In this document: in pieces, positions 1-64,000 of the stretch
Layout: the number at the start of each line of letters is the position of its first letter
Position numbering within the stretch: the first letter of the stretch is position 1
Assembly (NCBI GenBank): GCA_000091205.1
Contig: AP006494.2
Length of the DNA: 64,000 bases
Reading direction: 5' to 3' (one strand)
From: Cyanidioschyzon merolae
Taxonomy: Eukaryota
The notes under the pieces: generated by a model
The model's database searches: none
Told to the model about the DNA's origin: nothing
What the model saw: only the letters and a program-made list of their open reading frames with translations
Program-made: the position numbers and the translations under genes

Positions 1-1542
1 GCACGTTTCACACTGCGACATTGCATCGAGTTTGATGCGGAAACCTTTCTATGTGGTATGATGAGCTCCATCGATGCCCTGGTCGGGGTCACGGCAACTC
101 GTGTGCGCTACTGGGACCTTGCCGACCTTGACGGGCAACCGTTTCTCTACGAGGCATCCCTGAAAGCGTGGCCCGTACTCCCGATGATCCTGAAATTGCT
201 GTTAGAAGATGGTGCTGACGATCTCGGCGTCACACACGTTGCTTTGCGAAACGCCCAGCAGCCGCAGTTCATGGATGCGCTGGAATGGCTCCTGTATCGC
301 ACAGCAGTAGCGGAGTCGAAACCAAAAGGGGACGACCAAGAACAGCTTTCCCTGCGTGTCGTGCGTATGCTTCGCAAGTTCGGTGAATACGAGGACATTG
401 TGGTGCACTGCGCTCGCAAAACCGAGGCATACAAGTGGCCGTCGCTTTTTGCGCTGGTTGGCGAACCCACTGCCCTTCTTGAACAGTGCTTCCTTAGTGG
501 CCGCCTGCGTACGGCAGCTTGTCTGCTCATTGTGCTTCAGGAGCTTCACGGATTGCAAGCGAGTGCCTTTCAAGCGCTGCGACTGTTCCAGGCTGCATTG
601 AGTTGTGAGGATGACGCACTCGCCAGGGAACTGATGGGTTACCTGGCTAGGATATCCGCTGATGAAGTCATGTCATCCGGGAGTTGTTCCGCTCGCGAAC
701 ATGCCTCAGCACACATTCCGCAAGGCGGAGCTGCCCGTTCCGAGAAACGAGACCACACCGCAGGGCAGAGCGCCTCGCGTGCTGGGAAAGTCTCCGGTCA
801 ACTCGTAGAATCGGGAGTGGATCACCAGTTTTTCCGAATGGCGGAAACGTCGTTGTTTACGTACGCAACGGAACTGCTCTGGCGATTCGAGCTCTATCGG
901 CTGTGTGTGCTTGCTGAGCGGTTGGGTTTCTCGCTGACCGAGTGGTTGCGTCGCAACTCCACCAGTCACCGGGAGTTTCGCGACTTGTACCTGGGTATCA
1001 CTTCAGCACGGCAACAGTTCCGGGTTGGTACGCCATCATCAGCAGCCGTCCAGCGCGCCATACTGGATATCCAGCATGCACGAGAAAAGCAACATGTCCT
1101 GTTATCGGAACTCGAGGCGACCCGGCGAAGACTGCAAGCTCTCAACCCGAGTCTGGAACATGCAGCCAAGAACGTGCAGAAAACTGCCGCTGCTGTTGAT
1201 CATTGTAGGAATGATCGCGATGACCATGGAAATGATGTTGGCACTGGCACTGATCACACCACTGGTATGCGTTGTCGCCATGACTTTGCCGCTGACGCAG
1301 CAACTGCCTTGGCGATAAGCATTCCATCGCTGATCTACCTGAAACGACTCGCGCAGGCCGCGTACGACGTGGACTATCCCAGTCTCGGGCTCATTCTTGA
1401 TACTCTTTTGCTGCATGGGCAGCGAATTTACCTGGTACTCCAAAGCCATCCTCATTACCAGGAGCCATACCTGCTTGCACTGCGCAAGTTTGATGAACCA
1501 AGTATGAGCGCATTGCTAGGGGCGCTTCAGCAAGCGCTCTAG
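1..1542 (+). CDS. RIC1: RIC1 homologue (RAB6 GEF complex subunit), C-terminal portion; the gene starts upstream of the window
   Basis: The frame is open from base 1 with no upstream stop, so the ATG at 58 is internal. The motif '[19 protein letters not shown] ... [50 protein letters not shown]' matches the conserved RIC1 C-terminal block 'FPHVLELLLH...[23 protein letters not shown]...AASYLIILQ'. The stop is at 1540-1542. Confidence 0.6.
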   Translation, partial: [513 protein letters not shown]

Positions 1543-2971
1543 TTTTGCGGTGTCTTGGAGATACCAGGTTGCGCGTATCTTGGCACCGTTCGCGCACTGG
1601 CATACCATGACTGTCTAAAGCTTGCACTGGTACGAGCAGAGCACATCGACGGTCAGGTTCAGTTGCATCAGACACGGGTCCTTCTGGGAACAGCACGCGC
1701 TCGGCAAACGAATCGGATTACCCGAGACTGCTCCAAAGGCTGGGGATACGGTCTCTGAACCCAGTCTGGGACGTTGTTTGCATAGTGGTGTGCGGCTCGA
1801 GCGCAAACCTGCACTCGCTCGAGCGAAACCTAGCGCAGCCACCGAGCCTGTAAAGAATACCTCAAGGCCGCAGGTTCTCCATCCAGAAAAAAAACGTCGA
1901 GACGAAAGCCATCGAAGAGGTGCACTTCGCGGGCTGCTTGCCTAAGTGAGTTCGTTTGTTCTTGCGTTCTGCGTATGAGCTACCCTCGTCCATCCTTGTC
2001 GCGAGATGCAGTGCCTTCTTGGATACCCTGCGCGGGACAACGACTCGGATACGGGATACCGAGTCCTGTGCACCGACCTCGATGGGTGCAGGTCCACCGA
2101 CGGTTGTATGAGCACCGGGTGTGCCCATTTCGAGACGAACGACCACAAGTTTAACGTTCGGTCATTGTTGTTGTCCTCGGGTGACGCGAGCTGACGTTCC
2201 GAACTTGTGTCCACCGGCGCTTGAGTGCCTCATGAGTATTCCGCCTCGAATCCAGGTATCTTCCTGGGCGCTGGGATTCCGGCGAGGTACGAATGACAAG
2301 GAGTGCTGCACAGATAGTGCAGGCAGGTCTCTCTTAGAAGAACCTGTGGCACCACATTCGCGAAGCAGCGTTGTTCATTGTGGCTCTTCAAAGGCACACG
2401 TCCGTTGCGGGCGATAACGAAACGAGACTCGTTTCACTATCGTACGCATCGTTCGACACCTGTGACGTCAGTTGTGCTCCATTGCAGCTCGCCAGGCGCA
2501 AGACATCACCGCGGGTAGAAAGCACGCTGATATTAAGAAAAAAGTGGCAAGCTTCCAGAAGCGCTCTCGTGACTGCAGCACGCTGCGACGCTACAACACG
2601 ATGCGCCCTGCTCTCTGCGAAACGATCCATGAAGAAAATAACTCAAGCCTCACCAATTGCTTTTCTGGCAACAGACACATAGATACTCCGGAGCAAGAGT
2701 GCCGCTTTGCTATGTTGAGAGCATCATCCTGCTGAGGTGTTTTCTATAACCAACACCAATCACGTCGCGTTCTTTTCCCTTATACGCTTCAGCGTGCAGC
2801 CGACGACGAATATGTATCCGAGAACATTCACGTTCTAGTCCACTTTTTTCCCCTAAATACTGGAAAGCGCTGCTGACGAAAAATCTCTATCCTAGCATAT
2901 CAAGATTAAGTCTGTTCTTCTCCCTGTATGCTGTACAATGCTCCGGAACCGGACACTGTGTCCGAAAACAC

Positions 2972-4543
2972 TCAATTCCGCTTGTTTTCCCTGTATGCTT
3001 GATAGCGCTTCTGAAGAAGCGATGCACATTCCGTTGGCGTCAGTGCCGGATTTGCTAGCTGCTCCTCGATCTGGAATTCCATGATTTCCCCAAGCAGAGG
3101 TCCGACGGGCAGTCCAGGAAGTAAACGACGTACTGCGTGACCATCAAGAAGTGGTTGCAGCTCGCAAGCTCGATCCAAGCCGGTCTCCTTGATCTTGTCA
3201 CGAAACACGAGATACTGCTGCACGATGGGTGTCTCTGAAGCGGTGGACTCTGTCGAAGCAGCTGCGCTAGCCATTGATGCGCCAGAATCGAGCCGCTCGT
3301 CCAAAGCCAGCTGAAGGAGCAGCGCTGCTTGCCACCAGGAACCAAGCGATCGAATCAGGAGTCCTACTTCAACCCGACAGGATCGCTCATTCCAAGCGAG
3401 CGGCTGCAGCACGAGTGTCCTAATCTTGCTGCACGCGGATAGCATGCTGAGAATCGCTTTCTTCTTCTGTTGTTGTACGCGCAGCGCATCATGCAGTATG
3501 TAAAACACAACAGAGCAGCGTTGATCCCTTTTGATTACATAGGAGATATCGAACAAGGGACTGAGGCAGGCTCCCAGAAGTAGCATCTGTCGAGTTCCGT
3601 CCTGCTGCCAAAGTTCAATACCCTCCTTGAGCCAAACGCTACCGAAGCGCTCCAGTCGCTGCACTCGCGTGAGTGCAAGCTCTGTCCAACGGTCGGGATA
3701 GGCGGATTCAGGAATCGACGGCGGCAGCGGAAAGAGGCACTTTGCCAGGCCCATGTCAAACAACAGCGAAAGTGCCATCACGGGTTGCGGGCCTCCCAAC
3801 ATCAGTTCCAGCTCCGTTGCGATACGCTCGCGACTCACCTTGCTGAGGAGCGCCTCTCGAACCCGGGGGCTAGAGGCCGCCTCCAGAACCTCCGGTACGA
3901 CGGTGAAGCCGAATCGACTTGCAAAGCGAACTGCTCGCAAGGCTCGCAAAGGGTCCTCCAAGAAAGTCGTCAACGGTGGCAGGGGTGTACGGATCAGCCC
4001 GGCAGCCAGATCCGTAAGCCCCATCCGAGTCCAGTCTTCCACCTGCTTCGTGTTGATGTTGTAGAAGAGGGTATTGATCGTGAGGTCCCTGCGAAAGGCG
4101 TCCTCCTCGGGGGTGCCGATCGCCATCGAGGGAATACGCGAGTCGGCAGCATACGATTCCTTCCGCAGGTTCACAAAGTCGATCCAGTGATCAAAGAGAC
4201 GCATACGGGCAGTCTCTAGGTGCTTGCTTTGCGCAGGGTTCACGCGGATCACGTGAACGGACCCTTGCTTCTGACCGCGCTCAGCGAGGAAAGCGTCTAC
4301 GCGCTCTGCAAACTCCCTTCCGAGCATGTTGTCGAGTGCGATATCAAGGTCTATCTGGTCTGCGCAGATACCGAGCAACTTGTCGCGAACCCAGCCTCCG
4401 GCGACTCGCAGCGTGCAGCCAAGGCGATAGGATGTATTCACTTCGAGCAGCAGAGAGAAGATTTGTTGTTCAATAGAACTGAGCTCGATCTGCACGAGCA
4501 ACGGACGGTTCAAGTTCCGTTCAGTTCCTGAAACACGTTGCAT
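2972..4543 (-). CDS. CCA-adding tRNA nucleotidyltransferase (class II, PolyA-pol head domain)
   Basis: 'IELSSIEQQIFSLLLEV...RVAGGWVRDKLLG...DLDIAL...DLTINTLFYNINT...EDPLRALRAVRFASRFGF' are the hallmark motifs of eukaryotic CCA enzymes. The ATG at 4543-4541 was verified (+ strand 'cat'). An in-frame upstream ATG at 5230 would add 229 low-complexity His/Gln-rich residues; the annotated ORF is 2972..5230. Confidence 0.8.
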   Translation of the reverse strand: MQRVSGTERNLNRPLLVQIELSSIEQQIFSLLLEVNTSYRLGCTLRVAGGWVRDKLLGICADQIDLDIALDNMLGREFAERVDAFLAERGQKQGSVHVIRVNPAQSKHLETARMRLFDHWIDFVNLRKESYAADSRIPSMAIGTPEEDAFRRDLTINTLFYNINTKQVEDWTRMGLTDLAAGLIRTPLPPLTTFLEDPLRALRAVRFASRFGFTVVPEVLEAASSPRVREALLSKVSRERIATELELMLGGPQPVMALSLLFDMGLAKCLFPLPPSIPESAYPDRWTELALTRVQRLERFGSVWLKEGIELWQQDGTRQMLLLGACLSPLFDISYVIKRDQRCSVVFYILHDALRVQQQKKKAILSMLSACSKIRTLVLQPLAWNERSCRVEVGLLIRSLGSWWQAALLLQLALDERLDSGASMASAAASTESTASETPIVQQYLVFRDKIKETGLDRACELQPLLDGHAVRRLLPGLPVGPLLGEIMEFQIEEQLANPALTPTECASLLQKRYQAYRENKRN

Positions 4544-5889
4544 TGGGCGGGTTTGGTTTTCGAACGCAGCGAGACACCGCAGTTGCAACCAGGTCTTCCG
4601 GAACCGATGAGCGCTTCTGGTTGCTATGGAACTACACAGGAGACGCTTTCGTGGAAGATTGTGGAGAGACAAGTTGCGGAACCCCGGTATGAGGAAGCAG
4701 CACTGCGTCGTATGCGTCTCGCGATGAACTGGTATGCTAAAAGCGGTATCACGGAAGACCCACGCCACGACTCGTGGCGTTTGCTTCGGTAGCGACAGCA
4801 CCTGCCGCTGCTGATGCTGCTGCTGGTGCTGGCGGTGGTGCTGGTGCTGTGCGTTTCGTAGTGAAACGCTTGAAATGAACGGAACGACTCGGGTGGGTAA
4901 GCCACGCAGCACACGAGTCGTAGCCACTGCGTGTGTCTCCTCAGAGCGGTACTCGCTATGTTTGGTTCTCGGCCAAGAGATGTTTCCGCTCACCTGCTGA
5001 GGATTCAAAGGTGTTTCAGGTCGCCGGGGGACCAACTGAGAGGTCAGCGTTTCCGTGAACCGAGACACGCCTCTCTTGGGGCTCGTCCAAACGCTGTTTC
5101 CACTGGCCTGCTGCAGAGCCAGAGGTGTTTGTGCTCGTTGAATAATCGCTCGGGCCAGTCTCCCTCTGGAACCGCTGCTATCTGTGCCGCTTTCCAAACG
5201 TTGCAACGCTCTACCCAGAGCAGAGTGCATTCAAATTGCTCACGAACTAGCCCGACTGCCGGCCCAAACAAGCCCAGAGAACAGCAGAGCACAGGGAACT
5301 CTTGACGGCATTCGAGCCGTTGGCCTTGACCCGTTTCCAGCCGCGACATCCACCGTTGGCTTTCAACGCCTGGACAAACGGACGTTTTGAGCACTGGACG
5401 TTTCAGGCACCCTTGGGATCGTTCACGAGCACGTAGACCTTTTGACACGAATAAAAGGCTTCTTAAGCGCGGAACTTGTCAAGCACATTCGTACTCGGTC
5501 ACGAGGAAACACAACCTCTCTCTGAACACAGAGTTTTAGAAAGAAAGGAGCTTTGCGACCGTTTTGCTTCATTCCCCCGGACTTTACACCGAAGTGTACT
5601 GCAGACCAAGCTCCAAATAAGTTTCCCGTCAGGCAGTGCGCTTGCAGCCTCCGAGTTACGCTTGCTATTGGGCGTATTACTCGCACAACGCTTTCACGAA
5701 CGACTCGGTTGCGCAGCAGCAGATACTTTTGAGGTCTGCTCGCTCGTACGCACTGGGTACGTTGAACGAGCCGCTCGGTTGGGGATAACATCTGCGTTAG
5801 CGCGCTGCGACTAGTTCGTACCTGTCACTGTCCTCTGTTGCACATTATTTTCTGGTCCTGTTGGGCCACCCGTAACGCGACGCTACCAG

Positions 5890-6501
5890 ATGCGTCTGTA
5901 TGCCCTAACGATACTGCGAAGACGCAGTGATGAAACCGAGCCGACGCTTCTGAGCGCTGCCTACGAACTAAGCGACTTTAACTACTTCCAGCGGAGTAGC
6001 GTACGCGAGTTTGCTGCCTTCTTTGCAAAACTGATTGCGAAGCGAGTCACACTCGGAGAGCGCCTATCTGTGGATCACGAGAACTACGTATGTTACGCTT
6101 ACGCTCGTGTGAATGGCGTGATCGCAGTTGCGCTATGCGATGCGGAATATCCACAACGCGTTGCATTTAGTCTCCTGGGGCAGGTCCTGGATGAGTTTCG
6201 CCGAACCTTTCCCGAGTCGCAGTATCTCCAGGTACCTGCAGAAGCGATCCAAGTACGAGAGTTTCCGTACCTCGCGGATCGTCTCCAGAGGTACCAAAAT
6301 CCCGTGGAAGCGGATCCTCTAATGCGGATCGAGAAAGATCTCGATGAGACGAAATCCACCCTGCATCAAACTATCGACAGTATACTGGAGCGCGGCGTCA
6401 AGCTCGATCAGTTGGTGGACAAGAGTAACGATCTTTCATTGCAGAGCAAGATGTTTTATCGCACGGCACGGAAACAGAATAGCTGTTGCAACCTGTCGTA
6501 G
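5890..6501 (+). CDS. YKT6: Ykt6 longin-domain R-SNARE (prenylated v-SNARE)
   Basis: Near full-length colinearity with Ykt6: 'MRLYALTIL...FQRSSVREFAAFFAKLIAKR...VCYAYARVNGVIAVALCDAEYPQRVAFSLLGQVLDEF...RYQNPVEADPLMRIEKDLDETKSTLHQTIDSILERGVKLDQLVDKSNDLSLQSKMFYRTARKQNSCC'. The C-terminal 'CCNLS' is a double-Cys prenylation box. ATG verified. Confidence 0.92.
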   Translation: MRLYALTILRRRSDETEPTLLSAAYELSDFNYFQRSSVREFAAFFAKLIAKRVTLGERLSVDHENYVCYAYARVNGVIAVALCDAEYPQRVAFSLLGQVLDEFRRTFPESQYLQVPAEAIQVREFPYLADRLQRYQNPVEADPLMRIEKDLDETKSTLHQTIDSILERGVKLDQLVDKSNDLSLQSKMFYRTARKQNSCCNLS

Positions 6502-8458
6502 GTGCAGCTGGTTTCGAAGAATGAGCAGAATACGCATCATGGTTTGCTGAAGGTGAGCGCCGTATGAACCTCACCTAGAATAGACCGGCAATGATGCTTG
6601 CAGGTCACTGGCCTTCTTCTCCGAGGAATGCCGTTGAGCGGCATGCTCTTTCCGAAACCGCAAAATCTGCACAGGATCGACGCTTGCCCGTTTCTCGCGT
6701 TGATTCCTGCTAGAAGCTGTGTTTTCTTCCAAGTATGCGCTGTCGGCCCATTACGCGCACGAGCGCAACAGCGCTGTGGCAGTGGACTGCAAAAGCGCCC
6801 GAATTGTTTGACACGTCGAGACTCGAGAGCTGCTCGGAAGGATTGGCCTCGTCGCTTTGTGGAAGTATATACGCGCATGGCGCTGCCGTGCCTGTGTACT
6901 CGGTCCTTATGATGCCGTGGTGCAAAACGCAAACTGTAGCTGCATCCCCGGTATGAGATGCATGTGTGCGAGCCCTGCATAGGGAATCTGTTGCCGGAGA
7001 ATGAGCGGCACTCGCAGCGCGAGCAGCAGCACTTGTATTTCAATCGTTTCCAATATAGATGAGCATGCGTCTTTTGAAGTATGCTCTTTACCAGGGACGT
7101 CTGTTCGCTATCGAGGTGCGCGCTGCGAAGCATCTTATGACCAGTTTCGTGCAGAAGGAGCATGTCCCTTGTCGGAGCGCATGCGGGCATCCCATGACGA
7201 CGCAAGCGGGCGAGCTTGCGTCTGTAAGAATCTACTCCTGGGAGGTGTCCACTGACTTGCCCAGCGATGAACACCTCGGAACGACCATGTTGTTATGGCG
7301 TATCCAAATCCGCTACAGCTGCAAGAATGGAACGTGCTCAGGAAAGTCGTATCTCGCAACTGTCCGAAAGCGTCAACAGCCGAGTTGAGAACTGCATCCG
7401 GATGCGCGCTGTGCACAAATAAAAGTATGAGTTGTTTCGTGCGAAAAAGCTTCAATCACAGCTCTTTCGTAGCAAGTCTCTGGTAGCGTCTACAATGACG
7501 TCAGGGACGCAATCCCCCCCTCAGAGACGCTACGCAGTAGCCAGCCGGCTCCGCGACTGCAGCTGAAGATTCCACACACTTCATATGCGTTTCTCACGGC
7601 GTAGTGGACCAGTCTCCCTCTGTTGCACCAGAGGCGACGCAGCGGCTTTCCGGCGGTTGCACCTGAGCCGGGCCATAATTCCCGTAGATCGGCAGTACGA
7701 ACTGCTACTCGCCAATTCACGATAAAAGTTTTGGGTCGTCCGAACGCTACAAGGGTTTCCGGCGAAGCAGCACGTGAGGCATCGTGAACTGGATCATCCG
7801 ATCTGAACGCATGATCGATCACTGCGAAAGCCTCGAATAGTACAGCGTCCAGGTCACTCGACAGGCATCAGCTTCACGCTCGAATTCAAACCGGATCAGG
7901 TGTGTTACATAGACTGGTATCGTGCCGAAGCATTCTTTCAAAAAACCATCATCAGTCTCTGGGATATCAGGAACAGCGCTTTGCTATGTACAGTGCGCAA
8001 GATCATCATGGAAACGAGCCGTTGTACTGGATACGCTACGCAGGTCATGCTCAGAGTTTCGTTCGTGAAGTTCATGCCTCGATGATCGGTTGCGCTGACG
8101 CACCGCTGCGAGGCTAGGCAGAATCAGCAATCCCGCCACCGGCGAAACGCTGCTTGCTCCTCAACGGCGGCTTAATGGGTAGCCATCGCAAGCGCGATGA
8201 GGTCGGTACCTCGGTGATCGGTGGTGTCCATGCTCCCCGGGCGAGGCTCTGCAGATGCAGCGACGCCGCCGCTTGCTCATTGGACTGTGCTCTGTAGAAC
8301 GCACACCTTTGCTCCTTCAACAGGAATTCCAAGAGAGCCCAAAGACTGCATTTCACAGCGCGTACGCTTCACCGATCGGAACGACAACCAGTCAGGATTG
8401 CGTCCTGGAGATGAGCGCCAACCTCGGTGCTCCCTGCAGGCACGCACCAAAAGCTGCA

Positions 8459-9238
8459 TCAAGATGACGGTTCATAGTCTCGCGAGAGGTCTATGCCCGT
8501 ACCCTCCAGATGCACATTCGTCAAGCGTATTCGTCTCGTGGATGATGACCCAGATGACCTCGCACCGGGTCGAGCGCGCCGTTTCAGCTGGGGTGGTCGC
8601 TGTGCACCGGTCGGTGCCAGAGCAGCTCGCACAGCCTCATGATTGCTTCCTTGCTTCAGACCGCGCTGGAGCAAGTAATCGTACACAACGCTGGAATCTG
8701 GGATTGGAATACTTTGCCAGAGTTTGCGCACTTGTTCACTTATGCGGACGTACAGCGTCGGATCATTTGGGAACAGAATCACTTCCTTCGTGTGTTCGCT
8801 GGGACGAAACGCGAGTATCAGCGGCGGGTTCCGCTCATATGCCAGTTCTCGAATATCTCGCAAGGCGTCCCGGTATGAGTCCTGCAGTTCCGAAACTGGA
8901 ATACCTTCTACCGAAGTTTTGAGCAAGTTCAGCAGATCATCGCGGTTACGCAAATAGTATTTCGAGCGCCAGCGCCAGCGCCCGTCCGACTCCAGTAAGA
9001 CGCGGGGGTTCCCGACCAAGTTCACCCACAGCTCCGAGTCTCGTTGCAAGCGTATCTGCAGGGCTTCCTCTATCTCTTCAGGTGAAACTGGTCTGAGCTC
9101 TTTTTTTAGATACCGTAAAACCTTGTGGAGCTGCGCACCGAGCGGTTCACTTGAAAAGGGACCCGCAACGACTTCGCCCGCAGCAGGCGGGTTGATATCG
9201 CCGTCTCCGGGTAGTGGGGTGCGGGTCAACTGCGTCAT
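8459..9238 (-). CDS. general transcription factor TFIIE beta subunit (TFA2/GTF2E2)
   Basis: The winged-helix and C-terminal blocks align with human TFIIE-beta: 'LHKVLRYLKK...NPRVLLESDGRWRWRSKYYLRNRDDLLNLL...EVILFPNDPTLYVRISEQVRKLWQSIPIPDSSVVYDYLLQRGLK' against 'LAKIVNYMK...[29 protein letters not shown]...[24 protein letters not shown]'. ATG verified. Confidence 0.8.
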   Translation of the reverse strand: MTQLTRTPLPGDGDINPPAAGEVVAGPFSSEPLGAQLHKVLRYLKKELRPVSPEEIEEALQIRLQRDSELWVNLVGNPRVLLESDGRWRWRSKYYLRNRDDLLNLLKTSVEGIPVSELQDSYRDALRDIRELAYERNPPLILAFRPSEHTKEVILFPNDPTLYVRISEQVRKLWQSIPIPDSSVVYDYLLQRGLKQGSNHEAVRAALAPTGAQRPPQLKRRARPGARSSGSSSTRRIRLTNVHLEGTGIDLSRDYEPSS

Positions 9239-9700
9239 CGGCGTCAGCCGCTTAATCTACAGCGATCAGTATACAGCTGATGAGATTGACGGCCCAAGTA
9301 GGGTTCTGTGGAGTGCGGTTCCTTCCTGAAGCCCCGGAAGCTCGAGAGACGCCTCGCCACACCCGCGCTCGGCGGTACTCGAGTGCCCTGAGTGATACCA
9401 ACCACCACCACAGTCAGTGTGTGCGTGTGTGTGCAGCGTCCAAGTCAACGTCAACTGCACTGTGGATCGCTCCACTTGATCCACAGCCAGAGTTCTTGAA
9501 CGCTGGCACGTGTCGGCACCCGAACCGCCTCAAAGGTCCAGCGAACGCTGCTATGGCTTGACGGAGCCGGCGCTCGGCGAAACGGAGCGCTGCCCGCCAG
9601 CGTACCAGGCGAACGGCCATTTTCAACGGTATCTGCTGCTGAACATACGTTGTCTATTCTTTACGCTTCGCTGTTGCGTGCCTTGAGCTGCATTCTGACG

Positions 9701-11698
9701 ATGCGGTGGTTGTCGTCAGGTTGGCAGCGGCTAGTCCATAGCGCATTCTCGAGGAGGTTCGGAAGTGTTTCGGGTAAAACCGGTAAAGTTGCCGCTTCTC
9801 GCTTGCCGGTGCTGGCTGCAACCGTAACCACGCTGAGCCTGTCCTACTACTGGGTGCAGCGGGAACGTCTCGTGAGTCGTCAGTGGTTCCTTACAAACCT
9901 CGTTGATGTTCCAAGTGCAAAAATTGGGTACCCCGTGCGAGCTAGTTGGAGTGAGGGTCCCGACACAAACGCAGCCGCAGTGCACTCTTGGCGTCTGCTC
10001 GAAGAAAAACTGCGACGTGAGGAGCAGCGACTTCATGGACCTTCTCCAACGTTTCAGATATACACTGCTGCTGATGGTAAGAGGAGCGTCACGTTCACAT
10101 TGCGCCTTGACGACCCGAAACCGCAACAACCGCATGTTCGCCGTGCTGCTCCCGGTGATGACTTGCTTGCGGCGTTTGCTACCGTGCTAGAAGCTCTACA
10201 GGAACTCCAAAAGTCAACGACAGACAAACAGCCAGGTAAGGATGAGACACCTGCCTATGCGGTCTCTGTGAGTGCTCAGAGCTCTGCAACGTCGACGACC
10301 GTAACCGCACGATGTCCAGAGGGTCAGATGCTGCATGTCTTTCTGCCGCACGTGGGCAGCTTTGCCGCAGAGCTTTGCTACTCGAAACCAGCGGATCAGG
10401 GCGCACTCAGTGATCAGGAGATTACCGCACTGGTCGAGGCGTATCGCATCGTCGCACGAGGACTCAGCAGTGCTGGACTCGAGTTCGCTACCGGTAATGG
10501 AGACAGGGCATCATCGGCAGCCTCTGGAGGCGCGCCTCCATCAAAACGACCCTGGAGACGCTCACGGGATGACGTTAGTGTGCGGATTGTACAGGAAAAA
10601 TTGGAAGCGATGGGCGTGGATGTTTACTTACCGAGCGCATTCCGGCCCAGAGAAGGTGCCGATGAGGAGCCGCCCGCCGCAATCGACTGGACGACACTTG
10701 CCGGCTACGATGACATCAAACAGCACATCGAGGCATCGCTGGTGCTCCCGCTGCGACACCACGAGGTCTATGACGCAGTCGCCAAGGGTACGCGGCGGAT
10801 ATTCAGCCCGAATCGGCCTCGTGCAGTGCTTTTTGCTGGGCCTCCGGGCTGTGGGAAGACCTCCACAGCGCGAATCATTGCGGAGCAAGCAGGAGTCCCT
10901 TTTATCCATGTGACCCTCGAAGCCGTTGTATCGCGCTATTACGGTGCCTCGGAGAAGCAGCTTTCAAGCATTTTCGACCTGGCCCTCGAGCTCGGTGGTG
11001 GCGCCATCCTTTTCATAGACGAAGTCGACGCTCTGGGTACTTCTCGAGATCGCAGCGACATGCACGAAGCGACGCGTCGAACGCTGTCCGTCCTCTTGCG
11101 ACGACTAGACGGTCTGCATCAAGATACTGGGAAGCGTTTGCGCATGCGCAGTTCTTTGTATGATGAGCAGCCGTTCGGTCCGCCGACGTCGTTGGCTCCA
11201 CCGCCACTGGGCTCAACCGAGTACGCAGCCACAGATGCTGACGGCTGGTTTGTCGTTGTCGCAGCCACAAATCGTATGCAGGATCTTGACCCTGCGCTCT
11301 TGAGCCGATTCGATGTGGTGCTGGAGTTCCCTCTTCCTGACTTTGAGACCCGCCTGTCCATCTATGAAATGTACGCCAAGCAGCTGAAACCTGATGATGT
11401 TCGAAAATTAGCGGCCGCCACGGAGGGCTTTTCGCCGCGCGCGATCCACGACAGTTGTTTGGCTGCAGAGCGCCTTTGGGCAGCGGGGATTATTCGCGGC
11501 GAACATGCTCGCAACAGCCTTCCCGACGTTAACGCGTACCTGGCAGCACTAGAACTCCGCAGCGAGCGTTCGTATCCAGGAGCGAGCTCTGGTCGCGCAC
11601 CTCGCCCAGGACTCTGTGATGGTCCAAGTTCTGATGCGGCACAGTACATTCATATGCCGAACTGTCGGTACACTCCACAGGCAGTGGATCAGGTCTGA
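9701..11698 (+). CDS. AAA+ ATPase of the ATAD1/Msp1 (outer-membrane extractase) type with a long N-terminal extension
   Basis: Walker A 'LFAGPPGCGKTSTARIIAEQAGVPFIHV', Walker B 'ILFIDEVDALGTSRDRSDMHEATRRTLSVLLRRLDGL' and sensor region 'VVAATNRMQDLDPALLSRFDVVLEF' follow the ATAD1 pattern '[36 protein letters not shown]'. The track start at 9650 is TTG; the first in-frame ATG is 9701. Confidence 0.75.
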   Translation: MRWLSSGWQRLVHSAFSRRFGSVSGKTGKVAASRLPVLAATVTTLSLSYYWVQRERLVSRQWFLTNLVDVPSAKIGYPVRASWSEGPDTNAAAVHSWRLLEEKLRREEQRLHGPSPTFQIYTAADGKRSVTFTLRLDDPKPQQPHVRRAAPGDDLLAAFATVLEALQELQKSTTDKQPGKDETPAYAVSVSAQSSATSTTVTARCPEGQMLHVFLPHVGSFAAELCYSKPADQGALSDQEITALVEAYRIVARGLSSAGLEFATGNGDRASSAASGGAPPSKRPWRRSRDDVSVRIVQEKLEAMGVDVYLPSAFRPREGADEEPPAAIDWTTLAGYDDIKQHIEASLVLPLRHHEVYDAVAKGTRRIFSPNRPRAVLFAGPPGCGKTSTARIIAEQAGVPFIHVTLEAVVSRYYGASEKQLSSIFDLALELGGGAILFIDEVDALGTSRDRSDMHEATRRTLSVLLRRLDGLHQDTGKRLRMRSSLYDEQPFGPPTSLAPPPLGSTEYAATDADGWFVVVAATNRMQDLDPALLSRFDVVLEFPLPDFETRLSIYEMYAKQLKPDDVRKLAAATEGFSPRAIHDSCLAAERLWAAGIIRGEHARNSLPDVNAYLAALELRSERSYPGASSGRAPRPGLCDGPSSDAAQYIHMPNCRYTPQAVDQV

Positions 11699-11747
11699 GA
11701 CGTTTTCGGTCCGGCAGTACGCATCGCGCCTGAGCACTTGTCGAGCT

Positions 11748-11780
11748 GGTGGTGGTGGTCGTCGTCGTCGTCGTCGTGGT
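11748..11780. repeat. (GGT)n(GTC)n trinucleotide microsatellite in the 3' flank of the AAA ATPase gene
   Basis: ggtggtggtggtcgtcgtcgtcgtcgtcgtggtg read directly in the sequence. Confidence 0.9.
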
Positions 11781-11860
11781 GTATCCCGTCGGCTGCGGAT
11801 CAGTTCTGGGCATTCTCGCGCATCGACTCATGTCGGATTCATATAGAACGGATCCATTAA

Positions 11861-12928
11861 CTCTGTCGCACACTCTAGCGTTTGGGCCTCGTTCCCTGGT
11901 CATGAATACCAGCACTTGCGGGTATTTTATGCAACTGCTCCCGCTTTCCTATCCCTATCTCTGACTTTAAATACGCTGGTGTCTCCTTTCCTTACAGCTT
12001 CGTTGTACGAAGACGAAGGATGTTGATCGTGAGATTGGAGCCCCAACTTCGCAGCCCCGATCTGTTGTGCAACTATGCCATGCACACCCGGGAGTTGCGA
12101 TCTACGGTTCGCATGCCACTTGCATCTCCCTAGTATACGGAAACAGTGCGCCCTTCACGGCTGCGAAACTTGAATATGGTCAGGGGTATCCCATGGTTCC
12201 CCGCTGGCCCTCCGAGCACCACTACATGGCGCGTGAACGCCCGTTTCATCGCTCGGTACATGCCCTTGACGGATGTAGGAGGATTGTATGGAAGCGTCGC
12301 TTAGCGTCTGCACCCGGTGGCCGTTCCAAGCGATCACGGGCTGCCTCTGGGTGATACGTGCTCCACTTACGTCCTCGGTGCACTGCATATGCAAACACGT
12401 GTAGTCGCATTTTTATGACGTGACTTGTGGAACGCATCGTTGTCCATCATGCAACAGGTATCGGGAGGAGAATCCAGGTTCGGGATCCAGTCCAGCACTA
12501 CCGATTCGTCTGGACTCCACTCCTGCAATGCAGAGTCAGACGCTGCACCGGCGGCGGTCGCTGTGATGACTCACGTCCGAGTCCGAGGCCACATCGACGC
12601 AAAATGAGGACTTGAGAGCGTCCGGGAGCATCGCCGCTGCGTCGAGTCATGCTGCCGCCACACGTCATTTTGTCGATGCGCGCCACGAGAAAACGACGCG
12701 TGTTTCCAAAGCAAGCGATTGGTTGGAGTGAAAGGTTCAATAAATTAGCTGAATGAGGTTGTGAGCAATTCGTCAACCGCCAATGTCGAGAATTTTTTGT
12801 CGTTCATCCAACGGAGCGAATCGCAGCGTCCTCGAGTTGCCCCGGAATACAATGATCAAAATCGTGGGGTGAACGTGATTCGAGCATGCCACAAGTAAGG
12901 GGAGAAGTCGAGTGGAGGCTCTTGTATA
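11861..12928 (+). repeat. Dispersed ~1.07-kb repeat, copy A; direct repeat of copy B (29525-30590) at about 99% identity
   Basis: Base-by-base comparison of 11861-12928 with 29525-30590 gives about 12 mismatches over ~1045 bp. The embedded 95-aa ORFs 12067..12354 and 29731..30018 differ at 2 residues. Both copies begin 'ctctgtcgcacactctagcg'. Confidence 0.9.
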
Positions 12929-13346
12929 AAAATTCTATTGTGATCTCCGTTATCTTACGAACTCTTACCCGAGAGGCGTCGCGAATCATCTCAGTTCCTG
13001 TCACCAAACGCGTCCCAGCAACACGGAGTCGGACACGACACTTCAAATCGACGACAGAGCGTCCTAAAACTCGTATAAATCAGTAAACACCAACTGGTCG
13101 CACATCGGATCATGAGAATGCACATGTAAGAGTGAGCGAAAAGAACGAAGTGCAGAAACAGAGCGCCCAGTACAATGGACAATTTTCATTTGAAATAGCT
13201 CGTCGATGAAACAAAAGTTCATGTAAGATAAATGAATTCCGGCAGGGAGATGCTTCTCAGCCTTTTCGGTAGGCCCGCTGCTATTGGTTTGCGCTTCTCC
13301 TGGTAATCATCGAGCCTGAGAGGCTGCCCTACGATGTTGGCTCGCG

Positions 13347-15412
13347 TCAGCTCTGCGGGCTCGTCTCCAGCACCGCACACCGTCTGATATTGAAGGCCGC
13401 GTCAAAGTCCCGGTTCACAAACTCAACGCGTTTCTTTCTGTTGGTGTAACACACCAATTCAATGAGTCCTCGAACTCGTGCCCTCATTGCCATTTGTTCT
13501 CCTGTCAGATCTCTGTACTCTTGTAAATCCTCCGGGCTCCGCTGGCACTTTTCCATCTAGACCTCCTGATGTGTACACCCCAGCTCATGGTGCATATAGA
13601 ACGTTCGGAAATTCATCAATGGGTATTGTGACAAAACCGTGTGCGCACTTCTTATACGTTCTTGTCGTTGGAGCTGGTGTACACCCTTTTTTCGACATCC
13701 AGCGCCCTACTCCGTATGCTACTTCGAGCCTTTGATCCTTGTCCGCCTTGAGGGCGCTAAACTCACTGAAAAATTTCGTGAATGCACCCTCTTTCCTCCG
13801 TACAGTTTCATGCGCAGACGAGTCCACCGGGGCTTTGCGTACTCTTGCCACAACTCCTCGTCATGAGCAGCTTGAGTTTCTATGAATTCTAGAAAAGCTT
13901 CAAAGTCCGCTCCTCTGCTCGCCACCTGGCTGATCACTTCCAGGTGCTCCTTCACTGCTGAACTCAACGTCTCACTTTCCATCGTCGCATTCATTACTCC
14001 CTAGTCTCTATCGTATCTCGCTCTTTCGGACTTTAAGGAAACGTACGTCTTTTGGGGTAAGCTGCCGTCGATACGATATTCCCCATGCTTGGATGCTGCG
14101 ATGGTCATGATAGTCGTGTTCCCGGGGTACGGGCCGATTACGACAAAGGCGTTCTTGTCTATCTCCTGCGTCACAGGACCCGCCTGCTTTTTTTCATCGT
14201 GCTTTGCCGAGGGCGATATCGAAAACACAACAGGACGATCCGCCTTCAACAGCCGATCGTGTACACATATGGCTGTTCCATCGGTTTCGATCATCCCAGT
14301 AAATACCTTTTTCTTGCTCGTATTGAGACGTTTGAAATCGAAGATATTCTTCCAGTCCGTCTCTCGGTTTCCGCCGGTAACTCTGTTTTCCTTACATCGA
14401 ACTCCGGACAGATCTCCTTCATGATGCTGTAAATGGCGCTGGAGTCGATGGTCACAAAATGTGACTTGATGTTGCATAACGGAACGACAGTGAAGCGCTT
14501 CTCCATTAGGAAAGATATCCGTTCCAATGAACCTGCTTTTTTCTCAAACCCAGCTGCATCCCCGCCTTGCGTTCAAGTTCTCGCTCCGAAGAAAAAAGAA
14601 ATAGCACAGGATGAGGGGATAGCATCTTTTTCCATCTTTCTTCATATCTGATGCCTTTTCTGCAGGGTTGACACGCCCCAAGATTGCACCGTGCTCTTTC
14701 ATAGCCGCACGGATTACAGAAGCTTCATTCTTGCTTCTGCGTGATATCCTCTTGTCAACTAATTCGATCTCCTATTCATGCTGGCAATCGTTCGTGATGC
14801 CATCGATGATGGCCCGTATCCATTTGCAAGAGAGGCCCGGGTAGCGTGTCAAGACGCAGCGTATCATGAAGCGTTTGAGATTCACAATCATATGGCTATT
14901 CCGGTTCGTGAGGTCCTTCATCGCCCCGTATTCGTAAATAGGCGAGTCAGCTTTGTATCGAGTGTCGTTGACGCGGTATTCGGCGTAATTTTCGCGCAGG
15001 GCATGCACTCGCTCATCTCTCCACAACAGGTCCCTTGTACCAAGCATCAGGTGGCTGAGAAAGCTCTTGTTGAAAAATTGTTTCGGATTCTCGACTGTTT
15101 TTATGTCCGTTACATCCTCTTCCAGCTCCTTCACCAAATACATTGATCCAGTAGACGCTTTCCAAGTTCAAATCGAGTAAGACGTCACATGTTTATGATC
15201 CACTCTTGCATCTTTTGCTTATAGGGATCCTTGATGTAACCTCCACGAAAAGCTTTGACCACCACCTCGTCGTATTGTCGTCTGCCGTCTAGCTTTCGAA
15301 GGCCGGCCTCCTGCCTCCGATCCTTCGTCTTCTCCTGTTCCGCTTTCCTCGGCACTGTTTTTTCGTCTCCGGCAACTGGTGACATCAGACTACCTGGATC
15401 CTCAGCTTCCAT
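13347..15412 (-). pseudogene. TnpB/Fanzor-like RuvC nuclease remnant (element 3), fragmented across frames
   Basis: ORF 13347..13556 ends in the RuvC-III signature 'LIELVCYTNRKKRVEFVNRDFDAAFNIRR' (D at 13409-13407). ORFs 13585..13851, 13719..13994, 14001..14477, 14291..14527, 14772..15143 and 15185..15412 are colinear but frame-shifted ORF pieces on the same strand, with a possible degenerate RuvC-I '[10 protein letters not shown]'. The segment is AT-richer than the flanking genes. Confidence 0.5.
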
Positions 15413-16556
15413 GTCCTTAACTTTCCTTTAATTATTTCTGAAAACGAACGCTCTTTGAATGCTTCTGCTATAAATCGCGAAAATCACTTTGATGCCCTAA
15501 TCTGAGAATGGAACACAACTGCATTGAAAAACGATACTTTGCTATGGGTGTAACGCAAATATATGTTGTACGCCAGAGCAACATACTGATAATATGGATC
15601 GGGTTTCTCTTCAACGGGGAAATGCGCTTCGTCTCTCATGCCGGCCAGGTATGAAGGTGCGAGTATATACCGCGCTTTATCGAAAAAAGAACAGAAACTG
15701 ACTACCAACTAGAAACTCGATAAAAACTTCGTTCCAGCACTGAGATACCCATTATAATTGGGAGCATTTTCTGTATTTTCGAAAGTCTTCCTTCTAGACG
15801 AGGGTCCCGCGAGTTGGACGATTCTGCCGGGCTAGTGCATCATGATCCCCAGTGGCGGATGCTGTAGTTAGACCTGGGCAGCTCATCCGAAACGCAATTC
15901 ATTCTGGGGCTATGAGCGGTTATGCCGTGTCTGGGCATCGTTCAGGTCTCAGTGGTCTCCTATCACATGGCTTTGCACCGCTGCATAGAGTACGTCTATT
16001 TGCACAAATTGGAGGCTCTCATCTTGATGATGGATCACGATTCTGTGACTAATGAACCACATCTTGAGCCGAGGCCTTCAGTGGTACAGCAATGCCGATC
16101 TGTATCCGTGCAGCACCGCAGCACCGGAATAAGCGCTATAGCGGGTGCAGGAAAGCGGGTATTCGGTGCACGATAGATCATACAAAACAACCAGTATATC
16201 CGAGAGGAACTACGGATGATAGAACCTCGAGGTGGGACGCAGCTTTATGGACGCTCCCGAATGCCAGTATCCATCCCGCACGCTGGGCTCCGTAGTCTAC
16301 GGAAACGAATCGCCAAACCAAAAATTCAGCAAAAAATCCTCAGGACAAGTCAGTACAAATTTATCAATAAAGATACTAAATGGAACCTGCCGCTGGATCG
16401 CTCCTGTCTGAAGCGCTGACGAAGCACTTGATTCGCAGCGTTGCGTAGCCTCCCCGCTGAGACGCAGTGCAGCGAAGCAGGTCCGTGGCTCCTACCTACC
16501 CGAAATAGGGTTCCTGTTCCGGTTAGGAAAGAGTGAAGGTTGGGTAAGCAGAATTC

Positions 16557-18482
16557 ATGAACGTTTTCGAGGAGGAAATTGCGAGAGCGGTGGCTCTTAC
16601 CGAACGGGCAGTGCTGACGCGGGAGCCGCGCCTCATCGCCCGTGTCCTGCGCTCGCTGGGGAAGCTAAGACGGTGCTGGAACGGAAGACTCTTTGAGCAT
16701 CGTACCAAGAAACTTGAGGCCCTTGTTGCATCTGAAATCATTGCGGTTGATCTCTTTCCAGAGGACGCCGAGGCGCTGAAAGAGGAGCAAAGAAAGAAGC
16801 AGCGGGCACGTCAAACGTCCAGTACCGGCGCTGAGCAGACCGGCACCGACTCGACGAAGACGGGTCAGAAAACAGGAACGCCCGACGAAGCATCAGAGAC
16901 ACCAGTCGAAGAGACTAACGGTAAATCCGAACGAGAGCTTGGCGCTGTTCAGCGTTTCGAGTACGCGGTGAAGGACCCGGTGCTCGCTGCACAGCACGCG
17001 CATGCCGCACTTCGCCGGCTACTGGAGCGGTTGGAGCAAGGCGACCCGAGCGCACACAACGCAGTCTTGCTCGAAGATGTAGATGCGGCACTAGAACCGC
17101 TCTTGTCACGTAACCAACGCGCCGCCGCTGCGGCGAAGGGCCTTGGCGTGGTGCAGCCTTTGGCTGCTACGCGGTCCGAGGCTAGTATGATCTTGTCGAA
17201 CGGGGTTTCGACGGATTCGCAGCCAAACGAAACAGCTGCTGCTGGACTAACGAAGCAAAATGCAAACGCTCGCCAAATGTCTGGAGTATCGTGGCATGCG
17301 CTTCAACCGGAGAGCCTCGTGCTTTTGCATCTGCTTGTCGTCTACTACCTGCTCGACGCACATGGTGACCATAAGCTGCAGCTCCGTGCCGTGGACTGCG
17401 CGGATCGCCTGATTTCGCTCTTGGATCGAAGTCCTCGGCGACATACCATGGACGAAATCGCAGCACGCTGCTACTATGCTTTTACGCTGGCCTACGAATG
17501 CGTTGGACGTCTTTCGGAATGCCAACCGCGCTTGCTGAAGGCTTATCGCACTGCTTGCGTTCGTCGCGATCACGCTGGTCAAGCCGTGCTCTTGAATCAG
17601 CTGCTTCGCTCCTATGTTCTGGAACGGCGCTACGCGCAAGCGGATCAATTGTACAATCGCGCTCCATTTCCCGACATTCGGAGCAACAGTCAGCTGGCTC
17701 GCTATTTCTACTACATCGGACGAGTGAAAGCTATACAACTGGATTACACAGAGGCATTTCGTTGCTTGAATAACGCGCTGCGCAAAGCGCCTCAGCACAT
17801 GGCGACTGCGTTCCGGATAACGATTCTGCGATTGCTGGTACTGGTCCAGTTGCTCATGGGCGAAATTCCAGAGCTCCAAGTATTTCTTGGAGAGCGCTAC
17901 GCTCCTGATGCTGCTGTATTTCGGCGAGCCATGTACCCTTACTTGCAGATTGCAAACGCAGTACGTCGCGGTGATCTCCAACGTTTTCAGCAAGTACTTG
18001 AGGAGAATGCCACCTGCTATGAACAGGACGGCAATGGCTATCTCGTTCGGCGACTTCGCCACAATGTCATCAAGACTGGACTTGCTCGCATCGTGGCTGC
18101 CTACGCCCGCATTCCTCTGAAGGAAGTTCAGGAGATTCTGGGCCTGGATGATAGCTCCAGCACCGAGAATGTGGTGGCGAAGGCCATTCGTGATCGGGTC
18201 ATTCGGGCAAATATTGATCGGGATCAACAGTGTCTCGTGTCGGCGAGCCAAACTGACCAGTACCAAGGTCGCGAGCCGGCACGTATGTTCCATGAACGGA
18301 TTCAGTTTTGTATGGACCTCCATGAAGAGGTACTTCGCGCGATGCGCTTCCCAGACGACAAAAGAAACGAAGCCAACCTCGAGATCTTGCGCGAGATGCA
18401 ACGCGATGAGGCCAAGATCGAGCAGGCGCTCGCTGAAGGAGCAGAACCCGGCGACGAGGACGATACCGATGATATCCTCTAA
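16557..18482 (+). CDS. RPN3: 26S proteasome regulatory (lid) subunit Rpn3/PSMD3, PCI domain protein
   Basis: The full-length 641-aa ORF carries the PCI-domain block 'LLRSYVLERRYAQADQLYNRAPFPD...ARYFYYIGRVKAIQLDYTEAFRCLNNALRKAPQ...GYLVRRLRHNVIKTGL...' typical of Rpn3. ATG verified at 16557. Confidence 0.9.
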   Translation: MNVFEEEIARAVALTERAVLTREPRLIARVLRSLGKLRRCWNGRLFEHRTKKLEALVASEIIAVDLFPEDAEALKEEQRKKQRARQTSSTGAEQTGTDSTKTGQKTGTPDEASETPVEETNGKSERELGAVQRFEYAVKDPVLAAQHAHAALRRLLERLEQGDPSAHNAVLLEDVDAALEPLLSRNQRAAAAAKGLGVVQPLAATRSEASMILSNGVSTDSQPNETAAAGLTKQNANARQMSGVSWHALQPESLVLLHLLVVYYLLDAHGDHKLQLRAVDCADRLISLLDRSPRRHTMDEIAARCYYAFTLAYECVGRLSECQPRLLKAYRTACVRRDHAGQAVLLNQLLRSYVLERRYAQADQLYNRAPFPDIRSNSQLARYFYYIGRVKAIQLDYTEAFRCLNNALRKAPQHMATAFRITILRLLVLVQLLMGEIPELQVFLGERYAPDAAVFRRAMYPYLQIANAVRRGDLQRFQQVLEENATCYEQDGNGYLVRRLRHNVIKTGLARIVAAYARIPLKEVQEILGLDDSSSTENVVAKAIRDRVIRANIDRDQQCLVSASQTDQYQGREPARMFHERIQFCMDLHEEVLRAMRFPDDKRNEANLEILREMQRDEAKIEQALAEGAEPGDEDDTDDIL

Positions 18483-19537
18483 TAGTGCTCAGCTATGACG
18501 TATAAATGATTTCGCATGGTATTCGAGAAGCACACCAGAGGGTCCTGCATCCATGCCGTGCGAAATGCATGGTGACTTCGGCGTTGACCGCACGCCTATA
18601 TTCAGAGCAATGCGGTCTGGAGCACAGCTGCAGTCGCGCGTTTTTGTTGGCTTGGTTTTTTGACGGGCTTTCGGAAGAGAAATCTATCTTTTAGAGTGGA
18701 GAAAACTGGCGGAAAGCTTTTAGGGTGTCATTGCTAGCTGGCGAGAAATGGCCTGACTTGCTCAAGCCAGACATTTTACGGTCAGCAACTGGATGAACCA
18801 ATGTGCTCTTGGTGCCTATTCTGAACGTTGCGTGCCGAAAACGGGGCAAACGGAACCCAGTAAACACATGGTTATCTGCTGATCAATCCATTCCATTGCA
18901 TACGTAATCTGGGAAACACCACAACAGAACGCATAGTTTGTGATACTTCCGTGCCGTTGGTCCCAAACGATGATGAAATGGTGTGGACGGACAAGAAAGA
19001 AAGTACTTTTCTCTTGATGATCGACGAGATCTGAACAACATATGACCGATTTCGTAGTAAGAACGGAACCGCGTACCACAGGAGGCACTAGTCTTTGTCT
19101 TACGTGGCGAGAGTTTATCCGGGAAAAGTGGTAGACCTGCATATGTGTACTGAACTAAAGACAAATCCGATGTTCGCAAAGAAGAGGCAAACGAGCATTC
19201 CGAAACCATCAGCACCAGTGGCGATGCTATCCTATGGTCGTCAACAAGTCGCCAAAAGGATACGATCGTTCTATAGCGCATGCTTCATCGACGCTTTGTG
19301 CGACATTATCTTCGCATACTCCGCTAGTCTGCTCTCAGAGTGCGTATCATTCCGCAACCCAGAAGTATTTGAGGACTATGCTGGTTAGATTGGTGCTCAG
19401 CTGATCTCTGTGCCAGGCTATTCGCGATGGAGCACACCGGTCGAAGGCGAGTCCTCCTATGCCGAACGTCCTTTCTATGCTGAAGAATCAATAGACGGGT
19501 ATTTCGCATTTTATCGAAAGCGAAAGCTACGGGACGC

Positions 19538-20146
19538 TAGGAATGATCGAGCAGCTTCGTACTCGAGGGAGGCTCATCTGGCATTCCTCGCCTCGACGTA
19601 GCTCGCTCAGCAAATATCCGCAGGAGCTCTGGACGCAGCTCTGCAAGCTGTCCAGATTCTTACGGAATTTATCCATCAAACTTTCGTGCTTGAACACAAC
19701 GCATGTTCGAGACAGAAGATGCAGCACGGCCTGACCGTTGGACCAGAGATTTGCACATGCGCTTCGCGGAAAATTCTCGACGCTCCGCAGTGCGACGTTG
19801 CCGGTCGAAGCGTCTCCAGCACAGGTGTCAAAAAGGTTCAAACACGCCTGAAAATCCTAAACTGTATATTGTTCAATGTCGAGGGCGTCGTGAATTTCGC
19901 CTCGTGGGCGTTGCACCCGCAGCACACTGACCCAGACATATGGGCTCTGGAGGAAGGAACTCTTGGCGTGACAACGGGCGCGAATGACGAGCTGTTGCCA
20001 AAAGAGATCAAAGAGGTAGCGAGCATCGACGAGATGTTGCAGCCAGAGCGAGCGTCGCTTCAGATCATCGGATCTTATCGTGTTGCTCTTGATCTCGGAA
20101 CGATGGGCGTCGTATGCAAAGGACGCTTCAAACATGAGGTCTGCCT
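19538..20146 (+). repeat. ~610-bp segment about 97% identical to 40446-41052 (inverted), shared by Fanzor-like copies 1 and 2
   Basis: The DNA and the embedded ORFs are near-identical: 19686..20180 '+' against 40202..40894 '-' (MLEHNACSRQKMQHGLTVGPEIC...IIGSYRVALDLGTMGVVCKGRFKHEVCL) and 19543..19734 against the end of 40846..41325. Both flanks diverge sharply beyond these coordinates. Confidence 0.85.
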
Positions 20147-20911
20147 TCCATTGACAAGCCGTACTATGACGTTTTCCTGAACAAAGCCCTCGAGAGCAAA
20201 CAGGATGTTCGCCCCGATGCCGAGCGCTCGGATCTTGCTCAGGCGTTTATTTAATCTGGTATCTATGTGGCACTTCAAGACCCTGCGGATCAGTGTAGAC
20301 ACTTCTGTATTGTACGGAATGACCTGTTCAATGCGGCACGGCTACTCTCTTGAAGCAAATATAAAGCTTTCGAACAAATTCGCAAGCAGCATTGGCGGAG
20401 ACGATCCAAGTTCCTCGTTTACGAGGGGGGATTCGGAACCGAGTCTCTTTCCAGGAGGTGCGCACTCGCCAACTTGTTCAATATTCTCGAAATGGAAATG
20501 ACCGATAAGCCGCGTCGCTCTTATTGGCAGCGAATGGCGCTGCCCGTGCTGTATTCCACGAAAGCCGCACCCCGACTCTACCGACGACAGCGACAAACGT
20601 TTGCAGGAATCGATTCTGTACGATCTCTGTCGATAAGTACAGGGCGCCGGATACCTCCCATGACCGGAGCATATGACCACGCTGAAACTGGTACAGAAGC
20701 AGAGTCGAAACCGAACCGCAGTCACGAAACGGTCGACTCTCATTTGAGCTAACTCCAGGTATCGAGACAATTTGAGTTTACTGCCCTGTTAAAATGTGAT
20801 TGCGCAAGCAACCAAGCGCACAAGCATATGCTGCATCGAGACCTGAACGCCTCGATCAACATTGCGAAATGTGTCGTGCTGCAGGAGCCTCAAACGGCAC
20901 TGTGTCGATAA
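19538..20911 (+). pseudogene. TnpB/Fanzor-like RuvC nuclease (copy 1) with RuvC-I, RuvC-II and RuvC-III recognisable but interrupted
   Basis: Frame 0 (19602-20180) gives '...LQIIGSYRVALDLGTMGVVCKGRF', a RuvC-I GxDxG-like motif with D at 20091-20093. Frame 2 gives 'LFNILEMEMTD' (RuvC-II glutamate at 20489-20491) followed by 'YWQRMALPVLYSTKAA'. After an in-frame TAA at 20750-20752, frame 2 continues with 'KCDCASNQAHKHMLHRDLNASINIAK' (RuvC-III, 20834-20869), and the stop is at 20909-20911. Confidence 0.65.
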
Positions 20912-22184
20912 AACTTTCGATGGAATCTTCTCGGGCTCCTTACAGGCGTTCTGTTGAAATGGGTAAGACTTTCAATGAGAAACAAAAGTATCAGCCATTA
21001 GAGGGGCGATTCCTTGCCCGACTGTATCCGGGCACTGGTATGAACCTGGTCAGCAATCCAGCAAGGCCTGGACGCCGTCTCTCTATATTCGGGGAACGAG
21101 TTTCCCGAGCGACTGGTGAACGACAATCCGAATCCGTTCTGCCATACTACTTAGCGTGCAAGGACCGAGCGTCCACGAAACTGGTCGTCGAGTGGAACCC
21201 ATCGCTTTGAGTACATACGCTCATGGATGGCGTGCGGAAAGCACTCGTGCGCTGCCGGCCCTGTGCAGCATTCATGAGCGACGCATCGCTTCTAATGCTC
21301 TCGCCTCCACGAACCAGATTGGAAGCACTCGTGCTCTGCGGGTATCGTCTTACACCCACGAGAACCCGACCCTGACAGAATGGTGGAAGCAGCAGCGTCC
21401 ACCGCAGAACGATAAACGCACATGGTGTCGCACGAAAGACGCAAATGATCGTTTCGAACGACGTTTGTGTGCTCAGGATCGTCTTGCGAACATCTGTTGC
21501 GAAACCCTTCCCATATACCCACCCGGTTCCATATCCAGAGCATGCCTCTAAGCAGTGCAGAGCTGTAACTGCAAGCGCGCCCTACACAAACACCCGTGGT
21601 ATCTTGCAACGATCAACAGTCGCTGCCGCCTTCGGATGCTTCTTGATGGCACGAATCGAGCAGCCGAAGCGAGCTTCACTGCTCATCCGCGCTTAGTGAG
21701 GTCTCTGCATACACGTGATCCGCTAAACGTTGTTTTCATAGATGCATGTAAAGCGCGTCCACCAGGACCTGGACATGCCCCGCGCCAAAAAGTCTCCGCG
21801 GATTGCGGAGCGCTTTCTGTGAGCTCGCCAGCGACAAGCGCTTCTTGTTGCAGAGTCATGCTGTACTAGGTCTCTTTATTCGTGTGGCGTTGAGCGTGAG
21901 TACGCTTAAAACAGTACCGAACTCGCCATGAGGTTCGCTTGTACACAACGCGCTCCGGTTTCGCGTGGAAAGCTTTATCGCCGGATCTGCATCGAACGCA
22001 GCTGGGCGCCGGTAGAGGGCGCTCATCTCCATTGCCGCCAGCGTCTATGATCCATTGCACATGCAAACTGGCACGCTGTCCAGTCCAGGTAGGTTCCGAC
22101 GCTGTACGCGGCAGGCAGGCAGTTTGGACACTACGAAGGCAACGACCGTCCGAAGCGTGCATCGAAACCACGATAGGTTCGCGT

Positions 22185-24326
22185 TCACACAACGGGTAGC
22201 TCATCCTCTAGATCGGCGTACGAGAACAAAAAGTCTTGCCTCACTCTTTGACACCACATTTGGTGATCAAAGTAGACATATGACCCTGATTCATAGTCAT
22301 CGGTCGTGAACCGGGGCTCTTCATGGCGCTGGAACCACGTCAAGTATCGTTTGTGGAAACGCCAAGCATGGCGTTTCAACTCAAGAGCAGCGAACAACTG
22401 ATGCCGTGGATTCTGTGGGAAGAAGAATATGAAGAACAGTGTGTCTGGATCGAGACGCTCGTACAGCTCTGGACTGTCCAAAGCTGCCAGAGGTGACTGC
22501 GGAAACGACCCGTGAACCGGAAACGGATTTCTAGGCTCATACCGAACTTGTTCTCGTTGCAGGGGCGCTGCAGCAGATTTGTTCTGGCGGGATGCTCCTA
22601 TTCCCGGGTTGGTACCGTTGGCTGAAGGCGCTGTTAGATAGAGTGCACCTTCTTCTAGTTGGCGCAGTGCTGTCAGCAGGGTTCGCGAGGCGATAGGGTC
22701 CGAGTCCACCAGTGCGGCATCGCCTGCGAGAAGCGCTGCTTCAAGTCCGCTACGTTCAGATGCATCCCGACCGGGGTCTTCGGGCGCCATCGATGCTGTA
22801 GCCGCTGTTGCAAATGCGTCACCACGGGAGCCCTGCAGATGGCCAAACTGCTGTGCCAATGGGACGCTTGCTCCGAGTCCAGCTGCCAGGGAAGACACAT
22901 TCATAGACACTGCGGATCCCTCGGGTGCACAGGTTCGCGAGTTCATCTGGTCTCCAGATTTCGATGGGTACGGGGACCGGAAAGGCGTTGCGGCGGTTGC
23001 CACCGTAGCTCCTGCACTCGTCCGAGAGTTCGACTCCAAGGACCCGCGATCAGCGTTGTCGACCTTAGAGACCATCACCGCCGCTAGAGCGTTAGCATGT
23101 GTGTCTCTTCCAGGTGGCAATCGTTGAACACTCGTTGGCATCTGGGGAGTGCTCTGCAACCCGAAAGAACCAAGCAAAGTGCTTGGATCCGTGGGTGTTG
23201 GCGTCTGGGGTGCAGCGCTCTGCTTCGATAACAGTACCGTAACAGGCTGTTGCTGGTTTGCCCAGGCCGAAGTCACTGGTCCGGCGGTGCTGCGCGGTCG
23301 ACCAGGACCTCCGGATGCGCCACCATCCGAGCCCAAAGCTCCGCCAATGGAAAGGTCTTCTTTGGATGCTGCCGCTTTGTTGTTCTCCTGTTCCGATGGA
23401 GGTCGTTTCGACTCGGATACGTCGCTGTTTTTTCGTCGCGAATCCTCTACGGGTGTCTGCGCTACACCTGCGGCTCCTGGTGTCGATGAATCTCGAGGTC
23501 GCCGTCCATCGTCCTCAGATTTGCGCTTCGCCTCACTTTCTTTTCTTTCAGCGTTTTCTGCTTCACTGGGCTTGCTCTCCGGCGCATGCTCCGTATCCTC
23601 CTTTGGCTTTGGAATATGAGAAACCTGAATCTCAACCGGGACCTCGAGCGTAAGCGCGTCGTATATACCCTCATCCTCCAGAAATCCATCTTCCGTATTC
23701 GCCTCGACATAGTACTCAACACTGTCTCTGATTTCATTCACGTCGTCACAATCGGCCGCATCGTTATCGAGCGCCCTAAGAATTCGCTCGAGCATCTCTA
23801 TATGATACTGGTGTCGCGCGATTTTCGCTCGCAGAGCATCCACAGCCATATGATCAATCTTCTTCTTCTTCGCGCTACTGACGGAAGCCTCAATATCCGC
23901 TTCGCGTTCTTCGATTTGAACTTTGAGCTTCTCGATGCAGTCTCTGACCCATTCGCGAACCTCGTTCTTCGACTTTTCAAGGGGGTCTGCCCGGTCCTGT
24001 GCCAGACCTTCCTTGCTGAACGCCTTCGTTTTCGTTTCTCTCTCACAGACTTTAAAAGCTTCCATTTTCTCTTCAATCTTCTTCCGGGCAACATCGATTT
24101 TGCTTTTGTCTTTGATTGAGGGGTCCGCTTGCCACACTTTGATTTGATCGCGAAGACGTTGCAGTTTTTTGATCTGCGACTTCAAGTCCGCTTCAAACTT
24201 ATCCCTTTGTGCAAGGTTTTGCGCAGCGTACACCTTATCCCAGATCTCGTTGAACAGGTCCAGACCTTCTTCGACTTTCTTGAGCGTGCGGTCGATTTCC
24301 GCTTGAAGTTTTCTGTTTGTTGCCAT
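22185..24326 (-). CDS. NOT3: CCR4-NOT complex subunit 3 (NOT3/NOT5 family)
   Basis: The N-terminus 'MATNRKLQAEIDRTLKKVEEGLDLFNEIWDKV...LKSQIKKLQRLRDQIKVWQ...FKVCERETKTKAFSKEGL...IARHQYHIEMLERILRALDND' tracks human CNOT3 nearly residue for residue. The C-terminal NOT-box is 'FFIFFFPQNPRHQLFAALELKRHAWRFHKRYLTWFQRHEEP'. The track start at 24359 is GTG; the ATG is at 24326-24324 (verified). Confidence 0.92.
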   Translation of the reverse strand: MATNRKLQAEIDRTLKKVEEGLDLFNEIWDKVYAAQNLAQRDKFEADLKSQIKKLQRLRDQIKVWQADPSIKDKSKIDVARKKIEEKMEAFKVCERETKTKAFSKEGLAQDRADPLEKSKNEVREWVRDCIEKLKVQIEEREADIEASVSSAKKKKIDHMAVDALRAKIARHQYHIEMLERILRALDNDAADCDDVNEIRDSVEYYVEANTEDGFLEDEGIYDALTLEVPVEIQVSHIPKPKEDTEHAPESKPSEAENAERKESEAKRKSEDDGRRPRDSSTPGAAGVAQTPVEDSRRKNSDVSESKRPPSEQENNKAAASKEDLSIGGALGSDGGASGGPGRPRSTAGPVTSAWANQQQPVTVLLSKQSAAPQTPTPTDPSTLLGSFGLQSTPQMPTSVQRLPPGRDTHANALAAVMVSKVDNADRGSLESNSRTSAGATVATAATPFRSPYPSKSGDQMNSRTCAPEGSAVSMNVSSLAAGLGASVPLAQQFGHLQGSRGDAFATAATASMAPEDPGRDASERSGLEAALLAGDAALVDSDPIASRTLLTALRQLEEGALYLTAPSANGTNPGIGASRQNKSAAAPLQREQVRYEPRNPFPVHGSFPQSPLAALDSPELYERLDPDTLFFIFFFPQNPRHQLFAALELKRHAWRFHKRYLTWFQRHEEPRFTTDDYESGSYVYFDHQMWCQRVRQDFLFSYADLEDELPVV

Positions 24327-26477
24327 AGCACGGACCTCCTTGAAGACGAAGAACTCCACCGATATTCATATAAAACTAGCGAGAGCCGAGGCACCAGCTC
24401 CTACCACAGCGCCACTCTCTAGTCCGTTGCGTCCAGTGCAAAAGCTGCAACCGCGACTTGCAGACCGAAAAGTCCAGTGCCTCGACACGGTACGATGTTA
24501 GCGAGCGCGTATGGGCGGCAAGCATCCGTTTGAAGACTATGGCACTTAAATGGACAAAGCAGTCGATTCTGCAGTTTTGTTTCGCGCATGGTTGCGCTGG
24601 ATCGTCGAGATTGCGCGAGCGGGGCACTTGTCGACGAAACGCGTCCAGCGTAGTCAGCGCTTCGCAGGACATGAAGCATCACTGGACGGCATGGAATGTT
24701 TTTCGCCATGTGGACGGAGTGCGCGAAACGCGGGTGTTTCCATCGCAGCAATGATGACCTCGCTTCAATGAAATGACGCGGCATTTGAAAACTTTTGTCC
24801 AGAGGTTTACACATCGACCGTGCGTGTAATCGTTCGAGGAGCAGCGACGTCACTTGTGACTTTTGTGCAACCGATGCGCCGTTGAATTCGAATGACGCGA
24901 CGCTGTTTCGTTCAGAGGATATTCGGGTTGCTCTCTGGAGAGAGCGTAGGGCGTCGCAGGTTCGAAAACGTCGCATCAAGTCTTGAGCATGGCTTGACAT
25001 GGTACGGATACGGCTGCATCATCAAGCATGAGATGAGCTGCTGTGTGTTCGCGATGCAGGATACATGTGGTTTGGAAAATATTTTAGGTCGGCCGCAGCT
25101 GGTGAAATTCTGGACCGTGACCCAATGAGTCTGTGTTGGGAGAAGTGCAACGAGCATGTTTCTGCAAATCCGTATGGGAGGAAATCGCCCGATACGGAAG
25201 AAACCGGAGGATAAAGACTGACGAAAGTATTCAAGCCCTTGGTCAATACCAAATCGGTGTGTTAGAAAAAGGTCAGCACCGTCCCGAATGGCGACGACTG
25301 CGTTCATCCTGCGCCTTTCCAAACTAGCTACCATACGCGATGCGGCATTGCTCGCTAGACACAGCTCTCCCTGCAGCTGAATGCCCCGATACCACGTAAT
25401 TCGTATCTCGTCTTCCAGTCTACATCAAATGGACTCTTTTCGAGCTTGGAGCGCCCGCCGTCCTCCTTGTGCACCAACGATATACCCATTGGCGAATATG
25501 CAGCACCGGCAGCGGGTGCCGGGCACTGCCGAGCACCCAGCTGCGGCACAACGCGACTCTGCAACCAATCAGTACAGAGATGCCTCGCTGATTTCACATG
25601 CCTCCGCTTCTACTTCGAGACACTGCACTCGTGTATGAATGCCCGGTGCTTCCACGCATTCGAGATTCTTCCAGATTCCAGGGCACCAATCTGCATCTTG
25701 ATGAATCTGCATGGACACTTTCATCCGGTGCTGCACGCATGCACGGATGGATACGTTTCCATGCGTGCACAGACAGCACGCATGGACAGCACGCATCCGC
25801 ATGCTGCAGTGCCGCTTATGAACTGCGTTGAGCTTGTAGCACCTGGGTATGCTCTTTTACGTTAGGAGCTGCTCGCTTAGAGAAACTCTACCAAGGTAAC
25901 CATTCTGGGCATCTGGGTTTTTCTATGTCGCTTCGAGAGACGGTTTTATGCTCTGGCCAAGTACGACATAACGAATGCTTGGTGTTCCATCGAGTCGGAA
26001 GCGCGCTTTGTGCAGCGTGTACAGCAACGGCGCGCTTCTTCGTCGTAGTTTCGGCGCTCGTCAAGCATGACGAACGTCCGCACACTCTAACGTACCGTTT
26101 GTGCGCACCTGCCGCGTATAGCTATAAACCGTGTGCTGACGACGAAATAGTCACGCTGGTGGCAGCGACTCGGCAGCGACCTCTGCAGCGTGCGCCGCAC
26201 TGCCCGTGCGGAGCCTGCGTTCGCGCCCCGCCGCTGGGATTGCTGTTCAGTGCGTAGTCAGCAAGCGAGAAATAGACGGCCTCGCACGTCCACACTTGCC
26301 GGACGTTTGCGAGCTACTGGGCCTGCAGCTTGCTAAAAACACTCTGATGGTCGGTTTGAGTGACTTTTGATCTCGTATCAAAGGCACATCCATTGCCTAG
26401 AGCTTCGGGGTGCGTTCCGGTCCCGATAAGCGCCAAGGCGTTTATAGCGAGCGGGACGCGGCAAGCGGGTGTGCTCA

Positions 26478-28076
26478 ATGACCTCTGCAGGTTCCCGAGC
26501 TAGCACCGATGAGGATGTAGGTTTGGAACGACTCCTGGGACCGGTGCAACGTACCTGTTACGACGCATGGCTGTCCAAATGCCTTGCTGCGCGGTGCGGC
26601 TTCTTCGAGGACGCCTACATCGCGCTACTGGATCCGATCCAGAGGCTGGCAGCTGATTCGGCAACATCGTGCCCGCAAGGGCGTGGAGAGCGGCAGCGGT
26701 TGCCGTGTCAGCACGGCGGTTTGTCAGCAGCGATTTCGGACGGCAGCCAGCGGCACGCATCGATACCCACTGTCGACCGAGGTGGCAAGCCAAGCGGAAG
26801 CAGCGCGCCGCACCCAGGCCGTGGCAAGGCGTTCCGAGAAGCTGCTGGCCCAGATTTCGCGTCATCGCCATATTCAGCGTGCGGCGATGTAGACGACGGC
26901 GAGGGCACGTGTTTGAATGCCGCGGGGCATCAAACGCTGGTAGGAGGCCAGCGAAACGGGCATAACGGCGCTGGGACTGCGCAACTGCTGAGCCTAGGCC
27001 AACGAGTACCGCGGTCGTTGCGTGTAAATAGCAGTGGCTTGGACGCGGTGCTCCTGCACGGCACGTACGCTCGGGTCATGGCGCTGCGTCACATCATGGA
27101 CACAGTCCTCGAGCGCCTGCGGTTGAAAGCGGGCGCGAGCCACCAGCCACCGATGCTGCAGTTGCTCTCGCTCGGCGCTGGACTCGATAGTATGCCATTC
27201 TGGTTACTAGAGCGGTCGCGTCAGGCAAGCGTGGCGGCGTCTTCATCACACCGAGAAGTGCCGCTGCCGCAGGTTCGCTACCATGAACTGGATACCGAGC
27301 AGGTGGCGTCGCTCAAGGCGTTGTGCATTCGACGGCAGGCAGCGCTCGCTCGCGCCATCCAAGCACCTGTCGCCGACGTGCAGGCACGCGGTGCGGGAAG
27401 CGCGGACGCATACGCGGGAGTCGCCGTCGCTGGCGCGCAGGCACCCGATGTTGCAGCCAACGTGCAGGTGGTGCTGGAAACCCCGGTGTATGCGCTGATC
27501 GCAGCGGACCTCTGCAGCGGCCGCTCCGTTCTCGGTGCTGCTCTGGAGCGCCTGCGGCGACATGGAGGCATGCGGCGCGAACCGAGCTTCACGCTCATTC
27601 TCCTGGAGTGCGTTCTGGCGTACCTGTCGCCGGCGGATACCGTGAATGTCCTAGAGGCATTGCGCGAGCAGTTCGCGAACCACCCGGCACTGCTGGTGTG
27701 CTACGATCCGATCGGCCTGGACGACGCGTTCGGTCGCCACATGCAACAACGCCTAGAAGAACGCGGTGCTCCGCTGCAAGGTCTGAATTGCCGCGCGACC
27801 CTGGATGAGGCTGTTCGCAACCTTGAGTCGTTGTTTGCACCTGGAGCGGCATCGAAGCATCCGGGCCGCGGCATGGATATGATGGAGGTCTACCAGCGAC
27901 TCCGGGACGACGCTTGCGAACGGAGCAGGCTCGAGCGCATCGTCGCACTCGATGAAGTCGAAGAGCTGCGCCTCTTGATGCGTCACTATGGACTGATTTG
28001 GGTGAGTAATGAGCATGCAGAAGTATTTGACTTTTTCAAACCTAGCAGATTCCAAGGCTCAGCGGTCGACGCCTAG
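26478..28076 (+). CDS. LCMT1: leucine carboxyl methyltransferase 1 (PP2A methyltransferase, LCMT1/PPM1) with a large low-complexity insertion
   Basis: N-terminal 'VQRTCYDAWLSKCLAARCGFFEDAYIALL' matches LCMT1 '[29 protein letters not shown]'. The SAM-fold motifs are 'QLLSLGAGLDSMPFWL' and 'ILLECVLAYLSP'. The track start at 26469 is GTG; the first ATG is 26478. Confidence 0.8.
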   Translation: MTSAGSRASTDEDVGLERLLGPVQRTCYDAWLSKCLAARCGFFEDAYIALLDPIQRLAADSATSCPQGRGERQRLPCQHGGLSAAISDGSQRHASIPTVDRGGKPSGSSAPHPGRGKAFREAAGPDFASSPYSACGDVDDGEGTCLNAAGHQTLVGGQRNGHNGAGTAQLLSLGQRVPRSLRVNSSGLDAVLLHGTYARVMALRHIMDTVLERLRLKAGASHQPPMLQLLSLGAGLDSMPFWLLERSRQASVAASSSHREVPLPQVRYHELDTEQVASLKALCIRRQAALARAIQAPVADVQARGAGSADAYAGVAVAGAQAPDVAANVQVVLETPVYALIAADLCSGRSVLGAALERLRRHGGMRREPSFTLILLECVLAYLSPADTVNVLEALREQFANHPALLVCYDPIGLDDAFGRHMQQRLEERGAPLQGLNCRATLDEAVRNLESLFAPGAASKHPGRGMDMMEVYQRLRDDACERSRLERIVALDEVEELRLLMRHYGLIWVSNEHAEVFDFFKPSRFQGSAVDA

Positions 28077-28164
28077 CCGGCAACAGCGGTATTCACAAGC
28101 GGCAGCTGCGGCTCGACACCGTGGACTACGCGCAAGCGGCCTTGTGCGGGCAATGCTCTACCCA

Positions 28165-28194
28165 CAGCAGTAGCAGCAGCAGTAGCAGCAGCAG

Positions 28195-28229
<35 letters not shown>

Positions 28230-28230
28230 G
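28165..28230. repeat. Compound microsatellite (CAGCAGCAGTAG)4(CAG)8 between LCMT1 and repeat copy B
   Basis: cagtagcagcagcagtagcagcagcagtagcagcagcagtagcagcagcagcagcagcagcagc read directly in the sequence. Confidence 0.9.
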
Positions 28231-29524
28231 CGTCCGATCGTAGACGACATGTCTAGCGATCTCAAGCCGTCCTCCGTGGTGAGGCGGAAGCAGCGATGCA
28301 GGCCTGCGCCTCGCAAAGACTCCGGTAATGACCATGCTGCACAGCATCCTGGATACCTGGTGACGCAGAGGCGGTCGCTGCTGCTCCGGGAATGCACCAT
28401 AGCGAACACGCGCACAGCCGTTCGCAGCGGCGCTGGTCGAATACAACGCCCACCTGCACGGAAATAACACGCTGGAGAAGCACCAGATGGAGTTACCAAC
28501 AGGCTGCGAATTCGCGGTATCCGTTGTCGTCGTCGCACCTGAGACGTGTTCTGCTCATTGACATGCCCGAACGGAAGCATCCGGACTCGATTTCGTTTCT
28601 CCAGTGCACACCGCAGCTGTGAGATCGTTCCCAGCAGGCCATGAAGCTCGTCAGTCTTCGCATCCGCAGCAGTGCTTTAGGCTAGCAGGTCTCAGCGCAA
28701 ACGGCGCTGCGCGTTATGCTCCACTCGACGTCGTTCTAGGCTGCGCGTTGGCGTCAACTGTCGTCGATGTCGGTGCATCGTGCGGCGTCGCGATGTCAGC
28801 CTGTGGCACCCGCCTTGCACCCGTTAGCTTCATTCGAATTCACGCGTGTCTGGGACACAGCTTTGTAGGCAGCGGCGACGAGTCCGGTGGCGCTTCGGCA
28901 CTGCCAGCAGCAAGCTGCGGTGCCGATGCCATTCCTCCCCATGGCGCCAGACGCATCGCTCGTGAGTGCGAGCTTGCACCAGACCGGGTTGGGGACTGCT
29001 TTTCCTTCTGCCTGCTGTTTTGCTCTATGCATTTTCCGCGTTATTCACTATTTCCAATTTCTGTATCTGGAAACAGTGCAGTACCTCGCGGGCATGACGG
29101 ACGCCGCAGCAGTTTTTTCTGCTCGGTGTTTCGCAGGTTCAAGACGCAAAAGCCTTCGGTTTGCTCTGGTCTGCGCCCCAGTTCAGTCTGCGTAAACCTC
29201 ATAGGCTCTGCTTTCGTTGACACCCGTTAGGGCACAAGGTAATACCTTTCAAGTTTCGGAAACTTGTTGCGCATAGCGGAACGCTTTTCCTGTCGCTGTG
29301 GCAAAGCAGTGTCAGGGATTTCGCCGAAGATCAAAACCTTACCAACCAGCTCCTGTTTCCATCGCCCGAAACAGATCCGAACCGGGATCCGGTACGAAGC
29401 ACGTTCGCAACCTGGATAAGAACGCAAGGCCTAGTTAGATGCAGTGCGAAGCCAAAAAACGTTGTTTCTGTTCGCTCCTAACGTATTCCAGCAGTCTCAG
29501 ACGATAACGGAACAGGTCTTCTAG

Positions 29525-30590
29525 CTCTGTCGCACACTCTAGCGTGCGGGCCTCGTTCCCTGGTCATGAATACCAGCACTTGCGGGTATTTTATGCAACT
29601 GCTCCCGCTTTCCTATCCCTATCTCTGACTTTAAATACGCTGGTGTCTCCTTTCCTTACAGCTTCGTTGTACGAAGACGAAGGATGTTGATCGTGAGATT
29701 GGAGCCCCAACTTCGCAGCCCCGATCTGTTGTGCAACTATGCCATGCACACCCGGGAGTTGCGATCCACGGTTCGCATGCCACTTGCATCTCCCTAGTAT
29801 ACGGAAACAGTGCGCCCTTCACGGCTGCGAAACTTGAATATGGTCAGGGGTATCCCATGGTTCCCCGCTGGCCCTCCGAGCACCACTACATGGCGCGTGA
29901 ACGCCCGTTTCATCGCTCGGTACATGCCTTTGACGGATGTAGGAGGATTGTATGGAAGCGTCGCTTAGCGTCTGCACCCGGTGGCCGTTCCAAGCGATCA
30001 CGGGCTGCCTCTGGGTGATTTGTGCTCCACTTACGTCCTCGGTGCACTGCATATGCAAACACGTGTAGTCGCATTTTTATGACGTGACTTGTGGAACGCA
30101 TCGTTGTCCATCATGCAACAGGTATCGGGAGGAGAAACCAGGTTCGGGATCCAGTCCAGCACTACCGATTCGTCTGGACTCCACTCCTGCAATGCAGAGT
30201 CAGACGCTGCACCGGCGGCGGTCGCTGTGATGACTCACGTCCGAATCCGAGGCCACATCGACGCAAAATGAGGACTTGAGAGCGTCCGGGAGCATCGCCG
30301 CTGCGTCGAGTCATGCTGCCGCCACACGTCATTTTGTCGATGCGCGCCACGAGAAAACGACGCGTGTTTCCAAAGCAAGCGATTGTTTGGAGTGAAAGGT
30401 TCAATAAATTAGCTGAATGAGGTTGTGAGCAATTGGTCAACCGCCAATGTTGAGAATTTTTTGTCGTTCATCCAACGGAGCGAATCGCAGCGTCCTCGAG
30501 TTGCCCCCGAATACAATGATCGAAATCGTGGGGTGAACGTGATTCGAGCATGCCACAAGTAAGGGAAGCTGAACTTTGGAGGTTCGCACA
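29525..30590 (+). repeat. Dispersed ~1.07-kb repeat, copy B (direct repeat of copy A)
   Basis: See copy A. It lies 17.66 kb downstream of A in the same orientation. Confidence 0.9.
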
Positions 30591-31275
30591 CAAGTACTGT
30601 ACAGTGATATATATTACTTTACAAATCCTTCGCTACAGGGCGTCACATTTCGTTTCGATTCCCATGACGTAAAGCATGTCAGCAACACCGCGTCCAAAAC
30701 GTCAATCCGAACACAACACCGAGTATTGTTCACCTACAAATGAATCCGTAAGCCTTTCTTCCTGTCCTTGGCATGTCAAGTCCGTACATCTAGAAAAACG
30801 TCGGATTTTATTCTCAAGGCATGAACAGAGCCAGCAGTTTAGCGTTTCGTTTTCATCCGAAACGAGTACTGCAGTGCGATCAAGTGCAGCACCAGCATGT
30901 CAGGCGTCCATAGCAGACCCCTTTCTAGCCATACTCCTCGAAAGGATGTTGCTGCATACGCAACGCTGTCGATTCCGACACCTTCATGGGTGCCGCATGT
31001 ACCAGCTGAGCAAAAGTGCAACCCCACAGGAAACCAGGTGCACGCCATGGCGCCTTCTGTACAAGGACGCGCGATTCATCGAAAAGCCAACATATAAGAA
31101 AAGAAAAATGCGCATAATCGGAGAACGCTGGCCTAAGTAAACGTTTTGTCAATGGAAAATCGAAAAGCCAACGGGCGCCCCTGGATTACCATGCATCGTC
31201 GTCGTTGTGAAAGTTTCGCACTGTGGCGTTTCCTTGGATACTGCTCGGCGACGATTCATAACTTTAGTGTATGTC

Positions 31276-33054
31276 ATGTGTAGCGGTGCCACCTCAGAAG
31301 AGAATGACGGTCACATCATGGAACAGGATAGCTCAGCTGCGGTTGGTGGTAACGAGTCAGCGACGTCCGCTCAGTTGCACGGCATACCTGTGGTTTACCT
31401 CGCAACGGATGATCAGGCTCGCTTCGCAACCGCGGACTTACGCATTCAAAGTGTTCCTGGAGTGCCCCAAGAACTTGCTGACACCTTGGAGCGCGATTAC
31501 GCCATCACGCACCTCTTTCCATTTCAGAAAGAGGTGCTTGCGTATATCCGAAGCACCGCGCTGACGCACTCGGGGGACGTGCTGCTTGGCGCTCCCACTG
31601 GCAGTGGCAAGACACTTATCTACGCACTCGCAGTTCTTCTGGACTTGTATAGCTCTGCATCGCTGTTCTGCGTGCGGGCACTGGTGGTCTTACCTACGCG
31701 GGAACTCGCCCGCCAAGTTGAAGGCATCTTTAGGACTTTGACGGCTTCTGCAAAACTGTCCGCTCGCGTGGCCGTTTTATCACTTCTGAGGGAGCGTGTC
31801 CCTCGGAGCGATCTCTTGAACAGGCAAGCAGTATGCATTACAACACCAGGGCGGCTTGTGGAAGCGTTGGATCGGCATGAGCTCCTTCTTGCCGACTTGC
31901 GATGGCTGGTCATCGACGAGGCTGATCGGCTATTTCGTCAGTCGTACCAAAACTGGTTAGAGCGGCTACTCCAACGAATAGACTGTGCACGGCGGGTGCT
32001 AGATCCACCGTTAAGGCGTCTCAGAAAGCTGCTTTTCTCCGCCACGCAAACGAGGGATGCAACCCATTTGGCTGCGCTGCGCCTTCATCACCCGGTTTAC
32101 CTCCTGTGTCACGCGTCGACCGAAGGCGCTCGCCAACCATCGAAGTTGCGCAGGGGGCTCATGGACCAAGTACCTGCAGGACTGACCCTGTGCTCGCTGC
32201 GGTTTCTCTCCGAGGAGGATAAGCTGCGCTTCCTCCTTCGTCTCATTGTGTGTGGCCCGGACATCCTCGCCACGCTGAGGGATCCGTCTGACCAATCGAG
32301 TCGCCCAGATCATAACCGTATGTTGATTTTTGTGAAATCTGTTGAAACGACCCATCGACTTTGTCGATTCGTACAGCTCGCCTCGAACTGGTTATGGCTG
32401 AGGCATTACCCGAGTCCAGTATCTACTCGGGACCGGGGTCCGCGGCTGCTCGCAGAAGAGATAAGCAAACAGGTCTCCGAATCAGCACGTGCGGCGACGT
32501 TGGAGCGCTTCCAACGCGGCACGACGCAGTGGTTGATCTGTTCCGATGTCATGGCTCGGGGCATGGACATTGCGGAGGCATCGCATGTCGTGAATTTCGA
32601 TGTACCAGCACATCCAACAACTTATCTTCATCGAGTTGGACGCGTCGCACGGGCAGGTCGACCCGGAACTGCCTTAACGTTTCTTTTGCGAAACCAAGTG
32701 GGGTATTTTCAGTCTGAAATCATTGCACGGGTGCGCAACGATACCCAGAAGGACCTCGGAATCATTCGTGCAGAGCATATTGTCCCTGATTTGAGACGCG
32801 AACCTTTTGGTTTCGGTGTCGAGCATATCCTTCGTGGTACCGCATTGATACTTGAGCTTGAGCAACAGGCCCTGGTGGCACCACATCAACCATTGAGTCT
32901 TGTGATTAGTGCGTATGTTCGCGAGCAGGTTGTTGATGAGCCTGTGAATGAGGTGACGGAGATGCGCGCGGGAAAATCCGTGAAGCGAATGAAGCGCGCG
33001 CTGAGCATCATCGCACTTCAGAATTGGTGCGACAAGTCCGAAACCTTCGCATAG
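31276..33054 (+). CDS. DEAD-box ATP-dependent RNA helicase, DDX51/Dbp6-like (ribosome biogenesis)
   Basis: 'LLGAPTGSGKTLIYALAVL...VRALVVLPTRELARQVEGIF...TTPGRLVEALDRHELLLADLRWLVIDEADRLFRQSYQNWL...LFSATQT...HRVGRVARAGRPGTALTF' parallels DDX51 'VSAPTGSGKTLAFVIPVV...IRALVVLPTKELAQQV...TPGRLVDHI...LRFLIIDEADRMIDSMHQSWL'. The track start at 31207 is GTG; the first ATG is 31276, and 31318 is an alternative. Confidence 0.8.
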   Translation: MCSGATSEENDGHIMEQDSSAAVGGNESATSAQLHGIPVVYLATDDQARFATADLRIQSVPGVPQELADTLERDYAITHLFPFQKEVLAYIRSTALTHSGDVLLGAPTGSGKTLIYALAVLLDLYSSASLFCVRALVVLPTRELARQVEGIFRTLTASAKLSARVAVLSLLRERVPRSDLLNRQAVCITTPGRLVEALDRHELLLADLRWLVIDEADRLFRQSYQNWLERLLQRIDCARRVLDPPLRRLRKLLFSATQTRDATHLAALRLHHPVYLLCHASTEGARQPSKLRRGLMDQVPAGLTLCSLRFLSEEDKLRFLLRLIVCGPDILATLRDPSDQSSRPDHNRMLIFVKSVETTHRLCRFVQLASNWLWLRHYPSPVSTRDRGPRLLAEEISKQVSESARAATLERFQRGTTQWLICSDVMARGMDIAEASHVVNFDVPAHPTTYLHRVGRVARAGRPGTALTFLLRNQVGYFQSEIIARVRNDTQKDLGIIRAEHIVPDLRREPFGFGVEHILRGTALILELEQQALVAPHQPLSLVISAYVREQVVDEPVNEVTEMRAGKSVKRMKRALSIIALQNWCDKSETFA

Positions 33055-34987
33055 GGCACACGTACTCGGCAGCGTCGTCGAATGCACAGGCTACTGCTGT
33101 GATGTCATATGGTTGGTGGTTGTTTTCTTTTTGGGGGGGAGCGTGCTCTACCGCAACTGTGGTATGTTTCCCCATGCTGCATCAATGTTGAAGCATTATT
33201 AGGTGTCTAGCTCGAGCCACGCGATGATTATCGTTTGGCGAAGCGGCGGCATCTGCTGAGTGCAATGCACATATCAGCTTTGACGTATCCATTGCAATAT
33301 TACTTTGGAATGTGAACGCATATGCAATTCGAGAAGAACTCGGCCCGGTTTCGCGACGCCTGCAGTGAAATGGCATCCGCAAGCACGTGGGCGGAGGTAT
33401 GCATCGATCCGCGCTCAGCCGTCATTCCTATGCATTGAAAGCCAACACTAGGATCGGGATCACGCAGGCACGTGAACAAGAACCCGATTCAGCCGTACCC
33501 ATTATCGCTTGCCACCGGTTCGTGCGAAGAAGTGCAAGCTACAAGTCGCTTTGCGTCGGTCTGGTAATTTGCCAGCCCAAACGACCACGAAATTCCTGGA
33601 GGAATGACTCCAGGGGCACGCAGCACATCCAGTACCTTGATGAGCGCAGCATCTCAGTTCGTGCATGTTCACGACTCGCAAGGCATGATGGGAAAAGTTC
33701 GGCCAATCGGAAATTTACTCCTAGTCCAGTATCCGTGATCGTTCATATGCTTGCGTCTAAAAGTCATCGATCTAGATGTATTTTCAATGTGTATGTAAAA
33801 TCACTGAGCATCCGCTATCATGATGCATGCTTGAGGCCTCTGCGCCTGCTTTGAGTCTTCGTGCAAAGTCCGGCGGCGTCAGGTTGCCTCATGGTACACA
33901 AACAGAATCCAGTCGGCGAACAATCGTGCGTCCCGCTGCCTGCCGATTATCGGCTCCTCTGCTAAAGCGCACGTCATGCCCAGGGATCAGCTGGGCGACT
34001 CGAGGCATCCGCGACTTTTGTGCAGGCATATCCTTGAGCGGGCGCTTCGTCCACGTCTGCGACTGCTGCTTACCTCGTACCTTGAGAATACCCGCACGTG
34101 TTCGCGAATAACGCTCTCGGGATCGATGCTTGCTTTCGGGGAATCCCCGGGCGGAACGGATTCCGGCGCATACCTGGGCACGACGTGAGCGCAATCGTCT
34201 GTTTTGTCGAGAGCCACAAAGCGAGGAGGATTCTTCTTTCGAACAGAATCGATCACTGGACATGGCAAGTTTAGTGAAAGCTCGACTTGAGCGTACGAGC
34301 ATACCGTCACGGGAACAAGTCGCGTATATTTCTCGTCCATTCAGCGGCGCTAATGACACCGCGCAGTAGTCGCCCTGAAAATGATAGATTCTTGAAGAAT
34401 GCGTGATGTGAGCATACTATATGGAACAAAAGTACGCGATTAGCGACTTGTGCATGTGAATTGGCTAAGGATATCGGTTCATAGTCGAACTCTTCTTCAG
34501 GTACTTTCGAATCATCTTCATTACGGTGACGTAACGGATTCCAGCAGCTAGAGCTGATACGAGTCATCTCGAAAAAAAACCCCCACTGAAAATCTTGAAT
34601 TACCCATGAATACGCATGCTCGTATTGCGGCACGTCGACCCTCGAACCTGAATATCTAACACTGGTTCGCGAGAAATCTCAAGACAGGAACAGAACGTAC
34701 AGACCAGCGTTCCATGTTCATGATCAACGGGTACAAGGAGCGTATCCAGCGACCTTTCCAGTGTTCAGCGAACGTTTGCCCGCACACCAGCTATACGGTA
34801 TTGTCAGTCGCTACGGAGCGTCTGCTCGGAACGGGCCGTGCGACGCCTGCTTCTGCTGCGTCAATGAAAGACCCCGCCCTGGTACGCAGACGCGTCAAGT
34901 CGTGCTTTTTCGGGGTGAACGAGCTGCCCGCGACTTGCGTTTCGAACTGAGTGGATCGGCTTGTCCGGCTTTTCTCATGCGGCTGCG

Positions 34988-35509
34988 ATGCCTGCGCGTC
35001 TAGTCTGCGCAAGCTCCATACGTTCCCGAGGCTGGCTCACTGAGCCGCTGGGGAGGCTCGCTCAGCTCGTTTTCGTCGTGTCTGGCTTCTACGTAGGATA
35101 TGCTCTCGTTCTAAACCTGTTGGACTGGTTTGTACTGGGTAACGCAGGAGACCAAGGTTCTGTATTCGAGCGCATCTTCAACGCTGCGAGTCTGGGTTTG
35201 GAGAGCGTTCCGGCTATCGCGCACGCGTTGGCACTCAGCCTGGCTTTACTTTGGAGCGGCGTTCTCACTTACTATGTTGTGGATCGAGCTCGACAGTGCG
35301 TGGACTACACGACATCGCTCCTCGCATTTCATGTCATAGCGTGTTGGGCTAGCTTCGGTTTACCAGCTGGGCTCCTATGGTGGTGTTGGGTTTTCATGAT
35401 TGGAGGTGGTGCCGGCCTAGTCGCAACGATTCTCCGACAGCGCAAGGACCTAGCACCGATTGCCATTGTTACCGCTGAGAACGGACACAACAACATGGCG
35501 CTTCCGTAA
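34988..35509 (+). CDS. SYS1: SYS1 homologue (Golgi integral membrane protein, four transmembrane helices)
   Basis: 'RARQCVDYTTSLLAFHVIACWASFGLPAGLLWWCW' matches human SYS1 'RGKQCLDFTVTVHFFHLLGCWFYSSRFPSALTWWLV'. The N-terminus 'SRGWLTEPLGRLAQLVFVVSGFYVGYALVLNLLDWFV' aligns to 'FRSYVWDPLLILSQIVLMQTVYYGSLGLWLALVDGLV'. The track start at 34961 is TTG; the first ATG is 34988. Confidence 0.75.
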   Translation: MPARLVCASSIRSRGWLTEPLGRLAQLVFVVSGFYVGYALVLNLLDWFVLGNAGDQGSVFERIFNAASLGLESVPAIAHALALSLALLWSGVLTYYVVDRARQCVDYTTSLLAFHVIACWASFGLPAGLLWWCWVFMIGGGAGLVATILRQRKDLAPIAIVTAENGHNNMALP

Positions 35510-36893
35510 CGAAGGCGGGTACGTGGTGCTTTTGGTACCATTTTTGGAGTCCGCCATAGCGCGGGAAACCAGTCGGTCTATTGTACATGCTTGAGCATGC
35601 ATTTCCGCATCTATTGAAATTGTTGCCACCACCTCTGCGCAGCGTCTTTCGTAGAAACACTGTGATCCATGGAATAGCTTGGAGCGCTTAACGCTCGGGC
35701 ATCAGCACCCGTGCGCACCTATGCAACGCGAAACCTCCAGTGCAGTCCAATCCGAAGATGTTGCGACGCCTTGGTGTCAGGCGGTGCGCATCCGTCGCTA
35801 GCGTGTATGCGAACGCAGGAGCTGGTAGGTCCACTCTTGGCGGGACGCTCTCGTAGCATATATTGGCAACTGTCAGGGTGTCGAATATGCACTTTGCGCA
35901 TCGTCTCTGGAAAGCATGCCCGAAAGCGTGGTACATGAGAGTAGTCAGCAGCGCTTATGCCTGCCGAAGGCGTCACTCAAAGCAGTGAACGGGGTCATCC
36001 GTGTGAGCGCCGACGTCTCTGTTCATAAGTCGACAGGAAGCGGCATCATGGCAGGTATATCTCCCGCATGCGGCGCGTACCTGCGCGTGGGGTTGTGTGC
36101 CACGGTGCCGAGCTGCATCCCTGCCATGACGCATACAGGAACAACGTCATCGAGCCGCTGATCTGACCAATGTTTTCTGCAAGCACCAAGGATAAACATG
36201 CCCGATACCTTGCGTGCCGTCATCGAAGCGCGCCTTTGATCCGAACACGGAGCGGTTGATCCAAGCTGTCGTCCGTAAAAGCGCGGAAAGGTCCCCAGAT
36301 CGACGACCTGCTCTGGGGCATTCCACGCAACACCCAAAACCATGCACATGTCACTTTCAAATGTTGTGCAATTGCGACATTGTCGTCTCGGTCTGCAGGT
36401 TCACAGAGGAAACGCTTTTGCCAGTAAGTGCTCGTCTCTATCGTGAAGCACTGCAATGCACTGCACCATCGGCTGCAGGTTCATAAGAGGCGATTTTGCG
36501 CTACGAATCTCTTGTTGGCTTCAGCACGATGCTGCATCCATCCAGTGGACGTTGAAGCAGGATGGCTATCCGATGGTGTTCTCGGCGCTCCTATTTTCCT
36601 TCGAGCAGTTCATTTGTCCAGGACTCTGCATGCAACGGATTCAACGCATGCGCTGATGTTCGTGGAGCACGTCCAACGCCTCTATCCATGCCACTACGCT
36701 CTGGTCACTCGTGACCAGCAGCAGTTCTCGTTCAAGAAAACGTTCGGAAGCAAGCGGTTGCCGTTCAGCGTCGCGCCCGCGGTCATTGGAATGTAACCAG
36801 TTTTGCTTGTACCTACCGGGATGCTCGCGCGAGCAAAACGCGCAAACGTCCTTCACATCAAGTCGAAGCGCGCAAGACGTCTAAAGATGCGCA

Positions 36894-37535
36894 TCATCCG
36901 CACCGTTCCGGAAAGCTAGCTGAAGCACACTTTTCAGCGAGACACGCCCTGCAGGCGCTAACGTAATCTGCTGCCGGTTGGCAGCGAACGCGCTCAACGA
37001 GATCTTCAGCGAATGCATCTCGCTCTAAATGAAAACATCCCCGTCGACGCAGTTCCGTGAGCACCGCCCAGCGGTGCTGCCAAGCCGAGTTGTTCAGCGG
37101 GTCACGTTCGAGTTCGCGAACAGTGGTGCTGTTCCACTCTCGCCAGAGCAGATCTTCGTTTATAAGTTGCGGATTTCGAATCAACCACTGCCGATGACTG
37201 TACAAGTGATAGTTTTTCGCGTTTTCCGGGTCCGTGAGCAGCGCATCGAGCCGATCCAGCTCCTCTGCGCCGAGCGCTGACAGGGCTGAGGCCTCAAGCG
37301 CTTCACACTCGGTGAGACGCCTGATCAAAAGCACACGCCGGTGGTGCCAAACCTGGTAGTTCTTGGGAAACCTGCGGCACCACTGATCCGCTTTGGCCAA
37401 ATCGTCCTCGCCGAGCTCCCGTGCGATCTCCCAGGCAGTATAGTCCGCGGGGTTCAGTTGGAGGACCGGTTCCAGGCCAGCGTCAGCGATCCGATCCCGA
37501 GCGCGCTGGACACGTTCCACGCCACGTATCCTCAT
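36894..37535 (-). CDS. protein farnesyl-/geranylgeranyl-transferase type-1 alpha subunit (PPTA repeat protein), compact form
   Basis: Tandem prenyltransferase-alpha repeats: 'LNPADYTAWEIAREL...KNYQVWHHRRVLLIRRL...AKNYHLYSHRQWLI...NNSAWQHRWAVL'. Compare human FNTA 'ANYTVWHFRR...KNYQVWHHRRVLV...KNYHAWQHRQWVI...NNSVWNQRYFVI'. ATG at 37535 verified. At 213 aa it is short, so N- or C-terminal exons may be missed. Confidence 0.7.
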   Translation of the reverse strand: MRIRGVERVQRARDRIADAGLEPVLQLNPADYTAWEIARELGEDDLAKADQWCRRFPKNYQVWHHRRVLLIRRLTECEALEASALSALGAEELDRLDALLTDPENAKNYHLYSHRQWLIRNPQLINEDLLWREWNSTTVRELERDPLNNSAWQHRWAVLTELRRRGCFHLERDAFAEDLVERVRCQPAADYVSACRACLAEKCASASFPERCG

Positions 37536-38847
37536 GACAGCGCTTCTAGCGCTGCTTGATGGAAGCGTTTCAACCCAAGTGTGCGAGCCTGAAAACGAAC
37601 GAACACCGCTCTGCAGCAGATTGTCAAACTGACTATGAACCGCGGACGCTGCGGCATCGGTTTGCCTTTGTGGCCGCGCTCGCCGCCGCCAAGACTTTGT
37701 TGCAACACACGTCGTGTTACCGCTGCGACCCGCTTCGTATTCGAGCGATACTTGGCTTGGGTACGATCATCATCGACCCTGAGCTCTATGTGTTCGTGGA
37801 AATCATGGTCAGAGAAGCGAGTGTTCTGAGTTATATTGAACAGCGGAACGCGACTATCGATCCTCAGTTGCCCATGGATAGTGTTCTCGACGTATACAGA
37901 TGAAGCTCGATCCTTTCTGGGGTGCACAGCGGCACCGTGCCTGTTTCCTGCTCCAGCCGAGAATCTAATCCTCTTTTCCAGGTCAATGACTTTTTTACAT
38001 CGGGTGTCTGCAGCGTCTCACAACCAGGCGCGTACTGAGGCCGAAATGATTCCCTGCAAAGTTCATTTGACATGAATGTATTGGGGGCTCCAGAGGCACG
38101 ACATGTTGCCGGAAGTCGATTTTAGGCGGTGAATTCGAGGTGCGAAACTAGCTTTTGTGCGTTTTTGCTCATGCCATCTCAACATAGCACGTCTGTCATC
38201 TCCGATGGCTACGTCGTCTGATATTTGCTCACCCTGCCGCACACTATGCCCTGCGTTCCGATGTGTTCCGCGCATCTCTCCCGAGCCTGTACCAGCGTGA
38301 ATATAAGCCCATGAAGCGTTTGTGCTGTCCTGAGCACACTGATGGGGATCGATTCCCGCAGTTGTTGTATGCTCTCGTCGGCGGTGTACGAGTACAGCCC
38401 TTGTGCACTGCGGCGCGTCCAGCGCTATGGACTTGTACACAACGACTCGACGAATTCTGCCATATGCGTTGCGAAATCACTAAAGAACCTGGCGAATGCA
38501 TGATTCATGGGTCCGTACAACCGAAACCGGTCGCTCTCCCAGCGCTGTCTCATGTACTCAAGCAAAGAATCGTCGGCCTGAGCCATCTGGATACTCTGGT
38601 GTTCTCCCAATCGAGCGTTTACAGTACATCCAATGCTCGACACGGTACTCAGAGCGTTTAAACGAACCCTGGGGACGTCATCCCTGTTGCTCGTACGCCT
38701 CCTGGCGTCTAAAACGACCGGCGCCTGTTGGTACCGAGCCCTCGAAAAGTTCAGCAGGTTCATTCGCTTTCCCGTTTATCGGATCTGTGAAACGATAAAC
38801 GTTTCACGACCGTATCGTGCACACATACACCCATTCGCAGCCGCCTT

Positions 38848-41052
38848 TCAGCCTTTTATGAAAGAATGACTGCTATAGGCTTTCAGTTTCTCCTTGCACA
38901 CGTCGAGTCGGAGAGGCTGCAGCAAAAATTTGTATCTCGTCAGCTCTGCAGGTCTCTTCTGCGGCACCGCATATCTGCTGAAATTGATGGCGGCGTTGAC
39001 GTCCCGGTTCACGAACTCCATGCGTTTATTGCGTCTGGTAGATCTCATTAGTGCAATGGGGTCTCGGATTCGTGCCCGACCCCCATGAGCGACTACAGTC
39101 TCGTCAACTTCCCGCCGTGCAACCAGATTTTCTCGCCAATCAGCATTCTTCTCCTTCTTCTTTGACACTTGCGCTTCTTCGCTGGATGTTCGGCAAGCAG
39201 AGGTTTTTTCCTTTGCGTCGAACGCAGACACAGCGGGCTTCCGGGATCCTCTACTTGCATTTCGGTACCTATTCCCTGGATTTTTCCTTCTACATGAACG
39301 CACTCCTATATGCTCTTGATTGAGGACCTTCCCGGATGGAGGTGGACTCGATGCAGACACACGAAATCTGTCCCGGTATCAAGGTGAGTTGAATGCTTCA
39401 GCGATTCGCCCAGTGGAGCAAGCATTCGTATTCTCGACACTAGAAACTCCTTCGATGACGTTGAAACTCGCAGAGCTTACGTAGGAAACAAAAGCAGCTC
39501 TAGTCCTCGACAGATTCAGCAAAAGCTCGAACGCGAGTGGATTGGTAAAATACCGTGTTGTCTAATGGAAGTACGTCGCCAGACGTCAGGGAAAAGTCTT
39601 CTGTGATGCGACATAGTGGTTGGTGCTGGTATATGAGACTTCGGTACAGAGGAAACTGGAGCTGCCGAATGAATCCACTGCAGCTAGGAGAGCTGCTGAT
39701 GTCATCGTTCTCTTCGAATTTGATCGTACATAAAATTGGCTCTTTCACCTCGAGTATCCAGATACGCTCCGACCGTTTCATCCGAAGCAAGTCTCATCGA
39801 CTGAAGAAACAAATCGACGTCGGTCTATTTCATACCGATCGAGACGTTCCAGGAATTCTTTCGTTGCGATACGAGTAAAAGATGGCCGTGATTGAAACTG
39901 AACTCTACGTGCGATGGTGTTCCGGTTTTTTCCGGACCATAGGCACAAGCTGTAGAGAAACAGAGACCCACATGGCGTCTCCTGTTGTCGCTTTTGGTTT
40001 CCGTTAAATTAGATCAACGGGTCATTTTCAAACATTGAACGCAAGCAGTCTCTGGAACTATCGGTTACTGGCGCGGAGCGCAAATACTGCTTCTGTTCAG
40101 TGCTCCTCAACCATCTGCCTACTGTCGTGTGACTGACCTGAACGAGGGATGCAAACTTCGCAGCACTTTTCATGAAGGACTATATATATCCTACAGACGA
40201 TTTATCCACGGTCCATACGGTATACTGCATGGTGATTTCGATCTCCGGATATACACTGCTGCGGAGGAATCAAACACATTTGATTTGAAAGAATATAATG
40301 GGCCTTGATGTTCGAAACAGGGACCGAATCGAATACAAGCTTGCAGCGTCTTGGGCGATAGGATCCTCCGAGGGATTCCTTTCCGGTCTTAAAGGTACTG
40401 TCCAGCAAAGCGCAATGGCACGAGATGTTCCTAAGGCAGACCTCATGTTTGAAGCGTCCTTTGCATACGACGTCCATCGTTCCGAGATCAAGAGCAACAC
40501 AATAAGATCCGATGATCTGAAGCGACGCTCGCTCTGGCTGCAACATCTCGTCGATGCTCGCTACCTCTTTGATCTCTTTTGGCAACAGCTCGTCATTCGC
40601 GTCCGTTGTCACGCCAAGAGTTCCTTCCTCCAGAGCCCATATATCTGGGTCAGTGTGCTGCGGGTGCAACGCCCACGAGGCGAAATTCATGATGCCCTCG
40701 ACATTGAACAATATACAGTTTAGGATTTTCAGGCGTGTTTGAACCTTTTTGACACCTGTGCTGGAGACGCTTCGACCGGCAACGTCGCACTGCGGAGCGT
40801 CAAGAATTTTCCGCGAAGCGCATATGCAAATCTCTGGTCCAACGGTCAGGCCGTGCTGCATCTTCTGTCTCGAACATGAGTTGTGTTCAAGCACGAAAGT
40901 TTGATGGATAAATTCCGTAAGAATCTGGACAGCTTGCAGAGCTGCGTCCAGAGCTCCTGCGGATATTTGCTGAGCGATCTACGTCGAGGCGAGGAATGCC
41001 AGATGAGCCTCCCTCGAGTACGAAGCTGCTCGATCATTCCTAGCGTTCTGCA
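38848..41052 (-). pseudogene. TnpB/Fanzor-like RuvC nuclease (copy 2), fragmented
   Basis: ORF 40202..40894 (-) carries RuvC-I 'IIGSYCVALDLGTMDVVCKGRF' (D at about 40489-40487). ORF 39500..39790 (-) carries 'RIWILEVKEP' (candidate RuvC-II, comparable to copy 1 'FNILEMEMTD'). ORF 38848..39360 (-) ends in 'RRNKRMEFVNRDVNAAINFSRYA' (RuvC-III, about 39003-38962), which is highly similar to the element-3 C-terminus 'NRKKRVEFVNRDFDAAFNIRR'. Confidence 0.6.
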
Positions 41053-42951
41053 TATCGCCTCTTGCGAGATTCTCCCGTTGGTTTGTTTCAATCGAGAATC
41101 CTTGACAACGTTTGAAGACTGATATTCGCCCCACAGAAATTTTTCTATCCGGCCCCTCGTCGTCTTCTTTTCGCGAGGATGATTCCCTTCTTTGCTGAGC
41201 GGTACCTTCGCCTTGCCCGTTACTTTTGCGGGACGGAAAGGGTTCGGGTGCGATGCACCAGGTACGTTTTCCCAGTGACTCAGACGAACTGGATGGACGA
41301 TGGGAATCAAGTCCGCGTTTCCCATCTATGCATCTATCTACTATTCCGCGTGCATCTTTTCGTCGCCTTGCCCGACGCGCGCATGTGCATGAACCCAAAC
41401 GCACCATTCAGTGCTGTCCAACGCCCGAGCGGAGCAGCAAACAGTAGTTCTGGGCTGGTGAGGGGAGAGCGCGCGGCGTCGCAGGGAACGATTCGTCGAA
41501 TGACGTCATCAATGATTCGAACGACTCGAATGTGCGTTGTTGAGCGTAATCATGACGTTTGACAGCAGAGAAGACGCCTTCGACTCGACTGAAACGGAGA
41601 CCATAGGCTAGCATGAAGGGTAGCTCAGCTCTACTCTGAGTTACGTGCAGCATGCCCTTGTTCAGGTGATGGAAAGCGACGTTGTCGAACATTGAGACGG
41701 AGGAATCCTCTTCGGATACAATACGAAGTGTCCTTTGTCGAAGGATGATGAGCTGGTGAGTGGCCCTGTCGGGTTCCGGATTTTTGTCCGCGACCGTACG
41801 GCTGAGGTGCCGCAGGAGCCCCCACATCGAAATGCCCGCTTGACTCTTTCGTGCGAACAGCGGTTTTTCTTACCTTGAGTGCCCATACGCGGCTCTCGCA
41901 CTCGTTCCGGAGGCAGTTTCATCGAACTTGACGAGCACCCGCACCAAGTGTCATCAGCATTTGCGTTCCTCCAGGAAACCGATATTGCGTTGTGCACCGC
42001 ATACAGGTCTCGAATAGAGGCCCGATTTTTCTTCGTAAATGCGTTTCTCTTCGACATGGCTCGTACCAACGGTATGAAAAATTCACATCTGGTACATGCT
42101 TCGTATTTCTTCGACAGCGTACAGAGTGGAATGGGTGGACCACCATCCAGTCCTGTAGATAGCGTTTGAAACGTTCTGTTCAGCGTACACGATATTCTGG
42201 ATAAGAACTGGAACACTGGTGGTTTATCCGCCTGCTGACATCTGAATGACTCGACTATAGAAATAAAATCGTTTTTCGCAATCTACCTATGACAGTATAA
42301 AGTCTGTCCACGAGACCGCTCTCCGGTTCACAGCGTACGTACCTTTTGAGGCATACCTCGGGAAAATGCACGAAAACAAAACAGGGCGTATTGTTAGTTG
42401 CACCAGAATTTACGATTCTCTGTGTAAATCTTGCAGGTGTGCTCGTGTCACGGGAACTCCCCAACAAGGGAATGCTCGTTCCGAATGTCGCCCAGACTCG
42501 CTGCCAGAGCCCAAGCGTGCATGGCATGAGATTCGGAACGAATGTTGGTGTGGAGGCTCGCCGTTTTCCACGGTGGCCGCAGCTGGTGGCCAGTCTTTTT
42601 TTGGGGTGCTGCCTTTCGCACTCGCGATATACGTGTTGCGTTTCTGCACATTTTGGCGCTTAGGAACGCAAGGGCGCTCACGGAAGCGAGTTCCCGCGCA
42701 AGGGACTGGTGCCTGAACACACGGGTTGCGTCCGCGTAAATCGATGCTGACGCTCTTGCCTAACTTACAACTATATCAGAATGAAACAGAACCGGTCTAT
42801 GGACTGTGTCGCACATGCAAACCTTGCGGCCTGTTTCCATTTCCAATACCACCAGCCTGTATGAGATTGTTATACATCTGCTGCTTTTCCTGTCTCTGTT
42901 ATCTCACGCTTTGCATACTGGGGTTTAGTTTAGCTCGAGCTCCGTTGTCAG

Positions 42952-43548
42952 GTGTCGAAAGATATTGGCTGTTGCGTTCAATGCCCGATTTCCTTGCAAC
43001 CGACTGTTGTGGACATATTTGCTTCACAGGCGGAAGTTGCGATCTGGGCGTCACTCGCATTTTTACGCTGCTCTGCAGGTAGGCACGGTGCATCCCTCGC
43101 AGCGGTGACACCTGCGAGCGGTTTGATGTTCCCGTGTATCCACCACATATCCCACTGCTCCGAATGCTACTCTGTGGTGCGTGGACGCTTCCATCATCGC
43201 TCTGTGCAAGCGCTTGACGGGTACAGAAGGCTCGCGTCTACGCCCAGTTCCGTTTCTGCGCTCGATGCCGTACCCTGCGAGCACGGGCTTCTTCCAGACG
43301 ATTTCGTCGACGAGTACGCTGCCGTCCGAACACGAGGGCGCGAGCGCTTCCATTCCGTAGAGGATTTGTCGATTGTGATCGTGCGCTTGATGAATCAAGT
43401 ACCGGAAAGAAAATCCATGCTAGCGATGATGCCGCAAACGACGGATCCGTCTAAGCTAGCATCGTGCCAGTCAGTGACGCACGCTTCACAGGAAGCGATC
43501 GCTGCGATGATTCAGGTACGAGTCCATGACCTCTTCCATGCAACATGA
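42952..43548 (+). repeat. Divergent third copy (C) of the 1-kb repeat family, preserved at the protein level
   Basis: Copy C reads 'EVAIWASLAF...CYSVVRGRFHHRSVQALDGYRRLASTPSS...CEHGLLPDDFV' and copy A reads 'GVAIYGSHAT...HYMARERPFHRSVHALDGCRRIVWKRRLASAPGG.../SDHGLPLGDT'. DNA identity is about 70% with mostly synonymous codon changes (tcg/tct, gcc/gcg, gga/ggg, agg/aga). Copies A and B carry a frameshift relative to C. Confidence 0.45.
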
Positions 43549-44778
43549 AGAGTCGGAAACCGCCAGGAGCATATCCCGTCAGATATTTATCATACTGCTG
43601 TCGAATCCCGCTTGATCGATGACCACAAAGAGATGAGAATTCATATTTCGAACAGAATCTGCAATTTGAAGCAGCAAGTTCAGTGAACCTTCGGCATAAA
43701 CAAGTGAAGATACTGTCAAGCGGCGACGGCCAGTTTCTTCCTCGTCAATCGAGCCGCGTGAATTACTGTGGCAACGAGTTGCCTCGAAACCGGCGGATCG
43801 AAAAGATATACAATACGGCATTTCAGCATGCGACATGTAAGGAAAGCAAGCGACTGGAAGCTCATTGGTAAGCATTGGCTGGCGATCTCTGGAACAATAC
43901 GAACTATGTTTCGAGTGCATCGGGAATCACGTTGATTCCGATGAAGTCATGAATTCCATCGGGAAAGCGTCCTCGGATCCACCCAGAATACTCAGCAGAA
44001 CATCCTAAAACTACCAGTGAATACGTAAGCCCATACTGCTGGACTTGGAAAGCAGAGTCTGTGCAATGAAACCTACTTCCGAATAAAATCCATGAACCGA
44101 GCGAGCAGTTCAGAATTGGATCTGACTCTGGCACGGATGTAGCACGTCAGACGTATCGAAGTAGTCTTTGCCCCCGTAACCCTTTTTTGCGGCTTTTTTC
44201 CGAGTATCCGCATAAAACCTGAGGGCGTGCTGCCGGTGCTGTAGTGCGCAAGCTGTTCCAACGATAAAAGGTTTTCGGCTACGGCAACGCCGTCTACTTT
44301 CCGTGGCACCAAGCGCTCGGCACTGTCACCCAATAGGCTCCGGGTCTTCGAACGCGCACTCGCAGCGAGACGAGCGGCTTTTCCCGCCAGGTGCTTCACT
44401 ATTCTCGGTGTTATGCGGGTAATGCACTCGACGGGCCTGGTCGAAACACATCTGGGACTCTATTGATGAGGACGGTCTTGTTTCTTAGAGGCCAGGCTGT
44501 GCGAACTTGGAGTCACGCATCTCAAAGCAGGGTCCTGAACTGGTGGAATCTCCGCATGCCAACCGACGGAAATCCAACCCTAACCACGGACGCCTGTGTG
44601 CCTGAACGCACGTCCCCCGACCATACCCGCAGTTGTGCACGTCGCTTCCCGTGCTTCATCTACGCTTGACAGGGACTTGAAGGTGCGATCGTCCGGTCTG
44701 TTTTTGCAGAGCACAGTGGCTCAAATTTTTACATTTTTTGGTTTGGTTTTGGTTTTTGGTTTGTCGCTCAGCCTAGGC

Positions 44779-46194
44779 TCACGCACAGTACAAAGACTCA
44801 TCAACTGCAGGTGGGATCGGAGCGATCTTGGTCCCCAGCTCGTGTTCGATTCGGTACAGGTTCAAGCGATCGTCTTGCGTTACGAGACTGATCGCCAGAC
44901 CGCGGTGTCCGTACCGTCCAGAGCGCCCGACTCGGTGCAGGTATGTTTCTGCGTTCTTCGGGAAGTCGAAGTTCACGACCACGTTCACCGCTTGTACGTC
45001 GATGCCGCGTGTGAAGAGGTCACTCGAAACGAGGTTTCGGCAGGCGCCGTTGCGAAAGTCATGAAAAACACGAGCTCGTTGATACTGCGGCATCTTGGCG
45101 TGGATATAATAACAGGAATAGCCCAGTTCGGTTATTTTCTTGGCGAGAAGTTCCACCCGCGAAACCGAGTTGCAGAATATGATGCTTTGGTTGATTCGCA
45201 GTTTGCTGAAAAGCGTGTTCAAACAGTGAATTTTGCGACCCTCATCCACGAATGCGTAATATTGCGTGATTCCCCGCAACGTCAATTCTTCCATGAGATT
45301 CAGTTCGTAGGGTTTCCGAAGGTGTCTGTCTCGGAAGCCCTTCACGGAAATCGGAAACGTTGCTGAAAACAGCATTAACTGCCGATCGGGAGGCAGTTGC
45401 TTGGTCACGATCTGTTCGATGACGGGCGTGAACTCCGGCGAGAGCAGCTTGTCGCCCTCGTCCAAAGCACACATCTTGCACTCATTTAATTTGGCTATGC
45501 CTTTCTCGGCTAGATCCAGGACTCTACCAGGCGTGCCGATCAGAATATGTACGATTTGCTCTAGCCGCAGGATGTCATCCCGCAGGGAGGTGCCCCCGGT
45601 TGTCGTCATGACCTGCAGGCCATCGAGACGTTTGCCGAGCGCTTTCGCAACTGCAGCCGTCTGAAGGGCGAGCTCACGCGTCGGCACCAAAACAAGTGCT
45701 TGTATCGCGTTCTTTTTCGTGTCCAGTCGCTCTAGGATCGGGATAAGAAAAGCTCCTGTTTTACCAGTGCCGTTTTTGGCGCGGGCGAGTACATCGCGCC
45801 CGGCCAACGCTACCGGCACCGCCGCTTCTTGGACCGGAGAAGGCCGCTCCCAGCCCATTTCAAAAAGCCCCATCAGCAACTCTCGACGTAAATAATAGTC
45901 CTCGAAACTGTTTCCTCTCGTAGCCGTCACATCCTCCGTGCGATAACGCGTGTCCTTGGGCGGAGCCTGGAGGTTACGGCGCCAGTCCTCGACCTGCGAA
46001 GGCGCCGCTGCGGGGCCAACACCACCACCAAGTCCCACAAACTGCCGAGTTTGGGGATGCATAATGCGTTGTTCACCGGGCGGGACGACCCCAACGGGAG
46101 CAGCCGCCCCGCTCGGTAGTTGCTGGGACCCCGCGCGCGTCTCAGGTCCTCTGAGTTGCTCAACTACCCAGCCTGGTGCTGCCGTACGCTGCAT
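44779..46194 (-). CDS. DHH1: DEAD-box RNA helicase DDX6/Dhh1/Me31B family (mRNA decapping and translational repression)
   Basis: '[64 protein letters not shown]...VPTRELALQ...[17 protein letters not shown]...[13 protein letters not shown]...LFSATFP...[99 protein letters not shown]' is colinear with DDX6. The track start at 46245 is TTG; the ATG is at 46194-46192 (verified), with an in-frame stop upstream at 46287-46285. Confidence 0.9.
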
Positions 46195-48530
46195 GAATCG
46201 TGACTGTAAATAGTTTGTGAAACGTGCTGGCGTATCTTTTCCCAAAACTAAGACAAAAGAACGAGGCAGTAGTCCTCTATGAAGCTAGCTTTCTCAGAGG
46301 CAACTGTCCGTAAAAATGCCAAAGCGTTTCACAGAATAGCTGGACTTTGGCGAAGGCTGCGACGCGAGTGCCGGCCATTCGCCTGGTACTGCCCTGGTGC
46401 GTATGCCGGAGGAACCGGTCTCCTTGACCGCAACTTTGAAACTGGGGTACGTGTGACCAAGACAGAGTGTTTCCGGCTAGAGTCGCGTTTATAAACGAAT
46501 GATTGCGTCCGTTGGAGCGTTTTAGTGCGTGTAGCTTCCCAAATCTGCTTGAAAGTACTAGGGCTCGGTTGCAGGTCACGTGGCGCAGAGCACCGGAAAC
46601 TTCAAATGTTCACGTCCAGCACACAGAGATCATTGATTTTGCAAGGCGTGACGCAAGATACGCAGCGTTCAGGGTTTGGAATGAAAACTGACGAAGTTTT
46701 ATACGGGTGTTTAAGAACGGTGAAAGCGTCGAAACAGGCGCGAGTTCGGAGCACGAGACTGCCTGGAACTTGAAGCGCTTCCTTCACTCGACGTGGGAGG
46801 AGGACTGCGGGGTCTCTGTGCAGAGACCTTTTCTCGTTTTACCTGTATTGGTAGTCTTTGAGCTACTGCGCTTTTAATGCGAGCGCGTTTTTGCCTTGAT
46901 GCAATGGGAGCAACGTAGTGCGGCTCTGGAGGAGCCTTCTGTTATCGTGTCCGAAACGATCGTTTTTTAACACACACATATCTACATGGAACGTGTTTCC
47001 GGATTGTTGCATTTCCTACCCTAGTAACAGAAATCATCGGACCTTTCTGCAGAGGCCTTTTCTCATCTTCTTTGTACGAGTGCTTGATCACTGAACACCT
47101 ATCCAGTTTGAGCGCGATACCCGATTGGCGTAAAGTTCCGGAACCTGTTACCACTTCCGAGCAAAAATAAATGCAGGGGTTCGCGGCTCACGCGCTCTCT
47201 TTAGGGTTCCGCTACGCAACTGCCATGCTTGCGACTAGACTTTATTGGACGGTACTTCGGCTTCAAGTACCGGGGCAACGCTTGCAAATTCGAGCTGCAC
47301 GGAGGCAAAACTCCTATGGTTGCGATGAAACTTTATTCGATGAAACGTCGGCATCGAGTGCCAGGATGCTGTCTGCATCCTCAAGTTGCTGGCACACATT
47401 TTGCACGTTCGAATATGAAACCCCGAGGTACGAACCAAACTAGGCGCCGACGCGAGGAGTTCTCAACGGAAAGAGCGGGCTGGGGTACTGCTCAAGTCTA
47501 TATTGTGCAGTAGCTGCTGTGCCACGATTACCATGAGCAATACCACAACCGTGGCTGGCACTGGGAAGGATGCAAACTCGGAACGCCTGCCCGGCACTCG
47601 GTGGGCGCCTATCGCGGCCTCGCACTCTAGCCGATGTAGGAACAATAGAGTCACCAGTTCGTTCCGGGCGTCCTCGAGAGCGCATCGCAACATGCTAGCC
47701 ACATGAGATTTGTGGGGAAGATGCGACATTCCGGGTGAGCCTGGCTGTGCAAGCGCGCTTTTACTCGCCTGGAACGAAGCGCGATGCTTGCCCTGCCAAG
47801 TAAACCCTTGGTGTATTTCCGGACCACCTTAGCCACGAATACTACGTCATGTGGATTTTGCGTTTCAGGCTGGGTATCTCTCGGGCTCGCAACAAGCGAC
47901 CCAAACGCAGTCAGTCTGCCGAATTCTCTGCTCACCGGCTCATGAGCGGAAACCGCACGTCCTTTTGGATTATGAGGAATCGACGCTCGCTGCTGCAGCG
48001 AGCCTGAAGCATCCATATTTCCGTATCTTCAAAATAAAGTTCGCCGCTTGTTTTTTTCTACGACAAGCGGAACCGGAATCGATGGGTGCTTAGGTCCCAG
48101 CGTCGCAGCACATCAGCAGCAGCACCGAACGCTCTGTGATCGTCCACGTCCATAATATGTTCCCAAGTTGGATGCTATTCGGCCCGTACATTGTGCCGGA
48201 TTCCATCATGATCCATCAACGCTGTATGTAACCAAAGCGTGCACCACAATTCCTGTTCGAGCGCTAGTTCGTACCAGATAGTCTAGACTGGTCGACCTGC
48301 TCCGAGCTCGATCCACAAACACGCCGTCTGCGACACCCCTTGCAAATAGCGCACCCAGATGGAGCAGCTTCGCGATACCCCGTCAAAGCGCCAACTCCAC
48401 CGCCATCACGAATGAAAACGCATCCACGCCCGCCTGCAAGTTCTAATCTTCGAAACTGTTGAACATTAATGCATGTTCTGAAAGACGCTGTGTGAGTTCG
48501 CTGTAGCAGTGAGATGTTTATATCGCTCAC

Positions 48531-48730
48531 CAGAACGTTTCCTGTGATCATGCATCCCAGAATGTACCATGAAGACTGGCATTCGGCAGAGCGTCCATCA
48601 TGTTGTACCCTACCTACAAGGTTCCATGACTCCGACATGCTCCCCGAAATACCAAGAGACTGCCGCTTGCGCTCAGCAGAACGTTTCCTGTGATCATGCA
48701 CCCCAGAATGTACCACGAATACTGGCATTC
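48531..48730. repeat. Two copies of a ~64-bp direct repeat (48531-48594 and 48667-48730), 220-420 bp upstream of the VPS13 start
   Basis: 'cagaacgtttcctgtgatcatgcaTcccagaatgtaccaTgaaGactggcattc' against 'cagaacgtttcctgtgatcatgcaCcccagaatgtaccaCgaaTactggcattc'. Confidence 0.85.
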
Positions 48731-48950
48731 GTGAACACTGAGCTGCATTGTCGCGCTTCCGCCAACGGTCGATGCGTACGAACGATACTGACGCGCGCAG
48801 CGCCGCCTCGGCGATGCCAACGATGCGCGCTGTTCTGGGCGGCGCGCGCCACCGGCGATCGCCACTCGTAACCAGATACGGCATACACGAACGCGACGAT
48901 TGAGGTGTGTTGGCTCAGAGGTGAGGCATACCACCGGGTTATAACGTTTG

Positions 48951-51280
48951 ATGCTGGCTCACTTTGTAGCCGAGCTTCTATCTGGAACGCTGGGTCAGTA
49001 TGTAAAGATCGATGAACGCCAAATCTCTGTGGGTATATGGTCCGGTCAGCTGGAGCTTCACGAGCTCCAGCTGGTACCTGAAGCTGTACAGGTGCTCTTC
49101 GAACGGGCTTGTGGGAGCGCTCCCTTCCATGTCCGTTCTGGTTATATTGGTCGAGTATGCGTTGAAGTGCCTTGGAAAACCCTGAGTTGGTCGCAACCCC
49201 TGCGCATTCAAATTGAAGACGTGTGCGTTCAGCTTGCGGCGCTACCGCCGGATTCCTGCTCGACCGAAGCAGCTACTCGGAGCCAACGGATGCAGTTGGC
49301 AGAGCTAGCAACAGACGCATCCTTGCGGGAAGCGCAGCTCCGAGCTTGGCTCATGGTATTGCGCGAGGCAGCTTCAGAGGCTGAGAACGAAATAGCCGCT
49401 AGGTTAGCCTCGGCTGCGCGAGCGCTCGCGGTTGATCCGAAATCGAATAACACCAACATCTCCGGTTGGCGGAAAAGACTCCTTCGTCAAGTCGTTGCAA
49501 ACATGCAGGTGCAAGTTGGGAATATATGGGTTATTTTCGGTATGGACGCGTCTGAGAGCGGCTCGTGCACCTCGCGAGGCGTGCAGCGTTCTGCAACCGG
49601 TGACGCCGACAACCGCTGCACGAACGGCAGCGGTGCCTCTGCGGCAGCGGCCAGCGAGGACCCAGCGCGTTCACGATTGGGAACGGTGCTGGAACCCAGA
49701 GAGGTGGATGCAGGGACTCGGGGGGTGAACGCACCAGCACCAGAGTCGAAACAATCGAACGCTGCCGCAGAGACGGACGCACCATTTTCCGTACAGTGTA
49801 ACGAATGTGCACCAGAAATTACCCATGAGGCATCGGAAGACTCGTTCACGAACGTCCTGGATATCGAAGCCAAGGCGGGAAGCACGCCAATAGGCGGACA
49901 ACGCTCTGAAAACATCCATGTTGACAGAACAGACGGCAAGAGCGTCCGTGGTGCCGCGCGAAGACCAGACCAGCGTAGCGACGAGCTGCTGGAGCTTGCC
50001 AGCGCGCTTCTCGATGTAGAATACTCGCCAGACGCTACGACGAGAGCGGTGACTCCCGAAGCGCACAGTTCTAGCACTGAACAGGGACGGTGCGATGCCT
50101 TGCATCCTGTAGCGCGGAACCTGTCTTACGCGGTACCTCCGGAGCCGGACGCTCGTCCAGACGACTTCTTGGACGCGTTCTCAGCTGTCGCTCAGGATGC
50201 GCGAACAACACCGGCAAGTTGCCGAGCAGCTGCCGGCGCCCAGGCGGTGCACCCGCACCAGTCCCAAGAACATATCATCGCACTGCACCTGTACCTCAAA
50301 GCATTCGAAATAGCTCCGATCGTAGATGCGTCGGGAGCCCCAGACACGTCGACCGTAGACTCGGACGTTCTCGCGAAACGCGTTGCATTTTCTGGTCTTA
50401 TGCTGTTGGCTGCGTGTGGTCTGAACGAGCTGAATCGGCCGCTCTTGAGTCACGAACCGCCGACGTCATCGCAACTCTCTGACGTCTGGGGCCTCTTCGA
50501 ACAGGTTCGGACGCAGTCGCAATCGGCGGAAGCGTCTGCAATGCTGTCGCTGGTTCTGGCGCCCCTGGAGATAACCATGCACTTGCGTCTCACTGGCGGG
50601 TTGCTCTCGCTCACCAATAGCGATCCCAGATCGGTATCGCAGCTGAACATCCACATTTCCGCCGTCAAGTGGCATCTGGAGCGCGAGCTCCTTGAGCAGC
50701 TTAGCCAAGTGATCCACCGGTGGACTCGCTGCGCCCCCCTGAACAGATCCCGAGGAGCATCGAGCCCTCGTACTCGCTGGTACGATACCCTCGAAGCAAT
50801 TCGACCCGGTTTTTGGCTCCGTCAGCGATCATCTAAGATGAGAAGGCCCGAAATCGTCCGTCGACGAAGAAAAGAACGCGAACAGTACGTCACCACTCGG
50901 TATCAGTCGCTCCTGAATCGCCTTCTGAGTCCTTCAGATCCACTATGGGCACACATCGAGCGCAAAGAGACCAACCCGGAGCTGTTGACGCTCCTCGAGC
51001 ACAAACTCAATCTCGAAACGATTCTATTTTACCGCCATCTGGCTGATCTGCAGGTGCTATGGCGACTGCGCAGCGCATGGCCTGCGAGCACCGCCCCGGC
51101 GGCGGCGGCGTATCCGGGAGCGCCCCCCGATACGAGCACGCACCCGATGCGTGATCGCCGCGGAGAGGCGCTCACCCAGGTGACGTGTCCCGTTGACTCG
51201 ACACGCATGCTGGGCGACGCGCTGCATCACGTACCAGCTGCGATCGCTGCTGCGGATGCGCGCGCACAAGGCACGCGCAA

Positions 51281-51316
<36 letters not shown>

Positions 51317-54300
51317 ACCAGCAGGCCTTTCAACGGTGGCCGGCTCTGGGAGCGATGGTGCAGCTGGGGTTCATCCCAGAAGCGCGGCTAGTGATCGGCC
51401 CGATGAATCGTCTCGCTGGCCGCTTCGGCTGATGAAGCGTCTGCGCTTAGCCTGGGCTTCGACTGCACGTCCACCGGCTTCAGGGACGGTCGTCCGCGAT
51501 ACAATCCATTCGAGAATCTCCGATGTCGAGGCCAGCACTGATGCAGAGCATCGTTCGGGAGGGAATGCGGATTGCACAGCGCACTTTTCCTCGGCGACGG
51601 CAGCAAAGGCTACAGGCGCGCTGCCCAGCGATGTTGCTACGCGGGCGTGTGTCGGCATGGTGGCTGTGAATCGAAGCACCTCGACGCTCTGGATGCCGTC
51701 TGTGAGTCCGTGGCATGTTGCGCGCTGGGCGGAGCTCTGTGGATACGACTACCCGCCAGTGACGAGTGCGGACGTTTTGACGTTTGCGTGCAGCACGGCA
51801 ATGTGGCCGTTGAGCGGTTCGCATGGGATGTGCACGGACCGGAGCGACATGCCAGGGGCTTTAGCAGCAGCTCGACGCGCGTCAAACGAGTACTCGTTGC
51901 CACCGGCGACTGCAGAGGAGGGCGCCGAGCCGTCCGCAACGGAAACGGCATCGACGACTGGTCGCCTTTGGGAGCTAACCATTCGTCTAGAAATGTTTCA
52001 GGGCGAGCTCTGGGAGGCCGCTGCGAACGGAACAGGCCTCATTTTGACAGCACAGGGCCTGGAGGGCACCTTCCGGGCACCGGATACCGGCAATCTTAGA
52101 CTGCAAACCTGTCACCTGGACTTTATCCAGGGCAAGGAGCGCTGGGTGCTGCTTCAATGGCAGCAATCGACTTGCAGCACGCTGGAGAGTTTGTATTCGA
52201 ATCGATCACATGCGGCGGTAGAACCTGCTCCAAGAGGAGTCAAAGCGGCAGCGACAACAAGTGCAGCACCAGTAGGCTCACTAGGTCCAGAGCCCGAAGC
52301 TGAAACAGCATCTTCTGCAGCAGCGGAAGCGGAAGCGTTAAGCACTGCTCGCACCGACGCTGGACCGGTTCTGCAGGTGCGGATGCAACGACGCCGGTTG
52401 CCGCCTCTGGACGCATTTCGAGAGTCAGGGGTTCTTGGTGGCTCATCTGTACAGGACGGAGGTGAAAACTTCAGCTCTTCGTCGTCGTCGTCGTCTTCTG
52501 CCGAGACACCAAACGATGCAACGCCAACAACTAACGAGTCTTGGAAACGCGCTTTGCAGGTCTCACGGGGTATCTTCGCAGCGGAGCTGCTCGAGGAGCC
52601 CGACCTACGTGTCGCAGGCGGCTGGGCCGAGTCCGCGATGTTGACTCCAAAAAGTAGCTGGTTGTTCCAGGTGGTGCTCCAAGCCCCAGAACTCCGTCTC
52701 TATGGACAGGCACCGCTCGTCGAATGGATACAACGTTGGCGACTTTTGGGCAGGTCCTTGGTGTCGCTCGAGGAGACGTCCAGACGTCGTTTTAGGTGCA
52801 GGCGTGCAAGTCGAGTGCAGCCTCATGTGGAAATGAAGCCTTGGATTGACGTTACCTGCCGGATAGAGAGGCCATCGCTCTCGGTTTGGGAAGCGAAACC
52901 GCGGGCGGCGCTGCCGGAGAAACCACTGCTGCGCCTCAGCATCGAGAGCGTGACGCTTGAGAGCGGTGCATCGGCACAAGCTACATCGAAGATTGCGGCA
53001 AAGTCCATGGAAAATAGCTCTGCAGCACCACTGAATTGCCAGGAAGCAGCACTGTCCTCTGCAGCGACTGGACTGGGATCGCGGCGGCAAGAATGGCGTT
53101 GCGTTTTCGAAGCGCTTCTGTTGCAACATCGACACCAGCATCCAGACCAGTCGCTGTTGACGCTGACTCGCGTCGCAGTCAGTTGGCTTAACCGAGGTGC
53201 GCACACCGCGGCAACGCGCACGACTCACCCGTTCGGCTCGTTTTCACTGCCGATGTTTTCGTCGTCACCGTCGTCTTGGAGAGTCTCCGGTCGATCCGGT
53301 ACCGACGTCGACGGTGGCATTGTCGATACCTGCTTCCTGGTGCTGGAAACGTGGCAGATTCACTTGACACCAGCCGCTCTGGAGGCACTCGAGACCACTG
53401 CTCTGTCGCTACGTTGCGCTCAGTCAGTATCCACAAGTGGATGCGCCATGACAACGATCTCGCAAACGCCCACGAGCACTGCAGCCCGGCACGCTGCTGA
53501 GCATCCGGAGAAGCAGGCCGAGTCGCAGACGTCCCGTTCCATTCACAGCCGAGGATGGCGCGCTTCAGCACAACGGACTGGGCTCTCGTTGAACGCGCTC
53601 AGCGGCACGCAACGGAGACGTCGCCGGACGCATATAAATGCGCAGCTCGCTCGGGGCAAAGTGTACCTGCATCTTTTGGACAACCAAGCGACGACGATAT
53701 CCGCGTATGAGTGTATTCTGGAACCGGTGCGGCTTCGAGCTGACTTGGACGTTGCCATTCCCGAGTCGACCTGGCTCAGTGGCCAGCATACCGGTGCACT
53801 GAACCGGGTAGCCAGGGTCCGTGAGAGCGACCACAAGCTTCATGTGTATTGGGAACTCGACACTGCAGGATTGTGCTTCCTGGGTCCAGTTCGGAGCGGT
53901 TATTTGCGGCTCGAGGGCATGCACTGTTCAGGCGCATGGCGAGACTCGCGTGAGCATCCCGGATCGGGAGTCTTGGAGGTCGGCATCCAGCTGCGGACGC
54001 TTGCAACCAATATGAACGGCGAAGATGGGTATCGCCTCGCGGGTGCTTTCCGGCGTCGTTGCGGACTGGAGCGTTCGGATACCGTGGAAGCTTTCCCAAC
54101 GGAAGCAAACTGGAGTCAGCAGCAGCAGCAGCAGCAGCAGCAAGACCTGCAACGATCAGCGTCTGGGCAGGTGTTGGCGAACAAGCGCGCTCCGCGTCGC
54201 CAACTGGAGCGTCAGCCGATGCATGGATCCGAGGCGTCACTGACAAGTGCATCGGTTGCAGCTCTAGGTGCTACTCGTGAACTTTATTCCAGTCCACAGA

Positions 54301-57300
54301 AGGTGTCGATGGCCGCTCGTGGTGCCAGCAGCGGAGCGGCTGCCTCGATCGGTAGTTCATCGACGACACCGGGCGCGTATGCCGACACCATCCCAAGAGA
54401 AGATGAAGTAGAAGATGGAGAATATCAAGACACGGACGTTGCGGGTTCCTCTCTCTTTCGCTTTATCCAGATACGTTGTGACGTCACAGATATGGTGCGT
54501 GTTCACGGAAGCAAACAAGAGGCTCCGGTCGTGCGACTCGAGGCTCGTGGCTTCACGCGAATGCAAATGAACCTTGCGCTAGCTCCTTCAATGCCGGCAC
54601 TTGTGCGCGTAGCCGGTTGTCTACAGGGCGCAGACCTTATTTATATGGGCAAAGATGCGAACCAGACACTTGTTCTGGGGCGTTTTCAGCCCAAGGCATC
54701 ATCCGATTCATCTTGGGATGATCGCTGGCAAGCACAGGAGCTGTGGCTGGCGAACGCGCCTCTCCCGTGCGATGATGATCCCGAGGACGCAGCGGGAACG
54801 CCACCACATCCAAATGCTCCGGAAGCTGCAGCTGCTGGGGCAAGTCGCGACTTGAAAATCCCGAATTCGCCAGCTGACCGGGACTCCACCGCTCTATGGA
54901 CTAGAGCGCGCAGTATGCCGGCTCGTGACGCCGAACCCGGTTCTGCAGCTGCTTTCGCGACGGCACCTTCGCCCTGCAGCGCGACAGATGCCGAGGCCGA
55001 ATCTGTGCATCGCCTGGAGCAGACTGACCTACACCAGGGCAATGCACCTGCAACGAGCACCGGCATGCTCACAATTGCCGCTGACTTGGAGCATCAGTTC
55101 ATGGAGACGGAGCACCTGGTACCTTCCTTGTCTTGGCGCTTTGTCCAGCAGACCGGTGCTCGGACGGCATTAGTCCATTTGGGTAAGTTGGACGGTGTCT
55201 ATCTCCACGGCTATTGGAAGCGACTCATCCCCGAAGTGGATGCTTTTCTGCAATCTTTTGTACCGGACGGGCCACCGAGCATGCCCTCGATCATTGAGGT
55301 TCGCCTCCATCGACCACTGTTGCGCTTTCCTGCAGGTCTTGCGTGCAGCGCTGACGAAGCGAATGCCCTTCATCTCCGCTGCGGTGGTACGTTGACCTTC
55401 CGCCGACGCACTTGTCCGAAAGAGACGCAAGGGAACCGAGCACCAGCTGCGACCGAGGCTACTTGTTCAGCTGGCGTCGTCGAGGTTGAGCAACCGCTTG
55501 TGCACTCGTCGTCGTCGTCGTCGTCGTCTATGTTGGTCGACACTGTACAACAGCCGCTAGCGCAGCAGGAGCCGAATCAACGCGGCGCTGACGCGGGCGC
55601 TTTGGTAGCATCCGACAATATCGACAACGACGACGACAACGACGATGACAGCGTTCCGTGGCACCTGGAGTCCTTCACGGACCTGGAACTGGTCACCGTG
55701 CACCTGGGCGGAGACCTGCACCAGATCGGATCGGTGGAGCACTGCCGGCTGTGGATCACGGAAGACGAGGACACGGGCTGTTCGCGCTTCGCACTCCAGT
55801 GCACAGGCGATGTGGAAACTTGTATCTGCGAAGCAGACTATGGCCCGTTTTGGTACATCGTCTGGAATAACCTGAACAGCGACGTTCCCTGTCAGGAATG
55901 GGGCATGCGGAATCCAGCAGGAGCGGGTTTTGTTCCATCAGGCACAGCCGAACGCGGTGAGCCCTCATTATCGTCGTCGCCTGCGTCGCAGCTACCGCAT
56001 TCCACAACATCGAATGGCAACGCATTTGAGAGCACCTGGACAAACGCCGCCGAGCTTCTCGATCCGTTGCTGTATCGTTTGGAGGTTTTCCTCCCTTGTT
56101 GGCAGGGATTCTGCAGTCACGGCGATAACCCGAGTGACGAATCGACGCGTCTGGTGTGGTTCCAGCTGAATGAGGTGCACCTCAGTGCCGATCTGTGGGG
56201 CTCTGGCGCCTATGCGACGTTTTTCTCCGCAACGTCGCTACGCATCGAAGACGCGCGATCTTTGATGAAGGCTGTTTCCCCGTTGTGGCCTTTGGTACGT
56301 GATGCACCCGGTTTGATCGAAGCATCCAGAACGAGCGACAAGCACCGCCAGAGCGCCAGGCAGAGTTCGCTATCCCCGGTACCCGACATGAGCGAGGAGG
56401 CGCGTGCGCGCTGTTCGCGACTGCTCCTGCGCTATCGACGCCAGGCACCAGACCAGAGGGGTGACCAGCTCACACATATCGCCATGGATCTACGATACCT
56501 CGAGATGCTACCGGTTGCGCAGGTATTGCGATCGCTTTCGTTCCTGGCGACACCCTTCGGGAAATTCGAAGCGATGAGCAGCCCAGTGCCGACACTTGCG
56601 TCTTGTCGTCGGCGAGTCGAACGAACCCAGGCCGTCGTCACCTGTTCGGACTGTAGCGTCGTGTTTCCGGCAACACTGGCGGCACTTACCAGTCAAGAAC
56701 AGGATGTCATGGAAGCACAAGGTGATGTGATGTTGACCTGCACCTGGCAAACGAATCCCTCGCAGTTTCATTACGAAATGTTTCTGGATCACTTTCGACT
56801 CTGCATGAAGCGATACGACCCGTGTCAAAGCCGAATTCCGCCACACGACAACCGCCTCGTCTCTGGTGTCCGCACGACATCGACTCCAGGCGCTTCAGAC
56901 TCGGAGACGAACGCGGACGGTTGCGTGCTGCAGGCTGCTACACTCACCAGTACCAGTGCCAACAGCAATACAAGTGCAGTGCCGGACGCTGTCGGTGCCG
57001 AAACTGGTACTGGTGTTGGTGGCGGAACGCTTGCGCCCTCAGTGGAGCTCGTCTACCCGTGCGCCATTCGGATGATGTACATCGATACGGGTGATCCGGA
57101 AATTCCACCCCAGTTCGACCTCTCGGCGGCGATGTTGCTGATGCGCTTCAGTCAACAGGATCTCGTGCTGATTGCCCAGATTGTGGAGGCATATCGCCAG
57201 CACCCGCACGAGGTTACCGACTGGGAACGCCTTCTCTGGCACGATGAAGCGGCCGGGGCTGCAGGGGCGCGCCCTCCGAGAACAGGGAGCGCTCACGCTG

Positions 57301-60300
57301 CTGTCGAGCCAGGGGCTATCGAGCATGCGACGCCACTTCAAACTCGACTCGCGTCTAGTATGTCGCATACGGAGGGCCGGGTATTGTCGGCACTAGCGCT
57401 GGAGTCGACACCAGGTCCTGCGGTTGGAAATGAGGCCGCATCGCAGCCGCTGACTGCGCTGAATGTTGCTGCTTCTGGCACTGGCCGGCATCCAGGGCGC
57501 AACGACGACGACGACGACGACGACGACGAACATGGATCGACACCTGGTACGAGCAGGCGATCCACAGAAGCAACCGAGAATCCCTCCAAGGTGCCAGCTT
57601 CGACGTTGCCAGAGGCGACGAATCTCGAAACGGCATCTGCATGGCATCGCTGGGTCAGTGGACGGACGCGTTCATTGCCTACCATATCCCCAGAGGTGAT
57701 CGAGGCCGCACTGCGTTCCGCCGAAGCACCCAGCGGCACGGATGCTGCTAGCACCTTGCAAGCGACTTGGCGACGTCGTGCTGGACGCATGCACCGACGA
57801 CTGGAGACGATAAGCGGCGCGATGCCTGCAGCAGCAGCAACAGCAACAACAACAACAACAACAACGACCACCACTGGTGCGACTTCAGCAATACACCCTG
57901 AATCGGCTACCAAGCATACAAGCAACACCACTGACAAGTCTTCGTCGACGACGAAGACAAAGACGCGGATCGAGGCCCGCTCGTCTGCCGAACGGCTTGG
58001 CGAGGCAGCGCAGGCGTCGAGCACGCCTCGTGCCGCTGCTGGTGCTACTTCATCATCAACATCAGCACCAGCAACCAGAGTGCGTTCGCTGCGGATTACC
58101 ATTCAGGTTGATACCCTGGTTTGTATGCTGCTACACGAGGACGCTTGGAGCCAGCCACCGAGTGCATCGATGAGGCCCGGGGGCCGCTCCTGGTATCAGG
58201 CAGTGATAGCGAATGAGGTCAACGCAAGCGAGTCGCCTATGGTCAGCTACCTACCCACGGTCGTGCTCTATGGCGCATTCTCGGTACAGAGTCGGGAGCC
58301 GGCAGTTAGCGATGCACAAGGCGCTCTCTGTATCGATATCTTCAATGACTATTTGGGAGCGTGGGAGCCTCTCGTGGAACACTGTGCTGGCTGTCTGCAA
58401 TGGAATGAGCAGGAGCTGCCGCTCACCGGGGAAGTGTCAGAGCTCGGCGCTGCAGTGCGCTCGACAGGTGCCAGCGCGGACACCGGCACTGCTGCACCAA
58501 GTGCCGGTCTGCGTCCTCGACATCGACTATGGCATCTGGTTGTCGCTGACGCCCTCGAGATGAATATCAGTGAGGCCTTTCTACCGGCGCTCGATAGACT
58601 GGCAAAGGCAGTGGAACAGATCGTACACGACTGGCGTGCATTGGCGACGCAACCGAAAGCAGGTCCCGAGACGCCAACCAGCACGGTGCACTCGCCATCG
58701 ATGGCACTGCTACCAGTATCCGAAGCAGCGCTGGTGACAAGGTGCGTATCCAGCGAGATGGATCATCAGGAAGCACCTGAAGACGTTGGAATAGCAGCAG
58801 CAGCAGCAACAACAACAACAACGTCAGCAGCAGCGCCAAGGAAAATCGATGTACAGGAAGCCGGTGAATACGCTGCAGCATCCGGAAGAAACAAAACATC
58901 ACGCGACAACGGCGATGCCCCTGACAGAACGGAAGCGGCTGCCGAATCCTCATCTCACAGCGTCTGGCTGCCGGAGACCAGGCAGCAGCCGAATGCCGGA
59001 CCTGGTGTGCGTCGTCACCCGCGTCCAACGTTGGCAGCCCTGGTGATTCACAACTGTACCGGTCTACCTTTGCTGATAGAATCGAAAGCGTTGCGAACAC
59101 GTAAGCTTGCACTGAGCTCTATGGCTGTCGAGGTGCGGCTCACCGATCTCTACACGGATACGAATCTCGAGTCGTCGGAGCACTTCCAGGCCTGGCGCTC
59201 GCATTTGACAAAAATGCTCGATACATTGCGCGCTTCCGCAGCAAAGAACGTTTTGTTTCCCGGCAGCGCCAGCTCTGACGAACTAGCAAAGAGCACCGCT
59301 TCGGGCGACGGAGCACGCGCAACACGAAAGCGTTCCCCCGACATGCGCGTGAACCGGAACGCCGCTCCCGAGCCGATGGGCACTGGCCTATTTCGACCGC
59401 TTGCTGCGGGTCTTGCGGATTGTGTACTGCGGATCGCTGGCTTTCATCCGGTTCGCGTGAACACTTGTCATTTCGGCACACAGACCTACACGCTGGAACC
59501 GGACACGAGTGCATCGGGCCTCGAGTTGACCGCTGCCTCCGCAGAGTGCTTGCGCTCATGTACCCTGATATGGGAACTTGGTGTCCTGAATGGAGCCATC
59601 ACGGGGGTGGCACGTTCCCTGCTTCGTTTCACGAACCAGCTTCAGGTCCCGCTACAGATTCGCTACGAAATGGCCACGCCAGCGGCAGCGCTTATCGATT
59701 GGTCGCGGAGCCTGCATCCGGGAGCAGTTGCGGATAGTCCACGGGTGGCGCTTTTGGCACCCGGCGAGTCGTGGTCACCACCGCTGCTGGCGCGCCTGGA
59801 TCGGCTGCAGGTGCGGCCCTGGTGTCGCCGGTGGTGCTTGCCGGTACCCGCGACGCAGTCGAGCGCTTCCCAGGGGGCAGCTGACGACCCCAGAATCGAG
59901 ACCAGTGGCCACCTGTCAGCTGATCAGTCGCTCGATACCTCCATCACAAGTTCCTTTGGTGACTCGGAAGCGACCTGGTCGGCACCGTTGCCAGACGTGA
60001 GCACGCTCCGGATGCTGGTTGCCGAGTCCTACCAGCGACGCAAGCGCATGCGTACCGTCGGTGCCGCTGCCTCAGCTTCGACCGCTGGAGGTGCGGCGGA
60101 AGTGCTCATGGCGCAGCAACGCTCGAGTTTGTTGACGTTACAGGGCGCGCGGCTCGGTTCACTGCCGTTTCATGTGGACTTGATTCCCCGTATCAGCTCG
60201 TATGCACGCTTCTCGCCAATGCAGCACGACTGGGTGGATTTGTGCTTTCGAGCGCCGCTGGTGCTTGCCAATCTGTTGCCAATAGCGGTCGTGATTCGGC

Positions 60301-62628
60301 TGCATCGTGCTGGAAGCAGTACACCACTGTGGACGAGCGGGATACTCGCGGCCGGTCAGTCCGCTGCCGTCCATATAACCCGTAGTCTGAACGGACTATT
60401 TTTCTCGGTAGCTCTGGTGCATCTCATCAACACGAATAGTGCCTTGGCATCTGATTTGGCCGTACAGCGGAATGCGCCCATTTCCCGAGAATGCGACGAC
60501 GCTCCGGACGAGACAGCGGACTCACGCTATTCCACGGACTCGGAGCGAGTCGACGCTGAATGCATCTGGTCGGAGCCTATACGTTTGCCACCGAAATGGC
60601 CCTGCGAGGGCTCTTTTCTCTGCCCGCGCGTGTTCGACTGGACCATGCTAACGTTCGAGGGTACCTGGGAGACACCAGCTCTGGATCCGCATGCGGTTAC
60701 GGTGCCGGTGGCGAGCCAGCGCCTCCAGCTCTCCGCGAGCTGCTGGTTACAAAATCGCTCTGACTGTGCGCTCTGCATTGATCCGGGGTTTGTCGGGGAT
60801 CGTCTGCCCACTAGAGGTCTCACTCAGCGGCGAAAAGCAAGCGCCCTGCGTCAGCACGCCCGGGAGCGCAGTTCTGGCGCCGACTCGATCATGTCCGCCA
60901 AGGCGAGCATCGACAGCGAATCCACAGCGGCAGCGTGCGCCCCGGACGAGCGCTTCATCCTCCTCAATGCCTGGATCGAAGGCCAGGTGCCGGAGCCGTA
61001 TCTTCCGCTCGCTGTGCAGAGCTTTCGTCTTGCCGTCATTGAGCAGCAGCTGGGAACTTGGTCAGATCCGATCTTCGTTCGAGACCTGGATCAGGTACAG
61101 GTGCTGAACCTGCCGGAACGAGTTCTCGTCCTGAGTAGCCGCCCGGTGAGTGATCCTTTTGGGAACAGCCTTGTTCTGAGCATTCATAATGTGGCGCGGA
61201 TTGTGAATCGCACGCCACTTCCCTTTGAATACGTCCAGACGCTGCAGCATTTGCACGTAGAGACGCTTCTGGAAGGTCGCCCGTCCGCCACCGTTGGCCA
61301 GGTACACTCGCTAGATCCTGGTGCAAGTGCCGCACTACACTGGGAACTGGCGGATATGGAGCGGCATGGCGTATTACGCATCCGACCCGCTGGCGATGCG
61401 CTGCCTGCAGTGGCGAAGGCTGGCACGCGAGTCAGCGCTGGTGACGCAGCTGGCGGCCTGCTCCAGCGGACAAGCGCGCGCGTGAAGGCGCACACGCCGA
61501 GCGCATCTGCCGCTGCCGACGCAGCAACCTGTTCACAGCAGCAGCAGCAGCAGCAGCGTCGACGTCGCCATTCTCCAGCAGCAGCGCGCGTCCCTGAGGA
61601 TGCCGACTCGCCAGCAGCGGCATCTGGACGAGCACCCTCGCCGTGGCTATGGAGCTGCGGGATTCCCATCGGCATGACAGGGCATTACGCACTGAAACTG
61701 TACCGTCCCGATACGCTGCACCAGTACATCGCGAAGCTGAGTTTGCAACCCAGTCCTGACGGTGTTTGGATGGTGATTTTGGATCCCGAGGATCCCGAGC
61801 ACCCGCCGATGCGTCTCCAGAATATCTGCACCCGCTACGCTGTTGCATACCGTCAACTGGACGCGAGTCGGCGCTTTTGGCTGCTGCGTCCTGGTTACGC
61901 AGCACGCTACGCCTGGGATAATCCCTTCACGTTTCCCAAGTCCCGTCGACTATTACTGGAAGTCGAAGAGACGCGATTCGCCTTGGCTCTAGATGGACTC
62001 GGGGAATGCGTCGCTGTCCTACCCCTTGGGCCGCACTGTCCGTCGTTGCAGGTTGCCATATCCTTGGATGGTCCGACCAAGGTCATTACACTGTACGATG
62101 ATCGCGAGATTTTTCATCTCTTTCGTCAAGGTATCGTAGCGGATGCACTTTTGGTAGCACGCGCAGCGGCCCAAGCGACTGGACGTGCACAAGCGGCAAC
62201 AGCGCCGGTACCGGTCGCGCTGTCGCACCGCCGCCCTTGGCTGATGCGGCAACAGAGGCGCAGCTCTTTGCGTTGGTTTCGCCGCTACGGCTTTGTGCGA
62301 CCCAGTTGGCCCGAAGAGAATGAGGTTGACTCAGATGCCTTCCAGCACTTGGATTTCTTCTTTGAGCTTGAGCGGATCGGGGTGTCGTTTCTGACCATGG
62401 AACCGGCCGAATTAGCGTATTTGACCTGTCATCGCTTACGTGGCGGCTATACTACGGATTACAAAGGATGTGCGCTGGAAGTCGGCATCGAACGCATCGA
62501 ATTGGATGATCAGCGCAGCAGCTGTGTACATCCCAAGGTTTTGCGTGTGCAGCCACAGCGCCTGAGACCCTCACATGCCGCTGAATCGACAACCAGCGCG
62601 AAGGACGATAGCGCAGCGGCATCAACGA

Positions 62629-62674
<46 letters not shown>

Positions 62675-63241
62675 GACAAGAACTGCAGTGCCTAGGGAAC
62701 CAGCAGACGCGCGTCCATCGCTCTCGCGTGGCCGCGTGTCTGCTGCAGAGGAAGCTCTCTACCCAGCGCTCTATCTATCCTTCGAGCTTGGAGCGCCCTA
62801 CAGCGGCGACGTATGGAATGTTCGCTTCGGTTATGTGGCGCTTCAGACCATCGAATTATGCCTCGAGGAGGGTTTCATTCGTGCAGCCTGGCCCTTTCTC
62901 CAGTTGCTTGTCGCCAATGACGTCGACGAGCCCGAGCACGCTGTCACTAGAGACATCTCGACGGTGCCGCCAGCGTCCGCATCCGAGCCCGGCCGTCAGA
63001 TCTATTTCGAATACCTGTTGGTGAACCCGCTGACGCTGCGTGTGAGCTTCTTCATCAGCCCTATCGCATCGCAATCTGCTGAACAAGACGTCCCTCCATA
63101 TGCACGCTCCGTGCCGAGTGTGCAGTTGACGCCCTTGAACGAAATCCATGGATCACGCTTCCGCGCCGGTAACGCAACGACAGGCGCTGGGCTGGAATTC
63201 GATACCCCTGACGCAAACTCTCCAAGCACGAGAGACGCAAC

Positions 63242-63292
<51 letters not shown>

Positions 63293-64000
63293 CGCACAAC
63301 CGGCCCCGTCACATCCGGCGAGCGATGGTGCATTGGTACTGGCACCTGAGCGAAGCTCCGTAGAGACGGCTCCTGCTGGAAACCGACAGGCGTCGCCAGA
63401 GCGTTCCAGACAGCACAGTCGTGCACTCGACCGAGGACGGGACGCCAGTGACACGTTTTCGGCATCTGCCTCGGCAGCGGTGCAGCACTCGCTGAGTCGT
63501 CGAATTGGCTCTGGAACAGGTGCGCTCGCTGGGGGCCATGTCTTGCACACAGGCTCGGAGCAGAGCGTTCGCCTGGGTGGCGGCGGAAATCGTAGCGTTC
63601 GCGGGTACCGCACCATTCTACGTCCATTACTTGCAGCACTGGGAACCGTCGAAGATGCATCGCTCAGTGCGCGTGCGCTCCTCCTGGAACATTATCTGGA
63701 TTCGGTGGGTCACTGGCTAGAGTTCATCCAGGAATTCTATCTGCTGCAGTTCAGGGCGTCGCAATTGCAACTGCTAGCATCCAGTGATCTGCTGGGCAAT
63801 CCGACGCGTTTGCTTGATTCGGTAGCAGAGGGAGTTAGCGAGATCTTCGAGACACCGCGCCAAGCAACCTCCAGTTACGACCTGTTGCTGCGCCTCAGTC
63901 GCGCGAACATGGGCCTCTTCACCAACTCGGTGCGGGGTCTCTTTCGGACTGTGTCGGCGGTCTCTGCGTCGTTGTCACGCGGCCTCACTGCCATGACCGG
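48951..64000 (+). CDS. VPS13: VPS13-family bridge-like lipid-transfer protein, single uninterrupted ORF of at least 5016 codons (3' end beyond the window)
   Basis: ATG at 48951, preceded by an in-frame TAA at 48942-48944. The N-terminal chorein-N motif 'MLAHFVAELLSGTLGQYVKIDERQISVGIWSGQLELHELQLVPEAVQVLFERACGSAPFHVRSGYIGRVCVEVPWKTLSWSQPLRIQIEDVCVQLAALP' matches VPS13 'M..V..LLN.FLG.YVENLD..QL.IGIWGG.V.L.NL.L...AL..L.LP..V..G.IG.L.L.IPW.NL..QPV...IEDIYLL'. Frame 0 (positions divisible by 3) was followed by hand through to 64000 without a stop. The ORF track lists no frame-0 '+' ORF anywhere in 48951-64000, consistent with an ORF that has no in-window stop. VPS13-like C-terminal blocks appear near the end ('LLGNPTRLLDSVAEGVSEIFETP'). 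Confidence 0.85.
51282..51318 (+). repeat. (GCC)n microsatellite encoding a polyAla tract inside VPS13
   Basis: cgccgccgccgccgccgccgccgccgccgccgccgc; frame 0 reads AAAAAAAAAAAA. Confidence 0.9.
54116..54142 (+). repeat. (CAG)n microsatellite encoding a polyGln tract inside VPS13
   Basis: cagcagcagcagcagcagcagcagcaa read directly. Similar in-ORF tracts are (TCG)n polySer at about 55507-55530, (GAC)n polyAsp at about 57503-57530, (ACA)n polyThr at about 57830-57868, (GCA)n polyAla at about 62633-62672, and (CAG)17 polyGln at 63243-63293. Confidence 0.9.

Follow-up and report, generated by a model that had tools for sequence, protein, structure and literature searches.

TnpB and Fanzor1 proteins are RNA-guided DNA endonucleases that take their guide from the end region of the transposon (PMC10432273). 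[quoted passage not shown] Each CMe-1A copy is ~80% identical to the consensus and lacks terminal inverted repeats (TIRs); target duplications were left undetermined, and the family was not placed in any transposon class (PMC3627910). The 5′ 635 bp are 95% identical to a separate element, TE-N2_CMe, and although the family is old, some of its members still code for intact proteins (PMC3627910). A 3169-bp CMe-1A consensus and the 734-aa CMe-1 protein are given in Additional file 2 of the same paper (PMC3627910). The element family treated here has been known since that publication in 2013, which covered the consensus sequence as well as the encoded Fanzor1.

The consensus gene is a single, intronless exon of 734 codons, and the consensus of the family retains all three catalytic motifs of the nuclease (GADPG, DEFRTS and NRD). 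The element stops 59 nt past the stop codon, and this short tail holds a 7-bp hairpin (GCCGCCA..TGGCGGC). Moreover, nt 5–14 form a 10-nt inverted match with nt 3098–3107, a value reached by four of 2000 shuffled sequences.

A decayed CMe-1A copy upstream of RPN3

Our analysis concerned a 64,000-nt stretch of C. merolae DNA (the window), whose encoded proteins include sequences identical to BAM80737.1, BAM80738.1, BAM80741.1 (RPN3) and BAM80745.1 of strain 10D, located on a chromosome of 859,119 bp. The mixed orientation of its genes speaks against a kinetoplastid host, and these exact matches also set aside Nannochloropsis or a diatom. An earlier note, made from the sequence alone, had described a nuclease remnant at 13347–15412, within an AT-rich insertion between an AAA-ATPase gene and RPN3. 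The pieces that it listed are real, but the feature is larger: the tail of the reading frame continues to 13219, and the element as a whole covers approximately 13137–16312. By blastn, nt 12–3012 of the CMe-1A consensus match the window from 16307 down to 13317 with 78.4% identity, and a global alignment of 13137–16312 to the consensus gives 78.3% identity over 3176 bp. End-to-end alignments to the consensus place the termini at ~16312 and ~13137, the latter to within some tens of bases, owing to the heavy decay of the final ~150 nt. The parts of the element are as follows.

13137..16312, minus strand: whole CMe-1A copy, decayed; 3176 bp compared with 3169 bp in the consensus, both ends approximate
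15650..16312, minus strand: 5′ non-coding module, corresponding to consensus nt 1 to ~635; inner boundary approximate
13219..15412, minus strand: Fanzor1 (CMe-1) pseudogene as assigned by homology, from an ATG at 15412 to the stop codon of the last piece at 13219–13221
13137..13218, minus strand: decayed 3′ terminal region, 3′ of the stop codon, delimited by alignments to the end of the consensus

We conclude, with a probability of about 95%, that 13137–16312 on the minus strand is one old, fixed and non-functional copy of CMe-1A, a ~3.2-kb Fanzor1-carrying element of C. merolae. Copy and consensus stem from the same host, show 78% identity over the full 3.17-kb consensus, a divergence that is usual for this family, and share the same layout with a 5′ module of ~640 bp, a single-exon Fanzor1 reading frame, a short 3′ end and no TIRs. 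In contrast to the consensus, the copy in the window is dead, as it carries frameshifts, stop codons and an Asp-to-Tyr exchange in RuvC-I.

The ~640-bp 5′ module is found in only some of the family copies, namely L001, L003 (a reverse copy) and L020. Others begin at what corresponds to window position ~15648, indicating that the module is separable in related loci. This would fit the relation to TE-N2_CMe as described in the literature. Relative to the consensus, the window copy has a 6-nt deletion at its 5′ terminus, while its 3′ terminus has gained insertions and lost the hairpin: the subterminal GCCGCCA..TGGCGGC structure is unrecognisable at 13137..13218. A search for a terminal inverted repeat joining the two ends of 13137–16312 found none. 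The single inverted pair near the ends (13057–13069 with 16244–16256; 13 nt, 85%) falls beyond the 3′ boundary of the copy, and the consensus shows nothing equivalent.

The base composition bears out the description of the insertion as AT-richer than its surroundings. The element has a G/C content of 48.6%, lower than that of the AAA-ATPase gene (57.2%), of RPN3 (55.9%) and of the window overall (55.2%); in 1-kb bins the interval ranges from 46.5 to 49.7%, versus 54–58% around it. Scanning the entire window for tRNAs yielded none, and the NCBI protein numbering (BAM80738, BAM80741) suggests that no gene is annotated between the AAA-ATPase gene and RPN3. Four environmental contigs with 99.2–99.4% identity to the window all carry the same insertion, indicating that the copy is old and fixed. 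No empty insertion site is present among these four contigs, so that the ends of the element cannot be fixed in this way. A further contig, L019, hints at an inversion of ~20 kb, with junctions at 20147/20148 and 40432/40433 of the window.

The start codon of RPN3 (ATG at 16557) follows the 5′ end of the element (~16312) after ~245 bp. This position, together with the retention of the insertion in environmental strains, is what speaks for a co-option of the dead copy as regulatory DNA of RPN3. We consider such a role very improbable; neutral DNA would be kept at 99.3% identity just as well in closely related strains.

Homology and decay of the Fanzor1 gene

The open reading frame 13347..13556 on the minus strand, with which the earlier note had started, is present and terminates in ...ELVCYTNRKKRVEFVNRDFDAAFNIRRCAVLETSPQS; the stretch around its RuvC-III Asp codon at 13409–13407, also confirmed, reads ...VEFVNRDFDAAFNIRRCA. 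We joined the pieces manually, with correction of the frames, to a reconstruction of 407 aa. It matched 136 proteins, all of them from JGI or ENA metagenomes; identities were 50–62%, and the best match had E=8.6e-123. These homologues share the motifs ..FVVGADPGNTNI.., ..VVAYGAGRW.., ..IPVDEFRTS.. and ..MEFVNRDFNAAINIRRCAVLE.., and some of them contain the Pfam family DUF8286. Homology extends to the N-terminal pieces (up to 15412), whose counterparts lie upstream of the homologue genes.

Pfam scans of the single pieces and of the 407-aa reconstruction returned nothing relevant, and phmmer searches of the PDB with the reconstruction or the CMe-1 consensus gave no match. The link to known structures came only through a wider profile. 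A search of 1.84 billion representative proteins with a profile of 30 close homologues detected 1772 relatives, many of them 600–740 aa long. With a narrow profile of 30 sequences, the match to SpuFz1 was no better than E=1.1. Profile A2, which was built from 46 relatives including close homologues of the window copy and has 628 positions, matched Fanzor1 chains only in the PDB: PpFz1 of Parasitella parasitica (9cf0, E=2.4e-20), SpuFz1 of Spizellomyces punctatus (8gkh, 3.9e-13) and GtFz1 of Guillardia theta (9cer, 2e-5). In these matches the motifs TDG, DPG (RuvC-I), DEFRTS (RuvC-II) and NRD (RuvC-III) are aligned. No TnpB or Cas12 structure of the PDB was recovered by A2 at E≤1.

The homology of the fragments, which the earlier note had proposed to check with HMMs, holds over nearly the whole profile. 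The minus-strand pieces match A2 in order, from window position 15340 (profile position 4) to 13353 (profile position 594 of 628), with a best single-piece E-value of 4e-23. In tblastn searches with family proteins, the successive pieces occupy frames −1/−3/−1/−3/−2/−3/−2, i.e., there are six frame changes. As judged from these alignments, the colinearity of the pieces is far beyond chance, and the earlier description of them as colinear in different frames is borne out. Together, the colinear A2 matches and the Fanzor1 matches in the PDB mean that the Fanzor reading was correct. By homology, the nuclease of the element is a Fanzor1, a TnpB-like RuvC nuclease. Its putative RuvC/WED/REC fold is taken from sequence homology because the structure prediction was unusable: the AlphaFold2 model of homologue P0002, based on a 30-sequence alignment, has a pLDDT of 37.

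RuvC motifs are common to Fanzor and TnpB, and three of the ten scanned relatives show a sub-threshold match to Pfam PF07282 (Cas12f1-like TNB; best E=0.0023). Both observations would also fit a relic of TnpB from a prokaryotic IS200/IS605 or IS607 element that arrived by horizontal transfer, rather than a eukaryotic Fanzor. We regard this origin as extremely improbable in view of the exclusive recovery of Fanzor1 chains by the PDB profile search, the length of the protein (734 aa) with its long basic N-terminal extension, the lack of a TnpA-like gene or domain among the neighbouring reading frames, and the fact that the element is a eukaryotic repeat of ~150 copies (PMC3627910).

With the Fanzor1 assignment in place, the nuclease motifs of the window copy could be located by alignment.

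14205..14231, minus strand: "VVFSISPSA" linker ahead of RuvC-I; aligns with DRPVPPSA.. of the family, non-catalytic
14118..14135, minus strand: RuvC-I, GPYPGN in place of GADPGN, with Asp changed to Tyr (TAC, 14129–14127); aligned with CMe-1 and environmental homologues
13603..13620, minus strand: RuvC-II region, IDEF(+1 nt)RT; Glu codon retained (GAA, 13614–13612), with a 1-nt insertion directly after that breaks the frame
13386..13418, minus strand: RuvC-III box VNRDFDAAFNI; Asp retained, aligns with NRD of PpFz1 and SpuFz1

The segment "VVFSISPSA" had been taken for a RuvC-I motif with Ser in place of the catalytic Asp. It turned out to be the linker, whereas the true RuvC-I lies at 14135–14118 and has Tyr for Asp. 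At this motif the environmental homologues read ..VVGADPGNTNI.., which aligns with DPGR/DPNK of PpFz1 and SpuFz1. In environmental copies, we also observed that the linker before RuvC-I is expanded to 1–6 tandem units of ~25 aa. RuvC-II aligns with VDEFRTS of the family, IDEFRTS of PpFz1 and LDEYKTS of SpuFz1.

A "Cys pair" and the zinc finger that it suggested were misread, as only single Cys residues are present. CxxC..CxxC is absent from CMe-1 and from all 59 examined relatives of at least 500 aa; CMe-1 has HH-x3-C-x10-C, and the wider relatives have only "WC.ST". The CMe-1 clade thus lacks the C4 (CCCC) finger that is expected of a Fanzor1 between RuvC-II and RuvC-III, in contrast to SpuFz1 and TnpB, both of which carry a CCCC finger (PMC10432273). 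The CMe-1 clade would accordingly represent a zinc-ribbon-less variant of Fanzor1, with its membership based on homology.

Decay of the gene extends over its whole length. Global alignment to the consensus revealed 12 frameshifting indels in the reading frame, of which ~9 are robust, with uncertainty for the ones that fall within the final ~100 nt, as well as at least four in-frame stop codons at consensus codons 85, 217, 473 and 621. In addition, 264 of the 723 comparable codons (36%) differ from the consensus. The D ... E ... D catalytic set (D-x(125,275)-[TS][TS] ... RD in the pattern of Bao and Jurka) is incomplete in the window copy. On these alignments we classify 13219..15412 as a Fanzor1-family pseudogene and not as an active member, consistent with the earlier proposal of an inactivated remnant.

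Could the locus nevertheless be live, either by producing a Fanzor1 with the help of introns, of RNA editing or of programmed frameshifting, or in the form of a domesticated derivative? Some CMe-1A copies do still encode intact proteins (PMC3627910), and the window copy retains the RuvC-II Glu and the RuvC-III Asp. However, a live gene would have to cope with the six frame changes, the stop codons spread across the whole reading frame, the loss of the RuvC-I Asp and the exchange of more than a third of its codons, in a family whose consensus gene has a single exon and at a position where the protein numbering points to no annotated gene. We therefore give this explanation next to no weight. 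As a pseudogene with a broken frame, without its first catalytic residue and with a decayed 3′ end and hairpin, the copy is inert intergenic DNA.

The 1047-bp repeat and the 3′ boundary of the element

Next to the element lies a repeat, copy A, which spans 11858–12904 (1047 bp), has sharp ends and is 98.6% identical to 29522–30568. The earlier note had let it end at about 12928 and had read the repeat, or the interval 12900–13350, as an omega-RNA or right-end module of the nuclease element. The position is suggestive, as copy A is located 3′ of the nuclease remnant on its coding strand, ~0.3–0.4 kb from the end of the reading frame. However, the consensus ends only 59 nt beyond the stop codon, and the window copy ends at ~13137, i.e., 232 bp short of the repeat. 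In line with this boundary, the similarity among environmental copies from different genomic sites breaks off where the consensus ends. The proposed comparison with the 3′ flanks of the other two Fanzor remnants in the window likewise failed to reveal a common module: the sequence that they share stops inside the tail of the reading frame.

The distribution of the repeat also argues against an association. No match to copy A was detected in the first 15 fetched loci with family copies, which were all that were searched, and profile A2 found no Fanzor remnant beside the second repeat copy at 29522–30568. A third, weak relative of the repeat, near 43.2–43.9 kb, is located 5′, not 3′, of another Fanzor remnant.

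The suggested search for a structured RNA gave no support either. On the minus strand, the single-sequence fold of 12905–13320 is less stable than those of shuffled sequences (z=+2.06), i.e., there is no excess of structure, and an Rfam scan of the whole window at gathering thresholds had no match. Eleven family copies share a conserved 3′ sequence with possible hairpins. RNAalifold on seven family copies yielded a covariation term of +1.15, which is no support, and a hand-drawn four-hairpin structure on the 11 copies had 81.4% paired cells compared with 80.4% in shuffles, with a covariation score that was no better.

Because element ends, repeat distribution and fold tests all point the same way, the repeat and the spacer at 12.9–13.1 kb are placed outside the element, and a guide-RNA or right-end function of either for the Fanzor element is very unlikely. 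The 1047-bp repeat is a separate repeat family, and neither it nor the spacer 12905–13136 is a module of the CMe-1A copy.

CMe-1A among Fanzor1 elements and related transposons

The CMe-1 family resembles PpFz1 (9cf0), SpuFz1 (8gkh) and GtFz1 (9cer) in its colinear WED, REC and RuvC regions, with significant profile similarity. By analogy to these three proteins, intact CMe-1 (734 aa) would bind a guide RNA from the 3′ end of the element and cut matching DNA; RNA guidance of CMe-1 is thus predicted by homology. The elements themselves differ, since that of SpuFz1 has 33-bp TIRs and TA duplications (PMC3627910) and CMe-1A has neither.

CMe-1A also resembles CRe-1, CRe-2 and CRe-3 of Chlamydomonas reinhardtii, non-autonomous Helitron2 elements (Bao and Jurka 2013, PMC3627910) that likewise carry only a Fanzor1 gene, reach high copy numbers and lack TIRs. 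The CMe-1A consensus has its 3′ subterminal hairpin, and its 10-nt inverted match recalls the asymmetric terminal inverted repeats of Helitron2. In a comparison based on the described layout, however, the 3′ match lies 62 nt from the end in CMe-1A versus the published 20–30 nt (PMC3627910). Elements of the IS200/IS605 type with TnpB, e.g., ISDra2, share with CMe-1A the order of the RuvC motifs, the lack of TIRs and a right end that contains a hairpin. In contrast to them, CMe-1A has no TnpA, and CMe-1 is a far longer protein that is extended at its N terminus; the family profile recovered no TnpB structure of the PDB.

More intact relatives, which the earlier note had proposed to look for, exist elsewhere. 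Environmental contigs from wild Cyanidioschyzon contain long open C-terminal reading frames that cover the larger part of the nuclease half, with RuvC-I, RuvC-II and RuvC-III all included. Two near-identical family copies (L008 and L010, 98.4%) were found at two different genomic sites.

For the family as a whole, it is conceivable that CMe-1A represents a still-active Fanzor1 lineage without the CCCC finger, which would move in a hairpin-dependent, TIR-less manner (Helitron2-like or IS200/605-like) and draw a guide RNA from its conserved 3′ end. The long open frames in wild populations, the L008/L010 pair, and the 10-nt match together with the 3′ hairpin hint at this, although we hold it to be a speculative and rather unlikely reading at present.

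For the annotation of C. merolae, our results allow a CMe-1A pseudogene copy to be entered in the intergenic region that separates the AAA-ATPase gene from RPN3, with RuvC-I now placed correctly, and they speak against annotating the adjacent 1-kb repeat as a guide-RNA module. As a discovery the copy is of small value, being one of ~150 decayed copies of a family published in 2013. The zinc-finger-less clade, the recently moved environmental copies and the end structure of the consensus could be useful for testing this red-algal Fanzor1 for activity as an RNA-guided nuclease.

Domain features and ends of CMe-1A

The region from RuvC-II to RuvC-III lacks a CCCC zinc ribbon throughout the CMe-1 clade (P0001–P0267). 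CMe-1 itself, the Fanzor1 protein of CMe-1A, carries HH..C..C between these two motifs, and all that its wider relatives retain is a “RGLLWC.ST” motif. Immediately N-terminal to the RuvC-I Asp, environmental CMe-1 genes encode a ∼25-aa unit (..KHEEKKEAGPATQEVQDNDFVV..) present in one to six tandem copies, as seen in loci L001, L005, L010 and L026 and in proteins P0001, P0004, P0009 and P0012; the window copy and the CMe-1A consensus each have a single unit.

In the CMe-1A consensus, nt 5–14 and nt 3098–3107 form a 10-nt inverted match (GACAAAACGT / ACGTTTTGTC), which pairs the 5′ tip with the final codons of the ORF. A comparable match arose in just 4 of 2000 shuffles. Its equivalents in the window, at about 16308 and about 13230, are both decayed. 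A 7-bp hairpin lies 15 nt downstream of the 3′ match and ∼22 nt before the 3′ end of the consensus. The layout is reminiscent of Helitron2 ends, but the spacing differs.

Further repeats in the window

Matches to the family profile, built from 46 relatives of the window copy's protein, revealed additional Fanzor1-family remnants, rearranged or with internal deletions. DNA-level similarity to the CMe-1A consensus persists in 38903–39056 alone (75.8%); the remaining remnant sequence resembles CMe-1A at the protein level only and may represent an older subfamily.

Repeats and remnants in the window
20241–20908, +, Fanzor1-family remnant
38337–38766, −, Fanzor1-family remnant
38902–39099, −, Fanzor1-family remnant
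40271–40777, −, Fanzor1-family remnant
19534–20147 and 40433–41046, inverted arms, 614 nt each, 98% identical
11858–12904 and 29522–30568, 1047-bp repeat, pair 98.6% identical
about 43175–43929, weak third relative of the 1047-bp repeat
48531–48630 (77%) and 48670–48731, tandem fragments like the CMe-1A consensus over its first ∼100 nt

The two tandem fragments may be 5′ termini of the type found in TE-N2_CMe, a separate C. merolae element. The 1047-bp repeat family is without a long ORF and showed no connection with the Fanzor element. The metagenome contigs L017 and L018 end within this repeat, as expected of a multi-copy sequence.

Possible rearrangement and movement in wild populations

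Both 614-nt arms are portions of another Fanzor1-like remnant. The environmental contig L019 matches window positions 16256–20147 and then continues with the reverse complement of 41046→32099; with this join between the arms, the ∼20.3-kb inter-arm segment would be inverted in the sample that yielded L019. The 10D order is retained in contigs L016 and L018. The L019 arrangement reflects either a genuine inversion polymorphism or a chimeric assembly.

The environmental copies at L008 and L010 are 98.4% identical and occupy two distinct genomic contexts, one beside an IF-2 gene and the other beside a DAO-domain gene. Such identity at separate sites suggests that the CMe-1A family has moved recently in wild Cyanidioschyzon populations.

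Follow-up and report, generated by a model that had tools for sequence, protein, structure and literature searches.

In Cyanidioschyzon merolae, the RPN3 ORF (16557-18482, plus strand) and the NOT3 ORF (22185-24359, minus strand) are separated by 3.7 kb of DNA that, with a probability of about 0.9, contains what is left of a now dead DNA transposon with two genes, a DDE_3 transposase gene followed by a Fanzor1 gene on the same strand. The relic is an ordinary pseudogene and not a candidate genome-editing enzyme.

Genomic Setting of the Relic

All positions refer to the window, a 64-kb stretch of C. merolae DNA whose RPN3 shows 100% identity to that of strain 10D. The ORF map places the relic between RPN3 and NOT3, as proposed in an earlier note on this DNA, and the AT-richer island described there is real, with a GC content of ~0.50-0.51 at the relic compared with 0.55-0.57 in the flanking RPN3 and NOT3 genes. 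The foreign or mobile origin suggested from this composition is borne out by the remains of a DDE_3 transposase gene (18682-19514) that directly adjoin the Fanzor1 relic; the interval originally reported misses this upstream half. No tRNA genes were found within the 64-kb window. An unrelated 1-kb repeat gave no match in a Pfam search.

Homology of the Relic to the Fanzor1 Family

The N-terminal part of the relic aligns by blastx to residues 68-344 of the family protein P0096 with 26% identity over 291 amino acids (70.9 bits, E = 2.8e-14), and the C-terminal part aligns to residues 518-683 of the same protein (52.0 bits, E = 1.8e-8) and to the profile of a deep family alignment, termed A2 (24.2 bits, E = 1.3e-6). 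Linked tblastn HSPs between the relic and the family proteins reach E = 1.4e-9, and the profile matches to the relic are collinear and all on one strand. The family in turn matches Fanzor1 chains in the PDB, with the A2 profile hitting 9cf0 (E = 7.7e-20), 8gkh (E = 3.7e-11), and 9cer (E = 2.3e-6). A shallower alignment, A1, gave an AlphaFold model with a pLDDT of only 38 and a profile that found no Fanzor in the PDB, shortcomings that disappeared with A2. The AF2 model of the family (pLDDT 88) has SpuFz, PpFz, and GtFz structures as its top seven Foldseek matches (E ~1e-17, TM 0.53-0.73; for one Fanzor1 match E = 1.5e-17, TM 0.62/0.70), whereas the matches to Cas12 and Fanzor2 are at least 12 orders of magnitude weaker. 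In the A2 alignment the D of DPG, the E of VDEF, and the D of NRD are all invariant, and PF07282 is found in 32 of the 58 family members. These alignments indicate that the locus descends from a Fanzor1 gene, which narrows the TnpB/Fanzor descent proposed earlier to Fanzor1 specifically.

A profile search with the stitched translation, which had been suggested as a check, gave PF07282 alone among Pfam and NCBIfam models, with E = 0.15 over 15 residues at the C-terminal end of the Pfam model, whereas the close-family and A2 profiles run against the locus gave significant matches. A phmmer search of the PDB with the C-terminal half returned no match, and the stitched copy-1 protein had no homolog at E<=1 in a word-indexed search of 5.8 billion proteins. 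As the proteins of C. merolae were among those searched, the stitched protein corresponds to no annotated gene. These results, together with the finding that two of the three motifs quoted in the earlier note are coincidental look-alikes, are what would be expected if the matches were due to chance and the region were plain intergenic DNA. Against this stand the significant matches to proteins and profiles of the Fanzor1 family, which are collinear, the adjoining transposase relic in the order seen in intact relatives, and a direct check for chance similarity, in which the family-profile scores at the relic (21.1, 17.0, and 10.9 bits) lie far above the 5.9 bits that was the highest score among 200 dinucleotide-shuffled sequences. 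Chance has an exceedingly small probability as an explanation of the locus.

Reading Path and Motif Assignments

Tracing the Fanzor1 relic along the plus strand requires the reading path of frames 0 -> 2 -> 1 -> 2, more complex than the change from frame 0 to frame 2 first described, and crosses three in-frame stops (at 19599, 20178, and 20750) before the C-terminal end. The longest ORF is 164 amino acids, compared with the uninterrupted ~600-750 amino acids expected of a functional Fanzor1. The N-terminal (REC-like) region occupies 19515-20363 in frame 0, is matched by blastx to P0096 and by tblastn to residues 22-205 of P0018 (E = 0.002), and contains a TAG at 19599-19601 and a TGA at 20178-20180. 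Within it lies 'VALDLG' (20082-20099, Asp at 20091-20093), which had been read as RuvC-I. This string aligns to 'RAALGLV' of P0096 (~253-259), to 'RAVLGLA' of CMe-1, and to the A2 consensus 'RxxLGL', placing it at a conserved, non-catalytic R..LGL position of the N-terminal region. The RuvC-I aspartate of the family is instead D421 of P0096, in 'DPG'.

The RuvC-I region has been deleted at a junction located at 20363-20369, where ~173 residues (345-517 of P0096, including a TDG motif and D421) are gone and the frame changes from 0 to 2. The P0096 HSPs stop at residue 344 (nucleotide 20360) and restart at residue 518 (nucleotide 20384), and the equivalent HSPs of the CMe-1-type proteins stop at nucleotide 20363 and restart at nucleotide 20369. 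Family searches of 18483-22185 found no match to the DPG region on either strand. The single, weak look-alike of that region, 'DFVVRTEPRTT' (19024-19080), was rejected, being in the transposase frame and aligning to the transposase.

The segment C-terminal to the junction (20369-20518, frame 2) is helical and includes 'FNILEMEMTD' (20477-20506, Glu at 20489-20491), previously taken as RuvC-II. It is homologous to the non-catalytic 'WEEYTKPRWARLRMNLYGG..FANFFNQLSALKEDENQR' region of the family, as shown by tblastn with residues 305-345 of P0028 (E = 1.9e-4) and by the blastx alignment that begins at residue 518 of P0096. RuvC-II proper is found in a third frame (20509-20673, frame 1), with 'LLAANGAARAV..RNRFCTISVDKYRAPDTSHD' in the relic corresponding to 'LVVAYGAGRW..RRFVTIPVDEFRTSYTHHE' in the family, and is recognized by the CMe-1-type profile (E = 2.2e-4) and the A2 profile (E = 5e-3). 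The relic reads 'VDKYR' at this point, with a Lys codon (AAG, 20635-20637) where A2 has the invariant Glu (E592 of P0096).

The C-terminal segment (20663-20968, frame 2) contains 'AYDHAETG', the in-frame TAA at 20750-20752, 'LLKCDC', the RuvC-III motif HRDLNASINIAKCVVLQE, and a further TAA at 20909-20911. In addition to the A2 match described above, it is detected by the close-family profile (E = 1.2e-3) and by blastx to residues 574-629 of P0111 (43% identity). RuvC-III, 'HRDLNASINIAK', retains its catalytic Asp at 20840-20842 and is the homologous catalytic motif, so that the HRDLNASINI assignment (20834-20863) holds. A C4 zinc finger with two CxxC pairs is absent in the relic ('..LLKCDCASN..') and likewise in the A2 consensus, in P0096, and in CMe-1; its absence is a trait of the lineage and no lesion of this copy.

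The peptides on which the original reading was built are all present where reported, as are the TAA and the broken ORF. The proposed N-to-C order of three RuvC motifs stands for RuvC-III and fails for the other two, which on the evidence of the alignments are chance look-alikes lying on non-catalytic homologous positions. With RuvC-I gone and Lys standing in place of the RuvC-II Glu, the relic is no candidate programmable nuclease.

Transposase Relic and Element Ends

The pseudogene at 18682-19514 on the plus strand encodes a DDE_3 (Tc1/mariner-type) transposase interrupted by stops and frame changes and is assigned as the upstream gene of the element. The transposase of an intact relative, L002, which itself matches PF13358 (DDE_3, E = 2.3e-23) and HTH_Tnp_Tc3_2, aligns by tblastn to 18682-19092 over amino acids 1-136 (E = 7.8e-7) and to 18885-19505 over amino acids 68-273 (E = 8.8e-15). 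A profile built from the transposases of three relatives matches 19092-19385 (E = 3.6e-6) and 19389-19598 (E = 1e-4). The same order, transposase then Fanzor1, is found in three intact relatives (L002, L003, and L004). No plausible pair of terminal inverted repeats (TIRs) or TA target-site duplication brackets 18483-21700, and no TIRs are evident in the intact relative L003. The element ends and the superfamily are provisionally assigned from the transposase remnant alone.

Comparison with Known Fanzor and TnpB Systems

Fanzor1 elements were described in C. merolae in 2013 by Bao and Jurka, with CMe-1A present in ~150 copies, and Mariner-type transposons are known to capture Fanzor1, for example PUl-1 and PUl-2 of Pythium (PMC3627910). 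TIRs of 24-33 bp and TA duplications mark the Mariner-Fanzor elements on record (Additional file 1, PMC3627910); neither feature was found at the relic or in L003. What the relic shares with the Mariner/Tc1-Fanzor1 elements is the pairing of a DDE transposase gene with a Fanzor1 gene, here in decayed form.

The intact relatives of the relic share fold and profile similarity with Fanzor1 of known structure (SpuFz1, 8gkh/9ceu; PpFz1, 9cf0; GtFz1, 9cer) and have a DPG RuvC-I, a Glu in 'VDEFRT', and a RuvC-III of the form 'NRDxNAAxNI'. In the relic, the N-terminal region, the RuvC-II strand, and RuvC-III still follow the Fanzor1 order, but RuvC-I is missing, the RuvC-II Glu has given way to Lys, and stops and frameshifts break up the sequence. 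Its branch, intact members and CMe-1 included, has no canonical CxxC...CxxC between RuvC-II and RuvC-III. Prokaryotic TnpB (IS200/IS605 and IS607) and Cas12f share a distant common RuvC core with the relic, whose sole direct Pfam signal is the PF07282 (Cas12f1-like_TNB) match described above. In TnpB the RuvC-I motif is usually D-hydrophobic-G and the Glu precedes the zinc finger by ~50 residues, whereas in Fanzor the hallmarks are a DPG RuvC-I and a Glu immediately ahead of where the zinc finger used to be (PMC10711439), and the relic's family has the latter arrangement.

The relic could be considered one of the ~150 published CMe-1A copies, as it comes from the same genome, belongs to the same protein superfamily and Fanzor1 clade, and lies 3 kb from a near full-length CMe-1A (16307-13317, minus strand) that is 78% identical to the consensus. 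The CMe-1A copies are also old, diverged, and without recognizable TIRs. Membership in CMe-1A requires ~80% nucleotide identity, and a blastn search of the window with the 3169-bp consensus (Additional file 2 of PMC3627910) matched that copy, 39056-38903, and 48531-48630, but nothing in 18483-22185; the relic has no nucleotide match to the consensus at E<0.01. At the protein level the relic is only ~25% identical to CMe-1 and scores higher against P0096 (70.9 and 52.0 bits) than against CMe-1 (38.1 and 40.8 bits), with lineage-specific matches between relic and P0096 at 'YDHAETG'/'YTHAETG' and 'LLKCDC'/'LLWCDS'. The relic is preceded by the DDE_3 gene, whereas the CMe-1A consensus encodes a Fanzor1 protein alone (PMC3627910) and is unclassified. 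Identity with CMe-1A is improbable, and the relic is assigned to a mariner-borne Fanzor1 lineage distinct from CMe-1A.

Lesions and Divergence across Strains

Two environmental orthologs (L007 and L009), ~99.3% identical to the locus, carry every lesion, including the deletion junction, the Lys codon, the stops, and the frame path, and the sequence of the junction is identical in both. An error in the 10D assembly is unlikely to be behind the deletion, stops, and Lys codon because independent metagenome assemblies share them. The relic has accumulated 9.7-13.2 differences/kb compared with 1.8-2.0 in the flanking coding sequences (p = 2e-5 and 6e-7), a rate 5-7 times faster, and is drifting neutrally.

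These observations bear on whether the locus might be a live Fanzor1 gene in which splicing or programmed frameshifting removes the frame changes and the stop, an option left open in the earlier note. The well kept RuvC-III and the collinear arrangement of the pieces on one strand would be in line with such a gene. However, splicing cannot rescue the relic: neither strand of the 3.7-kb gap contains the lost ~173 residues, RuvC-I among them. Restoration would require three or more changes of frame and the elimination of three stops, in a species that has only a few dozen introns. The Lys in place of an invariant Glu, the rapid divergence compared with the flanking genes, and the lack of a homolog of the stitched protein at E<=1 among 5.8 billion proteins also argue against a live gene, the likelihood of which is close to nil.

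The 3' Flank

An omega-RNA scaffold had been expected in the 3' flank. The region 20780-21200 folds no better than its shuffles (z = -0.12), with DNA-level relatives that are strain orthologs only, and an Rfam scan of the flank gave no match at the gathering score or at E<=1. No omega-RNA was detectable in this flank by fold or Rfam.

The Inverted 614-nt Block

The predicted second copy exists as an inverted block of 614 nucleotides (19534-20147, plus strand, in copy 1) that is 98.4% identical to 40433-41046 (copy 2), with flanks that cannot be aligned between the copies at the DNA level. At each of the 10 differences copy 1 carries G/C where copy 2 carries A/T, and the differences fall at codon positions 1,1,2,3,1,1,3,2,1,2, with no third-position bias. 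The block was also considered as TE-N2_CMe (635 bp), and this was rejected: TE-N2_CMe is the 5' 635 bp of CMe-1A, upstream of the ORF start at 906, and the block codes for the N-terminal region of Fanzor and does not match CMe-1A.

No other part of the locus changes as fast across strains as the block (14.7-17.9 differences/kb), and its variants are mosaics of copy 1 and copy 2, the pattern expected from gene conversion. Both reciprocal junctions of a putative inversion of the 20.3-kb segment between the blocks are present in metagenome contigs (L005 and L008), and the reference arrangement is present in three others (L006, L007, and L009). It is tentatively suggested that the 614-bp blocks actively recombine in natural populations, through gene conversion and a 20.3-kb inversion polymorphism, and that the relic represents a second, mariner-borne Fanzor1 lineage.

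The 98% identity of two otherwise unalignable relics might alternatively reflect co-option of the block as a small protein or RNA, a reading in keeping with the sharp fall in identity from 98% to noise at the block edges and with ORFs of 164 amino acids (copy 1) and 230 amino acids (copy 2) that span it. The codon positions of the differences show no signature of purifying selection, though, the block changes fastest rather than slowest across strains, the variants are mosaic as gene conversion would give, and the two ORFs end differently, making co-option very unlikely.

Proposed History and Significance

In the history proposed here, the element would long ago have entered the intergenic DNA 3' of the convergent RPN3 and NOT3 genes. 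By analogy with its family, the transposase of the live element would cut and paste it, and by analogy with solved and assayed Fanzor1 proteins, Fanzor1 with an element-encoded omega-RNA would cleave DNA matching the guide. The present copy has no nuclease activity and drifts at the neutral rate, having lost the transposase C terminus, the first ~67 Fanzor codons, and the ~173 internal codons including RuvC-I, and having acquired the RuvC-II Glu to Lys change, three frame changes, and three internal stops. Its sole present-day activity would be passive, with ectopic recombination or gene conversion keeping the 614-bp block 98% identical to the inverted sister relic 20 kb away. The window read here spans 64 kb; an intact paralog may lie elsewhere in the genome, and fragments of the locus may be transcribed at a low level.

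For nuclease discovery the locus has little value, as the copy is catalytically dead and Fanzor1 has been known in C. merolae since 2013. It does show that reading by eye can place short strings resembling RuvC motifs (D.G, E..., RD.NA..NI) on non-catalytic sites even in a true homolog. The value for genome annotation and transposon history is modest, in that C. merolae would once have been home to a Fanzor1 transposon of mariner type that differed from CMe-1A. Relics of this kind can still influence genome structure, by serving in gene conversion and perhaps in a 20-kb inversion. If this reading is correct, there would be a second Fanzor1 lineage in a genome where CMe-1A alone had been listed.

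Fanzor1 Ancestry of the RPN3-NOT3 Locus

The convergent ORFs of RPN3 (16557-18482, plus strand; protein 100% identical to that of Cyanidioschyzon merolae 10D) and NOT3 (22185-24359, minus strand) are separated by a 3.7-kb gap without ORFs that contains the Fanzor1 relic. The relic has a GC content of about 0.50 compared with 0.55-0.57 in the neighboring genes, confirming the lower-GC patch described in the earlier note, and the strings quoted there are found at 20082-20099 (VALDLG), 20477-20506 (FNILEMEMTD), 20750-20752 (TAA), and 20834-20863 (HRDLNASINI). The stitched translation of the relic has a sole Pfam match, PF07282 (Cas12f1-like TNB, E=0.15) over 15 residues of the HRDLNASINI box, with no match in NCBIfam or in a PDB sequence search and no homologue at E<=1 in a word-indexed search of 5.8 billion proteins.

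The stitched translation of copy A, which belongs to the published CMe-1A family of Fanzor1 elements, has 93 strong homologues (E down to 1e-127) with the motifs ADPGNTNI, VDEFRTS, and NRDFNAAIN. A profile search of 1.84 billion representatives enlarged the family to 1462 proteins, from which 58 diverse full-length members (600-700 amino acids) were aligned (A2); the Asp of DPG, the Glu of VDEF, and the Asp of NRD are invariant across this alignment. The A2 profile matches the solved Fanzor1 structures of Parasitella parasitica (PDB code 9cf0, E=7.7e-20), Spizellomyces punctatus (8gkh, 3.7e-11), and Guillardia theta (9cer, 2.3e-6), and 32 of the 58 members touch PF07282. The AlphaFold model of P0096, built on A2 (pLDDT 88, pTM 0.86), has Fanzor1 structures as its best seven Foldseek matches in the PDB (E about 1e-17, TM up to 0.73), with Cas12 and Fanzor2 matches at least 12 orders of magnitude weaker. 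Fanzors are told from ordinary TnpBs by the RuvC-I DPG and a Glu just before the zinc-finger position (PMC10711439), and the comparison family is Fanzor1. Throughout this Fanzor1 branch (A2 alignment, P0096, and CMe-1, the CMe-1A protein), RuvC-II and RuvC-III are not separated by the canonical CxxC...CxxC zinc finger, a feature given as strictly conserved in the 2013 Fanzor/TnpB definition (PMC3627910); the AlphaFold model still shows good superposition on solved Fanzor1 structures.

A close-family profile built on 31 CMe-1-type homologues was run against each of the 2101 stop-to-stop segments in the window; it matches the relic on the plus strand in collinear order, with profile positions 311-340 at 20181-20498 (E=0.055), 601-647 at 20509-20673 (E=2.2e-4), and 681-723 at 20753-20908 (E=1.2e-3). 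The RuvC-III segment matches the A2 profile with E=1.3e-6, and tblastn links 20521-20664 with 20669-20917 (E=1.4e-9). The closest protein is P0096, with residues 68-344 aligned to 19515-20360 (E=2.8e-14) and 518-683 to 20384-20917 (E=1.8e-8), both on the plus strand. The real sequence scores 21.1, 17.0, and 10.9 bits, compared with a maximum of 5.9 bits among 200 dinucleotide-preserving shuffles of 19500-21000. The collinear profile matches, scoring above the shuffles, and the P0096 matches establish common descent with Fanzor1, and the TnpB/Fanzor assignment of the earlier note is right.

Catalytic Motifs and Lesions

The string VALDLG, formerly read as RuvC-I, is the site of a conserved R..LGL motif in the N-terminal region, RVALDLG aligning to RAALGLV in P0096 and RAVLGLA in CMe-1. 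The true RuvC-I (D421 in DPG) falls within ~173 missing residues (P0096 345-517), and at the deletion junction homology ends at nucleotides 20360-20363 and restarts at 20369-20384 in a different frame. FNILEMEMTD, proposed as RuvC-II, aligns to FFNQLSALKEDENQR, a non-catalytic helix. The true RuvC-II strand lies in a third frame at 20509-20673 and reads RNRFCTISVDKYRAPDTSH in the relic compared with RRFVTIPVDEFRTSYTHH in the family, its invariant Glu being replaced by Lys (AAG, 20635-20637) through a single G-to-A transition from GAG. RuvC-III (HRDLNASINI) had been called correctly, with its Asp at 20840-20842. The ORF is broken as described, the reading path running through frames 0, 2, 1, and 2 rather than simply 0 then 2, with stops at 19599, 20178, and 20750 and a further stop at 20909 near the natural end.

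Splicing, suggested previously as a possible requirement of the locus, is unable to restore RuvC-I because the segment is absent from the locus. With RuvC-I missing, the RuvC-II Glu changed to Lys, and stops and frame changes in the path, the description as a candidate programmable nuclease does not hold. Folding of the 3' flank (20780-21200) is no more stable than that of shuffled sequence (z=-0.12), and an Rfam scan of the flank gave nothing at gathering score or E<=1. These results lend no support to the omega-RNA scaffold that the earlier note expected there, although one may exist.

Upstream Transposase and Extent of the Element

On its own metagenome contig (L002) P0096 is encoded immediately downstream of a 302-amino acid transposase with Pfam DDE_3 (E=2.3e-23) and a Tc3-type HTH, and the same two-gene layout occurs for the Fanzor1 proteins P0111 and P0102. 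A DDE_3 transposase relic likewise lies directly upstream of the Fanzor1 relic on the same strand, with residues 1-136 of the L002 transposase matched at 18682-19092 (E=7.8e-7) and 68-273 at 18885-19505 (E=8.8e-15), and is confirmed by a three-sequence transposase profile (E=3.6e-6 and 1e-4). The mobile origin proposed from the sequence is upheld, the element being larger than 19538-20911. Transposase residue 273 and Fanzor residue 68 are only ~10 nt apart in the relic compared with ~450 nt in L002, and therefore the start of the Fanzor gene (~67 codons) was lost in a second deletion together with the spacer and the transposase C terminus. Around the relic, no terminal inverted repeats remain.

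In the intact relative L003, the two-gene unit (transposase 3674-4492, P0111 4519-6411) has no visible TIRs; a 9-nt direct repeat, CTTAAAATG, lies ~130 nt upstream (3539-3547) and ~100 nt downstream (6515-6523) and may either delimit the element or have arisen by chance.

Relationship to CMe-1A

Bao and Jurka (2013) described one Fanzor1 family in C. merolae, CMe-1A, whose roughly 150 copies each share ~80% identity with a consensus of 3169 bp; it encodes a 734-amino acid protein and has no TIRs (PMC3627910). Against this consensus (Additional file 2 of PMC3627910), copy A (16307-13317, minus strand) is near full-length, covering positions 12-3012 at 78.4% identity. Copy A has frameshifts and stops, yet all three RuvC regions are recognizable, including IPIDEF and NRDFDAAFNI, and it is far better preserved than the relic. 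The relic has no DNA-level match to the consensus, is only ~25% identical to CMe-1 in protein, and scores clearly higher with P0096; it is therefore a separate lineage, an older, mariner-borne Fanzor1 distinct from CMe-1A. Capture of Fanzor1 by Mariner elements is a known arrangement of the same kind, not listed for the C. merolae genome (PMC3627910).

Elsewhere in the window, 13278-13483 is similar to 38870-39077. The CMe-1A 5' end (consensus 7-104, 77%) is matched at 48531-48630, adjoining a 62-nt repeat (94%) at 48524-48585 and 48670-48731; 48524-48731 may be a TE-N2_CMe-type remnant. A 1047-nt direct repeat (11858-12904 and 29522-30568, 98.6% identity), whose first copy adjoins the copy A 3' end, has no Pfam match and a weak, non-significant DDE_3-like match, MMDNDAFHKSRH (E=0.13-0.21).

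A Repeated Block within the Relic

Within the relic only 19534-20147 (copy 1) is repeated; this 614-nt block recurs in inverted orientation at 40433-41046 (copy 2) with 98.4% identity. The flanks of the two copies are unalignable at the DNA level, and Fanzor homology runs on collinearly past the block in both. The copy 2 locus (38272-42314, minus strand) is a patchwork of fragments; along this strand lie, in sequence, a DDE_3 relic (42314-41486), a Fanzor1 N-terminal region (P0096 16-323, 41218-40292), a second DDE_3 relic (40188-39373, E=7e-19), a CMe-1A-like C-terminal fragment (39078-38878, 76% DNA identity to the consensus), and an out-of-order Fanzor1 middle fragment (38769-38272). A short DDE_3 profile match at 43719-43946 (minus strand, E=4e-5) suggests another mariner-type relic just past it.

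At each of the 10 sites where the copies differ, copy 1 has G/C and copy 2 has A/T (sign test p=0.002), and in environmental contigs these sites occur in mosaic combinations, which together suggest gene conversion with a bias, either directional or mutational. Compared with window segments 16256-24147 and 36205-44894, the environmental contigs L005 and L008 join copy 1 flanks to copy 2 flanks via the block, giving both reciprocal junctions predicted by a flip of the 20.3-kb segment 20148-40432; L006, L007, and L009 have the reference arrangement. The mosaics and hybrid junctions point to gene conversion, perhaps with a polymorphic inversion as well. Since chimeras assembled across the 614-bp repeat would give the same picture in L005 and L008, the inversion remains unproven.

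Decay of the Relic

A metagenome scan gave six contigs ~99.3% identical to the window. The orthologous loci in L007 and L009 share the full set of lesions, from all the stops and frameshift sites to the deletion junction and the Lys codon. Between-strain differences number 9.7-13.2 per kb in the relic compared with 1.8-2.0 in RPN3/NOT3 coding sequence (p=2e-5 and 6e-7), and the ten sites distinguishing copy 1 from copy 2 are evenly spread over codon positions. The relic is under neutral decay and has no present role as a nuclease. Judged from the families, the ancestral element would have been cut and pasted by its DDE transposase, with the Fanzor1 protein serving as an omega-RNA-guided DNA endonuclease. 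Fanzor1 elements in the C. merolae genome have been known since 2013; with common descent, the adjacent DDE_3 relic, inactivating lesions, and neutral drift demonstrated, this locus is a genuine Fanzor1 pseudogene, though a dead one, within a decayed mariner-type transposon.

Follow-up and report, generated by a model that had tools for sequence, protein, structure and literature searches.

A 614-nt block near-identical between two diverged, inverted Fanzor1 relics of Cyanidioschyzon merolae is a probable footprint of gene conversion

Two pseudogenes of the Fanzor1 family, lying in opposite orientation in the nuclear genome of Cyanidioschyzon merolae 10D, share a 614-nt block that is 98.4% identical and is bounded by strongly diverged sequence. 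The patch is real but unremarkable, a trace of genome repair that adds one more case to a process already known. It is probably the product of in-register interlocus gene conversion between the linked, inverted paralogues before the strains of C. merolae diverged, followed by continued exchange between the two copies. Recent conversion or recombination was also among the readings offered in the original prediction, made from the sequence of this stretch of DNA, and is the one best supported by our analysis: the replacement is in register, the flanks are diverged but homologous, the block occurs in two contexts, and polymorphisms are shared between the copies.

The window, the whole 64,000-nt stretch that we analyzed, is part of the finished assembly of the C. 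merolae 10D nuclear genome. A 641-aa ORF at 16557-18482 matches the annotated RPN3 of this strain exactly, and the other ORFs near the two loci are ordinary eukaryotic genes that lack introns, among them RIC1, NOT3, and genes for poly(A) polymerase, an AAA ATPase, and DEAD-box helicases. RPN3 and NOT3 border locus A; locus B lies between a prenyltransferase-like ORF and an eIF4A-like helicase. The loci are 20 kb apart and oppositely oriented in a genome of 16.5 Mb.

Using a repeat search and self-BLASTN of the 64-kb window, we found that the shared block, originally described as about 610 bp long and about 97% identical, is an inverted repeat of 614 nt whose copies differ by 10 mismatches and no indels. 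The second copy, previously placed at 41052-40446, had been positioned 6-13 nt away from its true location (Table 1). The abrupt edges that had been described are borne out, as identity drops from 98.4% inside the block to the random level of 22-25% in ungapped comparisons of the 50 and 100 nt adjoining each edge. The searches ruled out an origin by chance or from low-complexity sequence, given the size of the match. Copy A has C or G where copy B has T or A at eight of the 10 mismatches, four of them within CpG. When environmental sequences serve as outgroups, just two of these, at sites 223 and 404, prove to be C>T changes private to 10D copy B.

Table 1. Coordinates of the block, the two relics and neighboring features within the 64,000-nt window
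Feature	Position	Strand	Remarks
Relic A, upstream part (5′ region and N-terminal coding)	18650..19533	+	53.2% colinear identity to B 41500-42380
Block copy A	19534..20147	+	Frame from 19536; in-frame TAG at 19599-19601; CMe-1 Fanzor1 residues ~72-272
Relic A, downstream part	20148..20917	+	CMe-1-like segments, residues 274-333 and 581-697; ~250 residues missing between
Segment between inverted arms	20148..40432		20,285 nt; includes NOT3 and DEAD-helicase genes
Diverged CMe-1-like fragment	38272..38769	-	Residues 457-625; 29% identity; tblastn E = 3e-14
Internally deleted CMe-1A element	38878..39263	-	Residues 2-66 joined to 646-713; blastn 75.8% to consensus 2863-3019
Relic B, downstream part	40202..40432	-	In frame with block for 76 codons
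Block copy B	40433..41046	-	Matches copy A as its reverse complement; shares the in-frame TAG (40981-40979)
B-specific segment, ~450 nt	41047..41499	-	Directly 5′ of block; alignment gap versus A; stop-free in block's frame
Relic B, upstream part	41500..42380	-	Homologous to A 18650-19510; ~53% identity

The published Fanzor1 family of C. merolae, CMe-1A, has a 3169-bp consensus, approximately 150 copies, and a 734-aa protein (Bao and Jurka, 2013; PMC3627910). Its 5′ 635 bp is common to TE-N2_CMe, with 95% identity, and chimeric Fanzor elements are on record (Bao and Jurka, 2013; PMC3627910). In blastn searches, the 3169-bp consensus matched the window at 13317-16307, 38903-39056, and 48531-48630. 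The block and its flanks showed no nucleotide similarity to the consensus, which ruled out the possibility that the block is the 5′ module of CMe-1A and TE-N2_CMe; neither the block nor the flanks belong to the CMe-1A family proper, which is defined by approximately 80% nucleotide similarity.

The relationship emerged at the protein level. With the 734-aa CMe-1 protein as query, tblastn aligned residues 68-333 to 19518-20321 of locus A (24% identity, E = 7e-6), residues 581-697 to 20569-20917 of the same locus (E = 3e-9), and residues 107-330 to 40939-40271 of locus B (E = 5e-6). CMe-1 is thus colinear with both loci, which belong to the Fanzor1 (CMe-1 type) family by protein homology. Since these matches come without nucleotide similarity, loci A and B are relics of a much more divergent Fanzor1 lineage. 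Neither locus carries an intact nuclease-encoding ORF, as stops, a frame shift, and missing residues interrupt them, and both loci are pseudogenes of a Fanzor1 (TnpB-like) family distantly related to CMe-1A. Besides the published CMe-1A, C. merolae thus has another Fanzor1 lineage, separate from it and much more divergent. When the 230-aa ORF of locus B was searched against 1.84 billion representatives (HMMER, profile-free), only five weak relatives were recovered, P0011-P0015. These are fragments of 75-292 aa with 31-47% identity to the block and are evidently other old copies of the block-bearing Fanzor1 lineage. No viral relative of the block was found in IMG/VR.

The block had been proposed to contain the RuvC-I core. 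The RuvC-I motif of CMe-1 (GADPGNTN) is at residue 429, placing the block, which aligns well before it, in the N-terminal part of the protein and not in the RuvC-I core. The block lies approximately 160 residues upstream of the RuvC-I aspartate, and its string ALDLGTMGVV aligns to a non-catalytic stretch of CMe-1.

At locus A, just two stops interrupt the frame of the block between 19089 and 20178 (363 codons); stops in the relic are at 19386, 19599, and 20178. The family motif YRKRKLRD|A, which matches CMe-1 YKEKLREA, spans the 5′ junction of the block seamlessly, and a 1-nt frame shift occurs within 14 nt 3′ of the block. Further downstream, HRDLNASINI at 20834-20863 aligns to VNRDFNAAINI of CMe-1 and carries the C-terminal RuvC-III motif (RD..NA..NI). 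The Pfam family PF07282 scored below threshold at this locus (E = 0.13), as it did for CMe-1 itself (E = 0.51).

At locus B, the block's frame extends over 556 codons with two stops, the B-specific 450 nt included. The stops are at 41410 and 40981, with the frame open between them, and the relic is interrupted after 40202. The B-specific segment had no relative among the block, A's flanks, and CMe-1 in nucleotide and protein comparisons, and a protein database search indicated that this flank is single-copy. We considered whether the segment could be the displaced old counterpart of the block and rejected this for the same absence of similarity to the block, CMe-1, and A's flanks. In the downstream part, FDSVPVSNIKAHYI matches CMe-1 residues 310-323 (z = 5.9). 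Possibly, the diverged CMe-1-like fragment farther along the same strand is the 3′ remainder of relic B, lying past approximately 1.4 kb of inserted material.

An internally deleted CMe-1A element sits between the block-bearing part of relic B and this fragment, and the RuvC-III box that had been assigned to copy B (at approximately 39000-39080) belongs to this separate element. The broken ORFs on the minus strand at approximately 39420-40180, between the block and the deleted element, contain an HTH-like string (VSHTTVGRWL) and DDE-like strings (SVDETCFG, LPLDNTVFYQS, and SFNVIEG). A mariner/IS630-like transposase, the candidate that these suggested by eye, is not supported, as Pfam returned only HTH_36 with E = 0.18 and tblastn with the PUl-1 mariner transposase gave no match.

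We next consider the flanks. Upstream of the block, 860 nt of the two loci align colinearly with few gaps at 53.2% identity, compared to 41.9 ± 1.2% for shuffled sequences, and include an 87-nt local match with z = 12. Direct protein similarity between the upstream ORFs of A and B was not significant (z = 1.5), in contrast to the nucleotide alignment. The downstream flanks do not align to each other (z = -0.5), but each matches CMe-1 residues 305-333 (A, z = 7.3; B, z = 5.9). Thus, the description of the loci as otherwise divergent paralogues holds with the correction that the upstream parts are colinear and the downstream parts are related only via CMe-1. As in a conversion tract, near-identity is bounded by diverged homologous sequence, with the downstream homology detectable only through CMe-1.

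The motif FN.V..(N)IK follows the end of the block after 34 codons at locus A and 33 at locus B, and the downstream registers of the two loci are offset by 1 nt within the first 14-15 nt. Because the same CMe-1 motif follows 33-34 codons past the block at both loci, the replacement was in register to within 1 nt. The long residual frames that run through the block at both loci likewise indicate that the patch occupies the homologous position of coherent gene relics. The exchange therefore has the character of an in-register replacement without net insertion, yet B carries 450 nt of heterology at its 5′ side. No microhomology is visible at either junction of the block. The clues to the donor point both ways, since A retains the family motif over the 5′ junction and B remains in frame over the 3′ junction.

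We propose that the history began with two old, very divergent Fanzor1 pseudogenes in inverted orientation, 20.3 kb apart. Shortly before the strains diverged, 614 nt of the N-terminal coding region of one copy would have been replaced in register by that of the other, through ectopic (interlocus) gene conversion or templated repair of a double-strand break. The donor would have carried the in-frame TAG, which would explain its presence in both copies. Afterward, the arms would have drifted neutrally while short tracts continued to be exchanged, helped by near-identity over 614 nt and by a haploid genome proficient in recombination, and the arms may also have crossed over and inverted the segment between them. 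The proximity of the loci, 20 kb within 16.5 Mb, favors such a local event. Two reports describe integration of DNA by homologous recombination in C. merolae (PMC3764038; PMC5348525). We infer conversion as the mechanism, together with its direction and its start between flanks that are approximately 53% identical. With flanks of this identity and junctions without microhomology, the founding event is not what would be expected of ordinary homologous conversion.

Environmental contigs approximately 99.3% identical to 10D were retrieved through RPN3 variants and block ORFs. The block edges are identical in the environmental strains. The trusted phased set consisted of four sequences, 10D A, 10D B, L003, and L012, the latter two from one k141 assembly and phased by copy-distinguishing SNPs less than 141 nt apart. 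In this set, three sites group A with A and B with B, two (168 and 245) support the swapped split, and none clusters the copies within a strain. Divergence between A and B is 1.6-2.4%, compared to 1.3-1.8% between orthologues. Together, the site pattern and these divergences indicate that the founding event predates the strain split only slightly.

When all contigs were considered, both alleles of sites 168, 245, 311, and 445 occurred in A-linked and in B-linked copies; site 69 was the only one fixed by upstream context. A derived pair, 495A and 531T, lies within 120 nt of the 3′ edge and is found with the downstream flank of B in L012 and with that of A in L019, P0031, and P0035. Unless the arms had exchanged sequence, it would be difficult to account for the linkage of this pair to both flanks. 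Sharing of alleles between paralogues, a further mark of a conversion tract, is thus observed, partly in metagenome contigs that may be mosaics of copies or strains. A third environmental lineage is represented by L021 and L023 (samples 3300050370 and 3300050367), whose haplotype combines 192T, 350C, and 366A with 354G/357G as in 10D copy A. This haplotype is almost identical whether joined to the downstream flank of A or of B; either the arms were re-homogenized, or the assembler did not separate them.

The environmental contigs also bear on whether the arms have crossed over. Five of the 12 block-spanning contigs join unlike flanks. In L013, L019, L020, and L021 (four samples, three assemblers), the upstream flank of B is followed by the block and the downstream flank of A, and L017 carries the reciprocal arrangement, bringing the samples with unlike-flank contigs to five. 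The parental arrangement is found in L002, L003, L007, L012, L022, L023, and a 57.7-kb contig carrying P0028. Both unlike-flank junctions are exactly those expected from a crossover that inverts 20,285 nt. Such contigs fit an inversion and mis-assembly of the repeat equally well, as the repeat exceeds the length of short reads and several samples include more than one strain; the SNP patterns of the contigs do not separate inversion from chimeric assembly. In L017, the copy-distinguishing positions 69, 531, and 574 of the block read N, a sign that the repeat was probably collapsed. That the arms act as a recombination switch, such that natural populations carry both orientations of the 20.3-kb segment, is a possibility to which we give some weight but would not favor. 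Were the segment to flip repeatedly, with the crossover at a different point each time, the arms would come to trade alleles reciprocally, which is the pattern at sites 168 and 245. If this is correct, C. merolae, which is regarded as haploid and largely clonal, carries an invertible segment with NOT3, a DEAD-box helicase, and other genes.

An exact block 30-mer retrieved only A- or B-flanked contigs from the JGI metagenome collection, and protein searches returned only two 3′ continuations of the block (...HEVCL-PLTSR and ...HEVCL-RNISC). A third context for the block, or for an A-type or B-type flank, was absent from several environmental genomes approximately 99% identical to 10D. The search for further copies that had been suggested, carried out in metagenomes and protein databases, thus yielded only the A and B contexts. 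Given only two contexts and a single-copy B flank, the block is a two-copy repeat and not a young multi-copy element in the window and the environmental assemblies. Separately, we rejected a small, MITE-like mobile element, as the block has only two contexts, no terminal inverted repeat, and no target-site duplication; the adjoining sequences (gctacggg/ccattgac and atgcaga/aggaacat) contain no duplication.

The main rival to local conversion is that the block was shuffled between Fanzor1 subfamilies while these were mobile, so that two chimeric elements of mosaic lineages inserted at A and B. Module sharing of this kind is documented in C. merolae, in the 635 bp common to CMe-1A and TE-N2_CMe (PMC3627910), and both relics contain few stops, so the divergence of their flanks may date from functional subfamilies. 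Yet the lack of a third context for the block or either flank type, and the stop codon common to both block copies, count against shuffling among mobile elements, and it is unlikely that two independent insertions would fall so near each other (20 kb in a genome of 16.5 Mb) and so close in time. Moreover, alleles shared between the copies would still require later exchange between the loci. We therefore disfavor this explanation and consider it improbable.

Somewhat less probable again is that A and B were each converted by a third member of the family, undetected and located elsewhere in the genome, with the 614 nt marking where the two tracts overlap. Distant members of the family do exist (P0011-P0015), but neither exact 30-mer nor protein searches revealed a third context, including in environmental genomes 99% identical to 10D, and this scenario needs two events where conversion between A and B needs one.

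It is very unlikely that purifying selection on a protein module or an embedded RNA keeps the copies near-identical, as the original prediction had also allowed. The block does retain a long frame with a single stop. However, the differences between the copies comprise eight non-synonymous and two synonymous changes (pN/pS 1.26), and both copies contain the in-frame TAG. Comparison with the environmental relatives revealed that the block diverges by 1.3-1.8% between strains, compared to 0.5-1.3% for neutral flanks and approximately 0.2% for neighboring genes; its divergence is thus at least that of the neutral flanks, and the other family members are only 31-47% identical to it. An internal RNA element is rejected on similar grounds, as conservation of the block does not exceed the neutral expectation, Rfam gave no hit in the window at the gathering threshold (no model exists for an omega RNA of this Fanzor1 family), and the block folds no better than shuffled sequences (MFE z-score 0.20). 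The block evolves neutrally.

A collapsed or chimeric reference contig, the possibility raised at the outset as fatal to the finding, is excluded for practical purposes, since independent metagenome assemblies run through the whole block from one A flank to the other (L002, L003, and L007) or from one B flank to the other (L012, L022, and L023) and the 10D copies differ at 10 sites, and nothing specific favors it beyond the tendency of metagenome assemblers to break or mis-join at the block. Metagenome contigs that enter from the RPN3 side (L001, L004-L006, and L008-L011) end at or inside the block, at window positions 19439-19916. That so many do so is evidence that the 614-nt repeat breaks short-read assemblies.

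The window contains other repeats. A second near-identical pair, at 11858-12904 and 29522-30568, is 1047 nt long, direct, and 98.6% identical, with 15 mismatches. Long ORFs are absent from it, and the sequences directly beside the two copies do not align. Next to relic B, at 42773-44038, lies a third copy that is only 58.7% identical to 11830-13096. The 1047-nt pair may be another young patch, within a repeat family that is itself old, or else a young copy that has been truncated. A full-length CMe-1A copy on the minus strand at 13317-16307, directly upstream of RPN3, is 78% identical to consensus positions 12-3012. Two tandem 62-nt units at 48524-48585 and 48670-48731, 146 nt apart, are 94% alike and resemble the extreme 5′ end of the CMe-1A/TE-N2_CMe consensus, which a 5′-end fragment at 48531-48630 matches at 77% over 100 nt. 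Most of the remaining self-similarity of the window consists of GCA/CAG trinucleotide runs (28143-28251, 54116-54176, 58770-58848, 62595-62706, and 63221-63320), some of which lie in ORFs.

The conversion that we favor would document mitotic-type ectopic recombination between transposon relics in a very small, repeat-poor eukaryotic genome, in which a pair of copies from a dead Fanzor1 family continue to interact. In practice, the 614-nt repeat breaks short-read assemblies, the 20-kb gene-bearing segment may be invertible, and caution is warranted when homologous recombination is used for targeting near loci A and B. The finding leaves the understanding of such systems unchanged.

Ectopic (interlocus) gene conversion between dispersed repeats is known for yeast Ty elements, human Alu and L1 elements, and duplicated genes. 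The C. merolae block resembles such cases in being a short near-identical tract in diverged paralogues, in register, at linked loci, and with later shared polymorphisms. It differs from the usual case in that its flanks, at approximately 53% identity, are far below what initiation usually requires and in that the tract adjoins 450 nt of heterology in B. Recombination between inverted repeats drives inversions, as in the flip-flop of the plastid inverted repeat and at human int22h/F8. Here too, a unique segment lies between near-identical inverted arms, environmental contigs show the two reciprocal junction types, and alleles appear to be swapped at sites 168 and 245; unlike in the established inversions, the junctions come from short-read assemblies, which can mis-resolve a 614-nt repeat.

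Homing by TnpB and Fanzor RNA-guided nucleases promotes copying by homologous repair, as work published in 2023 described. The block lies in Fanzor-family sequence, and a nuclease break repaired from the paralogue would leave such a patch. Unlike in homing, both copies are pseudogenes, and guide RNAs are encoded at a distance from the 5′ half, where the block lies; nothing here links the patch to a Fanzor cut. The nearest comparison within the same genome is the module of CMe-1A and TE-N2_CMe. The elements that share it are multi-copy (70 and 150 copies) and carry it as their 5′ terminus, whereas the block is internal coding sequence, is present just twice, and does not resemble the CMe-1A consensus at the nucleotide level; the two cases have in common the genome, the superfamily, and a module of approximately 600 bp that is near-identical between otherwise unlike elements (PMC3627910).

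Follow-up and report, generated by a model that had tools for sequence, protein, structure and literature searches.

A probable composite of Fanzor1 and Mariner-type transposase relics in a Cyanidioschyzon-like red alga

The Fanzor1 proteins of Spizellomyces, Parasitella and Guillardia are intact omega-RNA-guided RuvC nucleases. Prokaryotic TnpB (IS200/IS605, IS607) forms the distant parent superfamily of Fanzor (PMC3627910). In PUl-1 and PUl-2 of Pythium ultimum, which are Mariner-type elements, a transposase gene is followed by Fanzor1 on the same strand (PMC3627910). CMe-1A, a Fanzor1 element of Cyanidioschyzon merolae, is 3169 bp long, encodes a 734-aa ORF and is present in about 150 copies (Bao & Jurka 2013, PMC3627910). 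The locus considered here, copy 2, lies on the minus strand of a 64,000-nucleotide window which also holds two related loci, copy 1 at 19.5-21.1 kb and element 3. A first-pass annotation of the window, working from conserved motifs, had read copy 2 as a single TnpB/Fanzor-like locus at 38848-41052, with RuvC-I, RuvC-II and RuvC-III residing in three different ORFs. Comparison with the described systems leads to a different picture. Copy 2 reflects the ordinary decay of transposons from known families; what is new, in a minor way, is a second Fanzor1 lineage, together with patches which resemble gene conversion.

The family assignment was made by profile comparison. Element 3 reads in nearly one frame over about 620 codons, and as a query it recovered 16 metagenomic proteins (up to E 3e-139); a subsequent profile search yielded 724 relatives. 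Profile A3, an alignment of 65 full-length relatives, has a consensus which carries the hallmarks of Fanzor1: FTGTIxTDGVS, GxDPGR, RWAxQRLRLYGGKK, AYGxAKF, VDEFRTT and FVNRDxNAAxNI. A3 matches the Fanzor1 chains of Parasitella (9cf0, E 4.9e-20), Spizellomyces (8gkh, E 1.5e-12) and Guillardia (9cer, E 3.2e-5) in the PDB. Within copy 2 it matches three pieces, referred to below as M (iE 1.5e-14), C (iE 2.3e-10) and N (iE 1.3e-4). Since A3 recognises both the solved Fanzor1 proteins and copy 2, the suspected relatedness to TnpB/Fanzor is correct and can be narrowed to Fanzor1, so that copy 2 belongs to the same protein family as the three structurally characterised proteins. Its connection to prokaryotic TnpB runs only via Fanzor1. 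The TnpB domain models OrfB_IS605 and OrfB_Zn_ribbon gave no direct Pfam match to the ORFs of copy 2, and Pfam assigned no family at E <= 1 to any of these ORFs individually. NCBIfam likewise gave no match for P0001, an intact relative. An earlier profile, A1, which lacked the C-terminal columns, did not match the PDB Fanzors, and a structure of P0001 predicted from the shallow A1 alignment reached a pLDDT of 35.

Copy 2 is situated in an island of 6.5 kb, flanked by a prenyltransferase gene (36894-37535) and a DHH1-like helicase gene (44779-46245). The island had been described as AT-richer than its surroundings; the difference exists but is modest, with a GC content of 0.49-0.54 inside versus about 0.54-0.56 in the flanks. 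The eukaryotic window has few introns, and the neighbouring genes are long uninterrupted single ORFs. Those in the window include RIC1, a poly(A)-polymerase-like gene, an AAA ATPase, Rpn3, Not3, two DEAD-box helicases and a prenyltransferase alpha subunit. All three peptides singled out as RuvC motifs are present on the minus strand: IIGSYCVALDLG at 40481-40516, RIWILEVKEP at 39737-39766 and RRNKRMEFVNRDVNAAINF at 38980-39036. Copy 2 is also broken over several frames, as had been reported; its longest ORFs encode 230 and 170 aa, and an uninterrupted Fanzor1 ORF of about 600-800 aa is absent. The locus was mapped in six frames with profile A3 and 165 family proteins. The span originally proposed omits two Fanzor pieces, at 38835-38236 and 38231-37911, and the fact that the Fanzor pieces stand out of gene order had been overlooked.

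The piece N (41218-40271, minus strand) is the N-terminal half of a Fanzor1 pseudogene. It corresponds to residues 16-330 of P0023, its closest intact relative, and to profile positions 42-276, and it occupies a single frame with one in-frame stop. A convincing match requires reading through the in-frame stop or using P0023 as the query (tblastn E 3e-14 over 330 aa); scored ORF by ORF the match is weak (E 0.19). The peptide IIGSYCVALDLG, previously labelled RuvC-I, aligns with 'IVNAHRAALGL' of P0023 (residues about 247-257) at profile positions about 214-235. It is thus not RuvC-I. It represents the N-domain motif 'RxILGL', and the true RuvC-I, GxDPGR, comes only some 150 profile positions further downstream.

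Downstream of N, from 40271 to about 39138, neither the profile nor the 165 family proteins detected any Fanzor signal in six frames. The roughly 1.1 kb between N and the RuvC-III box is a predicted Mariner/Tc1-type transposase pseudogene. This piece, X (40170-39380, minus strand), appears to be a nearly full-length, decayed transposase of the DDE_3 type with about five in-frame stops, and its reading frame had the look of an HTH joined to a DDE domain. It was resolved only through comparison with the transposase adjoining P0023 (L025:541-1446; BLASTP 79.7 bits, E 5e-22, 30% over 270 aa), itself a true DDE_3 protein (Pfam E 2.3e-23). Pfam and NCBIfam searches with the stitched X frame returned only a weak IS630 HTH match (E 0.043) and no DDE_3 match, and a word-indexed homologue search with X returned nothing. 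Against the PUl-1 and PUl-2 transposases X scores z 6.1-6.3, in only one of the six frames. The first D of the DDE triad is kept ('VDET'), while later acidic residues are not recognisable. RIWILEVKEP, the candidate RuvC-II of the first-pass annotation, is an off-frame reading of X, and neither the profile nor the 165 family proteins link it to Fanzor. X was also considered as a heavily transition-mutated (RIP-like) copy of other DNA in the window; a search with purine/pyrimidine-collapsed 26-mers revealed no hidden homology, and this idea was rejected.

A second transposase relic, T (42114-41411, minus strand), sits about 150-190 bp upstream of N. It is probably a decayed transposase of the Mariner/Tc1-IS630 type (DDE_3), of which only the C-terminal two thirds are recognisable. 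T matches the L025 transposase (BLASTP E 9e-11, 34% over 86 aa), its top Pfam match is DDE_3 at E 0.069, below the curated cut-off, and it scores z 3.5-5.2 against the PUl-1 and PUl-2 transposases in one frame only. The ORF at 41408-41827, which belongs to T, carries the JGI label 'transposase'. Mutual similarity between T and X is not detectable over their overlapping part (z 1.0), a dissimilarity which was also counted against the insertion model described below. Two further candidates were discarded: no relationship was found between transposases and the 5' non-coding region of CMe-1A, and a transposase relic upstream of copy 1 was unsupported.

The arrangement of these relics is familiar. 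P0023 is encoded on a metagenomic contig of 3.7 kb, L025, 158 bp downstream of a 302-aa DDE_3 gene and on the same strand. T followed by N shares the layout of this element and of PUl-1 and PUl-2, and the distance from T to N is in keeping with the 158 bp between the two genes of the P0023 element. A DDE_3-type relic adjoins Fanzor1 on the same strand twice at copy 2, with T before N and X before C and M. Unlike PUl-1, PUl-2 and the P0023 element, however, both genes are dead in copy 2 and its Fanzor1 is interrupted and rearranged. Terminal repeats of 24-33 bp and TA duplications were not recognised at copy 2. Terminal inverted repeats and target-site duplications were found neither for the T-N-M-C' series of pieces nor for X and C, which counts against the model set out below.

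The piece C (39077-38837, minus strand) is a CMe-1A fragment of about 240 bp, which holds the RuvC-III box EFVNRDVNAAINF and the end of the ORF. The CMe-1A consensus was taken from the supplement of PMC3627910; blastn gives 75.8% identity over 157 bp, and the local alignment covers consensus nt 2842-3084. At the protein level C represents profile positions 549-600, with similarity reaching to about 39138. The resemblance of this C-terminal box to that of element 3, pointed out in the first-pass annotation, is real and amounts to 72% nucleotide identity over 208 bp (38870-39077 vs 13278-13483). Element 3 is itself a near full-length CMe-1A copy (16307-13317, 78.4% over 3 kb by blastn). These matches make the host C. 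merolae-like; exact-protein look-ups returned no record for two housekeeping ORFs and only metagenome records for the PPTA ORF. Only 240 bp of the 3169 bp of CMe-1A are present at copy 2, and nothing of its 3' end past nt 3084 remains. These C-terminal relationships are stated as pairwise identities rather than as a tree, because about 45 decayed residues cannot carry one.

Directly downstream of C, and in the same frame, lies M (38835-38236, minus strand), yet M represents the part of the protein which precedes C. It covers the region from RuvC-I to RuvC-II of a Fanzor1 pseudogene (profile positions about 360-545) and matches P0068 (tblastn E 9e-15) and P0073 (E 2e-18). M follows C on the coding strand but comes earlier in the protein, and the pieces are therefore out of order. 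At the RuvC-I position of M (about 38806-38820) 'ARYGRETF' is found where the family has 'xDPGRxNI', and at the RuvC-II position (about 38323-38352) 'IPISVLRTA' where the family has 'VDEFRTT'. The genuine, if degenerate, RuvC-I and RuvC-II positions thus lie downstream of the RuvC-III box. Nucleotide identity of M is 58% to copy 1 and 58% to element 3, compared with 71% to element 3 for C.

M is followed by C' (38231-37911, minus strand), the decayed C-terminus of the gene to which N and M belong. C' is collinear with the C-terminal region of copy 1 at 20745-21067 (local DNA alignment 58% over 325 nt, z 17.3), and the two stop at the identical codon. 'HRDLNAS' of copy 1 corresponds to 'APRIHRL' in C', where the 'RD' of RuvC-III has become 'RI' (about 38132-38137). 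Copy 1 as a whole aligns in order with N (z 346), M (z 13) and the sequence after M (z 11), while X does not align with it (z 1).

More than one Fanzor1 lineage is accordingly represented in the window, as had been proposed from the motifs. The RuvC-III box of copy 2 and element 3 belong to the CMe-1A family. Copy 1 is of an older lineage, and so are the N half, the middle and the second C-terminus of copy 2; N, M and C' have no DNA-level match to CMe-1A, and their protein identity to CMe-1p is only 24-29%. The RuvC-III box is not part of the gene which owns N. The description of copy 2 as chimeric is borne out insofar as it is a composite of two Fanzor1 lineages; it fails insofar as it envisaged one gene with RuvC-I, RuvC-II and RuvC-III in the three named ORFs. 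In addition to the CMe-1 family already described, the Cyanidioschyzon-like red alga thus contains remnants of another Fanzor1 lineage, one which is linked to a Mariner-type transposase.

Several lines of evidence bear on whether copy 2 is a dead gene or one split by introns, a choice which had been left open. Conserved blocks are broken by stops and by changes of frame, and every part of the locus shows stops, frameshifts or lost catalytic residues. The RuvC-I D, the RuvC-II E and the RuvC-III D of the backbone are all replaced, and neither zinc-finger cysteines nor CxxC pairs are recognisable at copy 2. Bao & Jurka (2013) defined the motif D-X(125,275)-[TS][TS]-X-X-[C4 zinc finger]-X(5,50)-RD, and copy 2 does not contain it in one collinear frame; the sole intact 'RD' is in C, the CMe-1A scrap, upstream of the RuvC-I and RuvC-II remnants. 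Since the motif is incomplete and out of order and the catalytic residues are replaced, copy 2 is a relic of the family and not a functional Fanzor1. Divergence between two strains is 1.0% in the island, 0.57% in adjacent genic DNA and 0 in the prenyltransferase ORF. The stops within conserved blocks, the replaced catalytic residues, the intronless neighbours and this faster divergence between strains together indicate pseudogenisation and not introns. Unlike the characterised Fanzor1 nucleases, copy 2 is without catalytic residues, reading frame or an identifiable guide RNA region, and Rfam gave no matches at the locus. Judged from its sequence, no part of copy 2 is predicted to be able to act as an RNA-guided nuclease. 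The consequences for nuclease biology are small; nothing at the locus would be expected to cut DNA.

The layout of copy 2 is real and, as it appears, fixed. A 17-kb contig from another sample, L015, is the sole contig which spans the whole island; it is collinear with 47534-30445 at 99.4%. Partial contigs agree with the same layout.

Taken together, the pieces suggest that copy 2 is probably a non-functional composite of minus-strand transposon relics, in which a backbone of T, N, M and C' is interrupted by X and C. This probability applies to the dead-relic composite as a whole, insertion into a single copy being favoured only moderately over tandem units. The identity, order, frame and decay of the pieces can be read from the locus directly, while the order of events, in which a single copy took up an insert and no tandem pair existed, is what we infer. 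The backbone would be one old Mariner-type element, with a transposase followed by Fanzor1, and a paralogue of copy 1 at 19.5-21.1 kb. A single backbone is proposed because N, M and C' are non-overlapping, complementary and collinear with copy 1. Its Fanzor1 frame would have been broken between N and M by a foreign relic of about 1.4 kb, consisting of X and, directly after it, the 240-bp CMe-1A scrap with the only well-preserved RuvC-III box. About 80 backbone codons, including 'FTGTIxTDGVS', would have been lost at the junction, with RuvC-I surviving only as a degenerate trace at the start of M.

The strongest competitor, possible although rather less probable, supposes two elements arranged head to tail, each with a transposase followed by Fanzor1. 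The first would comprise T and N, truncated after residue about 330, and the second X and M-C', lacking the first 430 or so codons and with the CMe-1A scrap at the deletion joint. Such units, with two deletions, would yield the identical order of pieces, and each Fanzor stretch does have its own transposase relic before it in the same orientation. The unit structure would be that of the P0023 element and of PUl-1 and PUl-2, and the 158-bp spacer would again be matched by the T-N spacing. However, the exact complementarity of N and M-C' would then be a coincidence, whereas the two relate to copy 1 as one collinear gene, and T and X lack mutual similarity where they overlap.

A distinct question is raised by part of N. 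The 5' part of copy 2 had been grouped with copy 1, and the grouping holds: 40433-41046 is 98.4% identical to 20147-19534 over 614 bp, by blastn and by alignment. The edges of this tract are sharp. Its downstream flank is only about 60% identical between the copies (z 5.9), both flanks being Fanzor-homologous and in frame, and its upstream edge falls at the point where copy 1 loses its Fanzor homology. The window contains a second such pair, 11858-12904 and 29522-30568, which are 98.6% identical with a flank at 60%. In the metagenome collection the tract occurs in only two flank contexts. The 10 sites at which it differs are polymorphic in both contexts elsewhere, and no differences between the paralogues are fixed across samples, a pattern compatible with repeated ectopic conversion. 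Directional decay, suggested by the 10 differences, at every one of which copy 1 has G/C and copy 2 has A/T, was dropped as an interpretation, the sites being polymorphic in both paralogues elsewhere.

The tract looks like a patch of ectopic (non-allelic) gene conversion between paralogues which are otherwise roughly 60% identical, conversion being the mechanism we infer from the step in identity. Homologous conversion between flanks of about 60% identity is mechanistically awkward. Many contigs break inside the tract, and short-read assemblers may mix paralogous tracts and so produce part of the shared polymorphism. Where relics carry sharp, near-identical patches of this kind, short-read assemblies break, and the patches may be signs of ectopic gene conversion.

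A bolder proposal, which we regard as doubtful, is that repeated ectopic gene conversion maintains local identity among long-dead dispersed relics of this extremophile alga, with two independent patches of 614 bp (98.4%) and 1047 bp (98.6%) in the 64 kb and with alleles apparently shared between paralogues across environmental samples, or that the 614-bp tract has been retained for an acquired function. If recurrent conversion does take place, the relics would be recombination partners and could drive rearrangements.

It is very unlikely that gene conversion was not involved and that the tract is instead a conserved functional element, such as an RNA or a domesticated domain, or an artefact of assembly. 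In favour of this are the very sharp edges of a 98.4% tract within roughly 60% paralogues and the frequency with which short-read metagenome contigs break inside it. Both copies, however, carry the same in-frame stop, and the tract has no Rfam match. Its divergence between strains, 5/614, is no lower than that of the rest of the island, and the tract is therefore under no special constraint. Independent assemblies from several samples show it in both contexts, and the second pair in the window has the same pattern.

Finally, the model of the first-pass annotation is hardly tenable. It placed RuvC-I near 40.49 kb, RuvC-II near 39.75 kb and RuvC-III near 39.0 kb in a single broken TnpB/Fanzor gene, which might contain introns and which joined a core like that of copy 1 to a C-terminus like that of element 3. 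In its favour, the peptides exist, and the grouping of the 5' part with copy 1 and of the RuvC-III box with element 3 is borne out. Against it, the supposed RuvC-I is an N-domain motif at profile positions 214-235 rather than GxDPGR, and the supposed RuvC-II lies off-frame in a transposase pseudogene and has no Fanzor match. What is left of the true RuvC-I and RuvC-II follows RuvC-III on the coding strand, stops fall inside conserved blocks, and neighbouring genes are long uninterrupted ORFs. Motif spotting alone thus mislabelled two of the three RuvC motifs. Two smaller features complete the description of the region. The repeat copy listed as copy C in the first-pass annotation is present at about 42.76-44.06 kb, and a 5' fragment of CMe-1A lies at 48531-48630.

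The repeats A, B and C of the window form a single family, which is a relic of a Mariner/DDE_3 transposase. All three lie on the minus strand, repeats A and B at 11858-12904 and 29522-30568 and the divergent repeat C at about 42764-44063. The family gives a z of 6.3 with PUl-1, a Mariner-type Fanzor1 element of Pythium ultimum, and a BLASTP E of 1e-4 with the DDE_3 transposase that precedes a Fanzor1 relative on metagenome contig L025; the peptide MMDNDAFHKS is also present. Repeats A and B are 98.6% identical across 1047 bp, with right flanks just 60% identical, and this near-identity is a second conversion-like patch in the window.

The metagenome contig L019 (JGI Ga0207433_10015628) matches the window at 37951-29522 and at 12901-9504, and links what lies to the left of repeat A with what lies to the right of repeat B via the 1-kb A/B repeat. 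Either the contig is an assembly chimaera, or such a recombinant haplotype really exists. At the copy 2 locus, the composite Fanzor1 locus under study, most of the short-read metagenome contigs (L016-L024) stop within the 614-bp tract shared with copy 1 or at its edge, at positions equivalent to 40309-40959. Such ends are expected, since the tract is a two-copy near-identical repeat.

In copy 1, a Fanzor1 relic, and in C', the decayed C-terminal piece of copy 2, the conserved RPxxLxRE/KxF tail is interrupted by a stop at one and the same codon, which is TAA in the former (20869-20880) and TGA in the latter (about 38060-38075). This coincidence of position suggests that the duplication of the two was later than their inactivation.

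Element 3 (13317-16307, minus strand) is a copy, close to full length, of CMe-1A, the Fanzor1 element published from C. merolae, and matches nt 12-3012 of the consensus with 78.4% identity. It has several stops and frameshifts and is thus a pseudogene, and its RuvC-I motif reads YPG in place of DPG. A further piece of CMe-1A, 100 bp from its 5' terminus, lies on the plus strand at 48531-48630 and is 77% identical to nt 7-104 of the consensus. It overlaps the first member of a 62-bp direct repeat pair (48524-48585 and 48670-48731), the two members of which are 93.5% identical.

The Fanzor1 relatives P0001-P0016 and P0023 carry the precomputed Pfam label PF26935 (DUF8286, 'weak'), and hmmscan of these proteins against a Pfam copy without the PF26935 model matched no family. 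Their clade therefore seems to be listed only as a DUF.

Similar trinucleotide-repeat tracts occur at distant sites of the window (4801-4859, 28165-28232, 62632-62673 and 63242-63291), and a poly-Thr-coding run lies near 11.7 kb.
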